DNA of 64,000 nucleotides from Candidatus Tayloriibacteriota bacterium (GCA_009694955.1 SIBZ01000002.1:1418-65417); one strand, 5' to 3'; shown: positions 1 through 64,000, counted from the stretch's first letter. Program-made: numbers and translations. Notes: a model not told the origin generated them from the letters alone.

Positions 1-153
1 GAACTTCACGGCGTCGCATCCCGCCTCTTTCGCCACATCGATAAGTTTCTTCGCCATCTCCACGCTCCCATTATGGTTGATGCCGATTTCGCCCACAATA
101 AAGCACGGGTTTCCGTGTCCTACTTTTTTCCCTCCGATTGATGCGCTTCCCAT
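1..153 (-). CDS. Nonulosonate (sialic-acid-type) synthase, NeuB family; N-terminal 51 codons only, gene runs off the left edge
   Basis: Reverse-strand ATG at 153. The hand translation is MGSASIGGKKVGHGNPCFIVGEIGINHNGSVEMAKKLIDVAKEAGCDAVKF. It aligns with the N-terminus of the complete NeuB paralog at 12804-13853 ([37 protein letters not shown]). Confidence 0.8.
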   Translation of the reverse strand, partial: MGSASIGGKKVGHGNPCFIVGEIGINHNGSVEMAKKLIDVAKEAGCDAVKF

Positions 154-196
154 AGTACTATGTTTATGAATAAGACTGTTATAGTATATATAATTA

Positions 197-381
197 AGAA
201 CTCATTTCAAAACCCTATCGCAATCCAAAGATTCGTGGTATTCGAGGAAAAAATGGTGCAGACGAGGGAGGTGTAGCGAGCTACTCCGACTGAGAATAAG
301 CAATTTTTTACCGAATACCGAGAATTGACGATGCGAAATGGCTTCGAAAAGCCTGCCATGGTAGGTTTTGAAATGAGTTCT
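197..381. repeat. Inverted-repeat-bounded element E1 (18-bp perfect arms, 149-nt interior) in the neuB'/gmhA divergent spacer
   Basis: AGAACTCATTTCAAAACC (197-214) is the exact reverse complement of GGTTTTGAAATGAGTTCT (364-381). The interior shares collinear blocks with E2 at 13858-14075. Confidence 0.65.
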
Positions 382-406
382 ATTATCGGACTACAAAGTA
401 ACACAT

Positions 407-982
407 ATGCACACGGCTGTCGAAACATATCTCACGAATGCCTCTCTTGCCCTGAAAGTAGCGAGTGAGGAAAAAGGGGTTATTACACGGACGGAGGAAG
501 CGATTACGCGTATTGCGCGCTGTTTTCAAGACGGCGGGACGCTCCTCATCGCGGGAAACGGCGGAAGCGCTGCGGACGCGGAGCATTTCGCCACCGAATT
601 TACCGGCCGGTTTATGAAGGAGCGCAAAGCGCGTCCCGCCATCTCACTCGCCTCGTCGACATCTATGCTTACGGCGTGGAGCAACGACCACAATTTCGAA
701 GATGTCTTCGCGAGGCAGATTGAGGCGTTCGGAAAAGCGGGAGACGTGTTTATCGGCATTTCCACCAGCGGAAACTCGAAGAATATCATCCGTGCCGTAT
801 CGAAGGCGAAGACCCTCGGGCTTACCAGCATTACCCTCCTCGGAAACTCCGGTGGAGAATTGCAAGGACTCGCGGACATCACGATTGCGGTACAGGACAC
901 GCGCACGTCCCATATCCAGGAGGTGCAAATTGCGCTGATTCATTGCATCTGCCAGGAAGTGGAGAAAACCTTTACGGAGTAA
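407..982 (+). CDS. gmhA: D-sedoheptulose-7-phosphate isomerase (SIS domain, GmhA type)
   Basis: ATG at 407, 191 aa. Carries the GmhA signature LLIAGNGGSAADAEHFATEF and the second SIS motif GISTSGNSKNI. Confidence 0.85.
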   Translation: MHTAVETYLTNASLALKVASEEKGVITRTEEAITRIARCFQDGGTLLIAGNGGSAADAEHFATEFTGRFMKERKARPAISLASSTSMLTAWSNDHNFEDVFARQIEAFGKAGDVFIGISTSGNSKNIIRAVSKAKTLGLTSITLLGNSGGELQGLADITIAVQDTRTSHIQEVQIALIHCICQEVEKTFTE

Positions 983-996
983 CTTAAGACTCATCT

Positions 997-1587
997 ATGA
1001 ACGAAACACCTGCACCGGAAATAGCCGCACTCGCGCGAACCATCAGCGCCGTTATTTTTGACGTGGACGGGGTTATGACGAACAACCAAGTCTGGCAAGG
1101 CTTCCCACATAAGGTAAAGGTGCGAAGCTACTACGACGGTCAGGGAATCTCGCTCCTGCGGGCAATCGGCGTCCGGGTTGCATTCGTTACCAACGAAAAA
1201 GACGACCACGCGGTCGCCATCACGGAAATTGTCGAGAAACTGAACAAACTCCCCTCTTCACAAAGCGAGTCGAACCCCAAGGGGTGGCCCCTCGTCCGAC
1301 TTTTTACCGGTATGGGCGGAGCGAAAAAAGTCGAGGCTGCCAAACTCTTCGCCGGCGAACTTGGTATCACCGCATCAGAGTGCGCGGCGATGGGCGACGA
1401 CCTTGTCGACATCCCGCTCCTTGACTTCGTCTCGCTCCGAGCTTCGCCAGCACAGGCCGAAGAGGTCGTAAAACGGCGTTGCCAGTTCGTCTCCCGCCGG
1501 GAAGGCGGGAATGGAGCCATCAGGGACTTCGCGAACTTCATCCTTGAAGCGCGCGGTATCGACCCTACGACACTTCCCTTTCAATAG
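997..1587 (+). CDS. HAD-superfamily phosphatase, KdsC / ulosonate-phosphate phosphatase family
   Basis: ATG at 997, 196 aa. Has the HAD motif I FDVDGVMT, then DGQGISLL...VAFVTNE and a C-terminal GDDLVDIPLL...GGNGAIRDF, as in KdsC/KDN-9-P phosphatases. Confidence 0.8.
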   Translation: MNETPAPEIAALARTISAVIFDVDGVMTNNQVWQGFPHKVKVRSYYDGQGISLLRAIGVRVAFVTNEKDDHAVAITEIVEKLNKLPSSQSESNPKGWPLVRLFTGMGGAKKVEAAKLFAGELGITASECAAMGDDLVDIPLLDFVSLRASPAQAEEVVKRRCQFVSRREGGNGAIRDFANFILEARGIDPTTLPFQ

Positions 1588-1640
1588 TAGCCACGTCTTT
1601 GCACGCAAGTGTCCCTACCCTTGGGGCGCCTGTCTTTTTG

Positions 1641-2399
1641 TTACCACGCGCTCTTACCGCCGTCCGCGGTAATGTTGGCTCCCGTGATGAACGAGGAAGC
1701 GTCGGAACAGAGAAACTGCATCACGCCGTTATATTCCTCCGGCTGTGCCATCCGTCCGAGCATGTTACTCTCGCCGAATCGTTTGACGAAATCTTCCGGC
1801 ATTTTCGGATTCAGGACACCTCCGGGAGAAAAGGCATTGACGCGGATGCCATGCATGCCAAGCTGGGCAGCCATAGAGCGGGTGAGCCCGAGTACGCCGG
1901 TCTTGGAAGTAATATAGGCGGGAGATTTATACTTCCCTTCTGTGTTGTACACACGATGGTCGTGCGCGATGTTCGACACTTCGGAAGCGACGTTCACGAT
2001 GGAACCCTTCTTTTGTCTTTTCATATACGGCACCACCGCTTTGATGCAGATAAACATACCGGTCAGGTTGGTATCGAGTTCTTGCCTCCACAGCTCGACA
2101 GGATAGTCTTCAACCGGTACGAATTGCTTTTTTGATGCTTCGCTCCCCACAGCCGGATTCATCGCGGCATTGTTGATGAGCGCGTCGATACGCCCGAACT
2201 TCTGGTGCGCTTCTCTTACCGCCTTTTGAACGGCTTCTTCGTCGCAAATATCAACCGCCGTTCCCGCTTTGCTGTTTTTGTCAAAGACGACAACCTCTGC
2301 GCCGGCCTCACTCAGGGCCTTTACGTACTCTGCGCCGAGAAAACCGTTTCCCCCGGTCAAGATAAGTACCTTTCCTTCGATATCAAATATATTTTTCAT
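1641..2399 (-). CDS. Short-chain dehydrogenase/reductase (SDR)
   Basis: ATG at 2399 (MKNIFDIEGKVLILTGGNGFLG), chosen over the track start at 2462. It makes an ATGA overlap with the stop of the upstream gene. Has the TGGxGxxG Rossmann motif, YxxxK (YITSK) and NNAA. Paralog of 14078-14908. Confidence 0.85.
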   Translation of the reverse strand: MKNIFDIEGKVLILTGGNGFLGAEYVKALSEAGAEVVVFDKNSKAGTAVDICDEEAVQKAVREAHQKFGRIDALINNAAMNPAVGSEASKKQFVPVEDYPVELWRQELDTNLTGMFICIKAVVPYMKRQKKGSIVNVASEVSNIAHDHRVYNTEGKYKSPAYITSKTGVLGLTRSMAAQLGMHGIRVNAFSPGGVLNPKMPEDFVKRFGESNMLGRMAQPEEYNGVMQFLCSDASSFITGANITADGGKSAW

Positions 2400-3205
2400 A
2401 TCAGTGCCGTTAAAAGCGAAAGTTGCTTTTTGGCGTCCGAGAGATACTCCTCGCCACGCCACGCTTGCATAATGATTGTACCACCAAAGTGAATCTCTTG
2501 AAGCGCGCGCAGTGTCTCTTTGTACGGCGCGTCTCCTGTACCGAGCAGTACCGACTGCGCGCTTCCCTTTTTCCGGTCCTTTGCGTGCACGCCAAAAATA
2601 CGTTTGCCGAAAAACCGAATATCGCCGGGAACATCGAACCCGTAGGAAGTCGCATTACCGATATCGTAGTAGACGCCGACGGCATCCGAAGAAAAACTGT
2701 CGAGAAAGGCCGAGAGCTCCGCCCTCGGCATCTCCGTTTCAAATCCGATACGGACATTTCGCGCCATAAGTGTGGGGAGTACGTTTCGTATATGCGAGAC
2801 AATCTCTTCTTTTTCCGCACCGCTCTTCGGCGCGTTCCCCTCAAGAAGCGGGATGAGAATAAGTTTCTCCGACGTGGTTTCAGCCGAATCGATAAGCATA
2901 CGGAGTATTTCGACTGAACGCTTCGCGTCAGCACCGGTAAACCGGTATTTCATATAGTAGTCGGCGCATATGGAGGAGACGGGTACTCCCGCCTTTTGCG
3001 CCACGATCCCTATCGCCTCCCTGCCGGAAACTGTAAACATCGCGTTTTCTGTAAAGCAAGTGAAGTCAAACAGCCATTCGAGGGAAGTAAATCCGAGTTC
3101 GCGGGCTATCATAAATTCCGCCTCCCACTCTCTGGGTGAAAACTGAAAACGGCCGTCCTCAGACGGCGAAAGACGGCCTTGCAGAATTCCGATAGGGAGT
3201 GTCAC
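2396..3205 (-). CDS. Sugar phosphate isomerase/epimerase, xylose-isomerase-like TIM barrel
   Basis: GTG start at 3205 (no upstream ATG). The N-terminus IGILQGRLSP is typical of this family. 269 aa. Confidence 0.7.
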   Translation of the reverse strand: MTLPIGILQGRLSPSEDGRFQFSPREWEAEFMIARELGFTSLEWLFDFTCFTENAMFTVSGREAIGIVAQKAGVPVSSICADYYMKYRFTGADAKRSVEILRMLIDSAETTSEKLILIPLLEGNAPKSGAEKEEIVSHIRNVLPTLMARNVRIGFETEMPRAELSAFLDSFSSDAVGVYYDIGNATSYGFDVPGDIRFFGKRIFGVHAKDRKKGSAQSVLLGTGDAPYKETLRALQEIHFGGTIIMQAWRGEEYLSDAKKQLSLLTALI

Positions 3206-3214
3206 AGCGTTATG

Positions 3215-4219
3215 CTACTTTGCTTTAAATTGATACGGCGTGGTTCCTGTTGCCTTGCTCCCCGCCTCACGACCCCACTTCTGTATCTGTTTCGCGATAT
3301 CCACACCGACATTCTTACTCCACGTGTTAAGGAGTCGCTCGGTAACCTCGCCCATCTTCCCCGCGCCAATCTGCTTCCCATTCAGGCGCGTCACGGGGAG
3401 CAGGCAGAACGGAGTGCCGGTCATAAACGCCTCGTCGGCATTGTAGACATCATACGGCTCGATATTTTTCTCGATAACCGACAACCGCAATTCCTTACCC
3501 AGTTCGAAGATATAGTCACGGCTTATCCCGCGCAGGATATTTCTTCCTTCAGGCGTAATCACGACGCCGTCTTTGACGATGAAGAAGTTGTCTCCGGTTC
3601 CCTCGGCGATAAACCCGTCCGGGTCAAGGAGAAGCGCCCAATTGTCCTTCCCTTCAAATTGGGAAGCTTCGATGTTCGCCATAAGGTAGTGAATCCTGCT
3701 CCGGTTCTTGACCTTCGGTTCAAGAAGCGAGGCGGGTATCGCCCGCTGGGAAGTGATAACCGCGTTAATACCCGTATCAAACAGATGCCCCATCGAAGCA
3801 ACGGTCCATCGGAGCGGAAAGTCCGCGATAATGACATTGGGACCCTTCGGGGTACCGACGGTATCCTGATAGATACCGAGCAATCCCCGTGTGACGTCAA
3901 TCATAATCCGGTGCTCGTCATCTTTTGCCATCGCGGGTTCGTTCGCCTCGATGGTTCTCATAACCTCCCGCTCCATTTCATCAATGGTCATCTCCAAAGG
4001 AATCCGAACATAGTTCAGAGAAGCATACAGACGCCGTAAGTGTTCACGGAGTTTAAACTGTTTCTTGTTGAATGAACGGGTCATCTCAAAGACCATATCC
4101 CCGAACATCAGCGCGGAATCGTAAATCGAAAGCTTCGCCTCCGACTCGGGAATCAGGACCTTGTTCCACGAAACGAGCCGTCCCGACACTTCTTGTTTTT
4201 TCTTGGTTTCTTTTGGCAT
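3215..4219 (-). CDS. Class IV (BCAT / D-amino-acid type) aminotransferase
   Basis: ATG at 4219, 334 aa. Family blocks EGTGDNFFIVKDGVVITP and EAFMTGT are present. Confidence 0.85.
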   Translation of the reverse strand: MPKETKKKQEVSGRLVSWNKVLIPESEAKLSIYDSALMFGDMVFEMTRSFNKKQFKLREHLRRLYASLNYVRIPLEMTIDEMEREVMRTIEANEPAMAKDDEHRIMIDVTRGLLGIYQDTVGTPKGPNVIIADFPLRWTVASMGHLFDTGINAVITSQRAIPASLLEPKVKNRSRIHYLMANIEASQFEGKDNWALLLDPDGFIAEGTGDNFFIVKDGVVITPEGRNILRGISRDYIFELGKELRLSVIEKNIEPYDVYNADEAFMTGTPFCLLPVTRLNGKQIGAGKMGEVTERLLNTWSKNVGVDIAKQIQKWGREAGSKATGTTPYQFKAK

Positions 4220-4229
4220 AGTGTCAGAG

Positions 4230-4928
4230 TTATTTCGTGGCTAATCCTTTTATTGTAAAGAGTGTCTTGCAAAACTCAAGACTCTCATCATCGTCCACCT
4301 CGGACGATTTCCAGAACTCCATCAAAGATATCGCGATGCGTCCGCCAAGGCGATTGTGGTATGTGGATAACACTTCCGGTTTAAAGACATAAATAGACCC
4401 GTTCTCAACAAACTGCTCTCCATACTCCTGTCGCCGTTTCCGGTCCGTAGAGTCGTAATTGACACTGCACAGTTTTCCGTCCCGCTTTGCCCAAATATAA
4501 AAATCTCCTATGTCGGCGCCGGAAAAGAGCGAATCGGCTTTTTCCTTTGTAATCGTCCGGATAGCGTTGTCGATATCAACCGATTCACGCAGGGGCGAGG
4601 TCGCCTGCAGGAAGACCACGTACTCGCAATCCGGAAGTCCCTTTTCTTTAAGATACGCGAGCGCGTGTACCAGCGCATCTTCGGAACTCGCCGTATCGCC
4701 GGAAATGGCGGGAGGACGCACAATCACTTCCGCACCATAGCTTTTTGCCACCGCTCCGATTTCCTCGCTGTCGGTGGAAACGTAGACCTCGTCAACAAGC
4801 GTCGCCTGTTTCGCCTGCTGGATGCTCCACGCGAGGAGCGGACGACCGCAAAAATCGACGATGTTTTTCTTCGGTATGCCTTTTGACCCGCCACGGGCGG
4901 GAATAATGGCGATTACTTTCTTCGGCAT
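4230..4928 (-). CDS. neuA: Acylneuraminate (nonulosonate) cytidylyltransferase, CMP-sugar synthetase
   Basis: ATG at 4928 (MPKKVIAIIPARGGSKGIPKKN), preferred over the track start at 4967. The LQATSPLR motif is present. Confidence 0.85.
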   Translation of the reverse strand: MPKKVIAIIPARGGSKGIPKKNIVDFCGRPLLAWSIQQAKQATLVDEVYVSTDSEEIGAVAKSYGAEVIVRPPAISGDTASSEDALVHALAYLKEKGLPDCEYVVFLQATSPLRESVDIDNAIRTITKEKADSLFSGADIGDFYIWAKRDGKLCSVNYDSTDRKRRQEYGEQFVENGSIYVFKPEVLSTYHNRLGGRIAISLMEFWKSSEVDDDESLEFCKTLFTIKGLATK

Positions 4929-5020
4929 ATATCTATAACGCATTTGGGTTAAAAAAGGTGATATCACACAGAAAGCGTGTCCTTATCTGCACTGTCCCCT
5001 GCTACCTGCGAGAAACGTAC

Positions 5021-6475
5021 CTACTGCGGCTGAGAAAGAGAACTCTTATGCAATTCTTTCGCAAGAGCCGAAACAATATGCTTCACGTTATCGTCCACGC
5101 TGAGCGCCGACCCCACCTTGCCATGAGGAGCGAAATACGCGTCGAAACCAACTCTATCGACACTGACCAGGAAATTAATGAGCTGTTGTTTGGAAAAAGA
5201 ACATCCATCCCGTATGCGTTTGAATGCTTCCCGCGCCGAAACAAAATCCCGCACACGGAATACTCCCGGGCAGTATTGGTACCAAGGATAGCCGAACACC
5301 AGAACGGGTTTCCCGCGAAGCACGCCTTCCCAGCCGGCGGTTCCGCTTCCGGTCGCTACCGCTTTCGCGTGCTTGATGAGCTCAAAGGAATTCGTGCCGA
5401 TGGGCACAACTCGTACATTACCGAGCGCGGCGATTTTCCGGTAATACCCGCGATAGCGGTACTCAAAGAACTTCGTACCGCGCCGACGCCAGAGGAGCGG
5501 GTGTTCTTTTACGTACAGGAACCACCCTTCCGGAAGCGCCGAGGAAAGCATCTCTATCATCAGCAGTTGGTCGACAAACACGCCGGCTTGCGGAGACGAC
5601 GTGCGTTCCGGCTGATAGTGCAGAGCGACGTACACATAGTTCTGCTTGAAATCGGGTGAAGATTCCACGCGCGCATATTCTTTTTTGAGATTGGAGCCGA
5701 GTCTTCTTGCAATGAACCCCGACAACCGTTTGAAGATACTTCCGTCGTAGAGACCGTCCGCGATGCTTCGAAGTTTAATGCGAACTTGTTTCATCCCTCC
5801 ATAGAGCGCGAGGTCGTGTTTGACGTACGGCGGCGTCGCGTCGCCTTTGTTTTCGGCGTGCCGGCTGTAGTAGTCGAGCGTATCTTTCCGCAGGTCGGCC
5901 GGCGAAAAATGCTCGGATTCATTCCGGCGCACCTCGGAAAGAAGCTCTTTCGACCCCTCCTTGTAGTCGTTCATAAGGACAGCACGGTCGGTGCCTTCAA
6001 GAATTGCCTCGAACATAATAGTGCGGATACCGAGCTTGCGGGCAAGCGCGTACAGCACATAATCATATACCGTATGAGGAATGTCCGAATACACGATTGC
6101 GTCCGGTTTGTAGGCGGAAAGCACACCATGCCAGTAGCGTAGAAACTCCGAAAAGAGATGCTTGCGCTCTTCAATGCACAGATGTTCATACTTCTTATGC
6201 ATCATTGTGAGCAGTGTTATTTCCGTTTCGGCAAATTCCGCGAGTAACTCCTCGCCGGGAGGCGGAAAGTTTGCAAAGGAAACTCCTTCTGCCGGTATGC
6301 CGGCGAGCGCATCGTCCACATCGTGACAAATCGTCCCGGGAAACAAGTGCCGGGAGGACTCAAACTCCTCGCGATATCCGGTCCAGTAGACGATATCGTG
6401 ATTCTTCTTGAGCTCCCGCATCACCTCGATAAGCCCGAGTTCTTTCCCCGACCAACTTATGAAAAAAAGACGCAT
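5021..6475 (-). CDS. Capsule_synth-like (KpsC/KpsS-type) putative CMP-ulosonate-dependent glycosyltransferase
   Basis: ATG at 6475, 484 aa. The C-terminal block YVKEHP...ATGSGTAGWEGVLRGKPVLVFG resembles the capsule polysaccharide biosynthesis (KpsS/KpsC) family. Paralog of 18654-20168. Confidence 0.55.
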   Translation of the reverse strand: MRLFFISWSGKELGLIEVMRELKKNHDIVYWTGYREEFESSRHLFPGTICHDVDDALAGIPAEGVSFANFPPPGEELLAEFAETEITLLTMMHKKYEHLCIEERKHLFSEFLRYWHGVLSAYKPDAIVYSDIPHTVYDYVLYALARKLGIRTIMFEAILEGTDRAVLMNDYKEGSKELLSEVRRNESEHFSPADLRKDTLDYYSRHAENKGDATPPYVKHDLALYGGMKQVRIKLRSIADGLYDGSIFKRLSGFIARRLGSNLKKEYARVESSPDFKQNYVYVALHYQPERTSSPQAGVFVDQLLMIEMLSSALPEGWFLYVKEHPLLWRRRGTKFFEYRYRGYYRKIAALGNVRVVPIGTNSFELIKHAKAVATGSGTAGWEGVLRGKPVLVFGYPWYQYCPGVFRVRDFVSAREAFKRIRDGCSFSKQQLINFLVSVDRVGFDAYFAPHGKVGSALSVDDNVKHIVSALAKELHKSSLSQPQ

Positions 6476-6540
6476 AATGTTTGCAGAGTATGTAAAAAAT
6501 AAGTAATGGAAATGAGGTTTTTCGTCCCTTTCCTCTCAGT

Positions 6541-7326
6541 CTATTTCGACGCGGTCCTTGCCAGTATGAATATCATTTCGCGCGTCGAAGGAAACGGAAA
6601 CGAGAGGAACACGAACCATTGCGCTATCCATTTGCGAGGATGGAACATCCGGTGCCACTGAAAGAGAGAATTCCGCGTGTACCGTGCACACACGTCGAAT
6701 CCGGACCAGGAAAGTTGGGAAGAGAGTTCTTGCACGGTGAACTCACGCCGGTGTCCGGTAAAATCCTTTCCGCTGTCGAAGTACTCCTTGATATCCCACT
6801 GCGGGCTTCTCCCGAACAAAAACCGGACGCGGCGCAAGAGATTCGCAAAATTCGGCGTCGTAACGAGAAAAATACCCCCAGGCCGGAGCACGCGTTTCAC
6901 TTCACCAAACAGGCTCTTCGGTGAATATGGCAAATGTTCGATGGTTGCGTCACAGTTTATGAGGTCAAACTCGCCGTCACGGAAAGGGAGAGGCGCAAGC
7001 ACGTCTCCTTCGATAATCCGCAAGCCGTTTTTTTCCCATATCCGCTTCAACGCTTCGAACTCCTTGATTTTGTACGGATTTTCAACTGCGTGTGGGAAAA
7101 TAAATTTATCCACGCCTGTTACCTCTGCTCCTAATTTCGAGAGAGCGAGCGCGAAAATGCCGATTCCGCATCCTACATCCAAAACGCGCATACCACGGAT
7201 GACATGTTGCTCGTCCAAGAGTTTGAGCGAGAAAGCAAAACGTTTCCGGTCAACCTCATAGGCGTCCGCAAACTTCCCGAACGTACGGTACACCTCATCG
7301 ATTATGTTTGTATAGCGCGACTGCAT
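6541..7326 (-). CDS. Class I SAM-dependent methyltransferase
   Basis: ATG at 7326, 261 aa. Motif I VLDVGCGIGIFAL; motif post-II LRPGGIFLV. Confidence 0.8.
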   Translation of the reverse strand: MQSRYTNIIDEVYRTFGKFADAYEVDRKRFAFSLKLLDEQHVIRGMRVLDVGCGIGIFALALSKLGAEVTGVDKFIFPHAVENPYKIKEFEALKRIWEKNGLRIIEGDVLAPLPFRDGEFDLINCDATIEHLPYSPKSLFGEVKRVLRPGGIFLVTTPNFANLLRRVRFLFGRSPQWDIKEYFDSGKDFTGHRREFTVQELSSQLSWSGFDVCARYTRNSLFQWHRMFHPRKWIAQWFVFLSFPFPSTREMIFILARTASK

Positions 7327-7338
7327 ATGCGTACAGTA

Positions 7339-9144
7339 TCATACCAAGCGGTACACTCGGGAATAGTACGACCCTTTTTCCTTGAGAAGCGACTCAGGTG
7401 TTCCTATCTCCACCACCCGTCCGGATTCGAGTGCCACGAGCCGGTCCGCGCCGGCAATCGTGGAGAGTCGGTGAGCGATAATGATGAGCGTTATCTTCCC
7501 TTTTAATTCTTCAATCGATTGCTGTATCAGCTGTTCCGATTCGTTATCAAGTGCGCTCGTCGCTTCATCCAAGATGAGCAATTCCGGTTTTTGCGCGAGA
7601 ACGCGCGCCAGCATAATCCTCTGACGTTGGCCTCCGGAAAGAAGTACTCCTCTTTCTCCCACGACCGTTTGCCATTTCTCTGGAAGCGACATCACGAAAT
7701 CATAAATATGCGCCGTACGCGCCGCCTGTTCGATACCCTCCGTGGTTATTCCGTCACGGTAAAAACGGATGTTATTTTCGATGGTGTCGTTGAACAAAAA
7801 CACTTCCTGCGATACATAACCGATGCGCTCTCTCCACTCCCGAAGACGGATGTTTTGGATATCGTTTCCGTCACAAAGTACCACTCCCGAAGCGGGCACA
7901 ATGAGCCGGAGAAGCAAGTCGACGATGGTAGTCTTCCCGGCGCCGGACGGACCGATGAGCCCTACCGTCTCCCCTTTGGCGACAGAAAAGCTTACCGTGT
8001 GGAGCGCCGGCTCCTTGTGGTGGTAGGCGAAGCTCACCTCCTTGAATTCGAGCTTGCGCGCGAATGAAAACGGCTGTTTCCCTTCATCTTTCTCCGTCTC
8101 CCCTTCGGCATGTTCCATAAACCGGAGAATGCGTTCGAGGTACGGAACCTGCATACTGATTGCATGGGCGCTCGATTGTGCGTACTGCACGTTGCTGAAT
8201 ACGCGGTTCAGGGCGAACACGACAACGACGAACGAGCCGAACTCAAACGCGGATGTTTTATACAGGTACGCGAACAGACCCATCACAAAGAAGACGCCCG
8301 CGAGCGAAAGAAGCGCTGACGTGATGTTCTGCACGAGCGAGAGCCGAAGACTAAGTTTCCTCATCCGTACCCCGAACTCGCTTCCGCGTGCGAGGGCCTT
8401 CTCCTCCACCGCCATTGCTTTGAGCGTTTTCGCCCCGAGAATATGTTCATTGGCGAAGTGCGCCAATTTTTTCGTCTCACCTTCAATCGATTCGGAAAAC
8501 ATCTTCGCCTTTTTAAGTAACGGTAAAAAGACAAAAAAGATACCGCCGCCGGCAAGGACAGTGAGCAGTGCAATCACGGGAGAAGTATTCCAGACGAGAT
8601 AGCTGTACACGAGTAAATTAACCGCGATGAATACCGCGTTGCTCATATAGAGCAAGATGGAAGAGCTGTTGACGACGTCGGTGGTAAGCATCTGGTCAAG
8701 ATACCCAAGCTTCTGCGAAGAAAGAAACGGCCAGTGCGCGCCGAACGTGTACCGCAGTATCCGTTCGCGCGTCTTTTTCTCGAAATCGGTGTTCACACGG
8801 ACCGTAATCTGCTGGGCAATGAAGAGCACCGCCGCCTTCCCCACGAACAAAGCAAACATGAGGATAAACACATACTTGGCGGTAAACGGCAGACCGAGAA
8901 ACGCGAAGAGTTTGACGATACCACCGGAGATTGGGTCGGTCGGTATCGTCCCGGTGAGGATTGAGAAGAGAGGGATGATTGCGGTAATGCCGATACCTTC
9001 AAGCGCCCCACTTACAAAACTGAGGACGGTCATCAGTATGATTTTCCACAAATACGACCTGAACGCGCGCAGAAAAAGGCGCAGAAGTCCCTGCACCTGC
9101 CGTGCGGTTGTGGTTATAAGCGCGATTGGAGCGAAAAAATTCAT
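7339..9144 (-). CDS. ABC exporter, fused permease/ATPase (MsbA/PglK type)
   Basis: Six-TM N-terminal half. Walker A GPSGAGKTT, signature LSGGQRQR, Walker B LLILDEATSALD. I chose the ATG at 9144; the in-frame GTG at 9168 is an alternative start. Confidence 0.9.
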   Translation of the reverse strand: MNFFAPIALITTTARQVQGLLRLFLRAFRSYLWKIILMTVLSFVSGALEGIGITAIIPLFSILTGTIPTDPISGGIVKLFAFLGLPFTAKYVFILMFALFVGKAAVLFIAQQITVRVNTDFEKKTRERILRYTFGAHWPFLSSQKLGYLDQMLTTDVVNSSSILLYMSNAVFIAVNLLVYSYLVWNTSPVIALLTVLAGGGIFFVFLPLLKKAKMFSESIEGETKKLAHFANEHILGAKTLKAMAVEEKALARGSEFGVRMRKLSLRLSLVQNITSALLSLAGVFFVMGLFAYLYKTSAFEFGSFVVVVFALNRVFSNVQYAQSSAHAISMQVPYLERILRFMEHAEGETEKDEGKQPFSFARKLEFKEVSFAYHHKEPALHTVSFSVAKGETVGLIGPSGAGKTTIVDLLLRLIVPASGVVLCDGNDIQNIRLREWRERIGYVSQEVFLFNDTIENNIRFYRDGITTEGIEQAARTAHIYDFVMSLPEKWQTVVGERGVLLSGGQRQRIMLARVLAQKPELLILDEATSALDNESEQLIQQSIEELKGKITLIIIAHRLSTIAGADRLVALESGRVVEIGTPESLLKEKGSYYSRVYRLV

Positions 9145-9216
9145 CTGTCGTTTCCGTAAAAATGACACAAGCTACCGCACAAAGTAAAGTCCGGTACGCT
9201 GCGGAAAAACCGCGTG

Positions 9217-10248
9217 CTACTCATGATACCGGTCAGCCTCCTTGATAAGCGCGAGAAGTTCTTTCCCTGAAAGTTTCCGAGCGAATTCCGACGAGAAACC
9301 TTTGTCGCGTATACGCACGGGCGACGCGGGATAGGTCGCTTCATATTCGGCAAACGCATCTCCGTGAGGAGTTAAGATGTACATCGTCTTCGTTTCGAGG
9401 GCGAGAGGAATTTCATACTCTGCGAGTAACTTCTCATGCATCCTCTCTCCTTTCCGTTTGCCGATGATACGGGTCTTGACATCCGACGGCTTTTTACCGA
9501 AGAGCGGGCTGTAATACGAAATGGCTGCTTTCACGAGGTCGCCAAGACGCGCGGCCGGCATTTTGAGCACGAATACTTCTTGTCCCTTACCGCCACGCGC
9601 CGCCTCCAGCACCAAGGCGACCGCTTGCGGAATGGTCATGAAAAAACGGGTCATCGTAGGGTCCGTCACGGGAACGCTCTGTCCTTTCGCCACACACTTC
9701 TTGATAAGGGAGAGGATACTGCCACGGCTTCCGAGCACGTTGCCGAAACGAACACACGTGAATTTAGTCTCGGTGTTTCCTTTGTAGAAATACGTCGCCA
9801 AAAACAATTTTTCCGCCATCAGTTTGGAAACCCCGAGCACGCTTTCAGGCTCCGTCACTTTATCGGTGGAAATGCCGATAACCTGCGCGACATTCGCCAC
9901 GCGTGCTGCCTCGATGACATTTTGCGTTCCGACAATGTTGGTTTTCACCGCCTCGAATGGATTATACTCGCAGAGCGGTACGTGCTTCATCGCGGCCGCG
10001 TGGAAGACAATATCGACTCCTTCCATGGCGAGCGCCAAACGGTCCTTATCGCGGATATCGCCGACGACGAAGCGTACAACATCTTCATGTCCCACAAGCT
10101 CCTGCATCAGCTGGAAATGCAAGTCTTCATGCCGGGCAAACACCCGGATTGCCTGCGGTTTAAGCAAGAGCAGTTGTCTCACGATTTCCGAGCCGATGGA
10201 ACCGGTCCCGCCGGTTACCAAGATTGTTTTTCCTTTGAATATATCCAT
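9217..10248 (-). CDS. NDP-GlcNAc 4,6-dehydratase, short CapD/PseB/LegB type
   Basis: ATG at 10248, 343 aa. KTILVTGGTGSIGSEIVRQLL. Size and layout match PseB/FlaA1-type dehydratases. Confidence 0.8.
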   Translation of the reverse strand: MDIFKGKTILVTGGTGSIGSEIVRQLLLLKPQAIRVFARHEDLHFQLMQELVGHEDVVRFVVGDIRDKDRLALAMEGVDIVFHAAAMKHVPLCEYNPFEAVKTNIVGTQNVIEAARVANVAQVIGISTDKVTEPESVLGVSKLMAEKLFLATYFYKGNTETKFTCVRFGNVLGSRGSILSLIKKCVAKGQSVPVTDPTMTRFFMTIPQAVALVLEAARGGKGQEVFVLKMPAARLGDLVKAAISYYSPLFGKKPSDVKTRIIGKRKGERMHEKLLAEYEIPLALETKTMYILTPHGDAFAEYEATYPASPVRIRDKGFSSEFARKLSGKELLALIKEADRYHE

Positions 10249-10265
10249 AAAAAATATACTTAGTA

Positions 10266-11579
10266 TTATGCCTTTTTCCCTCCCGCGTGCATAGCGAACA
10301 CCGGTGCGATACTCCTGCCGACTTTTTTGAGTACCACTCCTTCGGCAATGTCATGCTTCACCTTACGGAGCGCCTCATCTACCGCCCGAAGGGTAAAAGC
10401 AATATGGTGCTCGCGGTGCGCGTACGTAATGTTCCAATAGGTGCTGTAAAGAATACCCGCGTCAATAATATACTGCTGAAACAAAGCACGCAGTTCGGGC
10501 GAACTTTCTCCGTTGTCTTTGTAAAACTGCATTATCGGACGGGGCGGGAATCCGACACAGGCGATTGAGTGCGAAAGACCGTGGGACTCGATGCTTTTCT
10601 GAATCCCCTTTTGCAGTTTTTCTCCCATTCGCCAGACATGCTTCAAAATACCGGGGTTGCGCTTCAGTTCGGAGAGCACCGCCTTCGCCGCCGCAAGCGA
10701 AAGGCATTCGCCTCCGTACGTGAACGAAAAGAACACATCCTCGGTCTTTTGCATTACCGTGCGCGTGCCGGCAATCGCCGAGAGAGGCATCCCGTTTGCG
10801 ATGGACTTGCCGAAGCACGAGAGGTCCGGCGTAACGCCGAAATATTTCTGCGCCCCTCCGCTACTCCACCGGAACCCGGTAATCACTTCGTCGAAAATAA
10901 GCAGTGCTCCATGCGCGTGCGCCAACCGTTTAACGTCGGCGAGAAATCGTCCCTTGGGATGCTCCGCGTACGCGGGCTCCATGATGACCGCCGCGACTTT
11001 CCCCGGAAATTTTGTAAAGAGTTTCTCGAGTGAATCGAGGTTGTTGTATTCGAACCCGTGCACCAGCTGTTTCAGCATACGAGGTACACCGGCACTGCGT
11101 TCGGTTGACACTATGTACCAGTCCTGCGCTCCATGATATCCGCAGAACAAGATGACATCTCTTTTGGTATACGCGCGGGCGATGCGCACCGCGCCGGATG
11201 TCGCATCCGAACCGTTTTTTCCGAACCGCACCATATCGGCTCCGGGCACAAGCTGTGTAATCAGTTTTGCGACCTCAAATTCCAGCGGGTGCGGTTGCGA
11301 GAAAATGATGCCGTCCTTGAGCTGTTTTTTGATGGCGTTATCCGTCACCGTGTCGGCGTAACCCAAAATGATGGGGCCGAGCGCTCCCATATAGTCAAGC
11401 AATTTATTGCCGGTGATATCCCAGATATACGCTCCTTTCGCGCGCGCGCTGAAGAGGGGCATTGTCCCTTTCCGGAATTGCCCCGGGGATTTGCTGAGGG
11501 TCTGGCTCTGATTTGGAATAATCTTCCGTACCCGCTCGTAGTGCAGAAGATGCTTGGCATACTTGTGTTCGTCTCCCAT
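10266..11579 (-). CDS. Class III aminotransferase (glutamate-1-semialdehyde aminomutase-like)
   Basis: ATG at 11579, 437 aa. HemL-like blocks GPIILGYAD, NGSDATSGAVRIAR, LIFDEVITGFR and FGKSIANG are present. Confidence 0.85.
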   Translation of the reverse strand: MGDEHKYAKHLLHYERVRKIIPNQSQTLSKSPGQFRKGTMPLFSARAKGAYIWDITGNKLLDYMGALGPIILGYADTVTDNAIKKQLKDGIIFSQPHPLEFEVAKLITQLVPGADMVRFGKNGSDATSGAVRIARAYTKRDVILFCGYHGAQDWYIVSTERSAGVPRMLKQLVHGFEYNNLDSLEKLFTKFPGKVAAVIMEPAYAEHPKGRFLADVKRLAHAHGALLIFDEVITGFRWSSGGAQKYFGVTPDLSCFGKSIANGMPLSAIAGTRTVMQKTEDVFFSFTYGGECLSLAAAKAVLSELKRNPGILKHVWRMGEKLQKGIQKSIESHGLSHSIACVGFPPRPIMQFYKDNGESSPELRALFQQYIIDAGILYSTYWNITYAHREHHIAFTLRAVDEALRKVKHDIAEGVVLKKVGRSIAPVFAMHAGGKKA

Positions 11580-11655
11580 AGTTCGTATATAACCTTTAAG
11601 AGAGCCGTTTTGTGACAGCCTATTCGTGTGCGCTATTCGTTAAGCGTATCTACCA

Positions 11656-12807
11656 TCAATAGGTTATCACCTTCTGGATATCTGGTAACCGGACGGTTTC
11701 GAGAATATGCACCACTTTCTTGGCGGTTTCTCCCTGGTCATACGGGTTCGTGCCTGCTCGCACGTGTTTCCTGAATGCTTCGTCACAAAGTGCCTTTTCA
11801 ATCGCTTTGCGTATCGCGCCTTGGGTATTGGTCACGTCGAGCACGTTGGCCCCACGTTCCCTTCGCTGTTGACGGCTACCTATGTTGACAGTCGGTAGAT
11901 GAAAGAAAGGTGCTTCGTGTATTCCGGTGCTTGAATTTCCCACGAGCACGTCCGCGACATTGAGCAGTCTCAAGAAATCTTCGTACACGATGTGGGGAAA
12001 CACCCTAAACCCCGAACGTTTGAGGTACGTGATGATACGTCGTCCTCCCGCATCGGTATTGGAATAAATGGCGATAACCGCCGCGCGGTGCTTCTTTGCT
12101 ATGTGTCGTACCGCATCGACGCTTGCCCGAATGTGTTGCGTCACGTTGCCGATTTCCGTGGTGACGGGATGTTGCGAAAAAACGATGACTTTTTGCTCGG
12201 GGTCGAAACCATAGCGTTTCGCAATTTCGGCTTTGGACGGATAGCTAATGCTCCGCATCGTGTCGAGGCTCGGACTTCCGACGAGAAACACGTACCGAGG
12301 GTCTTCTCCAAGCTTAATAATTCTCTCTCTGCTTTGGGGAGTCGCCACAAAATGCACATGAGCGAACTTGGTGGTCGCGTGCCGGAGTATCTCATCTATA
12401 GTCCCGCTCACCTCTCCTCCTTGTATGTGAGCGACGTGGATATTCATATGCATGGCGGCGATGGCCGCGGCCAAATGCGCACCAAGGTCGAAACCGCAAA
12501 AGACAATGTCCGGCCGGAGCCGCTCTATCACATCCGCCATCCCGATAAGCGCGCGACCCATACCTTTCACCATTGAGGCTCCGTCATCACGGTCATGTTC
12601 ACTAAACATCGGAACGGTCGCGTCGATGGAAAAGCCGTCTCCTTCGATGACTTTCTTCGTCTCGCCGAATCCCTTGAGCAAATGCGAACCGGTTACGAGG
12701 AGCTGTACCGTAAGTTTCGGGCTCCGCCTTGCCAGGGTGAGTATCGGTTTAAGCCGACTGTAATCCGCTCGGCGCTCCGTGATAAACAATATTTTTCTTT
12801 TTTTCAT
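11656..12807 (-). CDS. neuC: UDP/GDP-N-acetylglucosamine 2-epimerase (hydrolysing), NeuC/LegG type
   Basis: ATG at 12807, in an ATGA overlap with the neuB stop. N-terminus KILFITERRADYSRLKPIL...VTGSHLLKGFGET, typical of NeuC. Confidence 0.85.
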   Translation of the reverse strand: MKKRKILFITERRADYSRLKPILTLARRSPKLTVQLLVTGSHLLKGFGETKKVIEGDGFSIDATVPMFSEHDRDDGASMVKGMGRALIGMADVIERLRPDIVFCGFDLGAHLAAAIAAMHMNIHVAHIQGGEVSGTIDEILRHATTKFAHVHFVATPQSRERIIKLGEDPRYVFLVGSPSLDTMRSISYPSKAEIAKRYGFDPEQKVIVFSQHPVTTEIGNVTQHIRASVDAVRHIAKKHRAAVIAIYSNTDAGGRRIITYLKRSGFRVFPHIVYEDFLRLLNVADVLVGNSSTGIHEAPFFHLPTVNIGSRQQRRERGANVLDVTNTQGAIRKAIEKALCDEAFRKHVRAGTNPYDQGETAKKVVHILETVRLPDIQKVITY

Positions 12808-13853
12808 CCGAGATGATTCCGTTTAAGATGGGTATCCTTTTTAATGAAGCGTTTTGCCCTGCACTTGAGGACTCGTTCGAATTCCGAAGCGAGTATTTCT
12901 CCCGTACCCGGGCGCTTCACCCAGACATTGTCGTAGCTGAACGATTCTCCTTCTCTGATATCCCGGATGGAAACGACCGTTGCGTACGCGAAATCAATGG
13001 TCGGCTGTTCCTCCTTGAGAATTGTCTTCTTTCCGCCTAGCGCCTTCCAGATGGCGCCGGTTCCTTTGATGAGTTCCTGAAGTTCACCCGGGTCTATAGA
13101 AATGGGCACATCGGGACCGGGCCACTTTTTGTCGGAGGTAAAATGCTTTTCGAATATCGAACCGCGGAGCGCCGTAGCGCCATAACAGGTATAGTTCAAG
13201 AGAGAGTGGTCGCTGAGTCCATACACCGCGTCGGGAAATTCTTTCGAAAGCTCGAGCATGGCATCGAGACGCACCTTTTCGTACGGGGTCGGATAGAGCG
13301 ACGTACAGTGCAGAAGAGCGAACGGGATGTTCGATGCACGGAGGATGCTGACGCTCTTCCGTATTGACGCGATATCATTCATCCCCGTGCTCAAAATGAC
13401 CGGTTTCCCGAATGAAGCAATATGCCTCAGGAGCGGGTAGTTGTTGCACTCACCGGAACCGATTTTGTAGGCTTGAACGCCGAGCTTCTCGAGCCGGTTT
13501 GCCGCCGCGCGCGAAAACGGAGTGGAGAGATAGAGCATACCGAGCTTTTCGACATAGTCCTTCAGCACCTTGTCTTCTTTCTCGGAAAGAGCGCACCTCT
13601 CCATAATATCCCAAATGGATTCCTCTGCGTTCCCGGGGATGACTTTTTTCGCCTCGGGAGTCATCTCATCCTCTATTACATGGCACTGGAATTTGACGCA
13701 TTCCGCTCCGGCTTCATACGCGTCTTTCACCATACGCTTCGCTTTCGCGAGGCTTCCCTCGTGATTAATGCCGATTTCGGGAATAACAAAAGGAGGAAAC
13801 TCCTTTCCTATTTTTCGTGTACCTATTTGTATGTAGGGGGCTTTGTTCGCCAT
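12804..13853 (-). CDS. neuB: Nonulosonate synthase (N-acetylneuraminate/legionaminate synthase family)
   Basis: ATG at 13853 (MANKAPYIQIG...). The track start at 13871 is a TTG. EIGINHEG motif present. The C-terminal SAF/antifreeze-like part reads RDIREGESFSYDNVWVKRPG. Confidence 0.9.
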   Translation of the reverse strand: MANKAPYIQIGTRKIGKEFPPFVIPEIGINHEGSLAKAKRMVKDAYEAGAECVKFQCHVIEDEMTPEAKKVIPGNAEESIWDIMERCALSEKEDKVLKDYVEKLGMLYLSTPFSRAAANRLEKLGVQAYKIGSGECNNYPLLRHIASFGKPVILSTGMNDIASIRKSVSILRASNIPFALLHCTSLYPTPYEKVRLDAMLELSKEFPDAVYGLSDHSLLNYTCYGATALRGSIFEKHFTSDKKWPGPDVPISIDPGELQELIKGTGAIWKALGGKKTILKEEQPTIDFAYATVVSIRDIREGESFSYDNVWVKRPGTGEILASEFERVLKCRAKRFIKKDTHLKRNHLG

Positions 13854-13857
13854 ATCG

Positions 13858-14075
13858 AGAACCCATCTCAAAATAAATGGCTAAGACAAACGTTCAAATT
13901 TCTGCCGAAAAAAGAGAAGCGCGAGGAGGCAGAGCAAGCTCTGTTGACGAGCGATGAGCTTTTTGCAGGCGAAATTTGGACGCTTGGGTAGCCAAGCGAT
14001 TCGTGACACAATCGAATAGAAAAAATGACTTTAATTTTATTCATATAATGAGCGGTTTATTTTGAGATGGGTTCT
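13858..14075. repeat. Inverted-repeat-bounded element E2 (20-bp perfect arms, 178-nt interior) filling the SDR-neuB intercistronic spacer
   Basis: AGAACCCATCTCAAAATAAA (13858-13877) is the exact reverse complement of TTTATTTTGAGATGGGTTCT (14056-14075). Homologous to E1 at 197-381. Confidence 0.7.
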
Positions 14076-14077
14076 TG

Positions 14078-14908
14078 TTATCTCGCCGTCCAACCACCAT
14101 CCACCGTGAGCGACGCGCCGGTCATATAGGAAGACGCCTCCGACGCGAGAAACAGCACGGCTCCGTTGTAGTCGGTGTTCTGTGCCATCCGCCCAAGTAT
14201 GGTGCGCTTCTCATACGCGTTCACGAACTCCGCACCTTGGCCGGCTTCCACTCCGCCGAGGACGAGTGTATTCACCCGGATACCCGTCTTCTCAAATCCG
14301 CAGTACTCGGCAAGCCACTTCGTAAACCCGAGCATACCCGACTTTGCAACGCTGTACCCAACCGGCTTGTAGTATATATCCCCGTTCTTTCGCTTGAAGT
14401 CGTACATCGCCTGTTCGGGAGAAACGACTCCATACACGGAAGAAATGTTGATGATGGAGCCATTCTGTTTCTTCGCGTTCCGGTAAGCGCGTATAAACTC
14501 CTGCGATACGAAGAGCGCGGACGTAAGATGTGAGGCATTCATTTCCCTCCACACATCCTCCGGATAGTCTTCAAACAAACCGCTCTCTTCCTTCGGCGCA
14601 TTCGGGTGAGTTGCGCGTCCCGCATTATTGATGAGCACGGTAGGAGCATCCTTGAAGGTGTTCTTGATTTCTGCAAACGCCCGGACAACCTCGCTCTTCT
14701 TCGTGAGGTCGACAGCGACACAGAGCACTTGAGCGCCGTCATTTTGCAATTGCTGTATCTTCGGGTGTACTTCTTTTTTGACATCCAAGACTGCGACAAA
14801 CGCCCCCGCTTCCACGAGGATCTTCACGTATTCACTGCCAAGGTCGCCCTGACCTCCGGTCACGACGGCAATTGTACCCTTTAGAGAAAACAGTTCTTTG
14901 TTGGTCAT
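14078..14908 (-). CDS. Short-chain dehydrogenase/reductase (SDR)
   Basis: ATG at 14908, 276 aa. VVTGGQGDLGS, NNAG and YSVAK motifs present. Paralog of 1641-2399. Confidence 0.85.
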   Translation of the reverse strand: MTNKELFSLKGTIAVVTGGQGDLGSEYVKILVEAGAFVAVLDVKKEVHPKIQQLQNDGAQVLCVAVDLTKKSEVVRAFAEIKNTFKDAPTVLINNAGRATHPNAPKEESGLFEDYPEDVWREMNASHLTSALFVSQEFIRAYRNAKKQNGSIINISSVYGVVSPEQAMYDFKRKNGDIYYKPVGYSVAKSGMLGFTKWLAEYCGFEKTGIRVNTLVLGGVEAGQGAEFVNAYEKRTILGRMAQNTDYNGAVLFLASEASSYMTGASLTVDGGWTAR

Positions 14909-14909
14909 A

Positions 14910-15656
14910 TTATTGAAACGCGGTGATGTCCCGCTCGATTTCCTCCCGGTGTTTGCAGATAAGCTCGCCGAGGATGAAATCTTCCGGCGAATCGAGGTCC
15001 ACCGAACGCCAGCGCGGGACCTCTACTCCAACCAATTTTCCGCCCAAAAAGTTCCCCGACGCAAGCAAAGTGCTCACTCTACTTACGTACACCATCGAGC
15101 CGTTTTCGGCGACGGTATGCGCAAGTTCTTGTCTATTGGTGGAGGCGAGAAAGGCGGGAGAAGTGGTAAGCGTGAGCGCGCCTTCGGGACTGTGTACGAA
15201 CACGCGAGGCTCCACTCTGGAGACGGTGATTGCGGAATCCGCCTGTTCTTTCAAGAGAAGTTCAATTGTCGCGTCGATGTCTTGTGCCGTCCGGAGCGGA
15301 GAGGTTGGTTGCAGGAGGACGACGTAGTTTGGCGCGTATCCTTCGCGTTCTTGCAACAACTTTAGCGAATGCGCCACCGCATCGAATACCTTGCTCGTAT
15401 CTTGCGCGAGCTCTAGGGGGCGCAGGAACGGCACCTCTGCTCCGAATTCTTTCGCGAGCTTGGCGATCTCTTCCGATTCGGTCGAGACGATGATGCGGGA
15501 AAGTTTTCGTGATTTCTTCGCCTCCCGAATCGTATGGCTGATGAGTGGTTCACCGCAAAAAAGCCGAGTATTCTTCCCCGGTATTCCCTTACTTCCCCCG
15601 CGGGCGGGGATAATGCCAAGAAACGTAGGTGTCGTGTTCATCATGTCGAAATCCAT
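14910..15656 (-). CDS. neuA: Acylneuraminate (nonulosonate) cytidylyltransferase, second copy
   Basis: ATG at 15656, with in-frame ATGs at 15644 and 15641 also possible. GIIPARGGSKGIPGKN and LLQPTSPLR motifs present. Confidence 0.85.
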   Translation of the reverse strand: MDFDMMNTTPTFLGIIPARGGSKGIPGKNTRLFCGEPLISHTIREAKKSRKLSRIIVSTESEEIAKLAKEFGAEVPFLRPLELAQDTSKVFDAVAHSLKLLQEREGYAPNYVVLLQPTSPLRTAQDIDATIELLLKEQADSAITVSRVEPRVFVHSPEGALTLTTSPAFLASTNRQELAHTVAENGSMVYVSRVSTLLASGNFLGGKLVGVEVPRWRSVDLDSPEDFILGELICKHREEIERDITAFQ

Positions 15657-15669
15657 CAGTACGCTTCCA

Positions 15670-16896
15670 CTACTCTTGATACTTCAGCTTCCAGGCTCCT
15701 TTTTCTTTTTCCCACAAGTGAGGCGCGCGGAACGAATCGATGGTGTCGGTAAATTCTTTTTCCGAAAGCCCGATGTAGTCCAGAAATTCCGGAAAGTACC
15801 GTTTGGGAAATTCTCCGTCGAAACGCTTGATGAGTGTCGATCCTTCTTCCTTCGTAATGTGCTCGTTGCGTATCTCCTGCGAGGCATCGTACCGCGCCCT
15901 CCCGAAACCGAATTTGATAAACGTCGTGTAATAGAAAAAGCCGTCGGTCTTGTCGTCGATGCTGTTGTACTTCGAGTAGGTTCCCTCGGTACGCACCGGA
16001 TTCGCCTCAAAACCCGTATGTTTGACCGCGTAATAGTAGCACTCCTGCGGTACCCACTTCAGATAGTAACCGAGGTAATGGAACTCTATGTTGTGTTGCC
16101 TGAGTATCTCTGGATCGGCCGGAAGGAACGGGGCAAGGTCTCCATACGTCAGTCCTTCGTTAAAATAGTCAGCAAGCGATTTCCCTCCCAGAAAGACGGT
16201 CTCGGGCGGGTCGGTCGGCTTCGCGTAATCAAGACGGTATCCCTTCTCGTCCTTCGAACCCCCCATCACGAACTTCTTTTGGCTGACGGACACTTTGTCG
16301 CCGTACTCGCCTTGATTCTCACCGTAGAAGATGAGCTTGATGCCGAAACGCGCGGCAACTTTCGGAGCGAACGTCTTTTGTCCGAGAATGAACGGCTGAA
16401 ACGGGTGAAGCAGATTTAAAAACGCATTGCGCGCCAGCAAGCGGTGTATCTTCCCGTTTGGAGAAAACAGGTAATTATCGAACCCGCCGACGTGTATCCA
16501 GTTCTGAAAATTTTTCCAACCGATGTCGGTATACAGATGCGGAGTCCAGGTCACGGTGAGCGGATGCATTCCGTACTTGTATTTCAGGACGTGCGAGGCG
16601 TACGCGCTGTCCTTACCTCCGCTCCCTGGAACAAGACAGTCGAACGAACCGTCGGTGGAACGGTACTGCGCAAGAAGTTCGAGAAGTTCTTTCTCGCGCG
16701 CCTGCCAATCAATCACTCCATTCTTACGGGACTCAAAGAACCGGCACGCGGCACAAATACCATCCGCGTCAAACTTGATATAGTCATGCTTCATCTCGGG
16801 CGTATGTTTGAACTCGTTGCACGCGAGAGGTTGCGCGTTCGAGGCAAGACATCGTCCGCAGAATTTAATTTTTTCCGGCAGTCCGTAGGGAGGCAT
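15670..16896 (-). CDS. N-acetyl sugar amidotransferase (WbpG/WbuX/PseA type, PP-loop ATPase)
   Basis: ATG at 16896 (MPPYGLPEKIKFCGRC). The track extension to 17088 was rejected. Has an N-terminal Cys-rich ribbon (CGRC...CAAC) and the PP-loop SGGKDS. Lies next to hisH/hisF paralogs. Confidence 0.8.
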   Translation of the reverse strand: MPPYGLPEKIKFCGRCLASNAQPLACNEFKHTPEMKHDYIKFDADGICAACRFFESRKNGVIDWQAREKELLELLAQYRSTDGSFDCLVPGSGGKDSAYASHVLKYKYGMHPLTVTWTPHLYTDIGWKNFQNWIHVGGFDNYLFSPNGKIHRLLARNAFLNLLHPFQPFILGQKTFAPKVAARFGIKLIFYGENQGEYGDKVSVSQKKFVMGGSKDEKGYRLDYAKPTDPPETVFLGGKSLADYFNEGLTYGDLAPFLPADPEILRQHNIEFHYLGYYLKWVPQECYYYAVKHTGFEANPVRTEGTYSKYNSIDDKTDGFFYYTTFIKFGFGRARYDASQEIRNEHITKEEGSTLIKRFDGEFPKRYFPEFLDYIGLSEKEFTDTIDSFRAPHLWEKEKGAWKLKYQE

Positions 16897-16982
16897 AGAA
16901 TAGAAATTTCTAATGAAGAGGTGGCTACAGTATATACAACTTTGCGGCACTTGAAAAAGTGCCCTCAAGAAAGGAGCGGATT

Positions 16983-17615
16983 CTAGATAAGCTGGGTGAA
17001 ATTCCGTATAAGCTGGAGTCCCGCTTCCCCGCTCTTTTCGGGATGGAACTGGCAACCATAGATATTCCCCTTCCGGATGACTGAGCAAAACTCTGTTCCG
17101 CCATACGACGAGAGGCCCAGTATATTTTCTTTCCGGCTCGGCTTGAAGATATAGGAATGAGTAAAGTACATACGTGGCTTCTCTCCGGGAACGAGGATAC
17201 TTCCCTCCCAGGATGTCTCCGTGCCTGGATAGACCTCATTCCATCCAACTTCGGGTATTTTTTCCTTGACTGCATCCGCATCAAACCGGACAACTTCCCC
17301 TTCGATAATACCGAGCCCGTCAAAGACTCCGAATTCGTGCCCTTGCTCGAGCATGAGCTGTGCTCCGAGACAGATGCCGAGCATCGGACGATTATGCACC
17401 GCGACATGTTGTACCGCCTCCGTAAGATTGCGGAGCTTCAAGCCGCGCATTCCCGCTTCGAACGAACCGACTCCCGGAAGAATCACTGCATCGGACACCC
17501 GAATCTCTTCCGCATCCTCGGAAATGATTGCATCGAAACCAAGGTGCGCGAAAGCCTTCTTCAGGCTCTGCAGATTTCCGACTCCGTAATCAACGATGGT
17601 TATTCTAGAAGCCAT
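16983..17615 (-). CDS. hisH: Glutamine amidotransferase subunit, imidazole-glycerol-phosphate-synthase HisH family (glycan-cluster paralog)
   Basis: ATG at 17615, 210 aa. ITIVDYGVGNL, PGVGSF and GICLGAQ (catalytic Cys) motifs present. Confidence 0.85.
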   Translation of the reverse strand: MASRITIVDYGVGNLQSLKKAFAHLGFDAIISEDAEEIRVSDAVILPGVGSFEAGMRGLKLRNLTEAVQHVAVHNRPMLGICLGAQLMLEQGHEFGVFDGLGIIEGEVVRFDADAVKEKIPEVGWNEVYPGTETSWEGSILVPGEKPRMYFTHSYIFKPSRKENILGLSSYGGTEFCSVIRKGNIYGCQFHPEKSGEAGLQLIRNFTQLI

Positions 17616-17646
17616 ACAAATTCCTAATTACCCGATACACTCGTTT

Positions 17647-18420
17647 TTAATGAAATTGGGGGATGCGCCGTATGGCAACACCTTTTGCGTCCAAATACTC
17701 CTTGACGCTCCCTATCGTACAATCGTCATAGTGAAATATCGAAGATACCGCCACCGCATCGGCTTTCCCTTTACTGATGACTTCTTCCATATGCGCCGCG
17801 TTCCCGGCCCCGCCGTGGGCAATCACCGGAATAGGCGCCCACGACGCAATCGCCGACGTAAGTTTTGTGTCGTACCCTTTCCTCGTCCCGTCTTGGTCGA
17901 TAGAGGTGAGGAGTATCTCACCGACGCCGAGCCCGACCGCCTGTTTCGCCCACTCGATTGCGTCGAGACCGGTGCTTTCCCTGCCTCCATCGGTATACAC
18001 CTCCCATTTCCCCTCACTTTTCTTCTTCGCTTCGATATAGAGGACGATGCACTGCGAGCCGAACTCCAGAGCCGCTTCGCGCAAAAATTCCGGACGAGAA
18101 ACAGCGTACGTGTTTATCGCCACCTTATCGGCTCCGACACGGAGCGCGTTTTTGATGTCCGAGAGCGAACGGATACCCCCTCCGACAGTGATAGGGATAA
18201 AAATATCTTCGGAAACACTTTTGAGCAGTTCAAAATCGAAATTGCGCTGATACAGGCTTGCCACGATATCGAGATACATAAGTTCATCAGCTCCCTGCCT
18301 GTAATAGCGTACCGCGAGCTCTTTCGGGTCACCCACAATCCGGAGCGCTTCGGTATGAACCGGCTTCACCACATTCGGTCCTTTGATATGGAGTGTTGGA
18401 ATAATTCGGATATTTTTCAT
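17647..18420 (-). CDS. hisF: Cyclase subunit, HisF family (glycan-cluster paralog)
   Basis: ATG at 18420, 257 aa. IIPTLHIKG...GADELMYLDI...TVGGGIRS, typical of a HisF (beta/alpha)8 barrel. Confidence 0.85.
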   Translation of the reverse strand: MKNIRIIPTLHIKGPNVVKPVHTEALRIVGDPKELAVRYYRQGADELMYLDIVASLYQRNFDFELLKSVSEDIFIPITVGGGIRSLSDIKNALRVGADKVAINTYAVSRPEFLREAALEFGSQCIVLYIEAKKKSEGKWEVYTDGGRESTGLDAIEWAKQAVGLGVGEILLTSIDQDGTRKGYDTKLTSAIASWAPIPVIAHGGAGNAAHMEEVISKGKADAVAVSSIFHYDDCTIGSVKEYLDAKGVAIRRIPQFH

Positions 18421-18653
18421 GTCTGAAACGCCGGCTCTCGGCCTATCTTTTTCCGCACATTGTTTCTATAATGGGGCATTCTTAGGACGACCTTTCCGAA
18501 TATATATCGGATGCAAAACCCGCCTTCCCAAAAAGAATCTGCGACCGTATCGGACTATAGTAGCTTGTCGGCTTAGAAAAGAAAACTGGTGTTTTTCTTT
18601 TTCGCCTCCACAGTGCTCATAACTCCGATTAGCGGGCGGTAGTTACAGCATAT

Positions 18654-20168
18654 ATGCCTCATACACGAAAGCCAAAAATCTGTTTCTTTCTCCAAAGGAG
18701 CTACGCCTTTACTGGCCACGCGCTTGCCGAGCTCTTGAAGGAAAAGTACGGCGTGGAAGAGTTTTGCGCGTACACAGGGCTCCGAAAAGTACACGATGCT
18801 CTCAAGCGGAAACACACGGTTTCCTACAGCACGCTTCTCCTCGACGAGGACGTGCACAACCGCTATACGGACGAGAAACTCGACCTGCAGTATCTTACCT
18901 GGCTTGAAAAGGAATATGGTATTCCGAACGTCTGGCCGTATCTGTGCCTCGACCGTGAAATAATGTCCAACCAGGCAAAGCGCGAGTATCCGTACAATAC
19001 ACCGAGATACACACACGAAGAAATGCTCCGCATTCTCCAAGTGACCGCCAAAGCCGTCATTTCATTTCTTGATACCGAGAAACCGGACGCGGTTATCTTT
19101 TCCACCGTGGGTAACGTTCCCGGCTACCTCCTGTATGAAATTGCGAAGAAAAGAGGCATCAAGGTGCTCTATATTCTCACGGCGCCGATCCGCGAACGGA
19201 TTGTGGTAAGTGAGACGTACGACTCCTTCAGCGACACAAACACGCTTTTCAAAGAACGACTCGCGAGCGGAAAGAAGGATACATACTATGAGGAAGCGAA
19301 GAAGGTGCTCGAGGACTTCCGAAACGCGCCTGTCCCCTATGACCCACGCCGGACACCTGAAGCGCAACAGGTGAACCGACGGAAACAACTCCGTTTTCTC
19401 GCGCCGAAAAACTTTCTTCGTTCGATTTCTTGGTTCGTACGGCTTACGTACGAATACGCATTCGGCACGACAAGAAACGACTATACCTCGGTAAACCCGT
19501 TTCATTACGCGCTCGACCATATACGGAGGAAGGCACGGAACCTCTGTGGCGCGTCCGACCTGTACGACGCCTTTATCCCCGAAGAGCCGTACGCCTATTT
19601 CGCGCTCACGTACGAGCCGGAAATCAGCCTGCTTCTCCTCGCTCCGTTCGCCCAGGATCAAATTAATTGCATACGGCACGCGGCGCGTTCACTTCCCGTC
19701 GGATGGAAACTGTATGTAAAGGAGCACCCGGAAATGGCGCACTTCCGTCCCCGTTCGTATTACAAGGAGCTAAAGAAAATCCCCAACGTGAAGTTCATTT
19801 CCCCCACCATCGGAGGGTTCACGCTCCTTCGTCACGCACAGCTTGTCTTTACCATAACTGGTTCGGCGGCATGGGAAGGTCTTGTTTTCAAAAAACCGGC
19901 TATCGTGTTCGGCAATCAATTTTATAACGTGCTCTCGATGGTGAAGAAATGCGCCGAGCCGGAAACACTTCCGTTTCTCGTTAAGCAACAGCTCGAAGAG
20001 TTTTCCCACGACGAAGAAGAACTGCTTTGCTACACCGCCGCCCTTATCGAGGATTCGGCCTTTCTCCCCTTCATTTATTTATGGGAGGAAGAATTCGACG
20101 AAGAGAAGAAAAAACGAGGACTCGCGCCTCTTGCCGACCTTTTGGCAAAAAAGCTCGGCCTCGCGTAA
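18654..20168 (+). CDS. Capsule_synth-like (KpsC/KpsS-type) putative glycosyltransferase, second copy
   Basis: ATG at 18654, 504 aa. YVKEHPEM...ITGSAAWEGLVFKKPAIVFG aligns with the paralog at 5021-6475. Confidence 0.55.
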   Translation: MPHTRKPKICFFLQRSYAFTGHALAELLKEKYGVEEFCAYTGLRKVHDALKRKHTVSYSTLLLDEDVHNRYTDEKLDLQYLTWLEKEYGIPNVWPYLCLDREIMSNQAKREYPYNTPRYTHEEMLRILQVTAKAVISFLDTEKPDAVIFSTVGNVPGYLLYEIAKKRGIKVLYILTAPIRERIVVSETYDSFSDTNTLFKERLASGKKDTYYEEAKKVLEDFRNAPVPYDPRRTPEAQQVNRRKQLRFLAPKNFLRSISWFVRLTYEYAFGTTRNDYTSVNPFHYALDHIRRKARNLCGASDLYDAFIPEEPYAYFALTYEPEISLLLLAPFAQDQINCIRHAARSLPVGWKLYVKEHPEMAHFRPRSYYKELKKIPNVKFISPTIGGFTLLRHAQLVFTITGSAAWEGLVFKKPAIVFGNQFYNVLSMVKKCAEPETLPFLVKQQLEEFSHDEEELLCYTAALIEDSAFLPFIYLWEEEFDEEKKKRGLAPLADLLAKKLGLA

Positions 20169-20200
20169 CCCGTGCCTCACGAAAACGATAACCGAAATCT

Positions 20201-21055
20201 ATGATTCACGCGCTCCGCACACTCTACCGGACATACATCCATTCCCCGTCGCTCGACAGGGCTCTGTACGCGTTCCTTGACGCGAGTACGAACCTCCTTG
20301 CCTATACGCGGGGATTTTCGTTTCCTTCAAACTACATCCGCCGGTGGAAACTCGATATGCTCTTTGGGAGCTACGAGCCCGAGACAACTAAGCTCTTTGC
20401 AAACATTATCCGCCCCGGAATGACGGTTGTTGATATCGGCGCGCATATCGGCTATTTCACCCGCCTGTTTTCCAAGCTTGCCGGAGCACGCGGCCAGATT
20501 CTCGCCTTCGAGGCGGACCCGACGAATTACGCGCTCCTTGTACGAAATACGTCCCGCACGAAAAATGTACGATGTGTCCCGCTTGCCGTTACGGACAAGA
20601 AAGGTATCGTCGACTTCTACCACTTTGACGACAAAAGCGGAGCGCACAGTACGATTCCGAATATTCCGCTTCCGTTCGAAAAGCGGGTCTTACATGTTCC
20701 TTCAACAAGCTTGGACGGGTGGCTCGACGAGCAAGGTATCGTAGCGGTTGATGTGGTGAAAATGGATATCGAGGGCGGGGAGAGTACTGCTCTCTGCGGA
20801 ATGACAAAAACGCTAGGGCGCGCACGGGTACTTGTCACGGAATGCGCTCCTGCCTGGATAGAGGCAGCCGGAAGCACCCCCTTGCGGTTTCTTCAGACCA
20901 TCGAATCAGCCGGTTTTTCAATCTTCGCGGTTACCGCGAAGGGACTCATCGCTCTTTCTCCGGTACAAGATGAGACATACAGGGAACTACTTCCCCGCCC
21001 AAAAGCCGGTTCGCATCAGAGCGAATTCATCAATCTGTACTGTGTGAAAAAATGA
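20201..21055 (+). CDS. FkbM-family SAM-dependent methyltransferase
   Basis: ATG at 20201, 284 aa. VVDIGAHIGYFT...AFEADPTNY...VKMDIEGGE are characteristic of FkbM. Confidence 0.8.
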   Translation: MIHALRTLYRTYIHSPSLDRALYAFLDASTNLLAYTRGFSFPSNYIRRWKLDMLFGSYEPETTKLFANIIRPGMTVVDIGAHIGYFTRLFSKLAGARGQILAFEADPTNYALLVRNTSRTKNVRCVPLAVTDKKGIVDFYHFDDKSGAHSTIPNIPLPFEKRVLHVPSTSLDGWLDEQGIVAVDVVKMDIEGGESTALCGMTKTLGRARVLVTECAPAWIEAAGSTPLRFLQTIESAGFSIFAVTAKGLIALSPVQDETYRELLPRPKAGSHQSEFINLYCVKK

Positions 21056-21067
21056 GCTGTCGCTCTG

Positions 21068-22261
21068 CTATGTTGTCTTCGTACGGCAGTGCGTGAAAAC
21101 CTGCTCAAATGCTTTCGCGAGTACCGATGCATCAAGCGTCTTTGCCCTCGCGAGTGTTTGGTGCGCGCACAACGTGCGCAGTGGCGCGTTCTCTCCGAGC
21201 TCGGTGATGCGCGTACATAACTCTTCTGGATTCTCGTTTTGAAACGTGAGCGCCGTTTTGTCCGAAAGCCACTCGAGCGCTCCGCCACCGGGAATGATGG
21301 AAGGCAGGCCGAACGCCATCGCCTCGGTCAGTACCGCGGAGCCGTATTCTATCCACCATCGCGGAAAGATAAATACATGAGCGTCTTTGAAAAATCCGTA
21401 CAGTACTTCCCGCGGGACCCATCCGGGGAACGTGACCTCCCGTTCAATACCGAGCAAAACCGCCATCTTTTCCAGTTTTTCCTTTTCCGGTCCCCCTCCC
21501 GAAATAATTAAACGGTAACGTTCTCTACGTGGGAGGAGAGAAAATGCCCGAAGCAGGATATCGAATCCTTTTTCGGGAAGCATGCGTCCTGTGGCAAAAA
21601 GCGTCAGCACGGAACCATCCGCCTGATGCGAAGCGACCCGTTCGTCCGTAATCGCGTAGCGCTCCATAAGCGCGCGGGTTGCGATAAAATCCGGAATAAC
21701 GACTGTTGGTTTGTGTACCGCGATACCGAATGTCTTGTAGAGTTCCTGCACGTGAGGCGTATTGAAAATGAAGGCGTCCAGATGGTTCGCAATGGGTGCA
21801 CCGATATACCGCTCAAGCGCTCTCCTGATTTTCTTTTTACAGCGCCGATAGAAGGAAGGGTTCGCCACGGTACCCGACGTATCTCCCCACGCGTTAAGAC
21901 GGATATTGAAAAACCCGATGACGGGAACCTTCCCTCCAAGCAACCGGTACATTCCACCTCCGTAGAGAAACATATGACCGTCGATGTAGAGCGCATCCGC
22001 TTTGGATTCGAACTCTCGCAGGAGCGAAAAGATGCCACGTTGCAGACCAATAAGTGTGCGTGACGCGATACAGCGCTCCTCGACCGCGTACGGAAGCGCG
22101 CAGGGTATGCGGTCCGCGTTCGAAAACGCGGTGACAACCAAAACGTCGTGCCCGAGTTCTTGAAGCCCCTTCGCCTTCAAATGCACGTCAACAACCGAAC
22201 CACCGACGGGAGCCCCGTCAGTCTCAAAAACAAGTTTTGAAGTAATGCATACAATTCTCAT
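21068..22261 (-). CDS. GT-B glycosyltransferase (GT4-like)
   Basis: ATG at 22261, 397 aa. C-terminal half has GRMLPEKGFDILL...E(x7)E-like block EYGSAVLTEAMAFGLP. Confidence 0.8.
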   Translation of the reverse strand: MRIVCITSKLVFETDGAPVGGSVVDVHLKAKGLQELGHDVLVVTAFSNADRIPCALPYAVEERCIASRTLIGLQRGIFSLLREFESKADALYIDGHMFLYGGGMYRLLGGKVPVIGFFNIRLNAWGDTSGTVANPSFYRRCKKKIRRALERYIGAPIANHLDAFIFNTPHVQELYKTFGIAVHKPTVVIPDFIATRALMERYAITDERVASHQADGSVLTLFATGRMLPEKGFDILLRAFSLLPRRERYRLIISGGGPEKEKLEKMAVLLGIEREVTFPGWVPREVLYGFFKDAHVFIFPRWWIEYGSAVLTEAMAFGLPSIIPGGGALEWLSDKTALTFQNENPEELCTRITELGENAPLRTLCAHQTLARAKTLDASVLAKAFEQVFTHCRTKTT

Positions 22262-22317
22262 TCCGATGAGTGAGATACGTGAGCAAGCTAGATATGCTTT
22301 GCAAACACAGAACGTTT

Positions 22318-22995
22318 TTAGTATTCGACGCTCCGGTCGCCAGTGATGAGCTCAATATCAAGCAAAGATGGATTGGCTTTGAGAGCCTGCAACACCTCTG
22401 TGGCTTGAAGCTCATCCCGCAAACGGACCGAGAACACGAACGCGTCGACGCCTGGGGCGTGTGTTCTCGATTGGAGCAGTCCGAACGAGTCGGAATACTT
22501 TTTCAGTACCGAGAATACCGTGTTAATGTCAAGACGGTCCTTGGCGTTAAAGGTGAGAATAAAACCAGCGTTACTTGAAATACTACCGAAATTAAACCGG
22601 TCCAGCACCATAATGATGATTGAAATCAGCACGACCGAGATAAGGGCAACCGAATAATTGTTCGTACCGACGGCGATACCCGCGGCAAGCGCGAAGAACA
22701 GGAACGCCACATCGCGTGTTTCCTTAAGGATGGTCCGGAATCGGATGAACGAGAACGCGCCGAGGAGCGCCACCGCGCCGATGAGATTTTGCTGGACAAT
22801 CATCATAATGACGGTTCCCAAAATCCCCACAATGACGAGTGTAAACACGAAGGACGGAGCGTAAGAAAGACCGCGGTGCGTGCGCTTATACACCAGCACG
22901 ACGCACAGTTGTAACAAAAGAGAGAAGAGAATGTTCAGCACGATGATGGCTGCCGAAAGTTCTCCCGCGACGGTGAGATTATAGAAATTATTCAT
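22318..22995 (-). CDS. DUF4956-family integral membrane protein
   Basis: ATG at 22995, 225 aa with about 5 hydrophobic helices. The block LLGAFSFIRFRT...RDVAFLF matches my memory of DUF4956. Confidence 0.65.
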   Translation of the reverse strand: MNNFYNLTVAGELSAAIIVLNILFSLLLQLCVVLVYKRTHRGLSYAPSFVFTLVIVGILGTVIMMIVQQNLIGAVALLGAFSFIRFRTILKETRDVAFLFFALAAGIAVGTNNYSVALISVVLISIIIMVLDRFNFGSISSNAGFILTFNAKDRLDINTVFSVLKKYSDSFGLLQSRTHAPGVDAFVFSVRLRDELQATEVLQALKANPSLLDIELITGDRSVEY

Positions 22996-23004
22996 AACGT
23001 AACG

Positions 23005-23856
23005 TTATCGGGGTAATGGGTCTAAACGATTAAGCGCATCCACCGCGGAGACATACTTCGAGAATGCCTGCCGGGAGAGTTTGAAACGCCGGAGGATTTC
23101 CCCGAACCACCACGGCATCGCGTCTCGGAACTTTATCTCCATAATAACCGCCCCTTCCCGTATGGGGAGCATTGCAGGACTATTATAGGCAAAATCACGC
23201 CAATGGCAAGTTTGCAAATCGCTGTCAAACGTGACGCGGACGGGAAAAACGAACGACGAGACGTAGGCAGTACGACGGTATTTCACGACCGTCATCGGCC
23301 GGTATCCTTTCATAAGGTAGAGGAAAAAGAACTCCCTGAGAAAAGCGGATGTCTTTACAGCTTCATGCTTCAGAAGTCCAACCATATCTCGGTCGAGAAA
23401 CTGGCGCCAGAGGGAAACGGGCAATGCGCTTCTCTTTTTATGCACCGACATATCGTGTTTTTCTTTTATTTCGAGCCACACCGCTTCTATCTCCCCCGAA
23501 AAGTCGGACTGGTAGACACGCGCACGGAGTTTGCGCCGAAATTTCAGGCCGGCAAGCTTATCGTAATAGTCCTCGAGGGTTGGCGTGTCGAAATAGACGC
23601 TGGTGACGTGGTACGGTTCGGACACGGAGGCGCTGTCACGCCGGAGCCCGACATGCTCGAGATAGAGCTGTATCTCCTCCGCCTCCGCCCGCGAAAGTAC
23701 GTATTTGAACTCGTGTCGCAAGTGCCTTTGTGCAGACCGCCCTTCCTCCGTATGCACGGCCGCCTTCCCGTTCTGAAACCAAAAAACGCCGATGTGGTGG
23801 CGGAGTCTGGCGAACGGTTTTAAAGATACTGTATGATGCGTCTCTGATGTGCTCAT
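23005..23856 (-). CDS. VTC-domain (polyphosphate-polymerase-like tunnel domain) protein
   Basis: ATG at 23856; the track GTG at 23892 would overlap the CotH gene. SVYFDTPTLEDYYDKLAGLKFRRKLRARVY and VRVTFD blocks are typical of bacterial VTC-domain proteins. Confidence 0.65.
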   Translation of the reverse strand: MSTSETHHTVSLKPFARLRHHIGVFWFQNGKAAVHTEEGRSAQRHLRHEFKYVLSRAEAEEIQLYLEHVGLRRDSASVSEPYHVTSVYFDTPTLEDYYDKLAGLKFRRKLRARVYQSDFSGEIEAVWLEIKEKHDMSVHKKRSALPVSLWRQFLDRDMVGLLKHEAVKTSAFLREFFFLYLMKGYRPMTVVKYRRTAYVSSFVFPVRVTFDSDLQTCHWRDFAYNSPAMLPIREGAVIMEIKFRDAMPWWFGEILRRFKLSRQAFSKYVSAVDALNRLDPLPR

Positions 23857-23866
23857 GAAGTGAGAA

Positions 23867-26155
23867 CTAGAACCTATCGATGCGCGATACACTGTCCTGT
23901 TCAGAAGGAATCTTCACGTCCTCAAGGGTAACGGCCCGAACCGTGGCGACTCCTCCCTCGAACACCTCTTTCTTCCGATATGCCGAAATCCCGATGCCGG
24001 CGTGACGGATGGTTGTACTCGCTATCGTCGCGCGGGACGAATCTTTCACGGCAATACCTATCGCCACCTGTTCGATAACATTATCGAAAATATCGGGTGT
24101 TGAACTCTCTCCGACGCTGACTCCCTTATCCGTGCACCCGAGGATTTTGTTTCCGTTGATGCGCACCGTGCTCCAGCTGATATCGATGCAATCGCCCGCA
24201 TGAGGAACACCGGCGGTGCTCCCGATACCGACTTTTTGAAACACATTGTCGTGGATATGCGAATCGGGCCGGAGCATGTCGCCGTCAATCGCGTCGTGGA
24301 AGGTATTTTCGAAGAATGACCGCTCGATGAGAAGCGTTGATCCTTTCACGTTCAAAGCGTCGTCTTCTTCGGAGTGGGTAAATGACGTATTCCGTATTTC
24401 GACATCCGCGTCATGGAAAGCGACCATACCGGTGGCGGTGATGCCGTTTTGCTGGAGACCGGAACCGCCGTCAAACCGCACGAAGTCGAGCGAGCTTCGG
24501 TCGCGTTTTGTCCCCACAACAAAGAACGAACCCCACGCCGATTCCGGCTCGGCCCGGCGGAGGTACACGGGAGCTTCCGCTGTGCCCCGTACGTTTACCG
24601 GACTGTATGACACAATTGAGACGCCTTTGCCGAAATACAGCAGCGCACCCGGGTCAATCACGACGCGCATTCCCGCAGGCACGATGACCGTCTTTTGGAA
24701 GATATGCGTCCCGGACTCCAAAGCGACCATATCCAAGCCTCTCGGGACAAATTGCGGTTCCCGTGAGAGAAACGCATCCCTCGTTCCGTATGTCTCGTTA
24801 AAACGCTGGAATGAACCGGAAAAAACGAGTTTGCTTTTGTCGGAGGAAACCGCGGGGGGAGTATAGGTCGCGCGAAGTATTTGCTCCGCCTGTTGTATGT
24901 TTCCGGCAAAATACGCGCGGTCTGTTTTTATTTCCTTTGAAAATTCGAAGTTGGTGTCCTTTTTTGAGGCGTCTTTAAAGATATCGGCCTTTGCTTCGGA
25001 TACGACGCTATCATAGAACGCCAAGTCATCGGCTCCGTTCTGCGGGTCCGCAAGGTATTCCGAAAGCAACCGGTTGCGTTCGTCCTTGAAAGCGGGAATG
25101 GCAAGAATTCGCTTTGCCAAAGTCGTCCCTTCGGTAAACAAATCGTCAAGCGGTCCGACGAGCGTATCGACAGGCACAAGTTCAAACCGCCCAGTCGCAG
25201 TATTAAACAGCAAGCCGATATTCTCGAAATTATCGCGAGGATTTCCGGCAAGAATGGAAAGTATGTCCCACTTGTAAAACGACTCCATATCGATAATGCG
25301 CGGAGCCGCGCGGACAAACGTCTCGTCGTCGGCATAGTTGAGGATTTTGAGGAATGTATCGAGCGGTTCCTGATAGTTGACCGAGTCGGTGTAACTCTTC
25401 CAGAAGGTAAGCCCGTCTTGCGCGAACAAATTGACGAACGAACTGTAGTTCGAATCGTTACCACCCATAAGGTTTTTATCCCCGTCGTTAAAACCGTAGA
25501 GTATGGACGTTTCGGGCCACGGCTTTCCTTGTATGAGTTCCTTCGTCCAATGCGTGAAAGCGAGGTACACATTATCCCGTCCATTCACGTAGACGTTTAC
25601 CAAATGGGCGTCCCGCGTGAGCAAACCAAACTTTTCGGCGCGGTGCTGGTTCAGAAGTTCGGCGAAATAGTTTTTGTCGGACGGAATAATAAGAGAAACC
25701 GAACGTTGGCCGTGGAACGGCGCGTTGTTGGGAAATTCAAGCCGGAGCGACTTCTGCTGGCTGTTCCAATGGTTGGAATTGAGGCCGGCGTACCGCGCGT
25801 CCACCTGTCCCTGATAGTCCGGGGCCGAGAAGACCGCCTTGGTGAAGACCCGGTTCTCATCGAGACTAATCGAGGAAAACGGATCCTGGGGAAGATGCTC
25901 GTTCAAGTACGCAATACCCACGCGGTCAATCGAGAGTTTCCATACCGGCAGTGTGCCCGCGCGAAAATAATACGGAAAATAGAGCACGTCGGGTAGCTTC
26001 CGCAAAGAACGGTACGTCGGCAGGAATTGTTGTACCAACCGGTACTGCGTGAGATTGGCTTTGACCCTGTGCGGAAGCAAGACGAACAGAAGCACAAAAA
26101 AAACAGGCAGACAGGCAACTGCGCAGAGTATTTTTATTCTTTTTGCCCATAACAT
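23867..26155 (-). CDS. CotH-family atypical kinase with N-terminal membrane anchor and C-terminal parallel beta-helix domain
   Basis: ATG at 26155 (MLWAKRIKILCAVACLPVFFVLLFVLL); the 67-codon track extension was rejected. The CotH-like core includes SLRLEFP...LVNVYVNGRDNVYLAFTHW. The C-terminus has repeated short beta-helix-like turns (NVKGS..., DISWSTVRINGNKI..., GIAVKDSS...). Confidence 0.7.
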   Translation of the reverse strand: MLWAKRIKILCAVACLPVFFVLLFVLLPHRVKANLTQYRLVQQFLPTYRSLRKLPDVLYFPYYFRAGTLPVWKLSIDRVGIAYLNEHLPQDPFSSISLDENRVFTKAVFSAPDYQGQVDARYAGLNSNHWNSQQKSLRLEFPNNAPFHGQRSVSLIIPSDKNYFAELLNQHRAEKFGLLTRDAHLVNVYVNGRDNVYLAFTHWTKELIQGKPWPETSILYGFNDGDKNLMGGNDSNYSSFVNLFAQDGLTFWKSYTDSVNYQEPLDTFLKILNYADDETFVRAAPRIIDMESFYKWDILSILAGNPRDNFENIGLLFNTATGRFELVPVDTLVGPLDDLFTEGTTLAKRILAIPAFKDERNRLLSEYLADPQNGADDLAFYDSVVSEAKADIFKDASKKDTNFEFSKEIKTDRAYFAGNIQQAEQILRATYTPPAVSSDKSKLVFSGSFQRFNETYGTRDAFLSREPQFVPRGLDMVALESGTHIFQKTVIVPAGMRVVIDPGALLYFGKGVSIVSYSPVNVRGTAEAPVYLRRAEPESAWGSFFVVGTKRDRSSLDFVRFDGGSGLQQNGITATGMVAFHDADVEIRNTSFTHSEEDDALNVKGSTLLIERSFFENTFHDAIDGDMLRPDSHIHDNVFQKVGIGSTAGVPHAGDCIDISWSTVRINGNKILGCTDKGVSVGESSTPDIFDNVIEQVAIGIAVKDSSRATIASTTIRHAGIGISAYRKKEVFEGGVATVRAVTLEDVKIPSEQDSVSRIDRF

Positions 26156-26243
26156 ACAAATGGAGAATACCACGCAAATAGACGTGTTGCAAAGACCCGA
26201 AAAAGCGAAAAGTACCGCGGAAGCCGGACGTGTGCGGAGGCGC

Positions 26244-26624
26244 TTAGAGGAATTTTTTATCGTCCAAATACGGCCCGTTTTTGAATTCATAGAGGAGCGT
26301 CTCTTCGAGAAAATGAACCGCGTGGGCAACACCGAGAAGTACCGCCGCCTCCCCACTCTTCACGAGAAACGAACGGAAGCACTGCTTCTTCGCGTCATAC
26401 AGGTCTATGCGGAGTTTGCCACTGATGACGATAAGACCTTCCTGTAATACCTTCGTCACACGCTCTTTCGGCAGATGCAGGTGTGGCACGACGATATGCC
26501 CTTTCGCGCGTTTTTGGGTGAGGAGTTGGAGCGCCTGCTTCGGGTCGGTCACACCATGCGTTCCGTCCTTGAAGCGCTTCACGTGAATTGCCACCAGTTT
26601 TTTTCCTAAAAAGATGTTGTCCAT
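26244..26624 (-). CDS. Small cupin-fold protein (WbuC / sugar epimerase-isomerase-like)
   Basis: ATG at 26624; the track start at 26654 is a TTG. About 126 aa. VVPHLHLPKERVTKVLQEGLIVISGKLRIDLYD looks like a cupin HxH...E metal-site segment. Sits directly upstream of Gmd. Confidence 0.45.
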   Translation of the reverse strand: MDNIFLGKKLVAIHVKRFKDGTHGVTDPKQALQLLTQKRAKGHIVVPHLHLPKERVTKVLQEGLIVISGKLRIDLYDAKKQCFRSFLVKSGEAAVLLGVAHAVHFLEETLLYEFKNGPYLDDKKFL

Positions 26625-26673
26625 AGAGATGCGGTCGCCGGAGAACCGGCACAAGAGCGAAAGTTACTGAGCA

Positions 26674-27741
26674 TTAGACTTCAAACCGCCTTTGCGTTAC
26701 CACCGGATGTCCGAACGCGACTTCTTTCTTCACGTAGGCGAGGTCGTGCGTCGTCATAATCTTCGCGAGCTCAGAAAACGTGGTCTTGGGCTTCCACTTC
26801 AGAAGTTTTTTCGCTTTCGACGCGTCACCCTGTAGCAAATCAACCTCGTTCGGACGGAAGTAAATGGGGTCTATCACTATCACCGTCTTGCCTGTCTTTT
26901 TATCGATACCTTTTTCCGCAAGCCCCTTTCCTTTCCAGACAATCTCCATTCCGAGATTCTTCCCCACTTCTTCGACCCACTCGCGGACCGAACGGGTTTC
27001 TCCGGTTGCAATCACGAAATCGTCCGCCTCTTTGTATTGGACAATCTTCCAGATGGCTTCCACGTAGTCTTGGGAAAATCCCCAGTCGCGTTTCGCGTCC
27101 AGATTTCCGAGCGAGAGGACATCCTGCAGGCCGAGCGAAATCCGAGACAGCCCGACCGTTACCTTGCGCGTGACGAAGTTGAGACCGCGCCGGGGAGATT
27201 CGTGATTGAAAAGAATGCCGTTCGAAGCGAAAATGTCGTACGCGGTGCGGTACATGCGCGTGACGTAATACGCGAATACTTTTGAAAGGCCGTACGGGGA
27301 TTGTGGATTAAACGGAGTTTTTTCCGATTGCGGAATCTCCAAGACTTTCCCGAACATTTCGGACGAACTCGCCTGATAGAATTTCACCGGCATTTCCAGA
27401 TTACGGATGGTCTCGAGAATCCGGAGCGGGCCGAGCGCGTTCGTGTTTACGGTGAATTCCGGCACGTCGAAACTCACGCCGACATGGCTCTGCGCGCCGA
27501 GATTGTAAAACTCATCGGGTTCGATTTTCTTGATAATTCGGAGGAGGTTGGAGCTGTCGGAAAGGTCGGCATAGGCCATATTAAACCCTTTCCGCCCGTA
27601 CAGATGGTCAATACGCTCGGTATTGGGCACACTTGCCCGACGTTGGAGGCCATAGACTTCATAGCCCTTTTCCAAAAGGAGCTCCGCGAGATAGGAGCCG
27701 TCCTGACCGGTAATGCCCGAGATAATCGCTTTTTTTGCCAT
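26674..27741 (-). CDS. gmd: GDP-mannose (or GDP-heptose) 4,6-dehydratase
   Basis: ATG at 27741, 355 aa. [37 protein letters not shown] and RDWGF motifs present. Confidence 0.9.
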
Positions 27742-27789
27742 AGTATATATGTAACCTGCGCGAAGATTAAAAAATGACGGAGAAGAGCT

Positions 27790-28605
27790 CTAAGAAAACA
27801 TCGAACCTAAGGAACGGGCATCCTCATCGGTGAGATTCCACCCGAGTGCGCCGATGTTTTCCCTGAGGTGTTCTTTACTCCCGGCTTTCGGAATGGCACT
27901 GATGCCCTGCCTCACTATCCAATTGAGGGCAAGCTCGGCGGGTGTCTTTTTGTATCTTTGGGCAAGAGTGGCCAGTGCCTCGGATATGGTACCAAGAAGC
28001 GCGCCTTTTGCGAATGGTCGGTGCGCGATAACGTGTATGCCGTGCTTTTGGCAGAACGGGAGCATCTCGTGCTCCGCACTCCGCGACGCAAGGCTGTATT
28101 CAAGTTCGTGCACGGCAAGAGGCGTGTTCACGAGATTGGCTTGTGCCTCTTCGAGAAGCGGAAGAGAAAAATTACTCACGCCGATAGCGCGGACAAGCTT
28201 TCGTTCCACCAGCACTTCAAGGGCGCGCATTGTTTCCCGAAGCGGTATCGCTTCGTTCGGCCAATGGATGAGATACAGGTCGATATACGGTGTACCGAGA
28301 CGTCGGAGACTTCCCTCCGCCGCTGTAAGCACATCATCGAACCGCAGATGGTCCTTCCATACTTTTGAAATGACCGTAAGTGCATCACGTTTCCTCCCTC
28401 TAAGCGCTCTACCGACAAGTTCCTCGGTGAGTCCTTCTCCGTACAGTTCGGCGACATCAACCAGACGAAAGCCTAGGTCAAAACCGTACGAAAGAAGCTC
28501 GACTGATTCGTCCGCGTTGCCTTCGTCCCGTGTATATTTCCCTCCCATACCCCACGTTCCCATACCGAGGAGCGGGAAAGGTTTCCCAGATGTGTTGTCG
28601 TTCAT
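27790..28605 (-). CDS. Aldo/keto reductase
   Basis: ATG at 28605, in an ATGA overlap with the upstream stop; the track extension to 28695 was rejected. LGMGTWGMGG, DVAELYG and IDLYLIHWP motifs present. Confidence 0.85.
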   Translation of the reverse strand: MNDNTSGKPFPLLGMGTWGMGGKYTRDEGNADESVELLSYGFDLGFRLVDVAELYGEGLTEELVGRALRGRKRDALTVISKVWKDHLRFDDVLTAAEGSLRRLGTPYIDLYLIHWPNEAIPLRETMRALEVLVERKLVRAIGVSNFSLPLLEEAQANLVNTPLAVHELEYSLASRSAEHEMLPFCQKHGIHVIAHRPFAKGALLGTISEALATLAQRYKKTPAELALNWIVRQGISAIPKAGSKEHLRENIGALGWNLTDEDARSLGSMFS

Positions 28606-29822
28606 TCGATTCGGATTTTTGGAAACGGAATAATGAACGCGCCCCGATACTCCTTCGCACGCAGTTTCGGTATGAGCTCTTCTGAAAGGTTCCACGAAAG
28701 CATCAGCGCGTACTGCGGTTGCTCACTAAAGAGTATGCTCTCGTTTTTGACCGGAATATGGCTCCCGGGAGCATAGAGGCCGATTTTGTACTCGCTTTTC
28801 TCGAGCAAAGCTTCAACCGTTTGCGCCGTTATGCCGCACGAGTTGAGAAGTGTATTCCCTTTTGCCGGAGCCCCGATACCGACAATGCGCGCACCTGAGT
28901 GCCGGAGTTTCAAGAGGAGAGACTGCAGTTCTTTCATATGCGCGTGCGCCCTCTCCCCGAAGTCCGTATATGTTTTCAGGTCCTCGAGCCCGGCTTTCTT
29001 TTCCTCGGCCACAAGATTCGCGACCGATGCGCTCACAAGATGTGCTCCTTTGTGTCCGACAGACACTCTGATGGAACCGCTATGGCTCGGTATCCGCCGG
29101 ACATCGAATATTTCGAATCCAAAATCGGAGAAGAGACGGAGCATCGGCCGGAGCGAATAATACCGGAGATGTTCGTGATACACGGCATCATACCCTCCTG
29201 TCGTAATCATATCGAGAAGATATCCCGACTCCGACACGAACACACCATCAGGAGAAAGCAGTGCTTGTATTCCGCGCATAAACGATTCGAGGTCGGGGAC
29301 ATGCGCGAACACATTTGTCGCGGTAATAATCCGCGCGTGCCCGTATGTCTTCAACACAGACAGAGCGGTTGTCTCGTTAAAAAACTCACGAAGTGTGGGA
29401 ACACCTTCTTTTTTTGCAACCTCAGCCACACTCGACGGGTCTATCCCGAGCACTTTCGACCCGAACTTCCCATAGTTTTTGAGAAGCGTCCCGTCGTTGG
29501 AGCCAATATCGACGACGAAGTCGGTGCTCCCCAGTGCAAAACGGGTCCCCAGCTCTTCCACGAGTGCCGTAAAGTTCTCCCGGAGACTGTTGTTCATTCC
29601 GGTCGTGTAGACATACTCGGTAAAGAGTTCACGCGGGTCAACGGTAAAGCCAAGCTGTACCAAACCGCATTCCTCGCACAAACACAGAGCGAGCGGGTAG
29701 CTCGCTTCCGCTTTACCCGCGTCCTCTTCCCGCACAAACGCGTCGCTCGGTGACTGTGTGCCGAGGTCCAAAAACTTTTCGAGCCTTCGACTTTTACATA
29801 TATAACAGGATGTATGCTGCAT
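28602..29822 (-). CDS. NDP-sugar C-methyltransferase (TylCIII/EvaC-like; Zn-ribbon + class I MTase + C-terminal domain)
   Basis: ATG at 29822, 406 aa. N-terminal CxxC...CxxC (CYICKS...CEECG), then the MTase core VVDIGSNDGTLL, then a C-methyltransferase-type C-terminal domain. Confidence 0.75.
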   Translation of the reverse strand: MQHTSCYICKSRRLEKFLDLGTQSPSDAFVREEDAGKAEASYPLALCLCEECGLVQLGFTVDPRELFTEYVYTTGMNNSLRENFTALVEELGTRFALGSTDFVVDIGSNDGTLLKNYGKFGSKVLGIDPSSVAEVAKKEGVPTLREFFNETTALSVLKTYGHARIITATNVFAHVPDLESFMRGIQALLSPDGVFVSESGYLLDMITTGGYDAVYHEHLRYYSLRPMLRLFSDFGFEIFDVRRIPSHSGSIRVSVGHKGAHLVSASVANLVAEEKKAGLEDLKTYTDFGERAHAHMKELQSLLLKLRHSGARIVGIGAPAKGNTLLNSCGITAQTVEALLEKSEYKIGLYAPGSHIPVKNESILFSEQPQYALMLSWNLSEELIPKLRAKEYRGAFIIPFPKIRIE

Positions 29823-29833
29823 ACCTTCTCGCG

Positions 29834-31546
29834 CTACTGCAATTTATAGACGGCGACTATCGGCCCTGTGTGCTTCATCCTAAGAAGGTTTGAAATCGGT
29901 TTGCGGAGATTTTCGATATCTGCACTATACGTTCCCTCGGTTGCGTTTGCTGGAAACAGAGCGAACAATTTCTCGGGAGTGACGCCGAACTCTTTCGCTT
30001 CCTCGAGTATGTTCTTGTAATCGTCCTCCGTATGCCAGGTAAGAACGGCATACGCGAATTGATGCCGGTCGATTTCCGCAGGCACGCCGTTTGGGTATAA
30101 CGGCTGGAAGACAAAATAGTTCGGCGACGGGAACGCGCCGTCCGGAAGACCGAGGAGATACTCCTGCCGTTTCTGCAGAAAAGAAGGGTTAAGCCGTTTG
30201 GTAAGTTCGATGGACGCGCGGTTTTCGTTAATCGTAAGATACGCGTCAAAATCCAGTATCTTTGTTCCTGCCGGAACGGTCGTGTACAGCCACCGGAGGA
30301 ACTGTTGCTGGGTCGTCTCCTGCATCAGCCGGTAATCAAACATAACGGGGAGATACAGGGAAACAAGCGTGAAGGCAAGCACAAGTACGATTTTCACGCT
30401 CTTCGCGCGCATCGTGAGTCTTTCTCTCCACAAAGACACGAGACCGTACGCGGCGATACCGGCGAGAAACGGAACGACAGGCGCGATGTAGTGCGGTTGG
30501 GCGCGCATACTTCCAAGAAACGGGCCGATGACGAGGTAATACCCGACGACAAATGACGAGAGGAGGTAGAACACCTCTCTGTTTTTCTTAAAGAGCCGGT
30601 ACGCGCCTATAAGTGAGAGGAAGATGAGCAACGGAGCGTACTCAAAGAGCACCCCCGCGTAAAAGAAGGAGCCTTGCAAGAAATTCGCGTCCGGGTCCGC
30701 CGTACGGCCGGCGGTACCCAGCGCCGCATCCGCGGATTGATTGAAGTAATTCTGGAATCCGAAAGGGTTCAGATAATACGTGAGTGCAACACCGAGGACG
30801 AAAGTTATGTTGCATACCCAAAAGTGTTTATGCAGAACAAACGTCTCGAGTAAATTCTTTCCTTTGTGCCGATAATACTGGGCGACGAGAAACGGAAGAT
30901 AGACGAGTACGCCGACGACGTGCGTGGCAAACGCGACGGAGGTGAGAAGGCCGATGAGTACGTAATCGCGCAAACGGACCGTCGGCGCGCGGTAGAACCT
31001 CACGATGCAGTAGAGAGCGAGCAGGATGGTGAACATCTGCGGTATCCACACCTTGCCGAAGTGCGAAAGAAACACGAACCACGCGTCGGTCGCGAGAAGA
31101 AATACGGCGGTCAGCGCCACGGGAGCGTCGTCGAACAATTTCCGGCAGATTTTATACAGCAGATACAGGCACGCGACTCCGAGCGCGACGGAAATAAAGC
31201 GCGCGAACGGTAAAAGCCGGCCATATTCGAGCGTGCCGAATTGTACAAGCAGAGCAACGCTTCCGAACAGCCCCGAAAGCCTGAGAAAGAGGAGGAGTCC
31301 AGCAAAAAACGGCAGATAGAGATACGCACCCGCCGGCATATGGTAGTTGGTCGGATAGTCGGGACGGAGCGACGGCTCGGCCATCATCTTTAGGCTCGAC
31401 GCCATAAGCACTGTTTCGTCCCCGATGGTGGTCGTGAGCGGATAATTGTAAAACATCCCGACCGTCGCGAGTACGACAAAGATTCCGAGCAGTATCGGGA
31501 GTATGTAGGACTGTTTCAATGCGCCGTGTGTTGTAAGAATGCTCAT
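29834..31546 (-). CDS. GT-C fold membrane glycosyltransferase (ArnT/PMT, GT39/83-like)
   Basis: ATG at 31546, in an ATGA overlap with the LAB_N stop; the track extension to 31687 was rejected. More than 10 hydrophobic helices, an acidic first-loop motif (IGDETV) and a soluble C-terminal domain of about 150 aa. Confidence 0.65.
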   Translation of the reverse strand: MSILTTHGALKQSYILPILLGIFVVLATVGMFYNYPLTTTIGDETVLMASSLKMMAEPSLRPDYPTNYHMPAGAYLYLPFFAGLLLFLRLSGLFGSVALLVQFGTLEYGRLLPFARFISVALGVACLYLLYKICRKLFDDAPVALTAVFLLATDAWFVFLSHFGKVWIPQMFTILLALYCIVRFYRAPTVRLRDYVLIGLLTSVAFATHVVGVLVYLPFLVAQYYRHKGKNLLETFVLHKHFWVCNITFVLGVALTYYLNPFGFQNYFNQSADAALGTAGRTADPDANFLQGSFFYAGVLFEYAPLLIFLSLIGAYRLFKKNREVFYLLSSFVVGYYLVIGPFLGSMRAQPHYIAPVVPFLAGIAAYGLVSLWRERLTMRAKSVKIVLVLAFTLVSLYLPVMFDYRLMQETTQQQFLRWLYTTVPAGTKILDFDAYLTINENRASIELTKRLNPSFLQKRQEYLLGLPDGAFPSPNYFVFQPLYPNGVPAEIDRHQFAYAVLTWHTEDDYKNILEEAKEFGVTPEKLFALFPANATEGTYSADIENLRKPISNLLRMKHTGPIVAVYKLQ

Positions 31547-31866
31547 AGTGACGTCTCTCGTTGCTCTTCTGAAATTTCGCGCAGAGCTGAAGCTTTGGTT
31601 GTTTTGCGTATCAAGAAAAGATTTCTCCCATAGATAAGCAGTCCCAAACCTTGTCCCACAATGAACACCGGGTCGCCTATGTGCCATGCATACACGAACA
31701 GAATGGCTCCGCCGACAATGCTAAAATACCAGAATGCGATGGGGACAACGCTTTCGCCTTTCCGTTCAGACACTATCCACTGAATCACGAACCGCATGAA
31801 AAAACCGGCTTGCCCGAGAAAGCCGACCACAACCCACCACGTAACACCAATCCCTAAAAATGTCAT
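31543..31866 (-). CDS. Lipid-A-biosynthesis N-terminal domain (LAB_N) small membrane protein
   Basis: ATG at 31866, 107 aa, 3 TM. GQAGFFMRFVIQWIVSERKGESVVPIAFWYFSIVGG matches the LAB_N pattern. Confidence 0.7.
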   Translation of the reverse strand: MTFLGIGVTWWVVVGFLGQAGFFMRFVIQWIVSERKGESVVPIAFWYFSIVGGAILFVYAWHIGDPVFIVGQGLGLLIYGRNLFLIRKTTKASALREISEEQRETSL

Positions 31867-31871
31867 AGTAT

Positions 31872-33479
31872 CTACAATGTAAACGTCCGGGTAATACGCG
31901 TCTGTCCGTCCTCCTCGTCTACCTGTATGCGCGGAAGCAGTGTGTTTCCAATACTATCATGAACACTATAATACCGCGCACTCGGTATAAAGTTATATGA
32001 TGCGTCGGTTCCGTACCGCACCGGCATGCTCGGATTTTCTTTTTTGAACCGGTCGATGACGATGATGCGCTCCGCCTCAAGAATAATGTCGCGCTCAAAA
32101 AAGCGGTCCGACACCACAGAGGTACTGACCATTTTTTTCCGCAACAGCCGTTTTACCCACGTGCCGGTCGTTTCAAACCGGCCAAGCGTCAGCTGAAAAA
32201 TACGAAATGCCGAAAGGAGGAGCGGGCGCATCATTGGTTCGCGGATTGGTTTGAAATACCCTTTCACATGGAGCTTTCCTTCCGCATACGACACGCGGGA
32301 GCGCCGGTCGAGCGACTGCGTCGTACACGGTTTGCCCGAAAACACGGTCTCGATGCCGGAATCGGTGTACCGTCCCGCCAAAGTAGTGATAACAAAACTT
32401 CCTCCCTTGTACATATTCGCGATAATCTGCCGTCGTGGTGAACGCTCTGTATAGATGCCGGATTCACTCAAAAAGAGAGGCGGTTCTGCGAGCACCGCAG
32501 ACGAAGTCTCGGCGTGTTGTTTCGCTTCGCCCGCGAGCAAACCCGCCTCCAGCCAATTAGAGAGGAGGAAGCACACATACCGGTCATCGAGATTGGACGG
32601 CTGTAACCCTTTCCCCTCTTTCAAAGCGCGGTGCGCGTGCAGAAGTAACTCCTTGGCAACAACGTCGCGGGACGCGAGCCGCGCGACGCCGGACGGGATG
32701 AGGTATTCGGTATTGCGCGACATAAAAGTCCCTCCGAACGTACCGTCCATATGCGCGCATAACCTTAGAAACTTCGTCGATGTCCGCAGTGCCTGAAATA
32801 TCCGCTCGTCCTTGCTCCATACGGCGTACAGCGAAAGATAGTCCACCGTCAAGGAGAGATACCCCGCATCGGGACCTCCATACTCCGGCCACCACCCTTC
32901 TTTCGATTGCGCGGTAAGGAGATGCTGTGCATGTTGCTTCGCCGCTTTCTCGAACGAGGCGTCTTTTGTCGCGCGGTACACGGCGTACAGCGCGCAGACT
33001 CCGCCGGCAAGCTGGTTATATGCCGTTGTCTCGGTATGCCTCGCGAGCCACTTCCCCGCTTTTGTAAGTGCCATACACACCTTTTCTCTTGGAAGACTTG
33101 CGTCTTCGGGGAGTATCAAGATTGTCTTGGCAAGCGCCACCGTGACAAAAGCCGTGCACACAAATGAGTGTTCGAACGGATACCATTCGTCGAACGAACC
33201 ATCCGAGCGTTGCAGAGACACTGCGAACAGGAGCGCGGCATTAATCCACTCAAGGACGCGCTTGTCGCCCGCGTAGCTGTTTCCCGGAAACGGATGCGCG
33301 TAGAGGAGCGCGAGCGCGAACACCGCCTCTTGGTGACGGGCACAGCTGAAATCACGCGAACGATGCAACCAGTACGCGCGGTCAAACGAACCGTACGTCG
33401 ATGATGACGGATTCCGATTAAGCTGTCCGAGCAGTCTCGGGACCTCATGAAGCGCACGCTGTAAAAAGAGAGTATCCAC
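31872..33479 (-). CDS. Hypothetical 535-aa protein; helical (alpha/alpha-toroid-like) N-terminal half and beta-rich C-terminal half (heparinase II/III-like layout is only a guess)
   Basis: GTG start at 33479, with no in-frame ATG near the 5' end. The long ORF is co-oriented and tightly packed in the operon. I recognise no family motif with confidence. Confidence 0.6.
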   Translation of the reverse strand: MDTLFLQRALHEVPRLLGQLNRNPSSSTYGSFDRAYWLHRSRDFSCARHQEAVFALALLYAHPFPGNSYAGDKRVLEWINAALLFAVSLQRSDGSFDEWYPFEHSFVCTAFVTVALAKTILILPEDASLPREKVCMALTKAGKWLARHTETTAYNQLAGGVCALYAVYRATKDASFEKAAKQHAQHLLTAQSKEGWWPEYGGPDAGYLSLTVDYLSLYAVWSKDERIFQALRTSTKFLRLCAHMDGTFGGTFMSRNTEYLIPSGVARLASRDVVAKELLLHAHRALKEGKGLQPSNLDDRYVCFLLSNWLEAGLLAGEAKQHAETSSAVLAEPPLFLSESGIYTERSPRRQIIANMYKGGSFVITTLAGRYTDSGIETVFSGKPCTTQSLDRRSRVSYAEGKLHVKGYFKPIREPMMRPLLLSAFRIFQLTLGRFETTGTWVKRLLRKKMVSTSVVSDRFFERDIILEAERIIVIDRFKKENPSMPVRYGTDASYNFIPSARYYSVHDSIGNTLLPRIQVDEEDGQTRITRTFTL

Positions 33480-33492
33480 GAAATGTTATTTC

Positions 33493-34854
33493 CTACTTAC
33501 GGCACCTGATAGTGATAACCGAACCGAACATTCCGCACGTCATGAGCCCTTGAACACCAAGGATCCACTTCAGAAACTTCAGGATAACACTTTTTGGCAC
33601 TTCACGGTGCAGATACGTGGTACCGCCACTACGGATATACTGAAGCATCATTTCATACAACGTCTCGATAAAAGCTGGAACGGCAAAGTATCCGGACCAG
33701 GTACTATCGGTAAACCCCGCGTCGCGCAGTTCCCGGAGAATATGCCTCCTGGAAATCGGACGGTACGGACCGAAAAAGTTATAGATTCCGGTATGCCGGA
33801 TATCTTTCCCGAAACAGAGCTTCACTGCACCGAAAAAGACGTACCAAAACAGATGCGACTTCCTGGCTACGATGATGTAGTCGCCTCCTGCATCAAGCGT
33901 CGCGTATACCTTCGAAAAAAGTGGGCGGATTGCCTCGTGCGGAAGACGCTCGAGTTTGTAAATCGTGGTGATTGTCGATACCGGCTTTCGTACAATCCGC
34001 TCAGCCTTCTCGTCGTACACTTGGTATGACACGGGAGCAGCGCGCTTGCACTTTTGCTCGATGGAAGCTTTCGTGTACGCCGATACCTCCGCCGAGAGGT
34101 CCACCGCGGTCATATCGCCCTCCGGAAAATAGGTAACATAACTGCCGTCATACGAAAAGAGGTCCACGACGGGTGTCCGTATGGATTGCAGTTCTTTTTT
34201 GACGACTTCCCGCTCGAACATACTCGCGCTGTCCATTTCTTTTCCCAATGTCGTCTTACGGCAGTAGTACCGTTGGTGCATCCGCAAACTGTCGAGCGTC
34301 CAGTCGTCCGGATTGTAGGAAAACGGAGGCACTGTCCGCACCTCGGCGCGAAATGAACCGATATGGAGCATTTCCGAAACAGGACGGCGCACGATGGCAG
34401 GCTGTGTGTCTGCCTTTTCATCGGGATACCCGAGCGTCACAAAACAGCAAATGGTTTCCGACGCGGGGATATGCAATATCTTTTTGACCTTTTCGTCCGA
34501 CCCGTAGCTGTTCATGGGAGATGCATGCACTCCAAAGTAGGTAGCCGCGAGCATAAGGTGTCCGAGCATCAGACTGCCTCCTTGTATCGCCTCCTTGTAG
34601 TTCCAGCCGTCATAGGTAATCACGAGAAGCGCCGGAGCCCGCCTCACGAGCGTATTGCAGGCGGCTTCTTTGATTAACCTCTCCTTTGTTTTTGCGTCAT
34701 CAACAAAGATAAAATTCTGCAATTGCTGATTGCAGTTTGTGGGGGCATATGACGCAACCTCGATAATACTCTTCACCAGGTCGAGTGGAACCGGCTTGGC
34801 GGAAAACGACCTAATCGTCTTACGCTCCTTCACAATGTCAAGAAAGTCCTTCAT
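33493..34854 (-). CDS. Nitroreductase-domain protein fused to a degenerate methyltransferase-like C-terminal domain
   Basis: ATG at 34854; the track start at 34860 is a TTG. The N-terminal ~185 aa are nitroreductase family (RKTIRSFSAKPVP...APTNCNQQ). In the C-terminal ~265 aa, DLFSYDGSY sits where motif I DxGCGxG would be, and LDAGGDYIIV where LxPGGxxxi would be. Confidence 0.75.
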   Translation of the reverse strand: MKDFLDIVKERKTIRSFSAKPVPLDLVKSIIEVASYAPTNCNQQLQNFIFVDDAKTKERLIKEAACNTLVRRAPALLVITYDGWNYKEAIQGGSLMLGHLMLAATYFGVHASPMNSYGSDEKVKKILHIPASETICCFVTLGYPDEKADTQPAIVRRPVSEMLHIGSFRAEVRTVPPFSYNPDDWTLDSLRMHQRYYCRKTTLGKEMDSASMFEREVVKKELQSIRTPVVDLFSYDGSYVTYFPEGDMTAVDLSAEVSAYTKASIEQKCKRAAPVSYQVYDEKAERIVRKPVSTITTIYKLERLPHEAIRPLFSKVYATLDAGGDYIIVARKSHLFWYVFFGAVKLCFGKDIRHTGIYNFFGPYRPISRRHILRELRDAGFTDSTWSGYFAVPAFIETLYEMMLQYIRSGGTTYLHREVPKSVILKFLKWILGVQGLMTCGMFGSVITIRCRK

Positions 34855-35812
34855 GTGCAAAATGCTCCTTTATCGCGACAATCTTTTTTTCCGTACTGCC
34901 GTTCCTGATGACAAGCTCGCCGATAAAACCGATAGAGAAGGACTGGAAACCGAGGAGAACAAGCAAGGTGCCAAGCATAAGGAGTGGCCGGTTGCCGATA
35001 AGCTCGCCGGCGAACAGTTTCGCGTACAAAAGATACGAGAGAATACCCATGCCGACGGTAAACACGAAGGTGCCCAAAAATCCGAACAGATACATCGGAC
35101 GGTCGGTGAAGTTCCGGAGAAAAATCAGCGTAATGAAATCGAAGGCGCTGTTGAAGAAGCGGACAAAGCCGTATTTGGAAACTCCGTGCCGGCGGGGGCG
35201 GTGTTCCACCACTATCTCACCGATGCGGTACCCCATCCCTGAAACCAGCGCCGGGATATAGCGGTGCATATCTCCGAAGAGCTCGATACTTTGGGCAACA
35301 TGTTTCTTGTAGATTTTGAAACAGCAGTTCATATCATGCACCGATGTTCTGGTGAAGAATTGCGTGAGGGCGTTCGCGATTTTTGACGGCAGTCTTTTGA
35401 CTATCGGGTCGTGCCGGCGTTTTCTCCATCCACAGACAAGGTCCATATCGCTTTCCTCCATCTGCGCAATGAACGACGGAATTTCTTTCGGATTATCCTG
35501 AAGGTCGCCGTCCATCGTGACGATATAGCGTCCCCGAGCCTCTCTGAAACCGAATTGAAGCGCCTGAGCCTTTCCAAAATTTCGGGTGAACGAAAAGACG
35601 CGGACAGGATTCAGCGTGCGTAGTTGTCTTAAGGTTCCATCCGTCGAACCGTCATCGACAAAAATAATTTCGTACGGCTTATGGAGTGACTGCAGTACTG
35701 TCAGAAGTTCCTGGTGCAGTTCCCGCACTGACCCCTCTTCGTTGTACACGGGGATAACGACGGAAAGAAATAGCTCTTTTGTGTCAGGCATAGGTCTATT
35801 ATTTTGCCACAT
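34838..35812 (-). CDS. GT2 polyprenyl-phosphate glycosyltransferase (GtrB/ArnC type, two C-terminal TM helices)
   Basis: ATG at 35812 (an in-frame ATG at 35791 is also possible). LSVVIPVYNEE, DDGSTDGT and DGDLQD motifs, with a C-terminal TM pair. Confidence 0.85.
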   Translation of the reverse strand: MWQNNRPMPDTKELFLSVVIPVYNEEGSVRELHQELLTVLQSLHKPYEIIFVDDGSTDGTLRQLRTLNPVRVFSFTRNFGKAQALQFGFREARGRYIVTMDGDLQDNPKEIPSFIAQMEESDMDLVCGWRKRRHDPIVKRLPSKIANALTQFFTRTSVHDMNCCFKIYKKHVAQSIELFGDMHRYIPALVSGMGYRIGEIVVEHRPRRHGVSKYGFVRFFNSAFDFITLIFLRNFTDRPMYLFGFLGTFVFTVGMGILSYLLYAKLFAGELIGNRPLLMLGTLLVLLGFQSFSIGFIGELVIRNGSTEKKIVAIKEHFAHEGLS

Positions 35813-35843
35813 ATCGTTGATTTATGCAAGGGGTTCTTCTCAT

Positions 35844-37646
35844 TTAGAAGGCGCAGAGGCTCTTCCCTGCCGAGGTAAAGACTTTCGTGAGCCCTGGAAT
35901 CCGCAAAAGCACCTCTCCGTCAAGTGAACTGTCGGAAAGGATAAAATCCAATCTGTACTTCTGTAACTCCGTCCTGAACTCTTTTGTCAGAAACGCTCGG
36001 TACCTTTCGGGAAACGCAGAAAGACGCTCCTCAAGCACCGGGTCGGAGAAATCGGGAAAATCCTTCACCCCGAACAGTCCTTGCCAGTTTGAGAAGAGAT
36101 ACCCAGATGCCTCGCTTCTATGAGCGCGTATATACTCGTCAATGTCCACGGGGAGTATTCCTCTGAGACGGAGGAGTGCGAGATATCCGTCTTCTCCCCT
36201 TGTATCCGGTATAAGCGAGTTCATTTCCGTCGACACATACCGGTTGCAGTGCGTAAATGCGGGGATAAGCGTGTTCAGTTCCGACATCTCCGCATCGGTT
36301 TCATTCACAAAGACAACGCACTCTTTTTCCCGCGTGTTCAGAAAATCGAACAACGCCTTATACACCTGCATCCTTGCGTAGTACGGTACGGCGGCGGTAT
36401 ATGCTTGCACCTGCGTATACACGCCCAGACAGACCGACAACAAAATTACGCCGGAAACGAACATGTTTGAGAGATACCTCTGCATAGGTCGTATGCAGTT
36501 GTAAATAGAAACCATCAACACGAGCATCGCGAGCGGAATGGTGTACTGCACAAAGTGGTACGGCCATATCGTTTCTCCCGTGAGTATTTGCTGGCTGTAT
36601 GTCCATATCCCTCCCAAGAGGAGCGAGAGGTTGAAGCAGTGCCACGTCTCCACGCTCCACTCGATTCCCCTTCTTTTTTTCCAAAGAAAATCAAATGCGA
36701 GTATGACGGCAAAGAAGAACAGTGTGGCAAGGAGAAACTTGTTCCAGAGCGGGTAGTGCGTCAGAAATAACCCGCTGCGCAAAACGGAAGACGCGTACCA
36801 GGGGCTGTGCGTCGCCTGCCATGCGCCATACCAATACGGTGACGCGAGCAGGATTCCGAACGGGATGACGAGCGTAAGGTTCCCCGCAGTCGCGTACTTT
36901 TTGCGCGCAACGAGAATCAGGATAAGCAGGACAAGTACCGAGAATGCCGTACCCCAGCTGAAGAAATAACTCCCGAACATAAGCGCGAGAAACACCGACG
37001 CCGTCACGATAGCCGTTTTACGTCGGATGGTGTTCTGCACAATCGCCAAGACGGAAAGAAGAAACGAAAATAAAAAGAGGGCGCCGAGAATCGGATTGAC
37101 CGGACGCGCCCAGAGCAGAAATGAATTCGGTACGCCGGAACCGGACACATACGAAAGCATTGTGCGGTAGTCAACGAGGTCATACCCCAGCGTAACGAGA
37201 AGACCGCAGGCAATCGCCATCGCTTCCCGTGACCTCCCTTCCCCTTGTGCGAGCCGGAAGGCAAGCGCGTACACCAGGAGGAATAGTATCGGGGGAAAGA
37301 AGAATTTACTCACCACGAGCACGGTCGCGGGAGAGATACCGAAGAGTATCGCCGGAAGCGCGTAGACCCATTCTCCCGTGGACGGAGAGAGCGGGACTCC
37401 TTCTTTGTACTCAAAGAAAAACGGAGAGCTCACCGCGCCGTGACCGTCGACGATTTCCTGAATTCTCCCGAGATACGACCCTTCATTCGGTGTTTGAAGG
37501 AGAGGTATACCGCGATATGAGCTGAAATCGCCGAAAATGAAAAAGATGTTCGGCAAGCCATAGAGGAGTCCTACGCCGATTGCGACGGCGACAGCAAGAC
37601 GCTTTAGCCGTACGAGAGAAGAAAGACGCTGAAAAGGGGAAATCAT
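35844..37646 (-). CDS. Large polytopic membrane protein (~430-aa multi-TM region + ~170-aa soluble C-terminus); possible GT-C/polymerase
   Basis: ATG at 37646, 600 aa with more than 10 hydrophobic segments. No motif that I can name. Confidence 0.65.
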   Translation of the reverse strand: MISPFQRLSSLVRLKRLAVAVAIGVGLLYGLPNIFFIFGDFSSYRGIPLLQTPNEGSYLGRIQEIVDGHGAVSSPFFFEYKEGVPLSPSTGEWVYALPAILFGISPATVLVVSKFFFPPILFLLVYALAFRLAQGEGRSREAMAIACGLLVTLGYDLVDYRTMLSYVSGSGVPNSFLLWARPVNPILGALFLFSFLLSVLAIVQNTIRRKTAIVTASVFLALMFGSYFFSWGTAFSVLVLLILILVARKKYATAGNLTLVIPFGILLASPYWYGAWQATHSPWYASSVLRSGLFLTHYPLWNKFLLATLFFFAVILAFDFLWKKRRGIEWSVETWHCFNLSLLLGGIWTYSQQILTGETIWPYHFVQYTIPLAMLVLMVSIYNCIRPMQRYLSNMFVSGVILLSVCLGVYTQVQAYTAAVPYYARMQVYKALFDFLNTREKECVVFVNETDAEMSELNTLIPAFTHCNRYVSTEMNSLIPDTRGEDGYLALLRLRGILPVDIDEYIRAHRSEASGYLFSNWQGLFGVKDFPDFSDPVLEERLSAFPERYRAFLTKEFRTELQKYRLDFILSDSSLDGEVLLRIPGLTKVFTSAGKSLCAF

Positions 37647-37669
37647 AACGGGCGCAGTTTTCCGACGAA

Positions 37670-38521
37670 CTATTTAGTGCCGATAAAGTAGTAGAGGTGC
37701 GCGATAACGGGGGACGAAGCGTAATGCTTCAGAAAGTGGTCCAAGAGGTTGACCGGAGCGAACAGTACCATAAAAAAGACGACGAGAATTTGGTAGAGCG
37801 AATTGCTGTTGAAGGAGAAGAGCGTCGCGAGCCATTCGCGGAGGATATAGGTGAGCGCGTTTGTCGGCCCGACGGCAATACCGAGTTCCTGCTCCTTGAA
37901 CTCTTTCAGAAGTTCTCTCATCCCCGACGTTGTCCACCGGTAGTAATCGCCCGGTGACGAGTGATACCCGATGATGAAAGGAACCACGATATAGAGAAGC
38001 CCGCCCGGTTTTAAGATTCTCCGCATTTCCGCGACCGCTCGTATCGGGTCTTTGACGTGTTCCAACACCGACTCCGAGATAACCGCGTCAACCGAACTAT
38101 CTTTAAACGGCAATGTGTGGATATCGGCGGTTATTCGCACTCCCGGGTATGGGTCTATATCGACATTGATGATATCCTCGCGGATAATTTCTGCGCCGGA
38201 ACCGATATTGACGATAACCGAACCCTTCGGGAGCGAACTGATGCACTGTTTCGCCGACTTCCCCACATAGGTTCCGAGCGTATGGTTGAGCACGGTAAAC
38301 AGTTTCGGATATTTCTTCACCCAAAGCTTAAGCCGAAAGACGATACCGTCCGGACGCTCGGAATGCAGGGAGGAAGACGGCTCGATAACAAAGAGACAGC
38401 TGTCTGTGGCACGGTACGCGCGGTTGCATCGGGAACAGCTGTAACCATCTGTTGCTTTCGTAAGGTTACCCGAACAGGAAACACAGCGGAGCGTATGAAG
38501 TATGTGTGCTACTGATTGCAT
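37670..38521 (-). CDS. Class I SAM methyltransferase with N-terminal Zn-ribbon and C-terminal hydrophobic tail
   Basis: ATG at 38521. CVSC...CSRC ribbon, then the MTase core VNIGSGAE...DAVISESVLEHV...LKPGGLLYIV, then a C-terminal hydrophobic stretch LYQILVVFFMVLFAPV. Confidence 0.75.
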   Translation of the reverse strand: MQSVAHILHTLRCVSCSGNLTKATDGYSCSRCNRAYRATDSCLFVIEPSSSLHSERPDGIVFRLKLWVKKYPKLFTVLNHTLGTYVGKSAKQCISSLPKGSVIVNIGSGAEIIREDIINVDIDPYPGVRITADIHTLPFKDSSVDAVISESVLEHVKDPIRAVAEMRRILKPGGLLYIVVPFIIGYHSSPGDYYRWTTSGMRELLKEFKEQELGIAVGPTNALTYILREWLATLFSFNSNSLYQILVVFFMVLFAPVNLLDHFLKHYASSPVIAHLYYFIGTK

Positions 38522-38527
38522 ATTCCG

Positions 38528-39514
38528 TTAAAAATCAATTATATGCGTACGGGCCCCCTTCCTATCTACCGAGAAAGAAATTTCTTTGAGCGCGGACGGA
38601 GCGAGCGCCTTCCGCACCGAGTCGGCGGAAGCACTTGTCGGGCAATAAAACATAAAGTAGCCTCCTCCTCCCGCGCCGATAATTTTCCCTCCGAGCGCTC
38701 CGGCTTTTTTTGCGGTATCGTACATCTGATTGAGTCCATCGTTACTCATGGTTGCCGACATCCCCCGCTTCAAGCGCCAATGCGTATCCAAAAGCCTGCC
38801 GAACGAATCGAGGTCGCCGTCGAGAAAGGAACGGTAAATGTCGAGGCCGATTTCTTTTATTTTGTGCTTCAGCTCTTTCGTTTCCGGTGTGTTTTGTTTG
38901 GTAAGCAACGGTTCGCTGTCGCGCCGGATACCGGTGTAAAAAAGCAGGGTGTTTTTCTCGAATGAAGACACAACATCGGGAGGAATCTCGGGCTTCTCTA
39001 CTCTCACCGTGCCGTCCTTGTCGATACGCAACACCACAAACCCTCCAAGCGCGCAGACGTAGGGGTCTTGTTTTCCGTCGGGTAAGCCGAGATTCTGCGT
39101 CAGCCGGAACGAGTCCTCGGCCGCCTGTAAATTACTCATCTCTTTTCCTTTGAATAACGAGAGCCCCTTGAGAAGCCCAACGGAACACGCGCCCGATGAA
39201 CCAAGTCCTGTTCCGGAGGGAGTGTCCGCGTTGAGTGAAATGAGCACTTTGTCGCTCACCTTTGTCATCTTGAGCGCCTCCCTACCGATGGTATGCTTGA
39301 TATGTTCCACTTTGGATTCGAACTCATACTGCAGATAGTGCATATGGATACAGTCGTCCACCACCGGCTCTTTAATGAGAATATCCATATATAAATCTAT
39401 CGCCACGGCGAAGATAAACCCTCCGTGCTCTGCGTAGTACGATGGCAGGTCGGTCGAACCTCCGCCAAGCGGTAACCGGAATGGCACCCTGCTTAAAATA
39501 ATCCTTCGTTTCAT
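38528..39514 (-). CDS. GHMP-family sugar kinase (D-glycero-D-manno-heptose-7-phosphate kinase HddA-like)
   Basis: ATG at 39514, in an ATGA overlap with the upstream stop. SRVPFRLPLGGGSTDLP N-terminus; GHMP motif PSGTGLGSSGA. Confidence 0.8.
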   Translation of the reverse strand: MKRRIILSRVPFRLPLGGGSTDLPSYYAEHGGFIFAVAIDLYMDILIKEPVVDDCIHMHYLQYEFESKVEHIKHTIGREALKMTKVSDKVLISLNADTPSGTGLGSSGACSVGLLKGLSLFKGKEMSNLQAAEDSFRLTQNLGLPDGKQDPYVCALGGFVVLRIDKDGTVRVEKPEIPPDVVSSFEKNTLLFYTGIRRDSEPLLTKQNTPETKELKHKIKEIGLDIYRSFLDGDLDSFGRLLDTHWRLKRGMSATMSNDGLNQMYDTAKKAGALGGKIIGAGGGGYFMFYCPTSASADSVRKALAPSALKEISFSVDRKGARTHIIDF

Positions 39515-40650
39515 AGTGTTGCTCGTTTCTTCTCAAGTGCCCGCACCTCGGCGAGGAGTTTTTTTGCCGTCGTCACGGAAGTAATAATCTTACCACTTAA
39601 AATGGACCAGCACCCATACCCGTGGTATGTGCACTCGGTCGGTCGGGCGTCAGCTTCGTTCGACGCCACATCAATGGGAAGCACGATGAACATCGACGCG
39701 ACGTACTGCGCCTTCGCAAGTACGGGAAACCATCGCTCGCACCGCGCGAACATCTCTTTCCACCGCGATACGGGATGCTTCCAGTTACGGGCGGAAGCGC
39801 TTCTTACGCGCGAGGTCTTCTTGTGGATGGAAAGTGGGACGTCTCCGAGCGTATATAAGTCGCGCTTCCCCGGGATGGGCACGAGCGTCGCGAAAGGGCC
39901 GTCCATAATGGTAACCGCGACACGTGGCTTTGTCCGGATACGGACGATAACGAGCTCCTTGAAACGAAATTCCAACCGGCGCAACGGAAAATGAAGCCAC
40001 CGGCAAAAATCGTTATACTGGCTGTATGTGGCATTAATGACGTACTCAAAAGCGTACTCTTTCTTCCGCCCCGACTGGAGGACGGTCAGCACTTTTTCTC
40101 CCTGTGGGCCAATTCGCGCGCCGGTAACTTCGTGTTTGAGTTTGAGAGTAACGCGTTCCTTCTTAAGCCGATGCCTGATGAGACGTTTCAGTCTGCTGTA
40201 ATCATAGGTTGCCTCAGAAGTTTTCACGGAAAGGTCGACGGTTGACGCATCCAAAAATTCCGCGTCTGGGTACTCTCGTACGTACGGAAGTCCCATCCTG
40301 TCGCAGGTCTTCAGGAACGCTTCCGCGGTTACCCGGGACCCTTCGGCATTGATGCAATAGTAGCTCGGGAATTCCGAGGATATGGCGGAACCGTAGAATC
40401 GTTTGAAGTCGGGAGCGGCTTCCTTAATTTCCCGTATTGTCTCGGTACTGCGCGGATAGTGATACCCCCCGTGATGCCGGTATTGATTCGCGTATGTCGC
40501 TCCGCCCAGAATATCGTCGCCCTGTTCAAAAAGCGTGACATCGAAATGCTTTCCGAGCATGAGCGCAGCGGTCGCGCCGAAAATCCCTCCACCGATAATA
40601 CCTATCCGCGCAGGCTTTTGTTGTGCTGTTGCTGTGCGTGCCGCTGTCAT
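39511..40650 (-). CDS. FAD-dependent oxidoreductase (DAO-like)
   Basis: Dinucleotide-binding N-terminus IGIIGGGIFGATAALML. I chose the ATG at 40650; a GTG at 40656 directly abuts the upstream stop and is an alternative start. Confidence 0.75.
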   Translation of the reverse strand: MTAARTATAQQKPARIGIIGGGIFGATAALMLGKHFDVTLFEQGDDILGGATYANQYRHHGGYHYPRSTETIREIKEAAPDFKRFYGSAISSEFPSYYCINAEGSRVTAEAFLKTCDRMGLPYVREYPDAEFLDASTVDLSVKTSEATYDYSRLKRLIRHRLKKERVTLKLKHEVTGARIGPQGEKVLTVLQSGRKKEYAFEYVINATYSQYNDFCRWLHFPLRRLEFRFKELVIVRIRTKPRVAVTIMDGPFATLVPIPGKRDLYTLGDVPLSIHKKTSRVRSASARNWKHPVSRWKEMFARCERWFPVLAKAQYVASMFIVLPIDVASNEADARPTECTYHGYGCWSILSGKIITSVTTAKKLLAEVRALEKKRATL

Positions 40651-40652
40651 AC

Positions 40653-41579
40653 TCACTTATTTTCGCGTATATGCCGGACCATATAAGGAGAGCGGTGTAT
40701 CATAACATAATAGACCCGGAGCAGTACCTCGGCCAAAAGTCCCATCATAAAGAGAAGAATACCGAGAATCATAAACATCGTCCCGATAACGGGAAGTGGT
40801 GTTTCGCTGAGGTTCGCAACGTGCATAAAACGGAGCACCACCGAAGAGACGAAAACAAGGAGTGAAAACCCGACAAAGGCGACGCCCCAGCCTCCAAAAA
40901 AACGCAACGGTTTTTGAAAGTATTTGACGAAAAAAGCGATACTGAGGAGGTCGAATCCACCCTTAATCATATTGGCGATTCGTATCTTCGACATACCGGC
41001 CTGCCGGACATAATGCTGAATGGGAATCTCTTTGATACGCGCGCCTTTTTCTTTCGCGACAGCAGGGAGAAACACCTGCGCGTCGCCCCACAAACGGAAG
41101 TCTTTTATGAATTTACTGCGGTATATCTTGAGACCGCTCCCGAAATCGTGCACGTCGACGCCCAAAACGGCGCGTGAGACACTATTGGCAAAATACGAAA
41201 ACACGACGCGCGTCCAGTGATCGTGCCGTACTTGGCGCCATCCGATAATCACGTCAACGTCTTCCGAAAGCTCCGAAAGAAGTCTTGGGATATCCGCGGG
41301 GTCGTGTTGCAGGTCCGCGTCAAGGAGGACAAGGATATCTCCCTTTGCTTCCTGTATGCCGACGTCGAGCGCGGGCGTCTCGCCGTAATTTCTTTGGAGT
41401 GAAATCACTTTGACCGGACAAAGGCCTTCCGTTTCTTTTTCCGTTTCGTCGGTCGAGCCGTCATTCACGAAGATGATTTCATAGGCGTGAGTGGTCTTTG
41501 CCATCGCCATGACGATACGCCGGTGCAATTCGCGCACCATCCGTGCTTCGTTGTACATGGGGACGACAATGGAAATCAT
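40653..41579 (-). CDS. GT2 polyprenyl-phosphate glycosyltransferase (GtrB/ArnC type, C-terminal TM helices)
   Basis: ATG at 41579, in an ATGA overlap with the DegT stop. ISIVVPMYNE, NDGSTDET and DADLQHD motifs, with two C-terminal TM helices. Confidence 0.85.
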   Translation of the reverse strand: MISIVVPMYNEARMVRELHRRIVMAMAKTTHAYEIIFVNDGSTDETEKETEGLCPVKVISLQRNYGETPALDVGIQEAKGDILVLLDADLQHDPADIPRLLSELSEDVDVIIGWRQVRHDHWTRVVFSYFANSVSRAVLGVDVHDFGSGLKIYRSKFIKDFRLWGDAQVFLPAVAKEKGARIKEIPIQHYVRQAGMSKIRIANMIKGGFDLLSIAFFVKYFQKPLRFFGGWGVAFVGFSLLVFVSSVVLRFMHVANLSETPLPVIGTMFMILGILLFMMGLLAEVLLRVYYVMIHRSPYMVRHIRENK

Positions 41580-42676
41580 AGTTCAAAATCTTTTATACTC
41601 TTCACGACGTATGCGAGCTCTTCGTCGAGGAGCTCCGGGCAGAGCGGTAAAGAAAGAATCTCTGTCGCAAGCATTTCGGTGACCGGTACCGACCCTTTCG
41701 CGTAGCCGAGCTCTGTATATATCGGTTGCATATGAATCGGCACCGGATAGTGTATCCCCGTACTGACCCCTTTTTCTTTGAGAAAGGCTTGGAGTGCGTC
41801 TCGTTTTTTACTCCGGATGACAAACAGATGGCACGCCGACTCCGCTCCAGAAATGACGTCCAAAACCTTAACCGAACTGCCTGAAAGAAGCGCGGTATAC
41901 CGGACAGTGAGTTCCCTTCTCTTTTCAATCCAAGACGGAAGGTGGCGCAATTTAACGCGGAGAATCGCCGCCTGTATGGTATCCAACCGCGAATTCACCC
42001 CCCATGTTATGTAGTGGTCCCGCTGTTTACTACCATACGTTCGGTACATCCGAACCTTTTCCGCAAGTTTCGGGTCGTCCGTCACAACCGCTCCGCCGTC
42101 GCCGTATCCTCCCAAATTCTTACTCGGGAAAAAGCTGAATGCGGCGATGTCGCCGAGTGTCCCCGCACTCTTCCCGTGATAGCGGGCGCCGTGTGCCTGG
42201 CAGGCGTCTTCCACAATTCGCAGGTTGTGTTTTTTGGCAATGGCAATGATTGGGTGCATATCGGCGGGTTGTCCGTACAGATGGACGAGAACAATCGCTT
42301 TGGTACGGAAAGTGATTTTTTCTTCGAGCTTCTTCGCGTCCAGGTTGCATGTCCGCTCATCCACGTCGACAAAGACGGGCACCGCGCCGAGCATTGAAAT
42401 CGTTGTCGCGGTAGACACGAACGAATTGGCAACCGTGATGACCTCATCGTCTTTCGAAATGCCGAGCGCTTTCAAAGATAGGAGAAGCGCGTCCGTACCG
42501 GACGCGACTCCGACGCACTGCTTCGCTCCGCAAAAGGTTGCGAACTCTTCTTCGAACAGTTTGACCTCCTCGCCAAGCACATACGTCCCGCTTGCAAGCA
42601 CGCGCAAAACAGCCTGGTCAATCTCATTCCGGTACCGCTCATAGCTTCTTTTCAGATGTACCAGTTCAATGTTCAT
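41576..42676 (-). CDS. DegT/DnrJ/EryC1/StrS-family sugar aminotransferase
   Basis: ATG at 42676 (MNIELVHLKRSY); the track extension to 42733 was rejected. Has the FFPSKNLG block with the PLP lysine. Confidence 0.9.
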   Translation of the reverse strand: MNIELVHLKRSYERYRNEIDQAVLRVLASGTYVLGEEVKLFEEEFATFCGAKQCVGVASGTDALLLSLKALGISKDDEVITVANSFVSTATTISMLGAVPVFVDVDERTCNLDAKKLEEKITFRTKAIVLVHLYGQPADMHPIIAIAKKHNLRIVEDACQAHGARYHGKSAGTLGDIAAFSFFPSKNLGGYGDGGAVVTDDPKLAEKVRMYRTYGSKQRDHYITWGVNSRLDTIQAAILRVKLRHLPSWIEKRRELTVRYTALLSGSSVKVLDVISGAESACHLFVIRSKKRDALQAFLKEKGVSTGIHYPVPIHMQPIYTELGYAKGSVPVTEMLATEILSLPLCPELLDEELAYVVKSIKDFEL

Positions 42677-42716
42677 ACAATAGCCCTCCAGCCCGCGAAC
42701 GATATGCGCTGTCCGA

Positions 42717-43328
42717 TTACTTTGTCTGCTCAATCGACTCCCACTTCCCTTTTTGCTTCAGGAACAGAGGGTGACTAACGATTAAGTGCCATATAACGGC
42801 TTGGAAACTTTCCGTATGCGGAGTCACGGTATCGGCATTCACCGTGGGCACCACCACACAAGCATCCGCCACCTGCTTCGTATATCCCCCGTCGCGCCCG
42901 ACGATGCCGAGCACCTTCGCCCCGACGCTCTTCGCGTATTTGACTCCCGAGACGATATTGATGCTTATCTTCTTTTCGGCATTTCCCCCTCCGACCGAGA
43001 ACACCAGCACGGCATCTTGTGCGGACAGAAAACTGCCTTTCAGCCATTCGGTCATGACCTCCTCCCATCCGTCATCGTTTACCCGCGCCGAAAATTCCGA
43101 GATATTGTCCATCGGCGTATACGCTTCAATCCCCGCGATTTTCCGGAAGTCGTTCACGGCATGACTCGCGTGCCCCGCACCGCCACCAACGCCGAGAATG
43201 AAAAGTCTTCCGCGCGCGTCCCGCACCGCTTTCAGAAGCTCAATCATCCGTTCAATGGAAGGACGGTCAAGTCCATCTACGACGCGTTTCGTCTCCGCAA
43301 GATATTGTTCTATATAAGGAAGATACAT
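42717..43328 (-). CDS. SIS-domain sugar-phosphate isomerase (divergent from GmhA)
   Basis: ATG at 43328 (MYLPYIEQYL); the track start at 43343 is a TTG. FILGVGGGAGHASHAVNDF and VFSVGGGN are SIS motifs. Confidence 0.75.
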   Translation of the reverse strand: MYLPYIEQYLAETKRVVDGLDRPSIERMIELLKAVRDARGRLFILGVGGGAGHASHAVNDFRKIAGIEAYTPMDNISEFSARVNDDGWEEVMTEWLKGSFLSAQDAVLVFSVGGGNAEKKISINIVSGVKYAKSVGAKVLGIVGRDGGYTKQVADACVVVPTVNADTVTPHTESFQAVIWHLIVSHPLFLKQKGKWESIEQTK

Positions 43329-43335
43329 AGTGGTA

Positions 43336-43364
43336 AGTATCAATGCTCAAGTATCAATTTTCAA
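43336..43364 (-). promoter_or_regulatory. Candidate sigma70-like promoter giving a leaderless or near-leaderless SIS mRNA
   Basis: The minus strand reads TTGAAA-17 nt-GATACT-7 nt-ATG(43328). Confidence 0.35.
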
Positions 43365-43385
43365 ACGAAGACAAGAGAGACCTAC

Positions 43386-43408
43386 TTGATAATTGACACT
43401 TGATAATT
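43386..43408. repeat. 23-nt AT-rich repeat, copy A (TTGATAATTGACACTTGATAATT)
   Basis: Differs at one base from copy B at 62807-62829. Both abut the stop codon of the upstream minus-strand gene. The same spacer also carries two AAGTATCAAT copies (43334-43343 and 43349-43358). Confidence 0.55.
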
Positions 43409-43410
43409 TC

Positions 43411-44133
43411 TTATAAACGGTAACCTGCTTGCTTGCCGTCTTCATAAAACATCTTCACGGTATCGAGTGAAAGTTTTCCGACATCGTAGCCCCACTTTTC
43501 CAATTTTTTCAGAATATCATTCGGCACGGTGATAATATGGCATCCTACTTTCTCCGCCTGCGCGATATTGTGCACTTCGCGCGTACTCGCCCAGAGAAGC
43601 TCTGCTTTTTTATTTTTCGCGAGGAGCGCCTTCGCTTTTTTCATAAGCGGAACAGGGTCCCTCCCCGTGTCTGCAACTCGCCCCGCAAACACTGAGACAA
43701 TGGATGCGGTCTTCGGCGAGAGTGCTTTTGCTGTCGCCTGTACCTGCTGTAGCGTGAGAATCGCGGTTACATTTACTTTGATGCCACGTGATGCCAGTCG
43801 TTTGACAAGTGGAAGCGAAGATTCTCCTTTCGTATTCGTAATCGGAATCTTCACGTATACATGTTCTCCCCAAGAGGCGATAAGCTGTGCCTGCCGTTCC
43901 ATCTCGGAGAAGTCGTCGGAGAACACTTCAAACGAAATCGATTTGTCCGGAATCGCCTCGACAATCTCTTTGGCGAACGCCTTGTAATCCGATACCCCGC
44001 CTTTGTGCATCAGCGTCGGGTTCGTGGTAAAACCTTTGATAAAAGGTTTTTTGGATAGCAGAAGCATTGAGGACTTTTCCGCCCCGTCCGCGAAGATGTG
44101 TATTTTCAACGAGTTAATCTGTGGTATGGCCAT
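43411..44133 (-). CDS. Transaldolase (short FSA/TalC-type)
   Basis: ATG at 44133, 240 aa. FADGA...GFTTNPTL and VKIPIT (Schiff-base Lys region) motifs present. Confidence 0.85.
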   Translation of the reverse strand: MAIPQINSLKIHIFADGAEKSSMLLLSKKPFIKGFTTNPTLMHKGGVSDYKAFAKEIVEAIPDKSISFEVFSDDFSEMERQAQLIASWGEHVYVKIPITNTKGESSLPLVKRLASRGIKVNVTAILTLQQVQATAKALSPKTASIVSVFAGRVADTGRDPVPLMKKAKALLAKNKKAELLWASTREVHNIAQAEKVGCHIITVPNDILKKLEKWGYDVGKLSLDTVKMFYEDGKQAGYRL

Positions 44134-44221
44134 AGTTGCGCACGTATGATAACCGCAGACGCAGGGGAATCATTACGGGGAATGAGCGTCTGTATGCGTG
44201 AGATTGTATACTTTCCGGCCT

Positions 44222-44259
44222 AAATAAACAACAAAAATGGCCGTTGGGTTTCCAACGGC
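44222..44259 (-). terminator. Rho-independent terminator after the orphan gene
   Basis: The minus strand reads GCCGTTGG-AAAC-CCAACGGC (perfect 8-bp stem, 44240-44259) followed by CATTTTTGTTGTTTATTT. It lies 20 nt after the stop at 44279. Confidence 0.7.
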
Positions 44260-44278
44260 ACAGTGTATCTCGGTGACC

Positions 44279-44779
44279 TCAGACAGCGTCAATCTGTTTG
44301 ACTACCGAGACAAGTTCTCTCTCTTCTATCGTGCGCTGGAGACCGAGCCACTCGCTGAGTGAGTGACCTTTTGGGGATTTATGAATGGTTACCCGAGCAT
44401 GGTTCACGAAGGTCTGAACTTGTAGCACATAGTGGACTTGAACTAGTTGTTGCGCTGGCAACTCCTCACAAAGCTCAGTAACTGACTTTCTCACGGGAAA
44501 CCATGCTTCCACTAATCTCCACAAAAACGCCTTCAGTTTGCTTGTTGATACGGACGCGACGGTTGTTGCAATGCACCGACCTTGTGTGTCCAGAAACAGG
44601 AAGTCTTGCTGCATACCGTAATCCATGAATCCGCCTGTCCCTACCTCGAGCAGGAGTTTCCTGTCCACTCGCTCCACTGTCACAGAGACTTCTGACCTCT
44701 GTAGCGATATCCCGAACCTGGAGAGGTGCGGTTCGAGCCAGGGGAACTCTTTGTTGAATGCTTCATTCTTTGGTATCAT
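44279..44779 (-). CDS. Hypothetical protein, 166 aa, no recognisable domain
   Basis: ATG at 44779, preceded by the only canonical AAGGAG seen in the window. Has its own terminator and is flanked by non-coding stretches of 145 and 244 bp. Confidence 0.6.
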   Translation of the reverse strand: MIPKNEAFNKEFPWLEPHLSRFGISLQRSEVSVTVERVDRKLLLEVGTGGFMDYGMQQDFLFLDTQGRCIATTVASVSTSKLKAFLWRLVEAWFPVRKSVTELCEELPAQQLVQVHYVLQVQTFVNHARVTIHKSPKGHSLSEWLGLQRTIEERELVSVVKQIDAV

Positions 44780-44783
44780 TTTT

Positions 44784-44789
44784 CTCCTT
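44784..44789 (-). promoter_or_regulatory. Shine-Dalgarno sequence AAGGAG of the orphan gene
   Basis: The minus strand reads TAAGGAGAAAA-ATG. Confidence 0.5.
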
Positions 44790-45023
44790 ATAGCGACTCC
44801 GCTGTATGTGCATCTTCAAGCATCCCGCCTGAAGAAGGCACGGGTTACATGACTAGACAACCCTCTCATCCCGAGAGCGGTTGTGGCCTCCTTTTATGAA
44901 AGAGCAACCATAATCATCTAAACATATCTGGAGCAATAAGTCAAGTATTCCGAACGGGTTTACGTAGTAGCACCTGAAAAAACACTTTTTTTAAAAGAGC
45001 CTCTAGGAACGGCTGGCGTGATG

Positions 45024-45629
45024 TCAGCGACCCTTTAGAAACACCTTCTCACCCTCGTGCGCGTGAAGGAGATGCGCGAAGATACCGGCAATGGTGGCGA
45101 GGTCTTTGATTTCCCCGCGAAGGATTTTCTGCACAACCTGTGCGGCGGTAAGTATGAGCGTCCCGACTCCCTGCTTTTCGTCCTGCCTGCCAAGCTGGGG
45201 AAGGGGTTTGCAATCAAAGGCGAGGAACAAGTGACACCGGTCGTCAATCCGGTCCGTTTCCGAATAAAAGCCGAATCGGTTAATCCTGACGAGACGTCCG
45301 GGGCGATAACCGGTTTCCTGCGCAAGCTCCATTTTGACAACCGCCTCCGCTTTTTTCTTGGTCTCATACACACCTCCTGCCGATTCGATACTCATACCCG
45401 CTATCGGCCGACATTGCTCTGTCAGCACGAATCGCCCGTCGGTGAGACGAGCCGTGACGGATACGTATCCATTCCCTTTCATCCGTAAGATGAGGAAATT
45501 CTTAATCGTCTTGCCGTTATCAAAATGGACGTTCACCCGATGGGCCGAGAGCCACTTATCGTCGTGCAATACAGCGACAGGCTTAACCGTTCGTTTGCGG
45601 GCAACCGCCGGCGGGGTTCTTTTGGACAT
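45024..45629 (-). CDS. Nudix-fold hydrolase-like protein (degenerate Nudix box)
   Basis: ATG at 45629, 201 aa. GGVYETKKKAEAVVKMELAQETGY resembles GX5EX7REUXEEXGU, but with K and M at the first E and the R positions. Confidence 0.45.
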   Translation of the reverse strand: MSKRTPPAVARKRTVKPVAVLHDDKWLSAHRVNVHFDNGKTIKNFLILRMKGNGYVSVTARLTDGRFVLTEQCRPIAGMSIESAGGVYETKKKAEAVVKMELAQETGYRPGRLVRINRFGFYSETDRIDDRCHLFLAFDCKPLPQLGRQDEKQGVGTLILTAAQVVQKILRGEIKDLATIAGIFAHLLHAHEGEKVFLKGR

Positions 45630-45640
45630 CCGAGTATCAT

Positions 45641-45671
45641 AAAGAAAAAGCGAGGTTTATTCAACCCCGCT
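45641..45671 (-). terminator. Weak intrinsic-terminator-like hairpin after the radical SAM gene
   Basis: The minus strand reads AGCGGGG-TTGAATAAA-CCTCGCT (7 bp including one G.U) followed by TTTTCTTTAT. Confidence 0.4.
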
Positions 45672-45690
45672 CGTGTTGCACACTCGTGCG

Positions 45691-47238
45691 TTATACCGGA
45701 ACAGTGGGAGACGGCGCACCGCTTTCCCAGCGCACTCCCGCGCTTGCCAAAAGACGAGCACTGACGTGTCCCGATTTGTTCATATACTCCCATCCCCAGT
45801 CGCGTAGTTCCACAATCCGCTCTGGTGGCACCACGGTGTTTTCCAACACGCAGTTCTTCCAGTTGAGCCGGTCAGTATCGAAGTCTCCAGCGAGATGCCC
45901 GTGCTCGAGCGCGTACTCGTAGAGCATACTGCCCGGGAACGGAATCGGTATAAGGGGGGTGCAGTTTTCCGCACCGGCCTCCACCAACCGTTTTCCGAGC
46001 TCGAAACTCTGCATCATCTCCTCTTCGGTCTCGTCGGGAAATCCGACCATCATATTGACCGGGCAGGCAATACCGACCGCAACGGTCTTGCGTACCAGCT
46101 CCTCGACATCAAGGGTCGCGTGAGTAAGCTTCCCTGTCGCGTACTTGTTGAGAATGCGCTGTGAAGCCGACTCGACCGGGAACTCGATATGGTCGAAACC
46201 CGCCTCAACCAAGAGTGTCAGAAACTCCTCGTCAATGACGAGCCCCTCGCCTTCGCGCTTCTGGAAATGCGGAAGATTGACCCCGTTCACATCCGCAAGC
46301 GTGAAGCCCATACCGCGGGCTCGCTTGAAGATATCGATGATGCGCTTCTTATGCACAAAGAGCGTGTCATCTTCGAGGTAGAGTTTCGTCGTCCCGAGGG
46401 ACTTCAGCTGTGCAAGCTCGTCCATAACTCGCTCCACGGATTTGAAGCGGAGTGAACCGATACCTCCCCGCTCCTTCGCGTACTTTTTTTCGTGCGAGAT
46501 ATGACAGTAGAGGCAGGAAGCCCAGCATCCGCGCGAAGTCATCACTGGCCGATACCGTTCTCTCTTTGCGGAAAGGACGGCGTGGGGCGATGCAATCCGT
46601 TCGTAGTGAATGACGGGCAACTTTTCCCACGCGGGCATAGGTAATTCGTCGAGATATATGGAAACGTCGGAGGGAGTAACCGGCTCTGTGATGAAGTCAC
46701 CTCCATCGCCGATACGAATGATGCCGGAGACCCCACAAAGGTTCCTTTTTTCTTCCCACTTTTTGACGAGATTCACGATGATGCGTTCACCTTCGGTGAG
46801 GCACACTGCGTCCACACAGCCACTTTTGAGGAAACGCTCGGAAATACTCCTCGCGTTCACTCCTCCCGCGATAACCAAGATGTCTTGCGACACTTCCTTC
46901 GCCAGACGAGCGACGTCGAGCGCCATTCTTGTTTGCGGGGTGAAGTTCGAGCTTATGCCGACCACCGAGTAGCCACCGTTCGCAATCACTTCCCGCAAAC
47001 GTGCTTCACTCATCCCGATGCGGATAAGTCCGTTCTCCTGCATAACCGGTTTGAAAAATGTGTCTTCAAGCCGGTCCGCGTCCGTACCGACCGATGCATC
47101 GAGCACGTCAGTCTCGAAACCGGCTCGTTCAAGCGCGGAAGCGAGGTAGAGAGGTCCCAGTGACCCGTCGGGCCGGGGAGTCTCTACTCTCATCAGTTGA
47201 TTTGGCGGATAAATTAACAGTACTTTGTTTTTTGCCAC
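45691..47238 (-). CDS. B12-binding-domain radical SAM enzyme (class B, probable methyltransferase)
   Basis: GTG start at 47238. The N-terminus KVLLIYPP...GPLYLASALERAGFE is a cobalamin-binding-like Rossmann fold. Radical SAM cluster motif CWASCLYC (CX3CX2C). Confidence 0.85.
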   Translation of the reverse strand: MAKNKVLLIYPPNQLMRVETPRPDGSLGPLYLASALERAGFETDVLDASVGTDADRLEDTFFKPVMQENGLIRIGMSEARLREVIANGGYSVVGISSNFTPQTRMALDVARLAKEVSQDILVIAGGVNARSISERFLKSGCVDAVCLTEGERIIVNLVKKWEEKRNLCGVSGIIRIGDGGDFITEPVTPSDVSIYLDELPMPAWEKLPVIHYERIASPHAVLSAKRERYRPVMTSRGCWASCLYCHISHEKKYAKERGGIGSLRFKSVERVMDELAQLKSLGTTKLYLEDDTLFVHKKRIIDIFKRARGMGFTLADVNGVNLPHFQKREGEGLVIDEEFLTLLVEAGFDHIEFPVESASQRILNKYATGKLTHATLDVEELVRKTVAVGIACPVNMMVGFPDETEEEMMQSFELGKRLVEAGAENCTPLIPIPFPGSMLYEYALEHGHLAGDFDTDRLNWKNCVLENTVVPPERIVELRDWGWEYMNKSGHVSARLLASAGVRWESGAPSPTVPV

Positions 47239-47314
47239 AGATACCCTTGGGTTGATGTGTTGTCCGATTATGAAAGTCTATTGATGGAAACGAACTATCG
47301 TTTCTCAAAGAACA

Positions 47315-47998
47315 TTACATATTTCTATTGACTCTGTCAACGTCCGCGGGAGTCGAGAGGTACAGGTCCGGCTCGCCCATAACCGCGTAGACCGGAAATT
47401 TCTTAAGAAATTGATTTACCATCGACGTCAGGTACCACTCGCGTGTCCGTAGATGCCTTCTCGGCTTACACGCGAAAAGGCGCGCGGAGACGAGTATAAC
47501 GCCTCCGTCAGAAAGGCACGGCGGTGTGCAACCGAAACGTTCTTCGCGGACACCTATAATTCTTCCGTGCGCGTCGAGACGGACTCTCCCGGTCGGAATG
47601 GAGTGCGTGAGGGGGTGGCACAGCCAGCTGTACCGATGAGAAAGGCAGTCGCGCATATTTTGAGAAGACGGAAGTTCATCGCCGTGAATGATAAAGAAAC
47701 GCTCATCCGGATGTGTGAAAAAGTCGCGGGTGAGTAGCACCGCCCGCGCCGGCCCGTCAAAAACGGTTTGCGTGACGTAGTGGACGGCTCTTCCTGTATA
47801 CCGAGTACCGAGGTGTTTCTTGATGGTATCGCCCCGATACCCAACCACGACGATAACGTCGGTCACTTCTTTTGGCAGACTGTCGAAAATATGGTCGAGA
47901 ATCGGCTTCCCCCGCACGACAACGAGCGTCTTCGGGATGCTTGAGGTGAGCCGTCCCATCCTGCTCCCCTTTCCGGCAGCTAAAATAATCGCTTTCAT
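47315..47998 (-). CDS. Sugar-phosphate nucleotidyltransferase
   Basis: MKAIILAAGKGSRMG...IPKTLV. I chose the ATG at 47998; an in-frame ATG at 48013 is an alternative start. Confidence 0.8.
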   Translation of the reverse strand: MKAIILAAGKGSRMGRLTSSIPKTLVVVRGKPILDHIFDSLPKEVTDVIVVVGYRGDTIKKHLGTRYTGRAVHYVTQTVFDGPARAVLLTRDFFTHPDERFFIIHGDELPSSQNMRDCLSHRYSWLCHPLTHSIPTGRVRLDAHGRIIGVREERFGCTPPCLSDGGVILVSARLFACKPRRHLRTREWYLTSMVNQFLKKFPVYAVMGEPDLYLSTPADVDRVNRNM

Positions 47999-48063
47999 GC
48001 CGGTCGTTTTCATGCCGATAACAATAGTCTATTTTATGGTGAGCGCAAGGCGATACGCGTTTG

Positions 48064-48098
48064 CGGATACAAAAAGCCACTTCCCCCGCGGAAGTGGC
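48064..48098 (-). terminator. Rho-independent terminator after the P-loop kinase gene
   Basis: The minus strand reads GCCACTTCC-GCGGG-GGAAGTGGC (perfect 9-bp stem, 48076-48098) followed by TTTTTGTAT. It lies 18 nt after the stop at 48117. Confidence 0.75.
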
Positions 48099-48116
48099 CG
48101 TGACGATAATGCGAGA

Positions 48117-48737
48117 TTACTCCTCGAGAAACGCAAGGAGATTCTCCCAATCGATTTCCTTGTCCGTGTGCACAATGATAGAGGGGAGGTTCCCAAGATT
48201 TGTAGGCGCAGTACGTTCGCGTGCCCAGAATTCATTCCACCCATCCTTCAGGGCATCAATATCATGAGGTTCGCGCCGTGCTTGAATCCTCGCCTGGATG
48301 ACCTCTTTCGGCGCGGTGGCAAAAACTACTTTAAGGTTTACCGAATCCCCAAAGCGCGCTTTGAGTGCCGGAGCCACCACATGCTCAACATACCCCCATT
48401 CAATTTCCTTGGTGTATCCGCCTTCAAGCAGAGCGTGCTTACCCTGCGCGAGAAGGTCCATACCGACCATGAGGAGACAGTGGAGGCTCTGAAGACAAAC
48501 GCGCCTTGAGTAATGTTCCGACCTTCGTGTCCAGATTGTTCCGTTTTCCGGCAGGTAGGGAGCGAGCGTAACCCTCTCTTGATTCCTTCGTTCCCAAATA
48601 AAGGAGTTGATGATGGTGTCTCGGTTCAACACAACGGCATCTTGCGTTCTTTTCGCAATCCCGTGCAGTACCGTCGCCTTCCCGCTTGCCTGTACGCCCG
48701 CGCCCAAGATGAGCGTTGGCTTTTTGAGCGTTCTCAC
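48117..48737 (-). CDS. P-loop (AAA_33/zeta-toxin-like) kinase-fold protein with atypical Walker A
   Basis: GTG start at 48737, preceded by AAAGGA. 206 aa. The Walker A-like segment is GVQASGKAT, with Ala where Ser/Thr normally follows the Lys. Confidence 0.6.
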   Translation of the reverse strand: MRTLKKPTLILGAGVQASGKATVLHGIAKRTQDAVVLNRDTIINSFIWERRNQERVTLAPYLPENGTIWTRRSEHYSRRVCLQSLHCLLMVGMDLLAQGKHALLEGGYTKEIEWGYVEHVVAPALKARFGDSVNLKVVFATAPKEVIQARIQARREPHDIDALKDGWNEFWARERTAPTNLGNLPSIIVHTDKEIDWENLLAFLEE

Positions 48738-48800
48738 TGTGTTCCTTTCTGCGGCATAATGAGCCGCGCTTTCAGTTCTCTGGATGTAGTGATAACACTT

Positions 48801-49346
48801 CTATACCAATCCGTCAAGTATCTGGCCGAACCTCGGGTCGGTAAGCGAAGCAATCCGGTAATCGGCACCGAGTGAGGTGTTGTAGGATGTTGAGAGAAGA
48901 ATACTCTTGCATCCGGCGGAAGTTGCCGCTCCGGTGTCGTACTCGGTATCTCCGAGCATACACGACTTCGAAAGGTCTATGTCCCATTTCTTCGCCGCTT
49001 GAAGCAACAGTCCGGGTTTGGGCTTTTTGCAGTCACACCCTTCTTCCCTGCCGTGGAAGCAGATAAAAATATCGTCAAACGGAAGCTTCGCAACCTCTGC
49101 TTGTATAGAGTCGAAATCTTCCTGTGTTATTTCTCCATAGTGAATATCCGGCTGATTGGTCGCGAGAATCGCAAGAAACCCGCGGTCACGCGCCGTTTGA
49201 ATTGCCTCATTTGCTCCCGGTATAATACCGCTCTGCTCTCTAAACTCCGCGATGCTTTGCGGAGCCTCCATCCTCCCCTTTTTGCAAAGCATCTTCAGTA
49301 TGACGCCGTCGCGGTCAAAAAATACCGCTTTTCTTTTGTTTGTCAT
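48801..49346 (-). CDS. gmhB: HAD-IIIA phosphatase, D-glycero-D-manno-heptose-1,7-bisphosphate phosphatase type
   Basis: ATG at 49346. FFDRDGVI, ATNQPDI and the Zn-finger-like CFHGREEGCDCKKPKPG motifs present. Confidence 0.8.
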   Translation of the reverse strand: MTNKRKAVFFDRDGVILKMLCKKGRMEAPQSIAEFREQSGIIPGANEAIQTARDRGFLAILATNQPDIHYGEITQEDFDSIQAEVAKLPFDDIFICFHGREEGCDCKKPKPGLLLQAAKKWDIDLSKSCMLGDTEYDTGAATSAGCKSILLSTSYNTSLGADYRIASLTDPRFGQILDGLV

Positions 49347-49347
49347 C

Positions 49348-50097
49348 TCAGTTTGTTTTTATGTGTACACCTTCTGATAGTCCGTGCTCACGCAGATACG
49401 CTTCAACCTCCCGCCATTTCTCGATCGTATCGATTCCCTTTGAATAGTCGTCGCACTCATAGGCAAAAAAGGGTAACCCCTTGGATACAATATCGGGGAG
49501 AAGATGCTTCCCTATCTCGTACGGCACGTTGGGTGGGATATGTGAGAGGATGGTTTTGCGCAGTATGAAGACGCCCCGCATACGGTACACGTGCGAATAC
49601 TCCCGCGTATGCGGTTTTGGGTGGATGGCGAGGAAACGCCCGTCCGCGCCGACCTCCGCCACATCGGCGTCCGCGTACTCGCGCGTTTCTTTCATCCGTT
49701 GCATACCGAGCGTTGTACGGGGAAGTTTCTCCCACGCCTCACGCATTTTCGAATAATCGACAAGGCTGAACGTGTCGCCGTACACGAGAAAAAACTCCTC
49801 ATCGAGCTTGCCTTCAAATCCCTTAAGCCCTCCGGCGGTACCGAGCGGTTTCTGCTCGAACGAGTAGGTAATCCGTACATCCCATTTTGAACCGTCGCCA
49901 AAATAATCCGTAATGACCTTCGGGAGGTAGTGCGTGTTGATGCAAAACGAGTGCACGCCGTGTTTCTTAAACTGTTCAATATGCCACAGGAGAAGCGGTT
50001 TCCCCAAAATGGGAATCATCACTTTTGGCACGGTGTCCGTGTACGGACGGAGCCTGGTTCCAAGTCCCGCGCATAGTATGACAGCTTGCGTACTCAT
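49348..50097 (-). CDS. Sugar-1-phosphate nucleotidyltransferase (HddC / mannose-1-P guanylyltransferase-like)
   Basis: ATG at 50097, in an ATGA overlap with the upstream stop. AVILCAGLGTRLRPYTDTVPKVM and LGTAGG motifs present. Confidence 0.8.
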   Translation of the reverse strand: MSTQAVILCAGLGTRLRPYTDTVPKVMIPILGKPLLLWHIEQFKKHGVHSFCINTHYLPKVITDYFGDGSKWDVRITYSFEQKPLGTAGGLKGFEGKLDEEFFLVYGDTFSLVDYSKMREAWEKLPRTTLGMQRMKETREYADADVAEVGADGRFLAIHPKPHTREYSHVYRMRGVFILRKTILSHIPPNVPYEIGKHLLPDIVSKGLPFFAYECDDYSKGIDTIEKWREVEAYLREHGLSEGVHIKTN

Positions 50098-50678
50098 AGT
50101 CGTGAATGCTTCTTAATATACCGCACGGCGCTTGGGAGGTCTGTGGCGACATGGTCCGGCTTGCCCGGAAACTGCCATACATCTTTCCCTGCCTCACCCG
50201 TTTGCACGAGAATCGTCGTGAGCTTCGCGCGGTTACCCGCGAGCGTATCGCGGGTACTGTCGCCAATCATAAAACTTTTCGAAAGGTCGATGGAATGGTC
50301 GCGCGCCGCTTGCAGGATGAGACCGATTTCCGGTTTCCGGCAGTCACATTTCACACGGTATCGTTCAACATTCGCATTCGGGTGATGCGGACAAACATAG
50401 AGCGCGTCGAGCTCTGCTCCATACGGGCGTAAACGTTCTTGCAATACGGTATGTATGTCTGCAATCATTTCTTCCGTCGCCATCCCGCGGGCGATGACCG
50501 GCTGATTGGTTACGAGGACGAGGAGATACCCGAGCTGGCGGAGTTTTGCGAGTGCCTCTCCGGTACGCGGAAGGAGGCGCAGGTCTTTGACGTTATGAAG
50601 CAGGTCGACAAACCGGATGAGCGTTCCGTCCCTGTCCAAAAAAACAGCTTTACGAAGGCGCCGAAGAGAAATATGCAT
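50094..50678 (-). CDS. gmhB: HAD-IIIA phosphatase, GmhB type, second copy
   Basis: ATG at 50678 (MHISLRRLRKAVFLDRDGTLI); the 44-codon track extension was rejected. VTNQPVI and CPHHP...CDCRKP motifs present. Confidence 0.8.
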   Translation of the reverse strand: MHISLRRLRKAVFLDRDGTLIRFVDLLHNVKDLRLLPRTGEALAKLRQLGYLLVLVTNQPVIARGMATEEMIADIHTVLQERLRPYGAELDALYVCPHHPNANVERYRVKCDCRKPEIGLILQAARDHSIDLSKSFMIGDSTRDTLAGNRAKLTTILVQTGEAGKDVWQFPGKPDHVATDLPSAVRYIKKHSRL

Positions 50679-50725
50679 CCCCCGATGTTCGCATAAAACA
50701 CGGAAACCGACAAGCGGAACCGCTT

Positions 50726-50755
50726 TTGCACGGAAAGAGCTATTCGGGCTATACT
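50726..50755 (+). promoter_or_regulatory. Candidate promoter for the plus-strand gmd-GT2 pair (near-leaderless)
   Basis: TTGCAC-18 nt-TATACT-7 nt-ATG(50763). A 14-bp near-palindrome AAGCGGAACCGCTT (50712-50725) abuts the -35. Confidence 0.35.
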
Positions 50756-50762
50756 GTCGGCT

Positions 50763-51794
50763 ATGTCCACAAAACGGAAACGCGCGCTGATTACCGGCAT
50801 TACCGGGCAAGATGGTTCATATCTTGCCGAGCTCCTTGTTTCCAAAGGATACGAGGTGTTCGGCATGCTCCGGCGAACATCGACGGACCCACTTATGCGA
50901 ATCGAGAAACTCTATATGGAGAAGAAAATCACGCTCTTAAACGGCGACCTGCGTGATGAAAAAGCGGTAGAGCGGGTGATGGCGCTGGCGAATCCGGATG
51001 AGATATATAATCTCGCCGCGCAATCCGATGTCAGTATTTCGTTCGCCTGTCCGGAAGAAACATTCGATATTAACTACCACGGCGTAGAGCGCGTAGTGAA
51101 GACGGCCAAGAAGTTTTTTCCGCATTCGCGCATCTATCAGGCTTCGACCAGCGAAATGTTCGGGACGACGACACCGCCCCAGAACGAAACGTCACCGTTC
51201 CGGCCGGTCTCTCCCTATGGCGAATCGAAACAAAAAGCACACGAGTACGTAACGCGCTTCCGGGAAAAGCACGGTCTGTACATCGCTTCGGGAATTCTGT
51301 TTAACCACGAATCGCCTCGGCGCGGAAAACATTTTGTCACGCGTAAAATCACGTATTCGCTCGCCAAGATAAAGCAGGGACTGCAAAAAACGCTTTTTCT
51401 TGGTAATCTGGAAGCACGGCGCGACTGGGGATTTGCGGGTGATTACGTCGAAGCGATTCATATGATGCTCCAGGAACAAAAGCCCGATGATTTCGTGATT
51501 GCCTCCGGAGAAAGCCGTACCGTGCGGGAATTTTTCGAAACCGCCGCGAACATCGCGGGTATACCGGTACATTTCGAAGGCTCCGGCGCCAAGGAGGTGG
51601 CGAAAGACGATACAGGCCGAGTTATTCTTACAATCGACAAGCATTACTATCGCCCCGCCGAAGTTGACTACCTGCAAGGCGATGCGCGCAAAGCGAACAA
51701 AGTGCTCGGATGGAAACCGAAGACGAGCTTCGAACAGTTGGTGGCTATGATGGTCGAGTCGGATATGAGAGAAGTCGCACAGAAAGCAATATGA
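50763..51794 (+). CDS. gmd: GDP-mannose (or GDP-heptose) 4,6-dehydratase, second copy
   Basis: ATG at 50763, 343 aa. [37 protein letters not shown] and RDWGF motifs present. Confidence 0.9.
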   Translation: MSTKRKRALITGITGQDGSYLAELLVSKGYEVFGMLRRTSTDPLMRIEKLYMEKKITLLNGDLRDEKAVERVMALANPDEIYNLAAQSDVSISFACPEETFDINYHGVERVVKTAKKFFPHSRIYQASTSEMFGTTTPPQNETSPFRPVSPYGESKQKAHEYVTRFREKHGLYIASGILFNHESPRRGKHFVTRKITYSLAKIKQGLQKTLFLGNLEARRDWGFAGDYVEAIHMMLQEQKPDDFVIASGESRTVREFFETAANIAGIPVHFEGSGAKEVAKDDTGRVILTIDKHYYRPAEVDYLQGDARKANKVLGWKPKTSFEQLVAMMVESDMREVAQKAI

Positions 51795-52531
51795 AACCGA
51801 AAACCGATACCGCAACAATGGCGCGGAAAGCCGCATTGGTACTCCCCACGTACAACGAGCGAGAGAATATGCAGGCGCTCATTCCGGCCGTATACGCGCT
51901 CCTCCCCGAGCTCACCATCTACGTCGTTGACGATAATTCACCCGACGGTACCGCCCTCGCAGTTCTCGAGCTCCAGCAAAGCTACCCCAACCTCCGGCTT
52001 GTCCGGCGCGCGAAGAAAGACGGACTGGGCAGAGCGTACCTGCACGGATTCAAAGAAGCGCTTAAAGACCCGGCGGTCGAAGCGATTTTTATGATGGACG
52101 GCGACCTTTCCCACGACCCTGCGCATATGCCCGAAATGCTCGCGCTTCAAAGCACTCATGACCTTGTCATCGGTTCGCGCTACATCAGCACAGGCAGGAC
52201 GCTTGGGTGGGAGTTGTGGCGACGGCTTCTCAGCAGGTACGGCAACGTCTATGCACGAACGATACTCGGCGTCCCCTACCGCGACTGTACGAGCGGATAC
52301 AACTGCATACGTGCGTCCCTCCTTCGTTCGCTTGATTTCAACCGGCTTAACCTTTCGGGGTACGCGTTTATTATGCACCTCAAATATCTTTTGCATTCGG
52401 CAGGCGCGCGCACGCTGGAAATTCCCATTACCTACAAAAACCGGACCGTCGGAAAATCAAAAATCTCAAACCACATTATCGCGGAGGGCATCATCGCCCC
52501 ATGGAAGATGCTTTTCGGACGAAATGCGTGA
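51791..52531 (+). CDS. GT2 polyprenyl-phosphate mannosyl/glycosyl transferase (Ppm1/DPM1-like, no TM)
   Basis: ATG at 51791, in an ATGA overlap with the gmd stop; the track start at 51710 was rejected. LVLPTYNEREN, VDDNSPDGT and MDGDLSHDP motifs present. Confidence 0.85.
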   Translation: MKPKTDTATMARKAALVLPTYNERENMQALIPAVYALLPELTIYVVDDNSPDGTALAVLELQQSYPNLRLVRRAKKDGLGRAYLHGFKEALKDPAVEAIFMMDGDLSHDPAHMPEMLALQSTHDLVIGSRYISTGRTLGWELWRRLLSRYGNVYARTILGVPYRDCTSGYNCIRASLLRSLDFNRLNLSGYAFIMHLKYLLHSAGARTLEIPITYKNRTVGKSKISNHIIAEGIIAPWKMLFGRNA

Positions 52532-53951
52532 TATCCCGTACCGTTCCGGCGCGCGTGTAATATGTTTCTATATCGGAAAGATACGGCACGACATTTTTCG
52601 CGTCGTTAACCCGTACAAATAAATGCGTGAGATCCGTTTCCTGTGCAAGACGCGTGAGGAGGTTTGGCATCGGCGGTACCTTCTCGAAAAAATCAAAATA
52701 TTGGTAGAGCCTCGCTGTCGGCACAAGAGCCGCGACGGGAGCTGAGTTGACGACATAGATGTTCCCCGCCGGAGCTTCCTTTGTGATGAACTGGTTGAAT
52801 TCATCCGCGGCGGTACTTTCGAAGATGGTTGCGAAAAAGAAGAGATGGATGAGTTGCATACACACAAGTCCCGAAAGAAGGAGGTTCGCGTACCGGAACC
52901 CGCGGACGGACGGGAACCTTTTGGTTACCCTGTCACGGAATATAAAGACGGCAACCGGCAGGCAGAGCAGAAAGACTGCCTGTGAAGGCAGAAGATACCG
53001 ATTCCAGCCGATACTCTGGATGAAAAAAAGAAACGTGAGCGCGCCGTAAGCGCAAAGAAACAGAATGACGCGGTTTCCCCGTCCTTCCCACAGTTTTTTC
53101 CACGGCGCAACAACGGTAAGGAGCGCGCCAATGAGGAGCGTGTACAGTAGTGAACTTTCGGTGAACAATCGGAGCACATTAGAGAGCAGTTTACTCTCGA
53201 CACCTCCTCCGCCCGCCGTTTTGTTCTGATAAAACGAAAGAATGGGGCCGACATCAAACATGTTGCCGGCGGGGAGAAGTGTCCAGATGTACAACAGCAC
53301 GGGGAGCCCGCATCCACACCAGAGCCAGAGCTCCCTCTTCCAGGAAAACTCCTTCCGGCTACAGAGCGCGGAAAGCGCGAGGGCCGGAGCGACCAAGAAG
53401 TAAATCGGCTTCACCGCGGCGGCGAGCCCGAGAAAAAGTCCCGCGAGAAACGGAATGGCACGATGCTCCTTGAAACGGGAAAGGAGGAAAGCTCCGAAAA
53501 ACAGGGGCACCAAAGCGGGGACTTCGGCAATCACCGTCTCTCCGTTACCGTAGATTGGGGCGAAGGTGGCGAGAAACAAAAGTGAAAAGAACGCGACCCG
53601 TTTTCCGAACAGTTCGCGCGCGAGCAAGTACGCAGAAAGCAGAAACAAAAGTATCCAGCCGGTCATATACAACCGAGCGAAACGGAAATCAAACCCGAAT
53701 ATCGTAAACACGACCGACAACGGAGTAATGACCGGATATCCGGTGGTCAGGTGAAAAGGCTTCTCGTACGGTACGCCGGGCGCAGTTTGTAGGTTGATAT
53801 ACCCCTGCTCCGAAAGAGAGCGCGTTTGCTGTATATTGATTGCTTCGTCAAACCAAAAAGCGGGGAACGTGGTGAGACCGCGAAAAGAAAAACACGCGGC
53901 AAACACCAGTATCGCTATCACGAAAATCTTTTCTCGGGAGACTAGTGGCAT
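52491..53951 (-). CDS. GT-C fold membrane glycosyltransferase (ArnT/PMT_2-like)
   Basis: I chose the ATG at 53951; a GTG at 53981 is an alternative start. Has the first-loop motif FWFDEA and more than 10 TM helices. The 3' end overlaps the convergent GT2 gene by 41 nt. Confidence 0.7.
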   Translation of the reverse strand: MPLVSREKIFVIAILVFAACFSFRGLTTFPAFWFDEAINIQQTRSLSEQGYINLQTAPGVPYEKPFHLTTGYPVITPLSVVFTIFGFDFRFARLYMTGWILLFLLSAYLLARELFGKRVAFFSLLFLATFAPIYGNGETVIAEVPALVPLFFGAFLLSRFKEHRAIPFLAGLFLGLAAAVKPIYFLVAPALALSALCSRKEFSWKRELWLWCGCGLPVLLYIWTLLPAGNMFDVGPILSFYQNKTAGGGGVESKLLSNVLRLFTESSLLYTLLIGALLTVVAPWKKLWEGRGNRVILFLCAYGALTFLFFIQSIGWNRYLLPSQAVFLLCLPVAVFIFRDRVTKRFPSVRGFRYANLLLSGLVCMQLIHLFFFATIFESTAADEFNQFITKEAPAGNIYVVNSAPVAALVPTARLYQYFDFFEKVPPMPNLLTRLAQETDLTHLFVRVNDAKNVVPYLSDIETYYTRAGTVRDITHFVRKASSMGR

Positions 53952-53987
53952 ACGTTTGTTTGTATACAATAGAAAGTTCACGCGCGC

Positions 53988-54857
53988 CTATCCGATGAGC
54001 GCGTCCGTCTTTTTTATATCGGCGACAATCCTTTGCACCACTATTTTCCCGGGAACGGGAGACGCGGTCTCAGTGACGATATCCATTGAAAGGCCTTTCT
54101 CGGCGAGCACCTCCGAAACAACCGCGCGGAGCGGAGTGCTTGTCCCGCTTCCTACATTATAGACTTCACCCGTTTTCCCCTTTTCCATAATAGCGCGGTA
54201 GTACTCCACCGCCCGCTCAACCGCAATATAATCGCGTGCACCCGCAAGGTCGGCTGTTTCAATCTTCCGTCTCTCTCCCCGCGTATACTCCTCCACTTGT
54301 GACGCGATATTGCCGGTTAACAGCACGGGTGATATACCCTTCCCTAGCAAATTAAACGTCCGCGCCATCACGATATCCATGTGGTACATCGCGACATAGG
54401 TTTCCATAAGCGTATGCTGAAATACTTTCGTGAGTCCGTAGATGGAAACGGGAACGAGCGGGTGGGTTTCAGAGACTGGAGTATCGGCATTCTGCGGTAC
54501 TCCGTATTCGGCCGAACTTCCGATAAGAAGCACTCGGCACGGGAGCGAGACACTCAGAATCGCATCGAGTAGATATTTGGTCGAGAGTACATTTGCCGTG
54601 TAGTCGGTTTCGTAGACGTTCGTGAACGTGCCGACAAGATGGTAGACCTTGTCTGGACGCACACCGGCGATAAGGCGCTGAACCGCCCCGCTGTCCGAAA
54701 AATCACACAGCCGAAAGCGCGAGTCTGATGTTTCCGGTTCCTTTTTGTCGGCGAAATACAGCTCGGTGGCTCCGTCTTTCGCAAGCAAAGCCGTAAGATG
54801 CTTCCCCGTAAATCCGTTCGAACCGGTGATGAGAATTGTGCGAGTGCTAGTTGCCAT
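53988..54857 (-). CDS. NAD-dependent sugar epimerase/reductase (extended SDR; GDP-4-keto-6-deoxy-sugar reductase is plausible)
   Basis: ATG at 54857, 289 aa. ILITGSNGFTGKHL and YGLTK (YxxxK) motifs present. Confidence 0.8.
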   Translation of the reverse strand: MATSTRTILITGSNGFTGKHLTALLAKDGATELYFADKKEPETSDSRFRLCDFSDSGAVQRLIAGVRPDKVYHLVGTFTNVYETDYTANVLSTKYLLDAILSVSLPCRVLLIGSSAEYGVPQNADTPVSETHPLVPVSIYGLTKVFQHTLMETYVAMYHMDIVMARTFNLLGKGISPVLLTGNIASQVEEYTRGERRKIETADLAGARDYIAVERAVEYYRAIMEKGKTGEVYNVGSGTSTPLRAVVSEVLAEKGLSMDIVTETASPVPGKIVVQRIVADIKKTDALIG

Positions 54858-55968
54858 ATATATACGCTAACACATTTCCCGCGCGGTTGCTCCACGTATA
54901 CGTACGGGCATCTTCTTTTGCTTGTCTCGCCCGCGCCGTACTCGCTTGTGGCGACCTCAGCGTTTCTTTGATAGCGTCCGCGAGCGCCTTCGGGTCGTCG
55001 GGCTCCACGATGTACGCATTCCGTTCCGAAAGCACTTCAGTAAGCGACGGAAGCTTCGACGCGACAATCGGTACTCCAGATGCCATATGGGCGAAAAGTT
55101 TCAAAGGAGAAGTAAATTCGCGGGAAATGCGTTCCTGTCCCGAGTTGGGAATAACGAGGACGTCCGCTATCTGCTGGTTCCTCGGCAAATCCGCGTACGG
55201 CCGGGCGCCGAGAAACGTGACCAGCGGATATTTCCGCTCATACGTTTCTTTTTCCTTTGCGGTTCCGCCGATAACCGCAATCTGTATGTTGTCCGATCTT
55301 AAAAACTCCGATGCCTTACACAAGGTCTCCACCCCCTTCCATTCCTCAAATCCCCCGATGTACACTGCGATCCTTTTATCCGGAGAAAGAGAGAGTCGCG
55401 CGCGCGCTTCTGTCTTCGTCACCAATACGCCGAACTGCTTTGCGTCATACCCGTCATGTGCCACGAGTATCCGCTCCTTTGGTACACCGGTGCGCACCAG
55501 CGCGTCTTTGAGGCCTTGCGTTATCGAAATGACGCCTTTTGCCTTCTTGATACTATGGGTGAAAATGAAAGACCGTCGAAGCTGATGCACTTCATAGAAC
55601 GCTCGGCGCGGTGACATAAGGAGGAGCGGGAGTTCTTCGCGCGTGTAGATAATCGCGTCCCGTTCTTGAAGCGCACGCCGTGTGGCGCGAAGCGCAAACA
55701 AAAACGACTCAATGAGAAAACCAAGCTTTCCGAACCTCACGATATCGGGAACCGGTATTCTTTCAATCGTGAAAATGCGCTCAATACCATAATAGACAAA
55801 TGGGTCCTCCTCCATCGTCTTACGGTCGGGTACGAGCAACGTCACGTTGATTTTTTCCGTGTCAGTTCCGTGTCTTTGGGCGAAGGCTTCACACATCTTC
55901 GCCACCTGAATGCCATGCGCGCGTTCGGTGGGAAAACGCATATTCGCTATGTAATATAAGGCGGTCAT
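54847..55968 (-). CDS. GT-B glycosyltransferase (GT4-like)
   Basis: ATG at 55968, in an ATGA overlap with the upstream stop. 373 aa. EWKGVETL...PLKLFAHMASGVPIV motifs present. Confidence 0.8.
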   Translation of the reverse strand: MTALYYIANMRFPTERAHGIQVAKMCEAFAQRHGTDTEKINVTLLVPDRKTMEEDPFVYYGIERIFTIERIPVPDIVRFGKLGFLIESFLFALRATRRALQERDAIIYTREELPLLLMSPRRAFYEVHQLRRSFIFTHSIKKAKGVISITQGLKDALVRTGVPKERILVAHDGYDAKQFGVLVTKTEARARLSLSPDKRIAVYIGGFEEWKGVETLCKASEFLRSDNIQIAVIGGTAKEKETYERKYPLVTFLGARPYADLPRNQQIADVLVIPNSGQERISREFTSPLKLFAHMASGVPIVASKLPSLTEVLSERNAYIVEPDDPKALADAIKETLRSPQASTARARQAKEDARTYTWSNRAGNVLAYIYGN

Positions 55969-57050
55969 CTGAATAGAACCTCTTTGTACGGACTTTTCTC
56001 ACGATCGAACACAATCTCGAAATATCGGTCGAGCCGGAGCTGAGAGAGAAAAACCTCCCGCGCCCGCCGTTCCTTCTCATCAAACTCGGCACTACTTTGC
56101 TCGCGCTCCCACACGCGGACACGTTCACAGAGAGCCATGCTGTCGCGCGCGGTAACACGAAGAATGAATTCGTCGTATGGAATAATTTCTTCAAGCGGAA
56201 GCACGCAATCGGTATCCAGAAAAAGTGGGACGCGGGACGCGGAAAGCGCTTCGTAAAACCGCTGGGAAGCATTGGCGTCCCCGCGTACCGAGAGCGCGAG
56301 GTCGCACTCGCGCAGATTCTCGACGTACTCAAGACGGTTTTGTTTCGGTTCGAACATGCGCTCTTTGTTAAAGAGCGAATAAAACGAACGCTCGATAACA
56401 CGAAGCGTGACACCTCCTTTCCGTAGCGCCCGAAGAGCGGTCTGCCTCCAAAAAATCCCGCGTATGTGCGCTTGCGGATAGGTATCGAGTGACAGATATA
56501 ATTGCAAGCATACGAGCCCCCGTTTCAGCGTCGCGCGGAGTCGTTTTACCGGGCTCTCGAACCGCGTTTGTCCGCAATAGCCAACGAGAAGCGTCGTTCC
56601 TCTTCTTTTCGAAGCGATACCGTAGACCGAACCGAAGTCCTCCACGAAGTATGGCATCACGATTTCATTTTTCCGCTTATGGTGCCGGTATGCGGACACG
56701 CGGAAGAGCACCGCGTGTGGGGGAAGTTTCGGGTTGCGGTCAACATAGTCTGTGTAGTCGAAGAGCAATACTTTCTTTCCGGCTTCTTTCGCAAGTGCAT
56801 ACGCCCGTTCAAGATACAGAGGCGCAGAGTCAACGGCAAAGAAATACTCGAATGGCACCGCGACAAAATCCGCCTCTCTAACCGAAGAAACTATCGTGAA
56901 AAACGGCGTCTCATACGCCTTCATAATGTCACGCAGAAAGAGGCGCTTCTCTGGAATATCGAAGCGGTAATTCGGCCAGAAGACGAGCGAGACGAGTAAT
57001 CCTTCTGGTACGCCGTGTGTGTCGGGAATATAGATGGTTGGTGTTCGCAT
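55965..57050 (-). CDS. Exostosin-like (GT47-like) glycosyltransferase
   Basis: ATG at 57050, 361 aa. YVENLRECDLALSVRGDANASQRFYEALSASRVPLFLDTDCVLPLEEIIPYDEF follows the exostosin C-terminal pattern (RG-D...S-R-EA...G-PV...D...LP). Confidence 0.55.
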   Translation of the reverse strand: MRTPTIYIPDTHGVPEGLLVSLVFWPNYRFDIPEKRLFLRDIMKAYETPFFTIVSSVREADFVAVPFEYFFAVDSAPLYLERAYALAKEAGKKVLLFDYTDYVDRNPKLPPHAVLFRVSAYRHHKRKNEIVMPYFVEDFGSVYGIASKRRGTTLLVGYCGQTRFESPVKRLRATLKRGLVCLQLYLSLDTYPQAHIRGIFWRQTALRALRKGGVTLRVIERSFYSLFNKERMFEPKQNRLEYVENLRECDLALSVRGDANASQRFYEALSASRVPLFLDTDCVLPLEEIIPYDEFILRVTARDSMALCERVRVWEREQSSAEFDEKERRAREVFLSQLRLDRYFEIVFDREKSPYKEVLFR

Positions 57051-57053
57051 GGG

Positions 57054-57911
57054 TTATTTCACCACATCAATCCAAAGTGACTGTCCGACAAGGGTGGTGA
57101 GCCATCGCTTTATCGGAGGCGGAATAAGCATGCCGAGCGGTAGAAATCGGTGCGGAAAATGATTGATTGCAGTAGCGACGTCAAATACTCTGACATGGAC
57201 GGATGCAAACGGCGCAAACAGTTCTCGGATTTCCTTTTTGCTGTAAAACTTCGTGAGCTGATTTCCCTCTTCGTACGCGCCGTCGGTATACCGGTTGGTG
57301 AGCTCCTGCACGCTCATATGAAGCAGTTTCCCGCGCACAATGCCTTTGCCGAAAAAAATGTAATACCAGAAATGAAGCGAGTGTTTGTAGTACATCATTG
57401 CCGAAGCCCTTCCTCCCGGACAGAGCACACGGTGGATTTCACGAATCGCACGCTCCGTATCGGGCATATGCATAAGACAGCCGAACGCGAGCACGAAATC
57501 GAATGAGGCGTCCGGAAACGGCAGATTCTGCGCGTCAGCAACCAGTACCTGTGCCCCGAGACCGTAGAGTTCGAGACGTTTTTTGGTAAGCTCCACGGCA
57601 GCGGGCGTGAGGTCGATTGCGGTCACTTCCGCTCCCGTACGGACAAATTGCTCGGTGCTCCACCCCGTACCGACGGCAATATCAAGAACTTTCTTCCCTT
57701 TGAGCGAACGATAGTCAATCAAGTTGGAAAGAAGCGGGTATCCTTTCTGCGCCCACGGCATCCATTTGATAATCTTCCGGTCGATATTGCGGAAAAACGC
57801 CCAGTCCGGCGTAATCTTTTTATTGTCCATCAGGTAGGTGAAAGGGTTCTGATTCCACCACTCCTTTACTTTTCCCGTGAGTTCTGCGCTCTGGCCTTCT
57901 CGAAATTTCAT
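57054..57911 (-). CDS. Class I SAM-dependent methyltransferase
   Basis: ATG at 57911, in an ATGA overlap with the asnB stop. VLDIAVGTGWST and LCPGGRA motifs present. Confidence 0.8.
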   Translation of the reverse strand: MKFREGQSAELTGKVKEWWNQNPFTYLMDNKKITPDWAFFRNIDRKIIKWMPWAQKGYPLLSNLIDYRSLKGKKVLDIAVGTGWSTEQFVRTGAEVTAIDLTPAAVELTKKRLELYGLGAQVLVADAQNLPFPDASFDFVLAFGCLMHMPDTERAIREIHRVLCPGGRASAMMYYKHSLHFWYYIFFGKGIVRGKLLHMSVQELTNRYTDGAYEEGNQLTKFYSKKEIRELFAPFASVHVRVFDVATAINHFPHRFLPLGMLIPPPIKRWLTTLVGQSLWIDVVK

Positions 57912-59803
57912 AGTTGTTTTTTTCCTCCGTTTTTAATAAAGGTATCGTACCACAGCTGCCACATAACAACCGCCCAGATGAGGTTCAGGTTATATTTCCG
58001 GCTCTCCAAATGAGCACGCCACATCTCCTGCACTTCCTCTGTGTTGAAGAATTCAGAGCAGAGATTCGCAGGCGAGAGAATCTCGCCAACCTGTTCCTTA
58101 AGTTCGGTACGGACCCATTTCGCCATCGGCGTGAACCACCCTCGCTTTGGCTCGCCCAAAAGATGCTCGGGAAGATATTCGGCAATCGCGTCGCGCCAGA
58201 TATCTTTCCCCTTGAATGAATCGGAGCGGAGCCCCGAGTGCGTGATTTTCCACTTGGTTGGAATCTTGCACGAAAGTTCGATGAGGCGGTGGTCGAGAAT
58301 CGGCACCCGCTCTTCAAGACCTTGGCCACTCGTCATCTTATCGCTCCGCAGGAGCGACTCGTCGGTAAGCCAGCTCTGCCGGTCGGTATTCATAAACTGT
58401 TTCTCGAAATCTCCGGAGAAATCTGCAGAAGTGAAATAGCGAGCAAAATGTGCCTTGGGCGAAAGGTTCTGTGGTATGTCCTTTCTGATGAGTGCCGACA
58501 CATTCGCCTCTTTTTGCGCGAGAAACGAGAGGAACAGGTCCGTCGGGTCATTCTTCGAGAATTTTTCCATGACCTCCGTCCGGTTCGCCTGCTTCAGGAG
58601 ATACAGAATGGATTGCCGAACCGTACCCGGAAGTTTGCCGAAGCGCCGGATGACACGCGAGAGCGCGTAACGCCGATACCCGCCGAAGAGCTCGTCGGCC
58701 CCGTCTCCGCCGAGCACGACCGCGACGTCGCGCTTTGCCAGACGGGACAGAAGGAAAATGGCTCCGGCCGTCGGATTGGCGTTCGGTTCGTCAAGGTGCC
58801 ACGCGATACGCGAAAGCTGTCCTCCGATATCCTTTCCCGAAATCATAAGCGTATGATGGTCGCTTCCGTAGTGCTGTGCCGTTTGCTTCGCGAGCATGAA
58901 GTCAGCGTTAAATTTTTCCCGCTGGACGTCCACATCGAATCCGACCGAGTAGGTCTTCACTTTACCGGATGCGTTCTCGGCTACCGCGCCGAGTACCGCG
59001 CTCGAATCGAGTCCGCCGGAGAGAAACACTCCGACGGGACGGTCGGAAATAAGCTGGCGCCGTACCGAATCCTTAAACAGCGTTCGGATACGTTCCTGTG
59101 CTTCATCCTTTGATGATACATCGTCAAAATCAGATATCTTCCAATAGTTCACGACCGAGAGCATTCCGTTTTTGAAAGAAGCGTAGTGCGCCGGCGGGAG
59201 TTTCCTGACACCCTTAAACATCGTATACGGTTCCGGCACGTAGAGCATACGCATATAGAGATTGAAGGCGTCGGTATCAACTTCACGTACTACGTCGTGT
59301 TCGAGAATCGCTTTTATTTCCGAGGAGAAGATGAGACGCGCCGACTGCCCTCCCTTTGGCGACGGGTCGAAGAAATAGTAGAGCGGTTTGACGCCGGCGT
59401 GGTCACGCGCCAAAAATACTTCGTTTGTCCGCGCATCCCAAATAGCAAACGCGAAGATGCCATTGAATTTTTTCACACATTCCGGCCCGTACTTCGCGTA
59501 CGCGTGTAAAATCACTTCCGTATCGCTCGAGGAGCGGAACGAATACTCTTTTTCAAGTTCGCTCCTGAGCTCTTTGAAATTATAGATTTCGCCGTTAAAC
59601 ACAATCGTCAGCCGTCCGTCGGGACTACGCATCGGCTGTGCCCCAGTGGGAGAGAGGTCGATAATCGCGAGCCGGTTGTGACCGAGAGAAATCCCGTCCG
59701 CGACAAAGGCCCCCGTGCCGTCCGGCCCACGATGAGCGGTAACTTTGTTCATTCGGCGAACCAATCCTTCGTCGACCCACGTAAATCCGTTAATGGAACA
59801 CAT
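57908..59803 (-). CDS. asnB: Asparagine synthase (glutamine-hydrolysing) family amidotransferase
   Basis: ATG at 59803 giving MCSING (Ntn catalytic Cys2). HRGPDG and the PP-loop FLSGGLDSS are present. 631 aa. Confidence 0.9.
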   Translation of the reverse strand: MCSINGFTWVDEGLVRRMNKVTAHRGPDGTGAFVADGISLGHNRLAIIDLSPTGAQPMRSPDGRLTIVFNGEIYNFKELRSELEKEYSFRSSSDTEVILHAYAKYGPECVKKFNGIFAFAIWDARTNEVFLARDHAGVKPLYYFFDPSPKGGQSARLIFSSEIKAILEHDVVREVDTDAFNLYMRMLYVPEPYTMFKGVRKLPPAHYASFKNGMLSVVNYWKISDFDDVSSKDEAQERIRTLFKDSVRRQLISDRPVGVFLSGGLDSSAVLGAVAENASGKVKTYSVGFDVDVQREKFNADFMLAKQTAQHYGSDHHTLMISGKDIGGQLSRIAWHLDEPNANPTAGAIFLLSRLAKRDVAVVLGGDGADELFGGYRRYALSRVIRRFGKLPGTVRQSILYLLKQANRTEVMEKFSKNDPTDLFLSFLAQKEANVSALIRKDIPQNLSPKAHFARYFTSADFSGDFEKQFMNTDRQSWLTDESLLRSDKMTSGQGLEERVPILDHRLIELSCKIPTKWKITHSGLRSDSFKGKDIWRDAIAEYLPEHLLGEPKRGWFTPMAKWVRTELKEQVGEILSPANLCSEFFNTEEVQEMWRAHLESRKYNLNLIWAVVMWQLWYDTFIKNGGKKQL

Positions 59804-59809
59804 ACTTCT

Positions 59810-60493
59810 TTAACTCTTTTCAACTATGAAATTGTACGCAAGGGGAAACTGCGCCGGAAAGTTGCGCTTGGGGCGAAGAAGCATAAGTACACGGTCAAAA
59901 CCCCACACCAGCGGAAGAAAGACTATGTGAAGGGGCTTCCAGATAAGCATATCGAGTTGCTCATACGCAGCGAGAAACGGACCTCTGCCTATCGGTTCAA
60001 TCGTCCGCACCAAAAAACCATTCTCCCTAAACAATCGCGCTAATGCCTCCTCGGTAAACCGGACAAAATCATGCGGGTCGGGATGTACGTTCACCAAGAA
60101 CGGAATCGTGCCGATAAACAGTGCGCGCGGCTTGAGAAGCCTGCGGACTTCGGTAAGAACGGCGGCGTGCTCGAAAAGATGTTCGAGAATATTGAACATA
60201 AGCACGAAATCTTGCGACCCATCCGCAAGCGGGACGTTATCCTTTGTAATGTCAATCACAAAATCGGTTCCTTGCCGTGGAACAATATCCGCGACCTTAC
60301 GCGTCATCGTACTGTCTTTTTCCAAAAATCGGTAATGGCTCCCCTGGCTCCCACCACCAATGTCGAGAACATTGCCGGAAAGCCTGACGCGCCCGCGCCA
60401 AAAGAGGTTTGTGAGCGTCCTTGTCGGAGCCTTCCCTTTGAGCGCCTCGGCTAGGACCGCGCGAAGCGCTGGTGTGTATGTGCTGTTTGCCAT
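59810..60493 (-). CDS. Class I SAM-dependent methyltransferase
   Basis: ATG at 60493, 227 aa. VLDIGGGSQGS, FNILEHL and LKPRALFIGT motifs present. Confidence 0.75.
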   Translation of the reverse strand: MANSTYTPALRAVLAEALKGKAPTRTLTNLFWRGRVRLSGNVLDIGGGSQGSHYRFLEKDSTMTRKVADIVPRQGTDFVIDITKDNVPLADGSQDFVLMFNILEHLFEHAAVLTEVRRLLKPRALFIGTIPFLVNVHPDPHDFVRFTEEALARLFRENGFLVRTIEPIGRGPFLAAYEQLDMLIWKPLHIVFLPLVWGFDRVLMLLRPKRNFPAQFPLAYNFIVEKS

Positions 60494-60499
60494 ATCGGT

Positions 60500-61207
60500 T
60501 TACGAAAAAATATTGAAACGGATAATACACCAGAGCGCCGAGAACCCGTCCTTCCAGCCGACCTTCTTCCCTTCCGCGTAGGTCCGTCCGCTATACGATA
60601 TACCCACTTCGTAGATGCGCAAGCGTTTTTTTGCGATGCGGGCGGTTAGTTCCGGCTCTATACCGAAACGGTTACTCGAGAGGTCGTCTTTGAATGAAGC
60701 AAGCGCGTTTTTGGTAAAGGCCTTGTAGCAAGTTTCAATATCGGAAAGATTGAGGTCGGTGAGCATATTTGAAAATGTCGTCAGCACCTTGTTGCCCACA
60801 TAATGCCAGAAGAGGAGTACTCGGTGCGGGCGGTGCCCCATAAAGCGCGAGCCGTACACCACGTCGGCACGCCCATCGAGCAGAGGTTCGAGCATAAGCG
60901 GATAGTCCTTCGGGTCGTACTCGAGGTCCGCGTCTTGAATAATTACAAAATCTCCCGTTGCTTCTGCAAAGCCTCTACGGAGCGCCGCTCCTTTCCCTTG
61001 ATTCTTTTCCAGCCGGAAAATAGTTGCGCTGTGTGCAAGCGAATCGAGCACTGCTCCCGTTCCGTCGGTTGAACCGTCGTCGACAATAATCACCTCTTTC
61101 TCAATGCCGGGAAGTTCCACGGCAAGGACACGCTTCACCGCGAGAGCGACGATCGCCCGCTCGTTAAATACCGGAATGATGATGGAAAGTCTTTTCATAT
61201 GCTTCAC
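60500..61207 (-). CDS. GT2 glycosyltransferase (polyprenyl-phosphate sugar synthase-like, soluble)
   Basis: The GTG at 61207 forms a GTGA overlap with the upstream stop; the ATG at 61198 is an alternative start. SIIIPVFNE, VDDGSTDGT and QDADLEYDP motifs present. Confidence 0.85.
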   Translation of the reverse strand: MKHMKRLSIIIPVFNERAIVALAVKRVLAVELPGIEKEVIIVDDGSTDGTGAVLDSLAHSATIFRLEKNQGKGAALRRGFAEATGDFVIIQDADLEYDPKDYPLMLEPLLDGRADVVYGSRFMGHRPHRVLLFWHYVGNKVLTTFSNMLTDLNLSDIETCYKAFTKNALASFKDDLSSNRFGIEPELTARIAKKRLRIYEVGISYSGRTYAEGKKVGWKDGFSALWCIIRFNIFS

Positions 61208-62235
61208 TTCTGTGCGGGATACACCGCGAGAATCGCATCAATGAGCCCATCTTGGCTGTGGTGCTTCTCTACCCACTCCCTGCCTTTGGTAGTATAGACG
61301 ATTCCCCCACTTTCAAACACGCGTGAAATAACCTCAGCAAGTTTTCCTCCCTCTCCTTCGGGAAACTTCCATACGCCGGGAATATCCTCCCCAAATGCTT
61401 CGCTTGAGGTGAATACGGGAAGTCCCGAGGCGAGGGCTTCAAGCACGACCTTATCGACACTTCCCGTCCGGCTCGCATGCACGAAGAGTGTGTACTCACT
61501 GTACAGCTTAGGGAGGTCGGCATACAAGACTTTTCCCGCAAAGCGAGCTTTCGCCTGGAGAGAATGCTCCTGTATCGCCCGCGAGAGCTCTCCTTGATAC
61601 GCGGTATCCTGCGCCGTCACGGTCTCTCCGACGAAAGAAAGTGACGCCTCGGCATATTTTTTCTGGAGCTTGAAAAAACCGATGAGTAAGGTGCGCAAAT
61701 CTTTCACGGGAGCGATACGCCCGACCGACAAGAGCCGGAGACCGGTTTCTTTTTCTTTCTTTCCTGAAAAGAGTTCGGTGTCGATGCCGTGGCCGATAAC
61801 GCGCACCTTCCGGCTTTGAAGCCGGAAACTTTCTTTGGACGCAGTGCACACCGCGTGTACCAGCATCGTCGCGAGCCGAAGGCGCAGACTCACTTGCTTG
61901 TGCACATACCAGAGCACCGTACGTACTCCAAAGAGCCGAGGCAAGAGATGCGCCCCGAGCGCGTATTCGGGACACATATGAAAAAAGACTCCGTCGGTGT
62001 TCGGAAGTAGTCTTAAGAGGAGGCGCTGATACGCTAGCACGCGGGAAAGACGCGAAGCCCCTCCTTCTTTACCGAGCGAGTACACGCGCACCGAAGCGGG
62101 AAGTTCGTGCGCTCCGACTTCATTCGCAATTACCGTAAGTTCGGTTTTCTCCGCGAAGCGCGCGAGCCAACGGACAAAGAAACCGAGATTGCCGTCGGAT
62201 GCGTCAACTTTTTGAGTAACTATAAGTAATCGCAT
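61204..62235 (-). CDS. GT-B glycosyltransferase (GT4/GT1-like)
   Basis: ATG at 62235, 343 aa. The C-terminal half has GRIAPVKD...SVDKVVLEALASGLPVF. Confidence 0.75.
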   Translation of the reverse strand: MRLLIVTQKVDASDGNLGFFVRWLARFAEKTELTVIANEVGAHELPASVRVYSLGKEGGASRLSRVLAYQRLLLRLLPNTDGVFFHMCPEYALGAHLLPRLFGVRTVLWYVHKQVSLRLRLATMLVHAVCTASKESFRLQSRKVRVIGHGIDTELFSGKKEKETGLRLLSVGRIAPVKDLRTLLIGFFKLQKKYAEASLSFVGETVTAQDTAYQGELSRAIQEHSLQAKARFAGKVLYADLPKLYSEYTLFVHASRTGSVDKVVLEALASGLPVFTSSEAFGEDIPGVWKFPEGEGGKLAEVISRVFESGGIVYTTKGREWVEKHHSQDGLIDAILAVYPAQK

Positions 62236-62238
62236 ACA

Positions 62239-62721
62239 TCAGTGATTAGTGGGTACACGCTTCTTCCCCGAAAACAGCATACGGGAGATGAAGAAACTTT
62301 CGCACGCAATGAGGCCCGAGGCGAGAAATTGTGCCGCCATGTACCAGATTCCCCACATAGCGACAAAGAGGTACATAAGCGCGGTATTGAGAGCGAGATT
62401 GACCCCCGCGACCACGAAATACATAGTCATTTGAGTGTGCACTCGTTCCACGGAATCGTCCTCGAATGTCCAGAACTTCTGCAGGAAAAAACTCGAAAAG
62501 AACGCGACCACGAACGCAAGCACCGCTGAGACGAGGTAGTGCATACCGAACACGTCGGTAAACAGATACAGAAATACAAAATCGATGACTGCCGAGGTAC
62601 TGCCGGAAATAAGGTACCGCAAGAACCGCGCTCGCTTGCGCAATTGCGGGGCAATCTTGGGGAAACGTCGGTCTGCGACGGCAAAGCACTGTTCTTCCCA
62701 CTCTCGGAGTAAATGAATCAT
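62239..62721 (-). CDS. GtrA-family small membrane protein
   Basis: ATG at 62721, 160 aa, 4 TM. FLRYLISGSTSAVIDFVFLYLF...FFLQKFWTF matches the GtrA pattern. Confidence 0.8.
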   Translation of the reverse strand: MIHLLREWEEQCFAVADRRFPKIAPQLRKRARFLRYLISGSTSAVIDFVFLYLFTDVFGMHYLVSAVLAFVVAFFSSFFLQKFWTFEDDSVERVHTQMTMYFVVAGVNLALNTALMYLFVAMWGIWYMAAQFLASGLIACESFFISRMLFSGKKRVPTNH

Positions 62722-62806
62722 AGAAACAAATTTTCAATTATCAATTATCAAAGAATCTTTAAGTATGAGATTCAAAGAAATTAAGAATTAAAAAATTGAT
62801 TGAAAA

Positions 62807-62829
62807 TTGATAATTGAGACTTGATAATT
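62807..62829. repeat. 23-nt AT-rich repeat, copy B (TTGATAATTGAGACTTGATAATT)
   Basis: One mismatch to copy A at 43386-43408. It overlaps the stop codon (62828-62830) of the upstream gene. The spacer also has TATCAATTATCAA at 62739-62751. Confidence 0.55.
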
Positions 62830-63745
62830 ACGAACGCTTTGCGTTCGTCCCATGCACTCCTTCCAAAAGGTCCAAATCTTTTCCGCTTGAACGGAGGAGC
62901 TCGTTATTCTTTTCGGTAAGCGATTCCAGTACCTGCTTCCCCAGTGGGTCGGCAACAAGTTTTTCATAGAGCAACACGAACGCCGCGAAATCTTTAATAA
63001 AACAGTGTCCTCCCGCCCCGCGCCCACCCGCGTCTTTCTCTCCCGCGTGTCCGCTCTTATGAACCGGATCCATATGCGAAGCACCGATACGCGGGTCGGC
63101 CGTCAGAGCGTCGCGGACATGTTCCCACCGGCACCCTAGTTTCTGTGCCAAATCGTACAGCATATTAATGTACACAACCTTCACATAGAAAAAATTATTT
63201 CCCCCGTATTTCACGAGCTCCGCTTCGGTTGAGCGGATAACGGCCTCATAGGGAGCCTTGGGAAGTACCGACAAGACTTTCTTCGCGGCTTCCCGCGTTT
63301 CCTCGTTTTCTATGGGAATGCCGATAATATTCCGGTCGGGGTGTGCCGCATCATAGGACGCGGTTTTCTCACGCAAAAATTCAGGCGAATGAAAGACGAA
63401 AATATCGGGGAAAAGTTTCTGCAATTTTTCGGTCGTGCCGGGAAGCATGGTTGATTTAACCACCGCCACCTTTCCCTTCCCGATAAGAGGGAGCACTTTT
63501 TCAATGATTGAGTAGTCAAATCCTCCCGGCGTTGTCGGTGTTGGAACGGCAATAAACACAACGTCGCACGCTTTAATTTTTTCTTTGTTCTTCCGGTATG
63601 GTTCTTCCATGGCGTATCGCACCCCGGTAAATCCCCGCTTCTCAAAATCATCGGCATAGTTCTTGCCGATCCATCCCTGTCCGATGAAACCAATCAAAGG
63701 TCTTCGCGCGTTCTCTGTTTTAGTTTCCTTTTCTCCCTTTTTCAT
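62828..63745 (-). CDS. UDP-glucose/GDP-mannose dehydrogenase-family protein, short form lacking the C-terminal nucleotide-sugar-binding domain
   Basis: ATG at 63745, 305 aa. Has the N-terminal Rossmann IGFIGQGWIG, VFIAVPTP and the catalytic-Cys block GGHCFIKD. Only about 50 aa follow the Cys. Confidence 0.65.
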   Translation of the reverse strand: MKKGEKETKTENARRPLIGFIGQGWIGKNYADDFEKRGFTGVRYAMEEPYRKNKEKIKACDVVFIAVPTPTTPGGFDYSIIEKVLPLIGKGKVAVVKSTMLPGTTEKLQKLFPDIFVFHSPEFLREKTASYDAAHPDRNIIGIPIENEETREAAKKVLSVLPKAPYEAVIRSTEAELVKYGGNNFFYVKVVYINMLYDLAQKLGCRWEHVRDALTADPRIGASHMDPVHKSGHAGEKDAGGRGAGGHCFIKDFAAFVLLYEKLVADPLGKQVLESLTEKNNELLRSSGKDLDLLEGVHGTNAKRS

Positions 63746-63754
63746 AGTTCGTTC

Positions 63755-63782
63755 ATTTTACCTTAAATTAGAGGCTGTACAA
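63755..63782 (-). promoter_or_regulatory. Candidate sigma70-like promoter for the minus-strand operon head (near-leaderless)
   Basis: The minus strand reads TTGTAC-16 nt-TAAAAT-9 nt-ATG(63745). Confidence 0.35.
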
Positions 63783-63832
63783 CTTAAACCGCCGACAGGA
63801 TGGCTATGTTAGGCCTTGTCTTCTTTTTTGTG

Positions 63833-63864
63833 TAGCACTAGTGGGCACGTGTCCACTAGTGCTA
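63833..63864. repeat. 32-bp near-perfect palindrome (candidate operator)
   Basis: TAGCACTAGTGG-GCACGTGT-CCACTAGTGCTA has perfect 12-bp arms and a CACGTG centre; only one central pair is non-complementary. It lies 88-119 nt upstream of the ATG at 63745 and just upstream of the candidate promoter. Confidence 0.6.
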
Positions 63865-64000
63865 AACTGGTGAGCAGGAAAATAGATAACGCTGTAGCTA
63901 TTTTCTCACTACCAACGCCTCCCACACTTCAATCTGTTTTTGTATGTGCTCTTCCTTTGTCGGAAGTCCCTTAAATGCTTTAAAGGCGGCTTCGCCGAGC

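Follow-up and report, generated by a model that had tools for sequence, protein, structure and literature searches.

What do four adjoining genes make in a surface-sugar locus of Candidatus Taylorbacteria, a lineage of the Patescibacteria (candidate phyla radiation)? We analyzed the stretch of DNA that carries them, 64,000 nt in length and hereafter called the window. The initial annotation had read the genes as a branch toward a GDP-linked, C-methyl-branched deoxysugar, and this reading is supported, as it fits all the tests run here.

Gene layout and recurrence

The cassette occupies positions 26244–29822 and consists of four minus-strand ORFs, with coordinates as first described:

28602..29822, minus strand, sugar C-methyltransferase (C-MT), 406 aa; PF08421, PF13489, PF08484
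27790..28605, minus strand, aldo/keto reductase (AKR), 271 aa, ATG at 28605; PF00248
26674..27741, minus strand, GDP-mannose 4,6-dehydratase (Gmd), 355 aa; PF16363, TIGR01472
26244..26624, minus strand, WbuC-like metal-type cupin, 126 aa from the ATG; TIGR04366 (below cutoff), AlphaFold2 fold

The gene ends given earlier hold, except that the cupin end at 26654 corresponds to an upstream TTG; the homologues all begin at the methionine of MDKIF.... The ORF coordinates and the sequence also bear out the close linkage of the four genes and the ATGA overlap between C-MT and AKR that had been pointed out. The intergenic gaps at the cassette are 11, −4, 48, and 49 nt. At the C-MT/AKR junction (...CGA ATC GAA TGA AC...), the AKR ATG at 28605–28603 overlaps the C-MT TGA at 28604–28602.

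The cassette is common among Patescibacteria. At least 10 distinct loci carry C-MT, AKR, Gmd, and cupin in this order, with C-MT identities of 50–68%. In at least 10 loci, the four genes stay side by side while the flanking genes vary. This arrangement is not a product of chance, because numerous independent contigs, from metagenomes as well as genomes, share the gene order at 50–68% protein identity. Additionally, the AKR gene lies immediately downstream of C-MT in 22 of the 23 loci with a C-MT identity of at least 49%, and in none of the 57 loci with lower identity. In a second arrangement (L095, L097, and one more contig), the order is Gmd, cupin, a short-chain-type reductase (SDR), and a divergent C-MT of approximately 30% identity; Gmd and cupin have therefore been joined twice to a C-MT and a reductase, with different reductase folds. 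In a third arrangement (L098/99, L023, and L100), which lacks Gmd and cupin, the genes ahead of C-MT and AKR encode a nucleotide-sugar dehydrogenase and an extended SDR, and the C-MT/AKR pair would thus serve 4-keto sugars from different generators. Gmd and cupin occur without any C-MT in L101. In these arrangements, C-MT/AKR and Gmd/cupin act as separable, portable pairs of genes, and the cassette combines the two. Since each pair also occurs without the other, they could serve separate sugars.

Predicted functions of the four proteins

Profile searches detected three domains in C-MT, all above their cutoffs: the Zn-binding domain (PF08421, 74 bits), the class I methyltransferase domain (PF13489, 67 bits), and the C-terminal domain (PF08484, 154 bits). 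The Zn-ribbon, methyltransferase, and C-terminal architecture of TylCIII/EvaC type recognized at the outset is thus confirmed, including the C-terminal domain, whose absence had been named as grounds for abandoning the proposal. The best solved relative of C-MT is MtmC (4rv9; 290 bits, 38% identity over 399 residues), and further solved relatives are KijD1 (5t64; 273 bits) and TcaB9 (3ndi; 258 bits). Cys6, Cys9, Cys49, and Cys52 of C-MT align with the Zn cysteines of TcaB9, and Tyr70, His174, Tyr215, Glu217, and His218 align with Tyr76, His181, Tyr222, Glu224, and His225. These nine C-MT residues are invariant among 24 homologues. The five aligned TcaB9 residues reportedly have roles in the active site, as described by Bruender and Holden. 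The genomic context, with Gmd as the partner, suggests that C-MT methylates the Gmd product at the carbon beside its 4-keto group, in a SAM-dependent reaction. The solved relatives all act on dTDP-linked substrates that are 2,6-dideoxy or 3-amino sugars, and dTDP is the carrier for every characterized member of the family; for C-MT, the use of GDP and the C3 regiochemistry are therefore extrapolations.

AKR matches PF00248 at 199 bits and contains the catalytic tetrad Asp50, Tyr55, Lys81, and His114. Generic AKRs of the DkgA/DkgB kind are its nearest neighbors among solved structures and NCBIfam models, and the T. maritima AKR is among the best matches. Profile searches of the cassette detected neither a second reductase nor an NDP-hexose 2,3-dehydratase. 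Within the pathway, AKR is probably the enzyme that reduces the 4-keto group at the expense of NAD(P)H. The earlier idea that it replaces the SDR that usually acts as 4-ketoreductase gains support from the second arrangement, because an SDR occupies the place of AKR there. We know of no AKR that acts as a GDP-4-keto reductase.

The dehydratase appears from its sequence to be a true, canonical Gmd, in agreement with its initial classification. It matches PF16363 at 438 bits and NCBIfam TIGR01472 (gmd) at 491 bits, against an equivalog cutoff of 415 bits. It scores 387–417 bits against nine solved Gmds, with the A. aeolicus enzyme (2z1m) at 417 bits and 56% identity over 337 ungapped residues. 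The motifs GxTGQDG (as GITGQDG), Ser127/Glu128, Tyr150/Lys154, and NHESPRRG are all present. In contrast, the score is only 119 bits against the GDP-heptose 4,6-dehydratase of C. jejuni (7us5), the one heptose dehydratase compared. Assignment as a GDP-manno-heptose 4,6-dehydratase of the C. jejuni type was rejected on these scores.

The cupin gene lies directly downstream of Gmd in every context looked at. The window protein has no Pfam match, and its score against NCBIfam TIGR04366 (WbuC) is 34 bits (E 2.3e-8), under the cutoff of 42. Some homologues (44–54% identity) are annotated by JGI as "cupin fold WbuC family metalloprotein", and 10 aligned homologues gave weak matches to Cupin_1, Cupin_2, DUF1971, and DUF6016 only. 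The literature found on WbuC consists of annotation-level mentions, and no function of it is known. Compared by sequence with solved chains, the cupin showed no detectable similarity. Its AlphaFold2 model is a barrel (double-stranded β-helix) with a pLDDT of 91.9. A Foldseek search with this model returned metal cupins (E 4e-6 to 5e-5, TM approximately 0.55–0.70), a match that is generic for cupins; these include the cupin domain of CapF (E 2.3e-5) and an archaeal phosphomannose isomerase. WbcA was a poor structural match, seen only with a first model of lower quality. In the HxH...E...H metal motif, His48, His50, and Glu62 are invariant among 54 sequences, as is Gly69, and His101 is at least 90% conserved. 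Neither the RmlC-type epimerase profile (PF00908) nor the FdtA-type 3,4-ketoisomerase profile (PF05523) matches. The previously suggested role as a 3,5-epimerase or ketoisomerase thus fails for the RmlC and FdtA types. It survives in a different form, a WbuC-like metal cupin that may act as an epimerase or isomerase on a GDP-4-keto sugar.

Proposed route and competing explanations

From these assignments, we consider it fairly probable that the four gene products would convert GDP-mannose to a GDP-activated, C-methyl-branched 6-deoxyhexose for a surface glycan of this Patescibacteria bacterium. Gmd, as a member of its family, would oxidize C4 and dehydrate C5/C6 to give GDP-4-keto-6-deoxy-D-mannose. 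The metal cupin, in an operon with Gmd, would probably epimerize or isomerize the keto-sugar at the carbon beside the ketone, comparable to the Zn cupin domain of CapF; this is the weakest step of the route. The TylCIII/TcaB9-type C-MT would remove a proton from the carbon alpha to the C4 ketone and add the methyl group of SAM. Its catalytic residues are conserved, and C3 is the most likely methylation site by analogy with all solved C-MT relatives. NAD(P)H-dependent reduction of the 4-keto group would fall to AKR, which is translationally coupled to C-MT, because the step would otherwise be missing and because an SDR replaces AKR in the second arrangement. The product, a GDP-6-deoxy-3-C-methyl-hexose of unspecified stereochemistry, may then pass to one or both of two conserved neighbors:

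35844..37646, minus strand, polytopic membrane protein, 600 aa, no family assignment; hydropathy, homologues
21068..22261, minus strand, GT4 glycosyltransferase, 397 aa; PF00534, PF13439

The membrane protein has no Pfam or NCBIfam match, and a simple hydropathy scan, averaging 19 residues at a time, gave seven hydrophobic segments. Its homologues (42–61% identity) lie immediately upstream of C-MT in L001–L010, L017, L020, L021, and L022, while approximately 6 kb of inserted genes separate the two in the window. It is possibly a transferase or polymerase for the sugar. Similarly, the cupin is followed downstream by GT4 homologues (50–65% identity) in L001–L006, L008, L009, L017, and L021, while a CotH/VTC/DUF4956 insertion stands between the two genes in the window. 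The GT4 protein is a candidate for the transferase that uses the resulting GDP-sugar.

The product might instead be a C-methyl 6-deoxyheptose, formed in the way that Campylobacter combines a dehydratase, a cupin epimerase, and a reductase; we regard this as unlikely. The initial annotation had raised this route and pointed to nearby GDP-heptose genes, which are present in the window:

42717–43343, GmhA-like SIS protein
38528–39514, HddA-like GHMP kinase
50094–50810, GmhB-like HAD phosphatase
49348–50097, nucleotidyltransferase
43411–44133, transaldolase, listed with the heptose set

Across its 64,000 nt, the window contains no recognizable phosphomannomutase and no clear GDP-mannose pyrophosphorylase (ManC), which likewise speaks for a heptose. 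Moreover, heptose genes are found upstream, at no more than 10 kb from the cassette, in L005/6, L007, L009, L020, and L021, C-MT homologues of approximately 40% identity directly adjoin heptose genes in L042, L053, L060, and L068, and the C. jejuni pathway shares the same logic (PMC10680097). However, such proximity is weak evidence because the loci are large sugar-gene islands, and the matches of the SIS, kinase, phosphatase, and nucleotidyltransferase genes are all below the curated cutoffs. The deoxy-heptose route is further disfavored by the orthodox Gmd, with its score above the TIGR01472 cutoff and its far closer match to the A. aeolicus Gmd than to 7us5, and by several variants of the cassette (L095, L096, L097, L101, and L102) that have no heptose genes within 6 kb.

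It also seems improbable to us that the gene pairs work apart, with Gmd and cupin supplying a GDP-6-deoxyhexose of an ordinary kind (rhamnose, talose, or fucose type) and C-MT and AKR modifying some other nucleotide-activated 4-keto sugar formed at another place in the locus. The occurrence of Gmd/cupin alone in L101 and of C-MT/AKR with a nucleotide-sugar dehydrogenase and another SDR in the third arrangement would agree with such a division, and two other extended SDRs in the window (53988–54857 and 9217–10248) could supply keto-sugars. Nevertheless, in cassettes of the window type, Gmd is the sole 4-keto generator adjoining C-MT and AKR, and the four genes stay together despite their changing flanks. 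Furthermore, Gmd/cupin were independently joined to a divergent C-MT and an SDR, and AKR is the only reductase in the cassette for Gmd/cupin.

It is very unlikely that AKR reduces a 3-keto group before methylation, in the manner of TylCII and EryBII (AKR12), or that the cupin is a 3,4-ketoisomerase with the chemistry centered around C3, although the genes of TylCII and EryBII neighbor C-MT genes and cupins such as FdtA and QdtA can be 3,4-ketoisomerases. The cupin lacks an FdtA (PF05523) match, whereas the true FdtA gene in L001 was detected, and it bears the full metal-binding motif, which FdtA-type enzymes, to our knowledge, do not use. C-methyl sugar pathways do employ TylCII and EryBII as NDP-hexose reductases (PMC10923870), but among the solved structures and NCBIfam models compared, the AKR here is nearest to the DkgA/DkgB type, and the NDP-hexose 2,3-dehydratase needed for a 3,4-diketo sugar was found in neither the cassette nor the window.

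Relation to known systems

A GDP route to virenose (6-deoxy-3-C-methyl-gulose) was proposed in silico for Coxiella burnetii in 2012, with Gmd CBU_0689, the TylCIII-like CBU_0691, and the GDP-fucose-synthase-like CBU_0688 (PMC3539893). It shares with the route preferred here, from GDP-mannose to a C-methyl 6-deoxyhexose, a Gmd, a TylCIII-family C-MT, 4-keto reduction, a GDP carrier, a surface glycan as destination, and support in silico only. Compared by the described gene set, the Coxiella route has a proposed GMER SDR epimerase/reductase, whereas Pfam and NCBIfam profile searches of the cassette found no GMER-type SDR, and AKR and a separate WbuC-like cupin stand in that place. The hosts also differ, as the present one is a Patescibacteria bacterium without LPS. 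A 2026 review mentions virenose, and its text contains neither "methyltransferase" nor CBU_0691. Thus, a GDP-linked C-methyl route has already been proposed, and the version with AKR and cupin is a new variant. In light of this proposal and of the frequency of the cassette in Patescibacteria, the initial description of a GDP-linked version as unusual was overstated.

The late steps of dTDP-L-mycarose formation (TylC3 C-methyltransferase, TylK 5-epimerase, and TylC2 4-ketoreductase) are similar in that a 4-keto-6-deoxy sugar is C-methylated, epimerized by a cupin-fold enzyme, and reduced at C4. C-MT itself resembles TcaB9, KijD1, and MtmC in its three-domain architecture, Zn site, and aligned catalytic residues. 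In contrast, these systems use a dTDP carrier, 2-deoxygenated sugars, an RmlC-type epimerase, and an SDR reductase, and belong to antibiotic pathways rather than surface glycans. The GDP-6-deoxyheptose pathways of C. jejuni comprise a 4,6-dehydratase, C3/C5 cupin epimerases, and C4 reductases (PMC10680097). They share the GDP carrier, the series of dehydratase, cupin, and reductase, the surface polysaccharide, and nearby heptose genes, but lack C-methylation and employ a dehydratase from another SDR branch, RmlC-like epimerases, and SDR reductases.

In CapF of Staphylococcus aureus, an enzyme of the UDP-L-FucNAc pathway, a Zn-cupin epimerase domain is joined to an SDR reductase (PMC5393024). 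The cupin described here can be likened to CapF and to O-antigen WbuC as a small metal-binding cupin placed just before ketoreduction of a nucleotide-linked 4-keto-6-deoxy sugar; it is stand-alone and GDP-associated, whereas that of CapF is fused and UDP-associated. The AKR12 enzymes TylCII, EryBII, and AveBVIII are likewise aldo/keto reductases in C-methyl deoxysugar pathways (PMC10923870). However, they are actinomycete proteins of approximately 330 aa that reduce C3 after 2,3-dehydration, whereas the AKR here has 271 aa, is DkgA/DkgB-like, and has no 2,3-dehydratase partner.

The reductase of this cassette is of an unusual type, and the cassette recurs across bacteria about which little is known. 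A wider reading, which we put forward tentatively and would not yet rely on, combines a portable C-MT/AKR pair that methylates and then reduces, the first AKR to act as a GDP-4-keto-sugar reductase, a WbuC-like cupin as the partner epimerase of Gmd, and a C-methyl 6-deoxyhexose widespread in Paceibacteria. If true, it would give the WbuC-like cupin its first assigned function and make this hexose a signature sugar found widely on the cell surfaces of Paceibacteria. On this view, the C-MT/AKR pair would belong to Patescibacteria and other uncultivated lineages, and its 4-keto sugars would come from Gmd with the Zn-cupin here and, elsewhere, from the nucleotide-sugar dehydrogenase with the extended SDR, possibly a decarboxylase.

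Organization of the cassette and its enzyme families

As the initial annotation had claimed, four linked ORFs are present in the interval 26244–29822; they lie on the minus strand and fill it. They encode a sugar C-methyltransferase (C-MT), an aldo/keto reductase (AKR), a GDP-mannose 4,6-dehydratase (Gmd), and a cupin.

Features of the cassette
28602–29822, minus strand: C-MT, 406 aa; PF08421 + PF13489 + PF08484
ATG at 28605, minus strand: AKR, 271 aa; PF00248, 199 bits
26674–27741, minus strand: Gmd, 355 aa; TIGR01472
26244–26624, minus strand: cupin, 126 aa; TIGR04366 (below cutoff)

The ATGA overlap reported between the first two genes is real, because the AKR ATG (28605) overlaps the C-MT TGA (28604–28602). 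Gaps of 48 nt and 49 nt separate AKR from Gmd and Gmd from the cupin, respectively. The cupin boundary required correction: the start first implied was an upstream TTG, and all homologues begin instead at the ATG of the 26244–26624 ORF. The end of a PMT_2-type GT-C gene lies 11 nt upstream of C-MT. A promoter/terminator scan of 25900–32000 gave counts near the shuffled expectation and zero sites within the intergenic gaps.

The family memberships and residue conservation of the cassette proteins could be established. C-MT contains the Zn-binding domain PF08421 (74 bits), the class I methyltransferase domain PF13489 (67 bits), and the C-methyltransferase C-terminal domain PF08484 (154 bits), the three domains of sugar C-methyltransferases. 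Lack of the C-terminal domain had been named as evidence against a C-methyl sugar branch; since C-MT carries it, this objection falls away. The top solved relatives, MtmC (4rv9, 290 bits, 38% identity over 399 residues), KijD1 (5t64, 273 bits), and TcaB9 (3ndi, 258 bits), are all dTDP-sugar 3-C-methyltransferases. Cys6, Cys9, Cys49, and Cys52 align with the four Zn cysteines of TcaB9, and Y70, H174, Y215, E217, and H218 align with its Y76, H181, Y222, E224, and H225; none of these positions varies among the 24 homologues aligned. The five TcaB9 residues have reportedly been probed by mutagenesis, with roles as described by Bruender and Holden. Among the 120 closest C-MT homologues, the source-named sequences are nearly all from Patescibacteria.

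Gmd scores 491 bits against the NCBIfam equivalog model TIGR01472 (cutoff 415), aligns ungapped with the Aquifex aeolicus Gmd over 337 residues at 56% identity, and matches nine solved Gmds, the human enzyme among them, at 387–417 bits. The motifs GxTGQDG, S127/E128, Y150/K154, and NHESPRRG are present. Judged by sequence, the dehydratase is a Gmd and not a heptose-type enzyme, the latter identity being rejected because of the scores.

AKR has the catalytic tetrad D50, Y55, K81, and H114. Its nearest relatives are generic short AKRs (T. maritima 5dan/6kik, 224 bits), and the NCBIfam models nearest to it, DkgB/DkgA, match well under their cutoffs. The sequence alone gives no pointer to sugar nucleotides, and its role is therefore read from context.

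The cupin has no Pfam match, and its sole profile match is NCBIfam TIGR04366 (WbuC cupin fold metalloproteins; E 2.3e-8, 34 bits against a curated cutoff of 42). A profile search recovered 457 homologues, almost all of 126–133 aa, several of which bear the WbuC name in JGI annotation. H48, H50, E62, and G69 never vary and H101 almost never does, a pattern that matches the classical metal motif of cupins apart from a longer HxH-to-E loop. An AlphaFold2 model from a 54-sequence alignment is a confident all-beta barrel (pLDDT 91.9, pTM 0.83), superseding an earlier model from 11 sequences (pLDDT 74, weak generic fold matches). The Foldseek matches are metal-dependent cupins: Ni-quercetinase, the B. 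subtilis cysteine dioxygenase (TM 0.70), D-lyxose isomerase, a phosphomannose isomerase from an archaeon, and the S. aureus CapF cupin domain. In CapF, epimerisation of a UDP-4-keto-6-deoxy sugar by the Zn cupin domain comes just before its reduction by an SDR domain (PMC5393024). CapF is the useful precedent, but the structural match is generic, and a profile search against PDB sequences gave zero matches at E up to 10. RmlC and FdtA identities have no profile support, and our literature search found no functional study of WbuC.

Conservation and modularity of the cassette

The window proteins were mapped onto 102 related loci (L001–L102). A metagenome scan with an alignment gave 80 loci, on which the statistics are based, and a genome-contig scan with a single protein gave eight, five of them useful. 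The window cupin has a 100% identical counterpart in a Candidatus Taylorbacteria MAG. Ten or more distinct loci, with C-MT identities of 52–68%, share the order C-MT, AKR, Gmd, and cupin. In 22 of the 23 loci whose C-MT shares 49% identity or more and which have 900 bp or more of downstream sequence, AKR lies directly downstream of C-MT, against 0 of 57 with a more distant C-MT. AKR is therefore an obligate-looking, clade-specific partner of the window-type C-MT.

The cassette is usually flanked by a membrane protein of 600–624 aa before it and a GT4 glycosyltransferase after it; homologues of the 600-aa protein (42–61% identity) lie directly upstream of C-MT in most related loci. Both partners are present in the window yet displaced, the 600-aa protein (35844–37646) behind a five-gene insertion and GT4 (21068–22261) behind a CotH/VTC/DUF4956 insertion. 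The 600-aa protein (minus strand) is polytopic and matches no Pfam or NCBIfam family. The five inserted genes (29834–35812) encode a PMT_2 GT-C, LAB_N, a 535-aa protein, a nitroreductase-domain protein, and GT2. The other block (22318–26356, minus strand), between the cupin and GT4, encodes CotH-kinase/beta-helix, VTC-domain, and DUF4956 proteins; the trio also occurs together in L022, there upstream of the cassette. As listed, the CotH ORF shares 112 nt with the 3′ end of the cupin gene, probably due to an over-extended GTG start.

The cupin comes after Gmd in every context examined. The only interruption seen in this pair is a 23S rRNA intervening-sequence protein gene (PF05635) in one Patescibacteria lineage (L001 9219–9596; L002 7597–7974). 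In Levybacteria-type contigs, Gmd (65–67% identity) and the cupin (40%) are followed by an SDR of 219–263 aa and then by a C-MT about 30% identical to that of the window. Gmd/cupin has therefore been combined independently with another C-MT lineage, the reductase slot being occupied by an SDR, and this order is the strongest available argument for AKR as the pathway ketoreductase and for Gmd feeding C-MT. Gmd/cupin also occurs in L101 with no C-MT within 6 kb. Conversely, C-MT/AKR (51–53% and 38–40% identity) occurs without Gmd or cupin, after a nucleotide-sugar dehydrogenase and an extended SDR of 322–328 aa that resembles 4,6-dehydratases and UDP-4-keto-pentose synthases, in marine or 'Woesearchaeota'-labelled contigs, plus others.

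C-MT/AKR with dehydrogenase and extended SDR
L098/L099: 4806–9029
L023: 7632–12035
L100: 6014–11033

The product of this arrangement may be a branched sugar such as a C-methyl pentose. On the opposite strand, L098 has an additional divergent C-MT. Taken together, these arrangements are best explained if C-MT/AKR and Gmd/cupin are two portable pairs that make up the cassette.

Proposed pathway and alternative readings

We infer the substrates, step order, regiochemistry, and stereochemistry of the pathway. Gmd would form GDP-4-keto-6-deoxy-D-mannose, which the cupin probably epimerises or isomerises next to the ketone. C-MT would then methylate the alpha carbon, most likely C3 by analogy with all solved relatives, AKR would reduce C4, and the product would be used by GT4 and/or the 600-aa membrane protein. 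Stated generally, a GDP-linked C-methyl 6-deoxyhexose is the probable product, and the main interpretation of the initial annotation, a GDP-linked branch for a C-methyl branched deoxysugar, is supported.

The deoxy-heptose branch proposed alongside it is unlikely. A heptose gene set (GmhA-like SIS, HddA-like kinase, GmhB-like phosphatase, and nucleotidyltransferase, every match under cutoff) lies near the cassette, heptose genes lie upstream of it in five other loci, and no ManB or ManC was found among the scanned window ORFs of at least 200 aa; nevertheless, the placement of the dehydratase with Gmd opposes this reading, and several cassette variants have no heptose genes around them. It is similarly improbable that the cassette consists of two unrelated pairs; the modularity permits this reading, which is weakened in turn because Gmd/cupin has joined a C-MT plus a reductase repeatedly and independently. 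A mycarose-like 3-ketoreduction by AKR, or a cupin that works as a ketoisomerase, is very unlikely: scanning the same ORFs for phosphomannomutase, ManC, and NDP-hexose 2,3-dehydratase found none, and the cupin shows no signature of FdtA.

Relation to known systems and neighboring genes

C-methyl branched sugars have been described mainly in actinomycete antibiotics on dTDP carriers; to our knowledge, they are documented in the surface glycans of few organisms, such as Coxiella virenose (predicted pathway). In general terms, the cassette chemistry parallels the late dTDP-mycarose steps, which involve a C-MT, an epimerase, and a 4-ketoreductase. The nearest known system is the Coxiella virenose route, an in silico GDP pathway with Gmd CBU_0689, TylCIII-like CBU_0691, and GMER-like CBU_0688 (PMC3539893). 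A 2026 review (PMC13552124) mentions virenose, with 'methyltransferase' and CBU_0691 nowhere in its text; one statement in it offers a curious parallel with the heptose genes near the cassette described here. The chemistry has a further parallel in the GDP-6-deoxyheptose routes of C. jejuni (PMC10680097). The AKR12 enzymes TylCII and EryBII are AKRs serving C-methyl sugar pathways (PMC10923870), but they act at a different step and belong to a different AKR family.

Literature searches, including one on Patescibacteria surface glycans, found no description of the C-MT/AKR/Gmd/cupin cassette. The pathway logic is already established, whereas the GDP carrier, the AKR reductase fold, the WbuC-like partner cupin, and the Patescibacteria host differ from characterised systems. 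The cassette offers a clear prediction that can be tested and is in part new to enzymology, but it does not amount to a system of an entirely new category. Patescibacteria are episymbiotic and largely uncultivated, and their surfaces mediate host attachment; the cassette is among the first concrete predictions on their cell-surface chemistry. Compact and widely conserved, it would give a tractable four-enzyme system for GDP-linked C-methylation and extend AKR chemistry to GDP-4-keto-sugar reduction. It also suggests a function for uncharacterised WbuC-like cupins, and its enzymes could serve glycodiversification.

In other loci, C-MT homologues (about 37–41% identity) lie directly beside GDP-heptose-type GHMP-kinase, HAD, nucleotidyltransferase, and SIS genes (L042, L053, L060, L068, also L057, L062, L067), with no Gmd detected nearby, a hint that other bacteria may make C-methylated heptoses. 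Two Patescibacteria contigs carry a gene of the heptosyltransferase family GT9 within a few kb of the cassette (L096 10339–11400; L102 8573–9673); its presence is unexpected, as Patescibacteria are thought to lack LPS.

The 64-kb window is a single continuous glycan island, nearly all on the minus strand. A nonulosonic-acid gene set at 4230–4967 and 9217–15656 (minus strand) comprises a PseB/Polysacc_synt_2-type dehydratase, a class III aminotransferase, a NeuC-like 2-epimerase, NeuB, two CMP-type cytidylyltransferases, and an SDR. Moreover, a B12-binding radical SAM enzyme, whose top match is to P-/C-methyltransferase families far under cutoff, adjoins a small nucleotidyltransferase (window 45691–48013, minus strand; L007 1966–4293; L021). 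The order transaldolase, SIS, NTP-transferase, and radical SAM enzyme is kept in L007 and in part in L021, and the locus may thereby include a further sugar modification, of the radical-SAM type.

Follow-up and report, generated by a model that had tools for sequence, protein, structure and literature searches.

GenK and Fom3 methylate unactivated carbons with methylcobalamin as the donor, and the substrate of Fom3 is CMP-linked. Two other enzymes with sugar-ring substrates, OxsB (oxetanocin) and AprD4 (apramycin), are not methylases: OxsB, whose substrate is a nucleotide, contracts the ring of a nucleotide sugar, and AprD4, which works without cobalamin, is a sugar 1,2-diol dehydratase. The majority of class B enzymes are methylases, among them HpnP and HpnR, which methylate lipids, and a published similarity network groups SD1168 with Fom3, MoeK5, GenK and Fms7 (PMC9204698). 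We analyzed a 64,000-nucleotide stretch of DNA from Candidatus Tayloriibacteriota bacterium (hereafter, the window), in which four consecutive minus-strand ORFs occupy positions 45024-48737, exactly as described in an earlier note: a Nudix-like protein (201 aa; 45024..45629), a B12-binding-domain radical SAM enzyme (rSAM, 515 aa; 45691..47238), a sugar-1-phosphate nucleotidyltransferase (NTP232, 232 aa; 47315..48013) and a P-loop kinase (206 aa; 48117..48737). Of these four genes, only those for the rSAM and the neighboring nucleotidyltransferase belong together, in a heptose pathway that is widely conserved in the ultra-small Patescibacteria. With moderate confidence, we suggest that this dedicated pathway, which would end in lipid-linked, three-component surface glycosylation, uses the rSAM for an optional tailoring step.

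The B12 radical SAM enzyme and its family

The proposed heptose tailoring enzyme carries a B12-binding domain (PF02310, 49.2 bits) and a Radical_SAM domain (PF04055, 56.1 bits; Pfam) in one 515 aa protein, as expected from the class B architecture assigned to it previously, and its cluster motif is CWASCLYC (CxxxCxxC). Conservation backs the long GTG starts chosen for both the rSAM and the kinase ORF: residues Y10, P11, Q14 and L15 of the rSAM are conserved and precede the ATG of a public gene call, and the only close homologue of the kinase has the same N-terminal MRTLK. The rSAM family is highly conserved and uncharacterized: there are >500 homologues, the best 120 of which are 52-76% identical, no curated family threshold was passed in NCBIfam, and our literature search found no paper on the family. 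The best curated match was to the Sden_1168 B12-rSAM methyltransferase family (NF038361; 124.6 bits, E = 4e-36, residues 4-449), a score far below that family's cut-off of 575 bits, and the second-best NCBIfam family scored 72 bits. An AF2 model (pLDDT 88) has the class B fold and matches the structures of MgmA, TsrM, AprD4, OxsB, CysS and TokK. A GG motif, a GE motif and Asn98 are invariant in the family, and Asn98 aligns with Asn186 of OxsB, the residue nearest the cobalt in that enzyme (PMC9204698). Against our best explanation stand the score of 125 vs. 575 bits for Sden_1168 and the identity of the best solved relatives by sequence profile, OxsB and AprD4, neither of which is a methylase.

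A probable heptose pathway around the rSAM gene

Domain and family profile searches confirmed that heptose-type genes flank the four ORFs, all on the minus strand. NTP232 (NTP_transferase PF00483, 50.8 bits) has orthologues of 38-51% identity in related loci. Beyond the P-loop kinase gene lies that of a GmhB-like HAD-IIIA phosphatase (HAD181; 48801..49346), the phosphatase type that accompanies the rSAM, which scores above threshold for TIGR01662 and TIGR01656 and below threshold for the GmhB models, and whose orthologues in related loci are 48-60% identical. A transaldolase (43411..44133; TIGR02134, 324 bits vs. a cut-off of 282) is proposed to supply sedoheptulose-7-P or a related ketose phosphate, and is followed by a GmhA-like SIS-domain isomerase (42717..43343; SIS_2, 26.2 bits; GmhA model below threshold). 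The pathway's anomeric sugar kinase, feeding the nucleotidyltransferase, is not the P-loop protein but an HddA-like kinase with GHMP Pfam domains (38528..39514), for which HddA was the best NCBIfam match (125.7 bits, below cut-off). Since all of the heptose-pathway enzymes except the transaldolase fall below equivalog thresholds, the sugar could differ from D-glycero-D-manno-heptose.

Genes for sugar modification and transfer complete the set. A DegT/ArnB/PseC-like sugar aminotransferase (41576..42733; PF01041, 405 bits) is a variable accessory, and an FAD oxidoreductase of the DAO family (39511..40656; PF01266) is, in related loci, fused to or located beside a GFO/IDH/MocA dehydrogenase. The ArnC/GtrB-like GT2, a predicted polyprenyl-phosphate glycosyltransferase (40653..41579), aligns from end to end with the ArnC and PgfS models, below threshold in both cases, and has two C-terminal membrane segments, with TM-like segments beginning at residues 225 and 259. 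Candidates for the later steps are a GtrA-like small membrane protein (62239..62721), a possible flippase for the lipid-linked sugar that shares 41.5% identity with the GtrA-family protein (PF04138) encoded in related loci; a PMT_2 (ArnT/PMT-like) GT-C glycosyltransferase (52491..53981; PF13231), counterparts of which lie near the rSAM gene in loci L004 and L007; and a polytopic membrane protein with eight TM-like segments (35844..37646), a candidate GT-C-type transferase that has no Pfam match and is weakly similar to a membrane-protein family (c18) found in related loci.

To place these genes in context, we compared 36 loci containing this rSAM family, including the window; the rSAMs are 55-65% identical and mostly from Patescibacteria. 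The genes most often found with the rSAM gene were those for an ArnC/GtrB-like GT2 (32 loci), transaldolase (31), GHMP kinase (30) and nucleotidyltransferase (30), followed by SIS isomerase (27), SDR (25), HAD phosphatase (21), DegT aminotransferase (13), the polytopic membrane protein (12), DAO oxidoreductase (11, with GFO-DAO fusions in 9) and the Nudix-like protein (6). The typical order is NTP>rSAM>GT2>GFO-DAO oxidoreductase>HAD>GHMP kinase>SIS>transaldolase. Most commonly, the rSAM gene sits between those for the nucleotidyltransferase and the polyprenyl-phosphate GT2, the former being its most frequent upstream neighbor (17/36 loci), in line with the earlier note's pairing of the two, and the latter lying directly 3' in 13/36. 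Such co-occurrence ties the rSAM to a nucleotide-sugar (heptose) pathway serving a surface glycan, as had been surmised. In locus L084, an orthologous operon, whose proteins are 49-59% identical to those of the window, lacks the rSAM gene, and the stop codon of the nucleotidyltransferase gene overlaps the start codon of the GT2 gene. It follows that the pathway can operate without this enzyme, as expected if its role is tailoring, and the rSAM is probably an optional step. In a nested clade of four loci, the rSAM is accompanied by PfkB kinase, a cytidylyltransferase-like protein and GT9 heptosyltransferase, a set of the ADP-heptose type; transaldolase and SIS isomerase are kept there, while GHMP kinase and nucleotidyltransferase are exchanged for PfkB kinase and cytidylyltransferase-like protein. 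Since this clade keeps the rSAM, it is heptose to which the enzyme is linked, whichever nucleotide activates it. More distant rSAM relatives (38-41% identity) adjoin SDR, nucleotidyltransferase and GT2 genes without sugar-phosphate enzymes.

From these data, we infer which sugar is made, what the rSAM acts on and by what type of reaction, as follows. Sedoheptulose-7-P from the transaldolase would be converted to an NDP-heptose by the GmhA-like isomerase, the HddA-like GHMP kinase, HAD181 and NTP232, and the cobalamin-type rSAM would then modify the heptose. By analogy with GenK and Fom3, C-methylation is the most likely reaction: a 5'-deoxyadenosyl radical would take a hydrogen, and a hydroxyl-bearing carbon that is not activated would receive the methyl group of methylcobalamin. 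At this stage, some loci may also employ oxidoreductases or an aminotransferase. The ArnC/GtrB-like GT2 would place the sugar on polyprenyl phosphate, the GtrA-like protein would flip it across the membrane, and a GT-C enzyme would hand it to an acceptor outside.

Alternative reactions, substrates and gene groupings

The structural likenesses of the rSAM also suggest non-methylating radical chemistry on the heptose, either AprD4-like 1,2-diol dehydration or an OxsB-/HpnJ-like ring contraction or rearrangement. In a PDB profile search, OxsB (1.8e-10, both domains) and AprD4 (9.7e-10) outranked TokK, CysS and TsrM, the highest Foldseek TM-score was to AprD4 (0.66/0.73), the HpnJ model scored 63 bits, and the invariant Asn98 has its counterpart in OxsB. 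Dehydration would yield a deoxy-keto sugar that an SDR could later reduce or DegT transaminate, and SDR (25/36), DegT (13/36) and GFO/DAO (20/36) proteins could process such an intermediate. However, neither a reductase nor an aminotransferase is present in all loci, all these likenesses are remote (16-19% identity), and the strongest curated match, at about twice the bits of the next, is a methyltransferase family. Considering also that most class B enzymes are methylases (PMC9204698), we regard this alternative as unlikely.

More doubtful still is a substrate other than NDP-heptose, whereby the rSAM would act before activation (on sedoheptulose-7-P, heptose-7-P or a transaldolase product) or the pathway would build a lincosamide-like octose. 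A single rSAM clade spans GDP-type and ADP-type activation, so the enzyme could act ahead of that step. Transaldolase (31/36) and SIS isomerase (27/36) stay with it even in the PfkB/cytidylyltransferase-like clade; in loci L016, L019, L043 and L085, the genes for the rSAM and the GHMP kinase are neighbors, and the pathway enzymes score under the heptose equivalog thresholds. Nevertheless, the position most often occupied by the rSAM gene, between nucleotidyltransferase and GT2, argues for an activated substrate, as do the distant relatives that have NTP, SDR and GT2 neighbors but no sugar-phosphate enzymes, and the transaldolase scores above the threshold of an ordinary transaldolase family.

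It is very improbable that the rSAM targets something other than this sugar, for example the polyprenyl carrier, a phosphorus centre (P-methylation) or the completed glycan. The curated family that matches best bears the annotation P-methyltransferase, and P-methylation by SD1168 has reportedly been demonstrated in vitro, but Pfam scans of ~45 window ORFs found no phosphonate-pathway family. Lipids are methylated by the class B enzymes HpnP and HpnR; the physiological substrate of SD1168 is not known (PMC9204698). The rSAM gene does adjoin that of the lipid-loading GT2, yet it goes with heptose-forming enzymes across two activation routes.

The earlier note had read the four ORFs as a single unit, with sugar activation by the P-loop kinase and the nucleotidyltransferase, methylation of that sugar by the rSAM, and a proof-reading role for the Nudix-like protein. 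The genes are adjacent and on the same strand, but they are not kept together in other genomes: since, among the 36 loci, the P-loop kinase gene is present in the window alone (0/35 others) and the Nudix-like gene occurs in 6/36 loci (5/35 others), the unit is not conserved. The P-loop protein (AAA_33, 31.1 bits) belongs to a rare family (42 cluster representatives in 1.84 billion proteins), whose profile matches UMP/CMP kinase and adenylate kinases rather than sugar kinases, and the conserved kinase of the cluster, in 30/36 loci, is the GHMP kinase. The one close homologue of the P-loop protein, in locus L081, is also within a heptose-rSAM cluster, beside counterparts of the window's second nucleotidyltransferase (NTP249) and second GmhB-like phosphatase (HAD238; together 49348..50810, minus strand), which are 62% and 50% identical and thus travel with the kinase. 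From its sequence, the P-loop protein looks like a rare, lineage-specific, NMP-kinase-like accessory and not the pathway's sugar kinase. The Nudix-like protein (NUDIX PF00293, 24.4 bits vs. a cut-off of 21.1) has only 20 homologues, and among PDB entries it comes nearest to ADP-ribose pyrophosphatase and NudK. Its gene lies directly 3' of the rSAM gene in 3/36 loci and in L085; since two of three further contexts are heptose operons without an rSAM, the family tracks the heptose genes and not the rSAM. The likeness to NDP-sugar pyrophosphatases accords with the role proposed previously, whereas the proposed tie to the rSAM is not supported; the protein appears to be an occasional accessory of the heptose pathway, of the NDP-sugar pyrophosphatase type, and the window's copy, with a degenerate Nudix box (E->K, R->M, EE->QE), is possibly inactive.

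Terminator-like hairpins, each with a 10 bp stem followed by a T-run, were indeed located on the minus strand 3' of the kinase gene (48099-48075; z = -2.2) and 19 nt past the rSAM stop codon (45672-45648; z = -4.1), and part the kinase and Nudix-like genes from the NTP-rSAM pair. A third (44259-44240; folding z = -2.0) follows an orphan ORF of 166 aa (44279..44779, minus strand) between the Nudix-like and transaldolase genes, for which no match was found in Pfam, NCBIfam or PADLOC and no counterpart in the 35 related loci. The whole region has 17 terminator-like sites vs. 11.4 +/- 3.3 expected, without clear enrichment; these three have the longest stems of the 17, and all are intergenic and on the coding strand. 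A hairpin lies 3' of the rSAM gene in 24/36 loci, and the motif GCGGGGTTGAAWAAACCCCGC of the post-rSAM hairpin is common to 12 loci, with compensatory changes; its covariance model found no other strong copy in 1.16 Mb. The kinase homologue in L081 is also followed by a hairpin, but a different one. Taken together, the rSAM architecture and the heptose link of the earlier interpretation are borne out, and the four-gene unit, largely refuted by co-occurrence, is hardly credible.

Comparison with known systems

The lincosamide octose route employs the same five enzyme families (LmbR transaldolase, LmbN isomerase, LmbP GHMP kinase, LmbK phosphatase and LmbO nucleotidyltransferase), and there too the transaldolase is cluster-encoded; the likeness is by enzyme family only, and the window's transaldolase passes the threshold of an ordinary transaldolase family. 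OxsB and AprD4 are the closest solved structures by profile and among the best by fold, but OxsB differs in its CX4CX2C motif and in additional domains at both termini, and neither is linked to heptose genes. The rSAM resembles the Sden_1168 family (NF038361) over nearly its full length, and differs in scoring far under its cut-off. With GenK, Fms7, GenD1, MoeK5 and Fom3, it shares its architecture, in which a B12-binding Rossmann domain at the N-terminus precedes a CxxxCxxC rSAM barrel, and a predicted carbohydrate substrate, probably nucleotide-linked; its nearest curated family, SD1168, clusters with this group in the published network (PMC9204698). In contrast to these enzymes, the rSAM is encoded in a conserved surface glycosylation operon of Patescibacteria and DPANN archaea and not in an antibiotic cluster, and its methyl transfer is predicted.

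Like GtrA/GtrB/GtrC, ArnC/ArnE-F/ArnT and CsbB/GtcA/YfhO, the window encodes a membrane-anchored GT2, a GtrA-family protein and GT-C/PMT_2 transferases. The proposed donor, however, is a (modified) heptose and not glucose, GlcNAc or Ara4N, and the GT2 is below the thresholds of both ArnC and PgfS. A parallel in enzyme content is the GDP-D-glycero-alpha-D-manno-heptose pathway of S-layer and capsule glycans (GmhA, HddA, GmhB and HddC), which has the same four families and a gene order matched in many loci; genes for GDP-mannose-dehydratase-like SDRs are located near those of the window. From this pathway, the window differs in that all four of its proteins are below equivalog thresholds, that its cluster encodes a transaldolase, and that a B12-rSAM is inserted between activation and transfer.

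The four genes and their conserved neighbourhood

The earlier note had read four consecutive minus-strand genes as a single sugar-modifying unit, and its sequence observation was confirmed, since the ORFs, their Pfam domains and the accompanying hairpins were all recovered. The genes encode a Nudix-like protein (45024-45629 (-), 201 aa; NUDIX Pfam 24.4 bits, barely above the cut-off of 21.1), a radical SAM enzyme, here rSAM (45691-47238 (-), 515 aa; B12-binding and Radical_SAM domains, CWASCLYC cluster motif), a nucleotidyltransferase, NTP232 (47315-48013 (-), 232 aa; NTP_transferase domain), and a P-loop kinase (48117-48737 (-), 206 aa; AAA_33). A consensus scan for a stem plus T-run located both of the terminator-like hairpins that had been described, one after the P-loop kinase gene (48099-48075 (-); folding z = -2.2) and one after the rSAM gene (45672-45648 (-); folding z = -4.1), each with a 10 bp G+C-rich stem followed by a T-run; a third, with an 8 bp stem and T-run, lies at 44259-44240 (-) (folding z = -2.0). 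Public gene calls place the start of rSAM at an ATG 15 codons too late (47194-47238) and that of the P-loop kinase at an ATG 10 codons too late (48708-48737); N-terminal conservation in homologues supports the upstream GTG codons as the probable starts.

When the ~45 larger ORFs of the window were scanned against Pfam, all annotatable ones fell into sugar activation, modification, transfer or export, and no housekeeping genes were found among them. Given the small genome of such an organism, 64 kb of glycan genes is a very large share of sequence. Unusual for a Patescibacteria glycan island are two proteins with a Capsule_synth (KpsC/KpsS-like) domain (5021-6475 (-) and 18654-20168 (+)) and an 829 aa protein with a CotH-kinase-like region and a beta-helix region (23867-26356 (-)). 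Also encoded in the island is a protein of 455 aa in which two stretches belong to the nitroreductase family (33493-34860 (-)).

Homologues of rSAM number more than 500, the best 120 of these being 52-76% identical, and their organism labels, where given, are nearly always of Patescibacteria lineages. Complete genomes with the gene include CP066691.1 (Niyogibacteria, 837 kb). We compared the window with 35 long loci from one-genome-per-species contigs, each bearing an rSAM at least 48% identical; approximately three quarters bear the label of a Patescibacteria lineage, a few that of Woesearchaeota, Nitrospirae, Elusimicrobiota, Pelagibacteraceae or other taxa. Clustering of all ORFs from these 36 loci showed that rSAM (36/36) is accompanied by an ArnC/GtrB-like GT2 (32/36), a transaldolase (31/36), a GHMP kinase (30/36), an NTP transferase (30/36), a SIS isomerase (27/36), an SDR epimerase/dehydratase (25/36), a HAD phosphatase (21/36), a class I methyltransferase (17/36), DegT (13/36) and a DAO oxidoreductase (11/36, plus a GFO-DAO fusion in 9/36). 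The usual order is (SDR, GtrA) NTP, rSAM, GT2, GFO-DAO, HAD, GHMP kinase, SIS, transaldolase, methyltransferase and polytopic membrane protein, with the NTP gene immediately 5' of rSAM in 17 of the 36 loci and GT2 immediately 3' of it in 13. The window operon is a rearranged form of this order, with three insertions: the genes of the Nudix-like protein and the P-loop kinase, and an orphan ORF of 166 aa. The proposed four-gene unit therefore fails on co-occurrence in other genomes, since the nucleotidyltransferase is a regular companion of rSAM while the Nudix-like gene occurs in 6/36 loci and the P-loop kinase in 1/36, the window itself. One related locus, L007 (a RIFCSP contig labelled 'Deltaproteobacteria'), carries a second, distinct B12-binding radical SAM gene (positions 1-742, 575 aa) ~5 kb upstream of its family member.

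The P-loop kinase, which had been taken as the sugar kinase of the pathway, was rejected for that role because its family is rare and its profile NMP-kinase-like. It matches PF13671 (AAA_33) at 31.1 against a cut-off of 27; one close homologue (67% identity) was found among 5.8 billion proteins, and an exhaustive HMMER search of 1.84 billion proteins yielded 42 cluster representatives. The close homologue also lies within a heptose-rSAM cluster, beside orthologues of the window's second nucleotidyltransferase and second GmhB-like phosphatase (NTP249 and HAD238, 49348-50810 (-)). Among 28 relatives, G14, G19, K20, R150, R154 and D159 are conserved (P-loop and RxxxR...D), and a profile built from them is similar to UMP/CMP kinase in the LID region and to adenylate kinases in the P-loop; these residues and matches suggest an NMP-kinase-like protein rather than an anomeric sugar kinase. 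With a pLDDT of 53, its AF2 model was too poor for use.

Closest among solved relatives of the Nudix-like protein, a family of 20 members, are ADP-ribose pyrophosphatase and the GDP-mannose pyrophosphatase NudK (PDB). An NCBI protein attributed to a Candidatus Taylorbacteria MAG has the identical sequence (100%). Its gene lies in a heptose cluster in 9/9 contexts examined, two of which (L083 and L084) are devoid of rSAM. Compared with the canonical Nudix box, GX5EX7REUXEEXGU, that of the window protein reads G-x5-K-x7-M-E-L-A-Q-E-T-G-Y, with three charged signature residues replaced; the box is intact in the L027 and L017 orthologues and near-intact in those of L025 and L043, where the replacements, R->K and E->D, are conservative. 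The degenerate box and the contexts lacking rSAM leave the role assigned to this protein within the four-gene unit unsupported. A defence or toxin system, combining a zeta-toxin-like kinase with the Nudix protein, was also considered and set aside, as PADLOC gave no meaningful match.

The proposed heptose operon with and without rSAM

The window transaldolase passed the TIGR02134 model (324.3 bits, cut-off 281.95). GmhA, HddA, GmhB and HddC were among the top NCBIfam matches of the SIS, GHMP kinase, HAD and NTP proteins, all of them below threshold and ranked first only for the GHMP kinase: NTP232 scored 51.6 bits against HddC (cut-off 300), the GHMP kinase 125.7 against HddA (cut-off 600), the SIS protein 45.2 against GmhA (cut-off 209), and the GmhB-like phosphatases HAD181 (48801-49346 (-)) and HAD238 scored 96 and 149, respectively, against GmhB (cut-off 178). 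Superfamily-level Pfam and HAD-IIIA models were passed by the pathway proteins except SIS, which fell marginally short of SIS_2 (26.2, cut-off 27).

In one related locus, L084, an operon at 2772-9947 runs NTP, GT2, GFO-DAO, GHMP kinase, HAD, Nudix, SIS and transaldolase with rSAM missing, its products being 49-59% identical to the window proteins. No space for an rSAM gene is left there, as the stop codon of NTP runs into the start codon of GT2. The sugar would therefore be made and transferred without rSAM, which fits a decoration rather than a core step for the enzyme. Operons with and without rSAM thus provide a natural comparison pair, with L084 as the minus-rSAM comparator. A scan of metagenomes anchored on the DAO protein returned mostly distant paralogues (26-32% identity), and its relevant loci, L087 and L089 with rSAM and L091 without, give no estimate of how frequent rSAM-less operons are.

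The association of rSAM appears to be with heptose and not with a particular nucleotide, since the activation set is swapped in a nested clade of four loci (L015, L026, L031 and L032, ~10000-15000). There, an ADP-heptose-type set of PfkB kinase, cytidylyltransferase-like protein and GT9 heptosyltransferase takes the place of the GHMP kinase and NTP transferase; all four loci keep the transaldolase, and two of them the SIS isomerase as well. More distant rSAM relatives (38-41% identity) have SDR, NTP and GT2 genes but no heptose genes beside them, which ties the broader family to nucleotide sugars.

A DAO-family FAD oxidoreductase, for which there is no curated family, adjoins GT2 and stands alone in the window (39511-40656); elsewhere it forms a fusion with a GFO/IDH/MocA sugar dehydrogenase (9 loci, e.g., L049 12515-14500; L018 5760-7837) or lies adjacent to one (~5 loci). 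One speculative idea is that it recycles the oxidant for a WbpB-like dehydrogenase. The window also encodes a TylC3-like NDP-sugar C-methyltransferase (28602-29822 (-); Methyltransf_13 zinc domain and Methyltransf_14 C-terminal domain), of a family present in 6/36 loci, so the island also encodes the classical way of making a C-methyl sugar, without radical chemistry.

The rSAM enzyme and its 3' hairpin

The rSAM protein scored 56.1 bits against PF04055 (Radical_SAM; cut-off 29.5) and 49.2 against PF02310 (B12-binding; cut-off 32.1), and the cluster motif C238-W-A-S-C242-L-Y-C245 (CxxxCxxC) is invariant across 22 family members. S97-N98-F99, G125-G126 and E149-G150-E151 show no or almost no variation, and the invariant Asn98 aligns with Asn186 of OxsB, the side chain closest to cobalt in that enzyme (PMC9204698). 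This alignment, together with the GG and GE motifs, supports the prediction of a genuine cobalamin site. The AF2 model is confident (pLDDT 88.3), and Foldseek matched it to MgmA, TsrM, OxsB, CysS and TokK with E-values of 1e-19 to 1e-15; relationships to the solved class B or class-B-like enzymes MgmA, TsrM, AprD4, OxsB, CysS and TokK are remote (TM 0.55-0.66, 16-19% identity). The family profile ranked OxsB first among solved relatives, followed by AprD4 and TokK. AprD4 has a similar B12-type domain yet does not use cobalamin, so sequence alone would fit either case in rSAM. Overall, the biological setting is new, and the family is best described as a putative variant of the class B radical SAM enzymes.

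A terminator-like hairpin lies 3' of the rSAM stop codon in 24/36 loci. In 12 diverged loci from several clades its sequence is near-identical, GCGGGGTTGAAWAAACCCCGC followed by a T-run, beginning ~10-50 nt (mostly 10-25 nt) past the stop codon and present even where a co-directional GT2 is the next gene. These copies are located at 45648-45672 (-) in the window, 11532-11569 in L009, 11307-11344 in L011, 11519-11556 in L012, 11543-11579 in L014, 11558-11594 in L016, 11298-11335 in L023, 11513-11550 in L025, 11544-11583 in L044, 11538-11575 in L047, 11547-11584 in L049 and 9009-9046 in L087. The stem is 95% paired, with compensatory changes at three pairs (e.g., G-C to A-U), a measure inflated by the selection of these sequences by motif. 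A covariance model found no further strong copies over 1.16 Mb of related loci; its ten next-best matches were weak, and 4 of the 10 lay at an rSAM 3' end. That a non-coding hairpin is conserved among loci whose proteins have diverged this far suggests a function for this 3' element, which could lie in attenuating or terminating transcription or in stabilising the transcript; hairpin and rSAM gene may move together as one cassette. A search for riboswitches, of the cobalamin or another type, yielded no Rfam hits for the window when gathering thresholds were applied, and within 43000-51000 there were no credible ones at E <= 1.

Predicted reaction and comparison with known systems

Radical modification of a nucleotide-activated heptose, as the earlier note had proposed, is a reasonable idea that the comparative genomics strengthens. 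In its full form, i.e., that this B12-type rSAM family carries out a C-methylation or rearrangement of such a heptose for lipid-linked surface glycosylation in many Patescibacteria and some DPANN archaea, we hold it tentatively, at a little under an even chance. Within that tailoring model we favour, at roughly even odds, C-methylation at an unactivated, hydroxyl-bearing carbon of NDP-heptose. Besides the features of the cobalamin site, this preference draws on the top curated match of rSAM, the Sden_1168 model (NF038361, a B12-rSAM P-methyltransferase), which aligned over the full length at 124.6 bits (cut-off of 575 missed) compared with 72 bits for the second-best family. SD1168, whose physiological substrate is unknown, groups with Fom3, MoeK5, HpnJ, GenK and Fms7, and the majority of class B enzymes are methylases (PMC9204698). 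The main rival is that rSAM performs a dehydration or rearrangement instead of a methylation; the AprD4 diol-dehydratase model (NF033070) matched over the rSAM domain only, at 42.4 bits, and missed its cut-off of 500. A phosphonate or P-methylation context drew no support, as Pfam scans of the ~45 larger window ORFs detected no family of the PEP-mutase type.

Full-text searches and reviews, including one of 2026, returned no literature on B12-rSAM enzymes together with heptose, nucleotide sugars or Patescibacteria glycans. The sugar-acting B12-dependent radical SAM enzymes that we know of come from antibiotic pathways (gentamicin, fortimicin, moenomycin and oxetanocin). If our reading is correct, the present family, a distinct one with hundreds of members (55-65% identity) in a conserved surface-glycan operon of ultra-small, uncultivated bacteria, would be the first such radical enzyme known to serve a cell-envelope glycan and not an antibiotic, and if it modifies an NDP-heptose, both the sugar and the enzyme reaction would be new. 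Such organisms are generally thought incapable of cobalamin synthesis; the envelope decoration of these reduced symbionts would then depend on scavenged cobalamin. The family would also offer a way into the almost unknown envelope chemistry of Patescibacteria.

The window GT2 aligned over its full length, below threshold, with ArnC (153.7 bits, cut-off 529) and PgfS (133 bits, cut-off 500), and has two C-terminal TM-like segments, from residues 225 and 259. Related loci encode proteins of the GtrA family, and the window has one at 62239-62721; PMT_2 proteins, and polytopic membrane proteins that carry no annotation, are encoded at 52491-53981, 29834-31687 and 35844-37646. By the mechanism we propose, the NDP-sugar would be passed onto polyprenyl phosphate, the polyprenyl-linked sugar would be flipped over the membrane, and a GT-C enzyme would hand the sugar to an acceptor outside it. 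In its GT2, GtrA and GT-C-like parts, the gene layout of the window resembles that of GtrA/GtrB/GtrC- or Arn-type systems.
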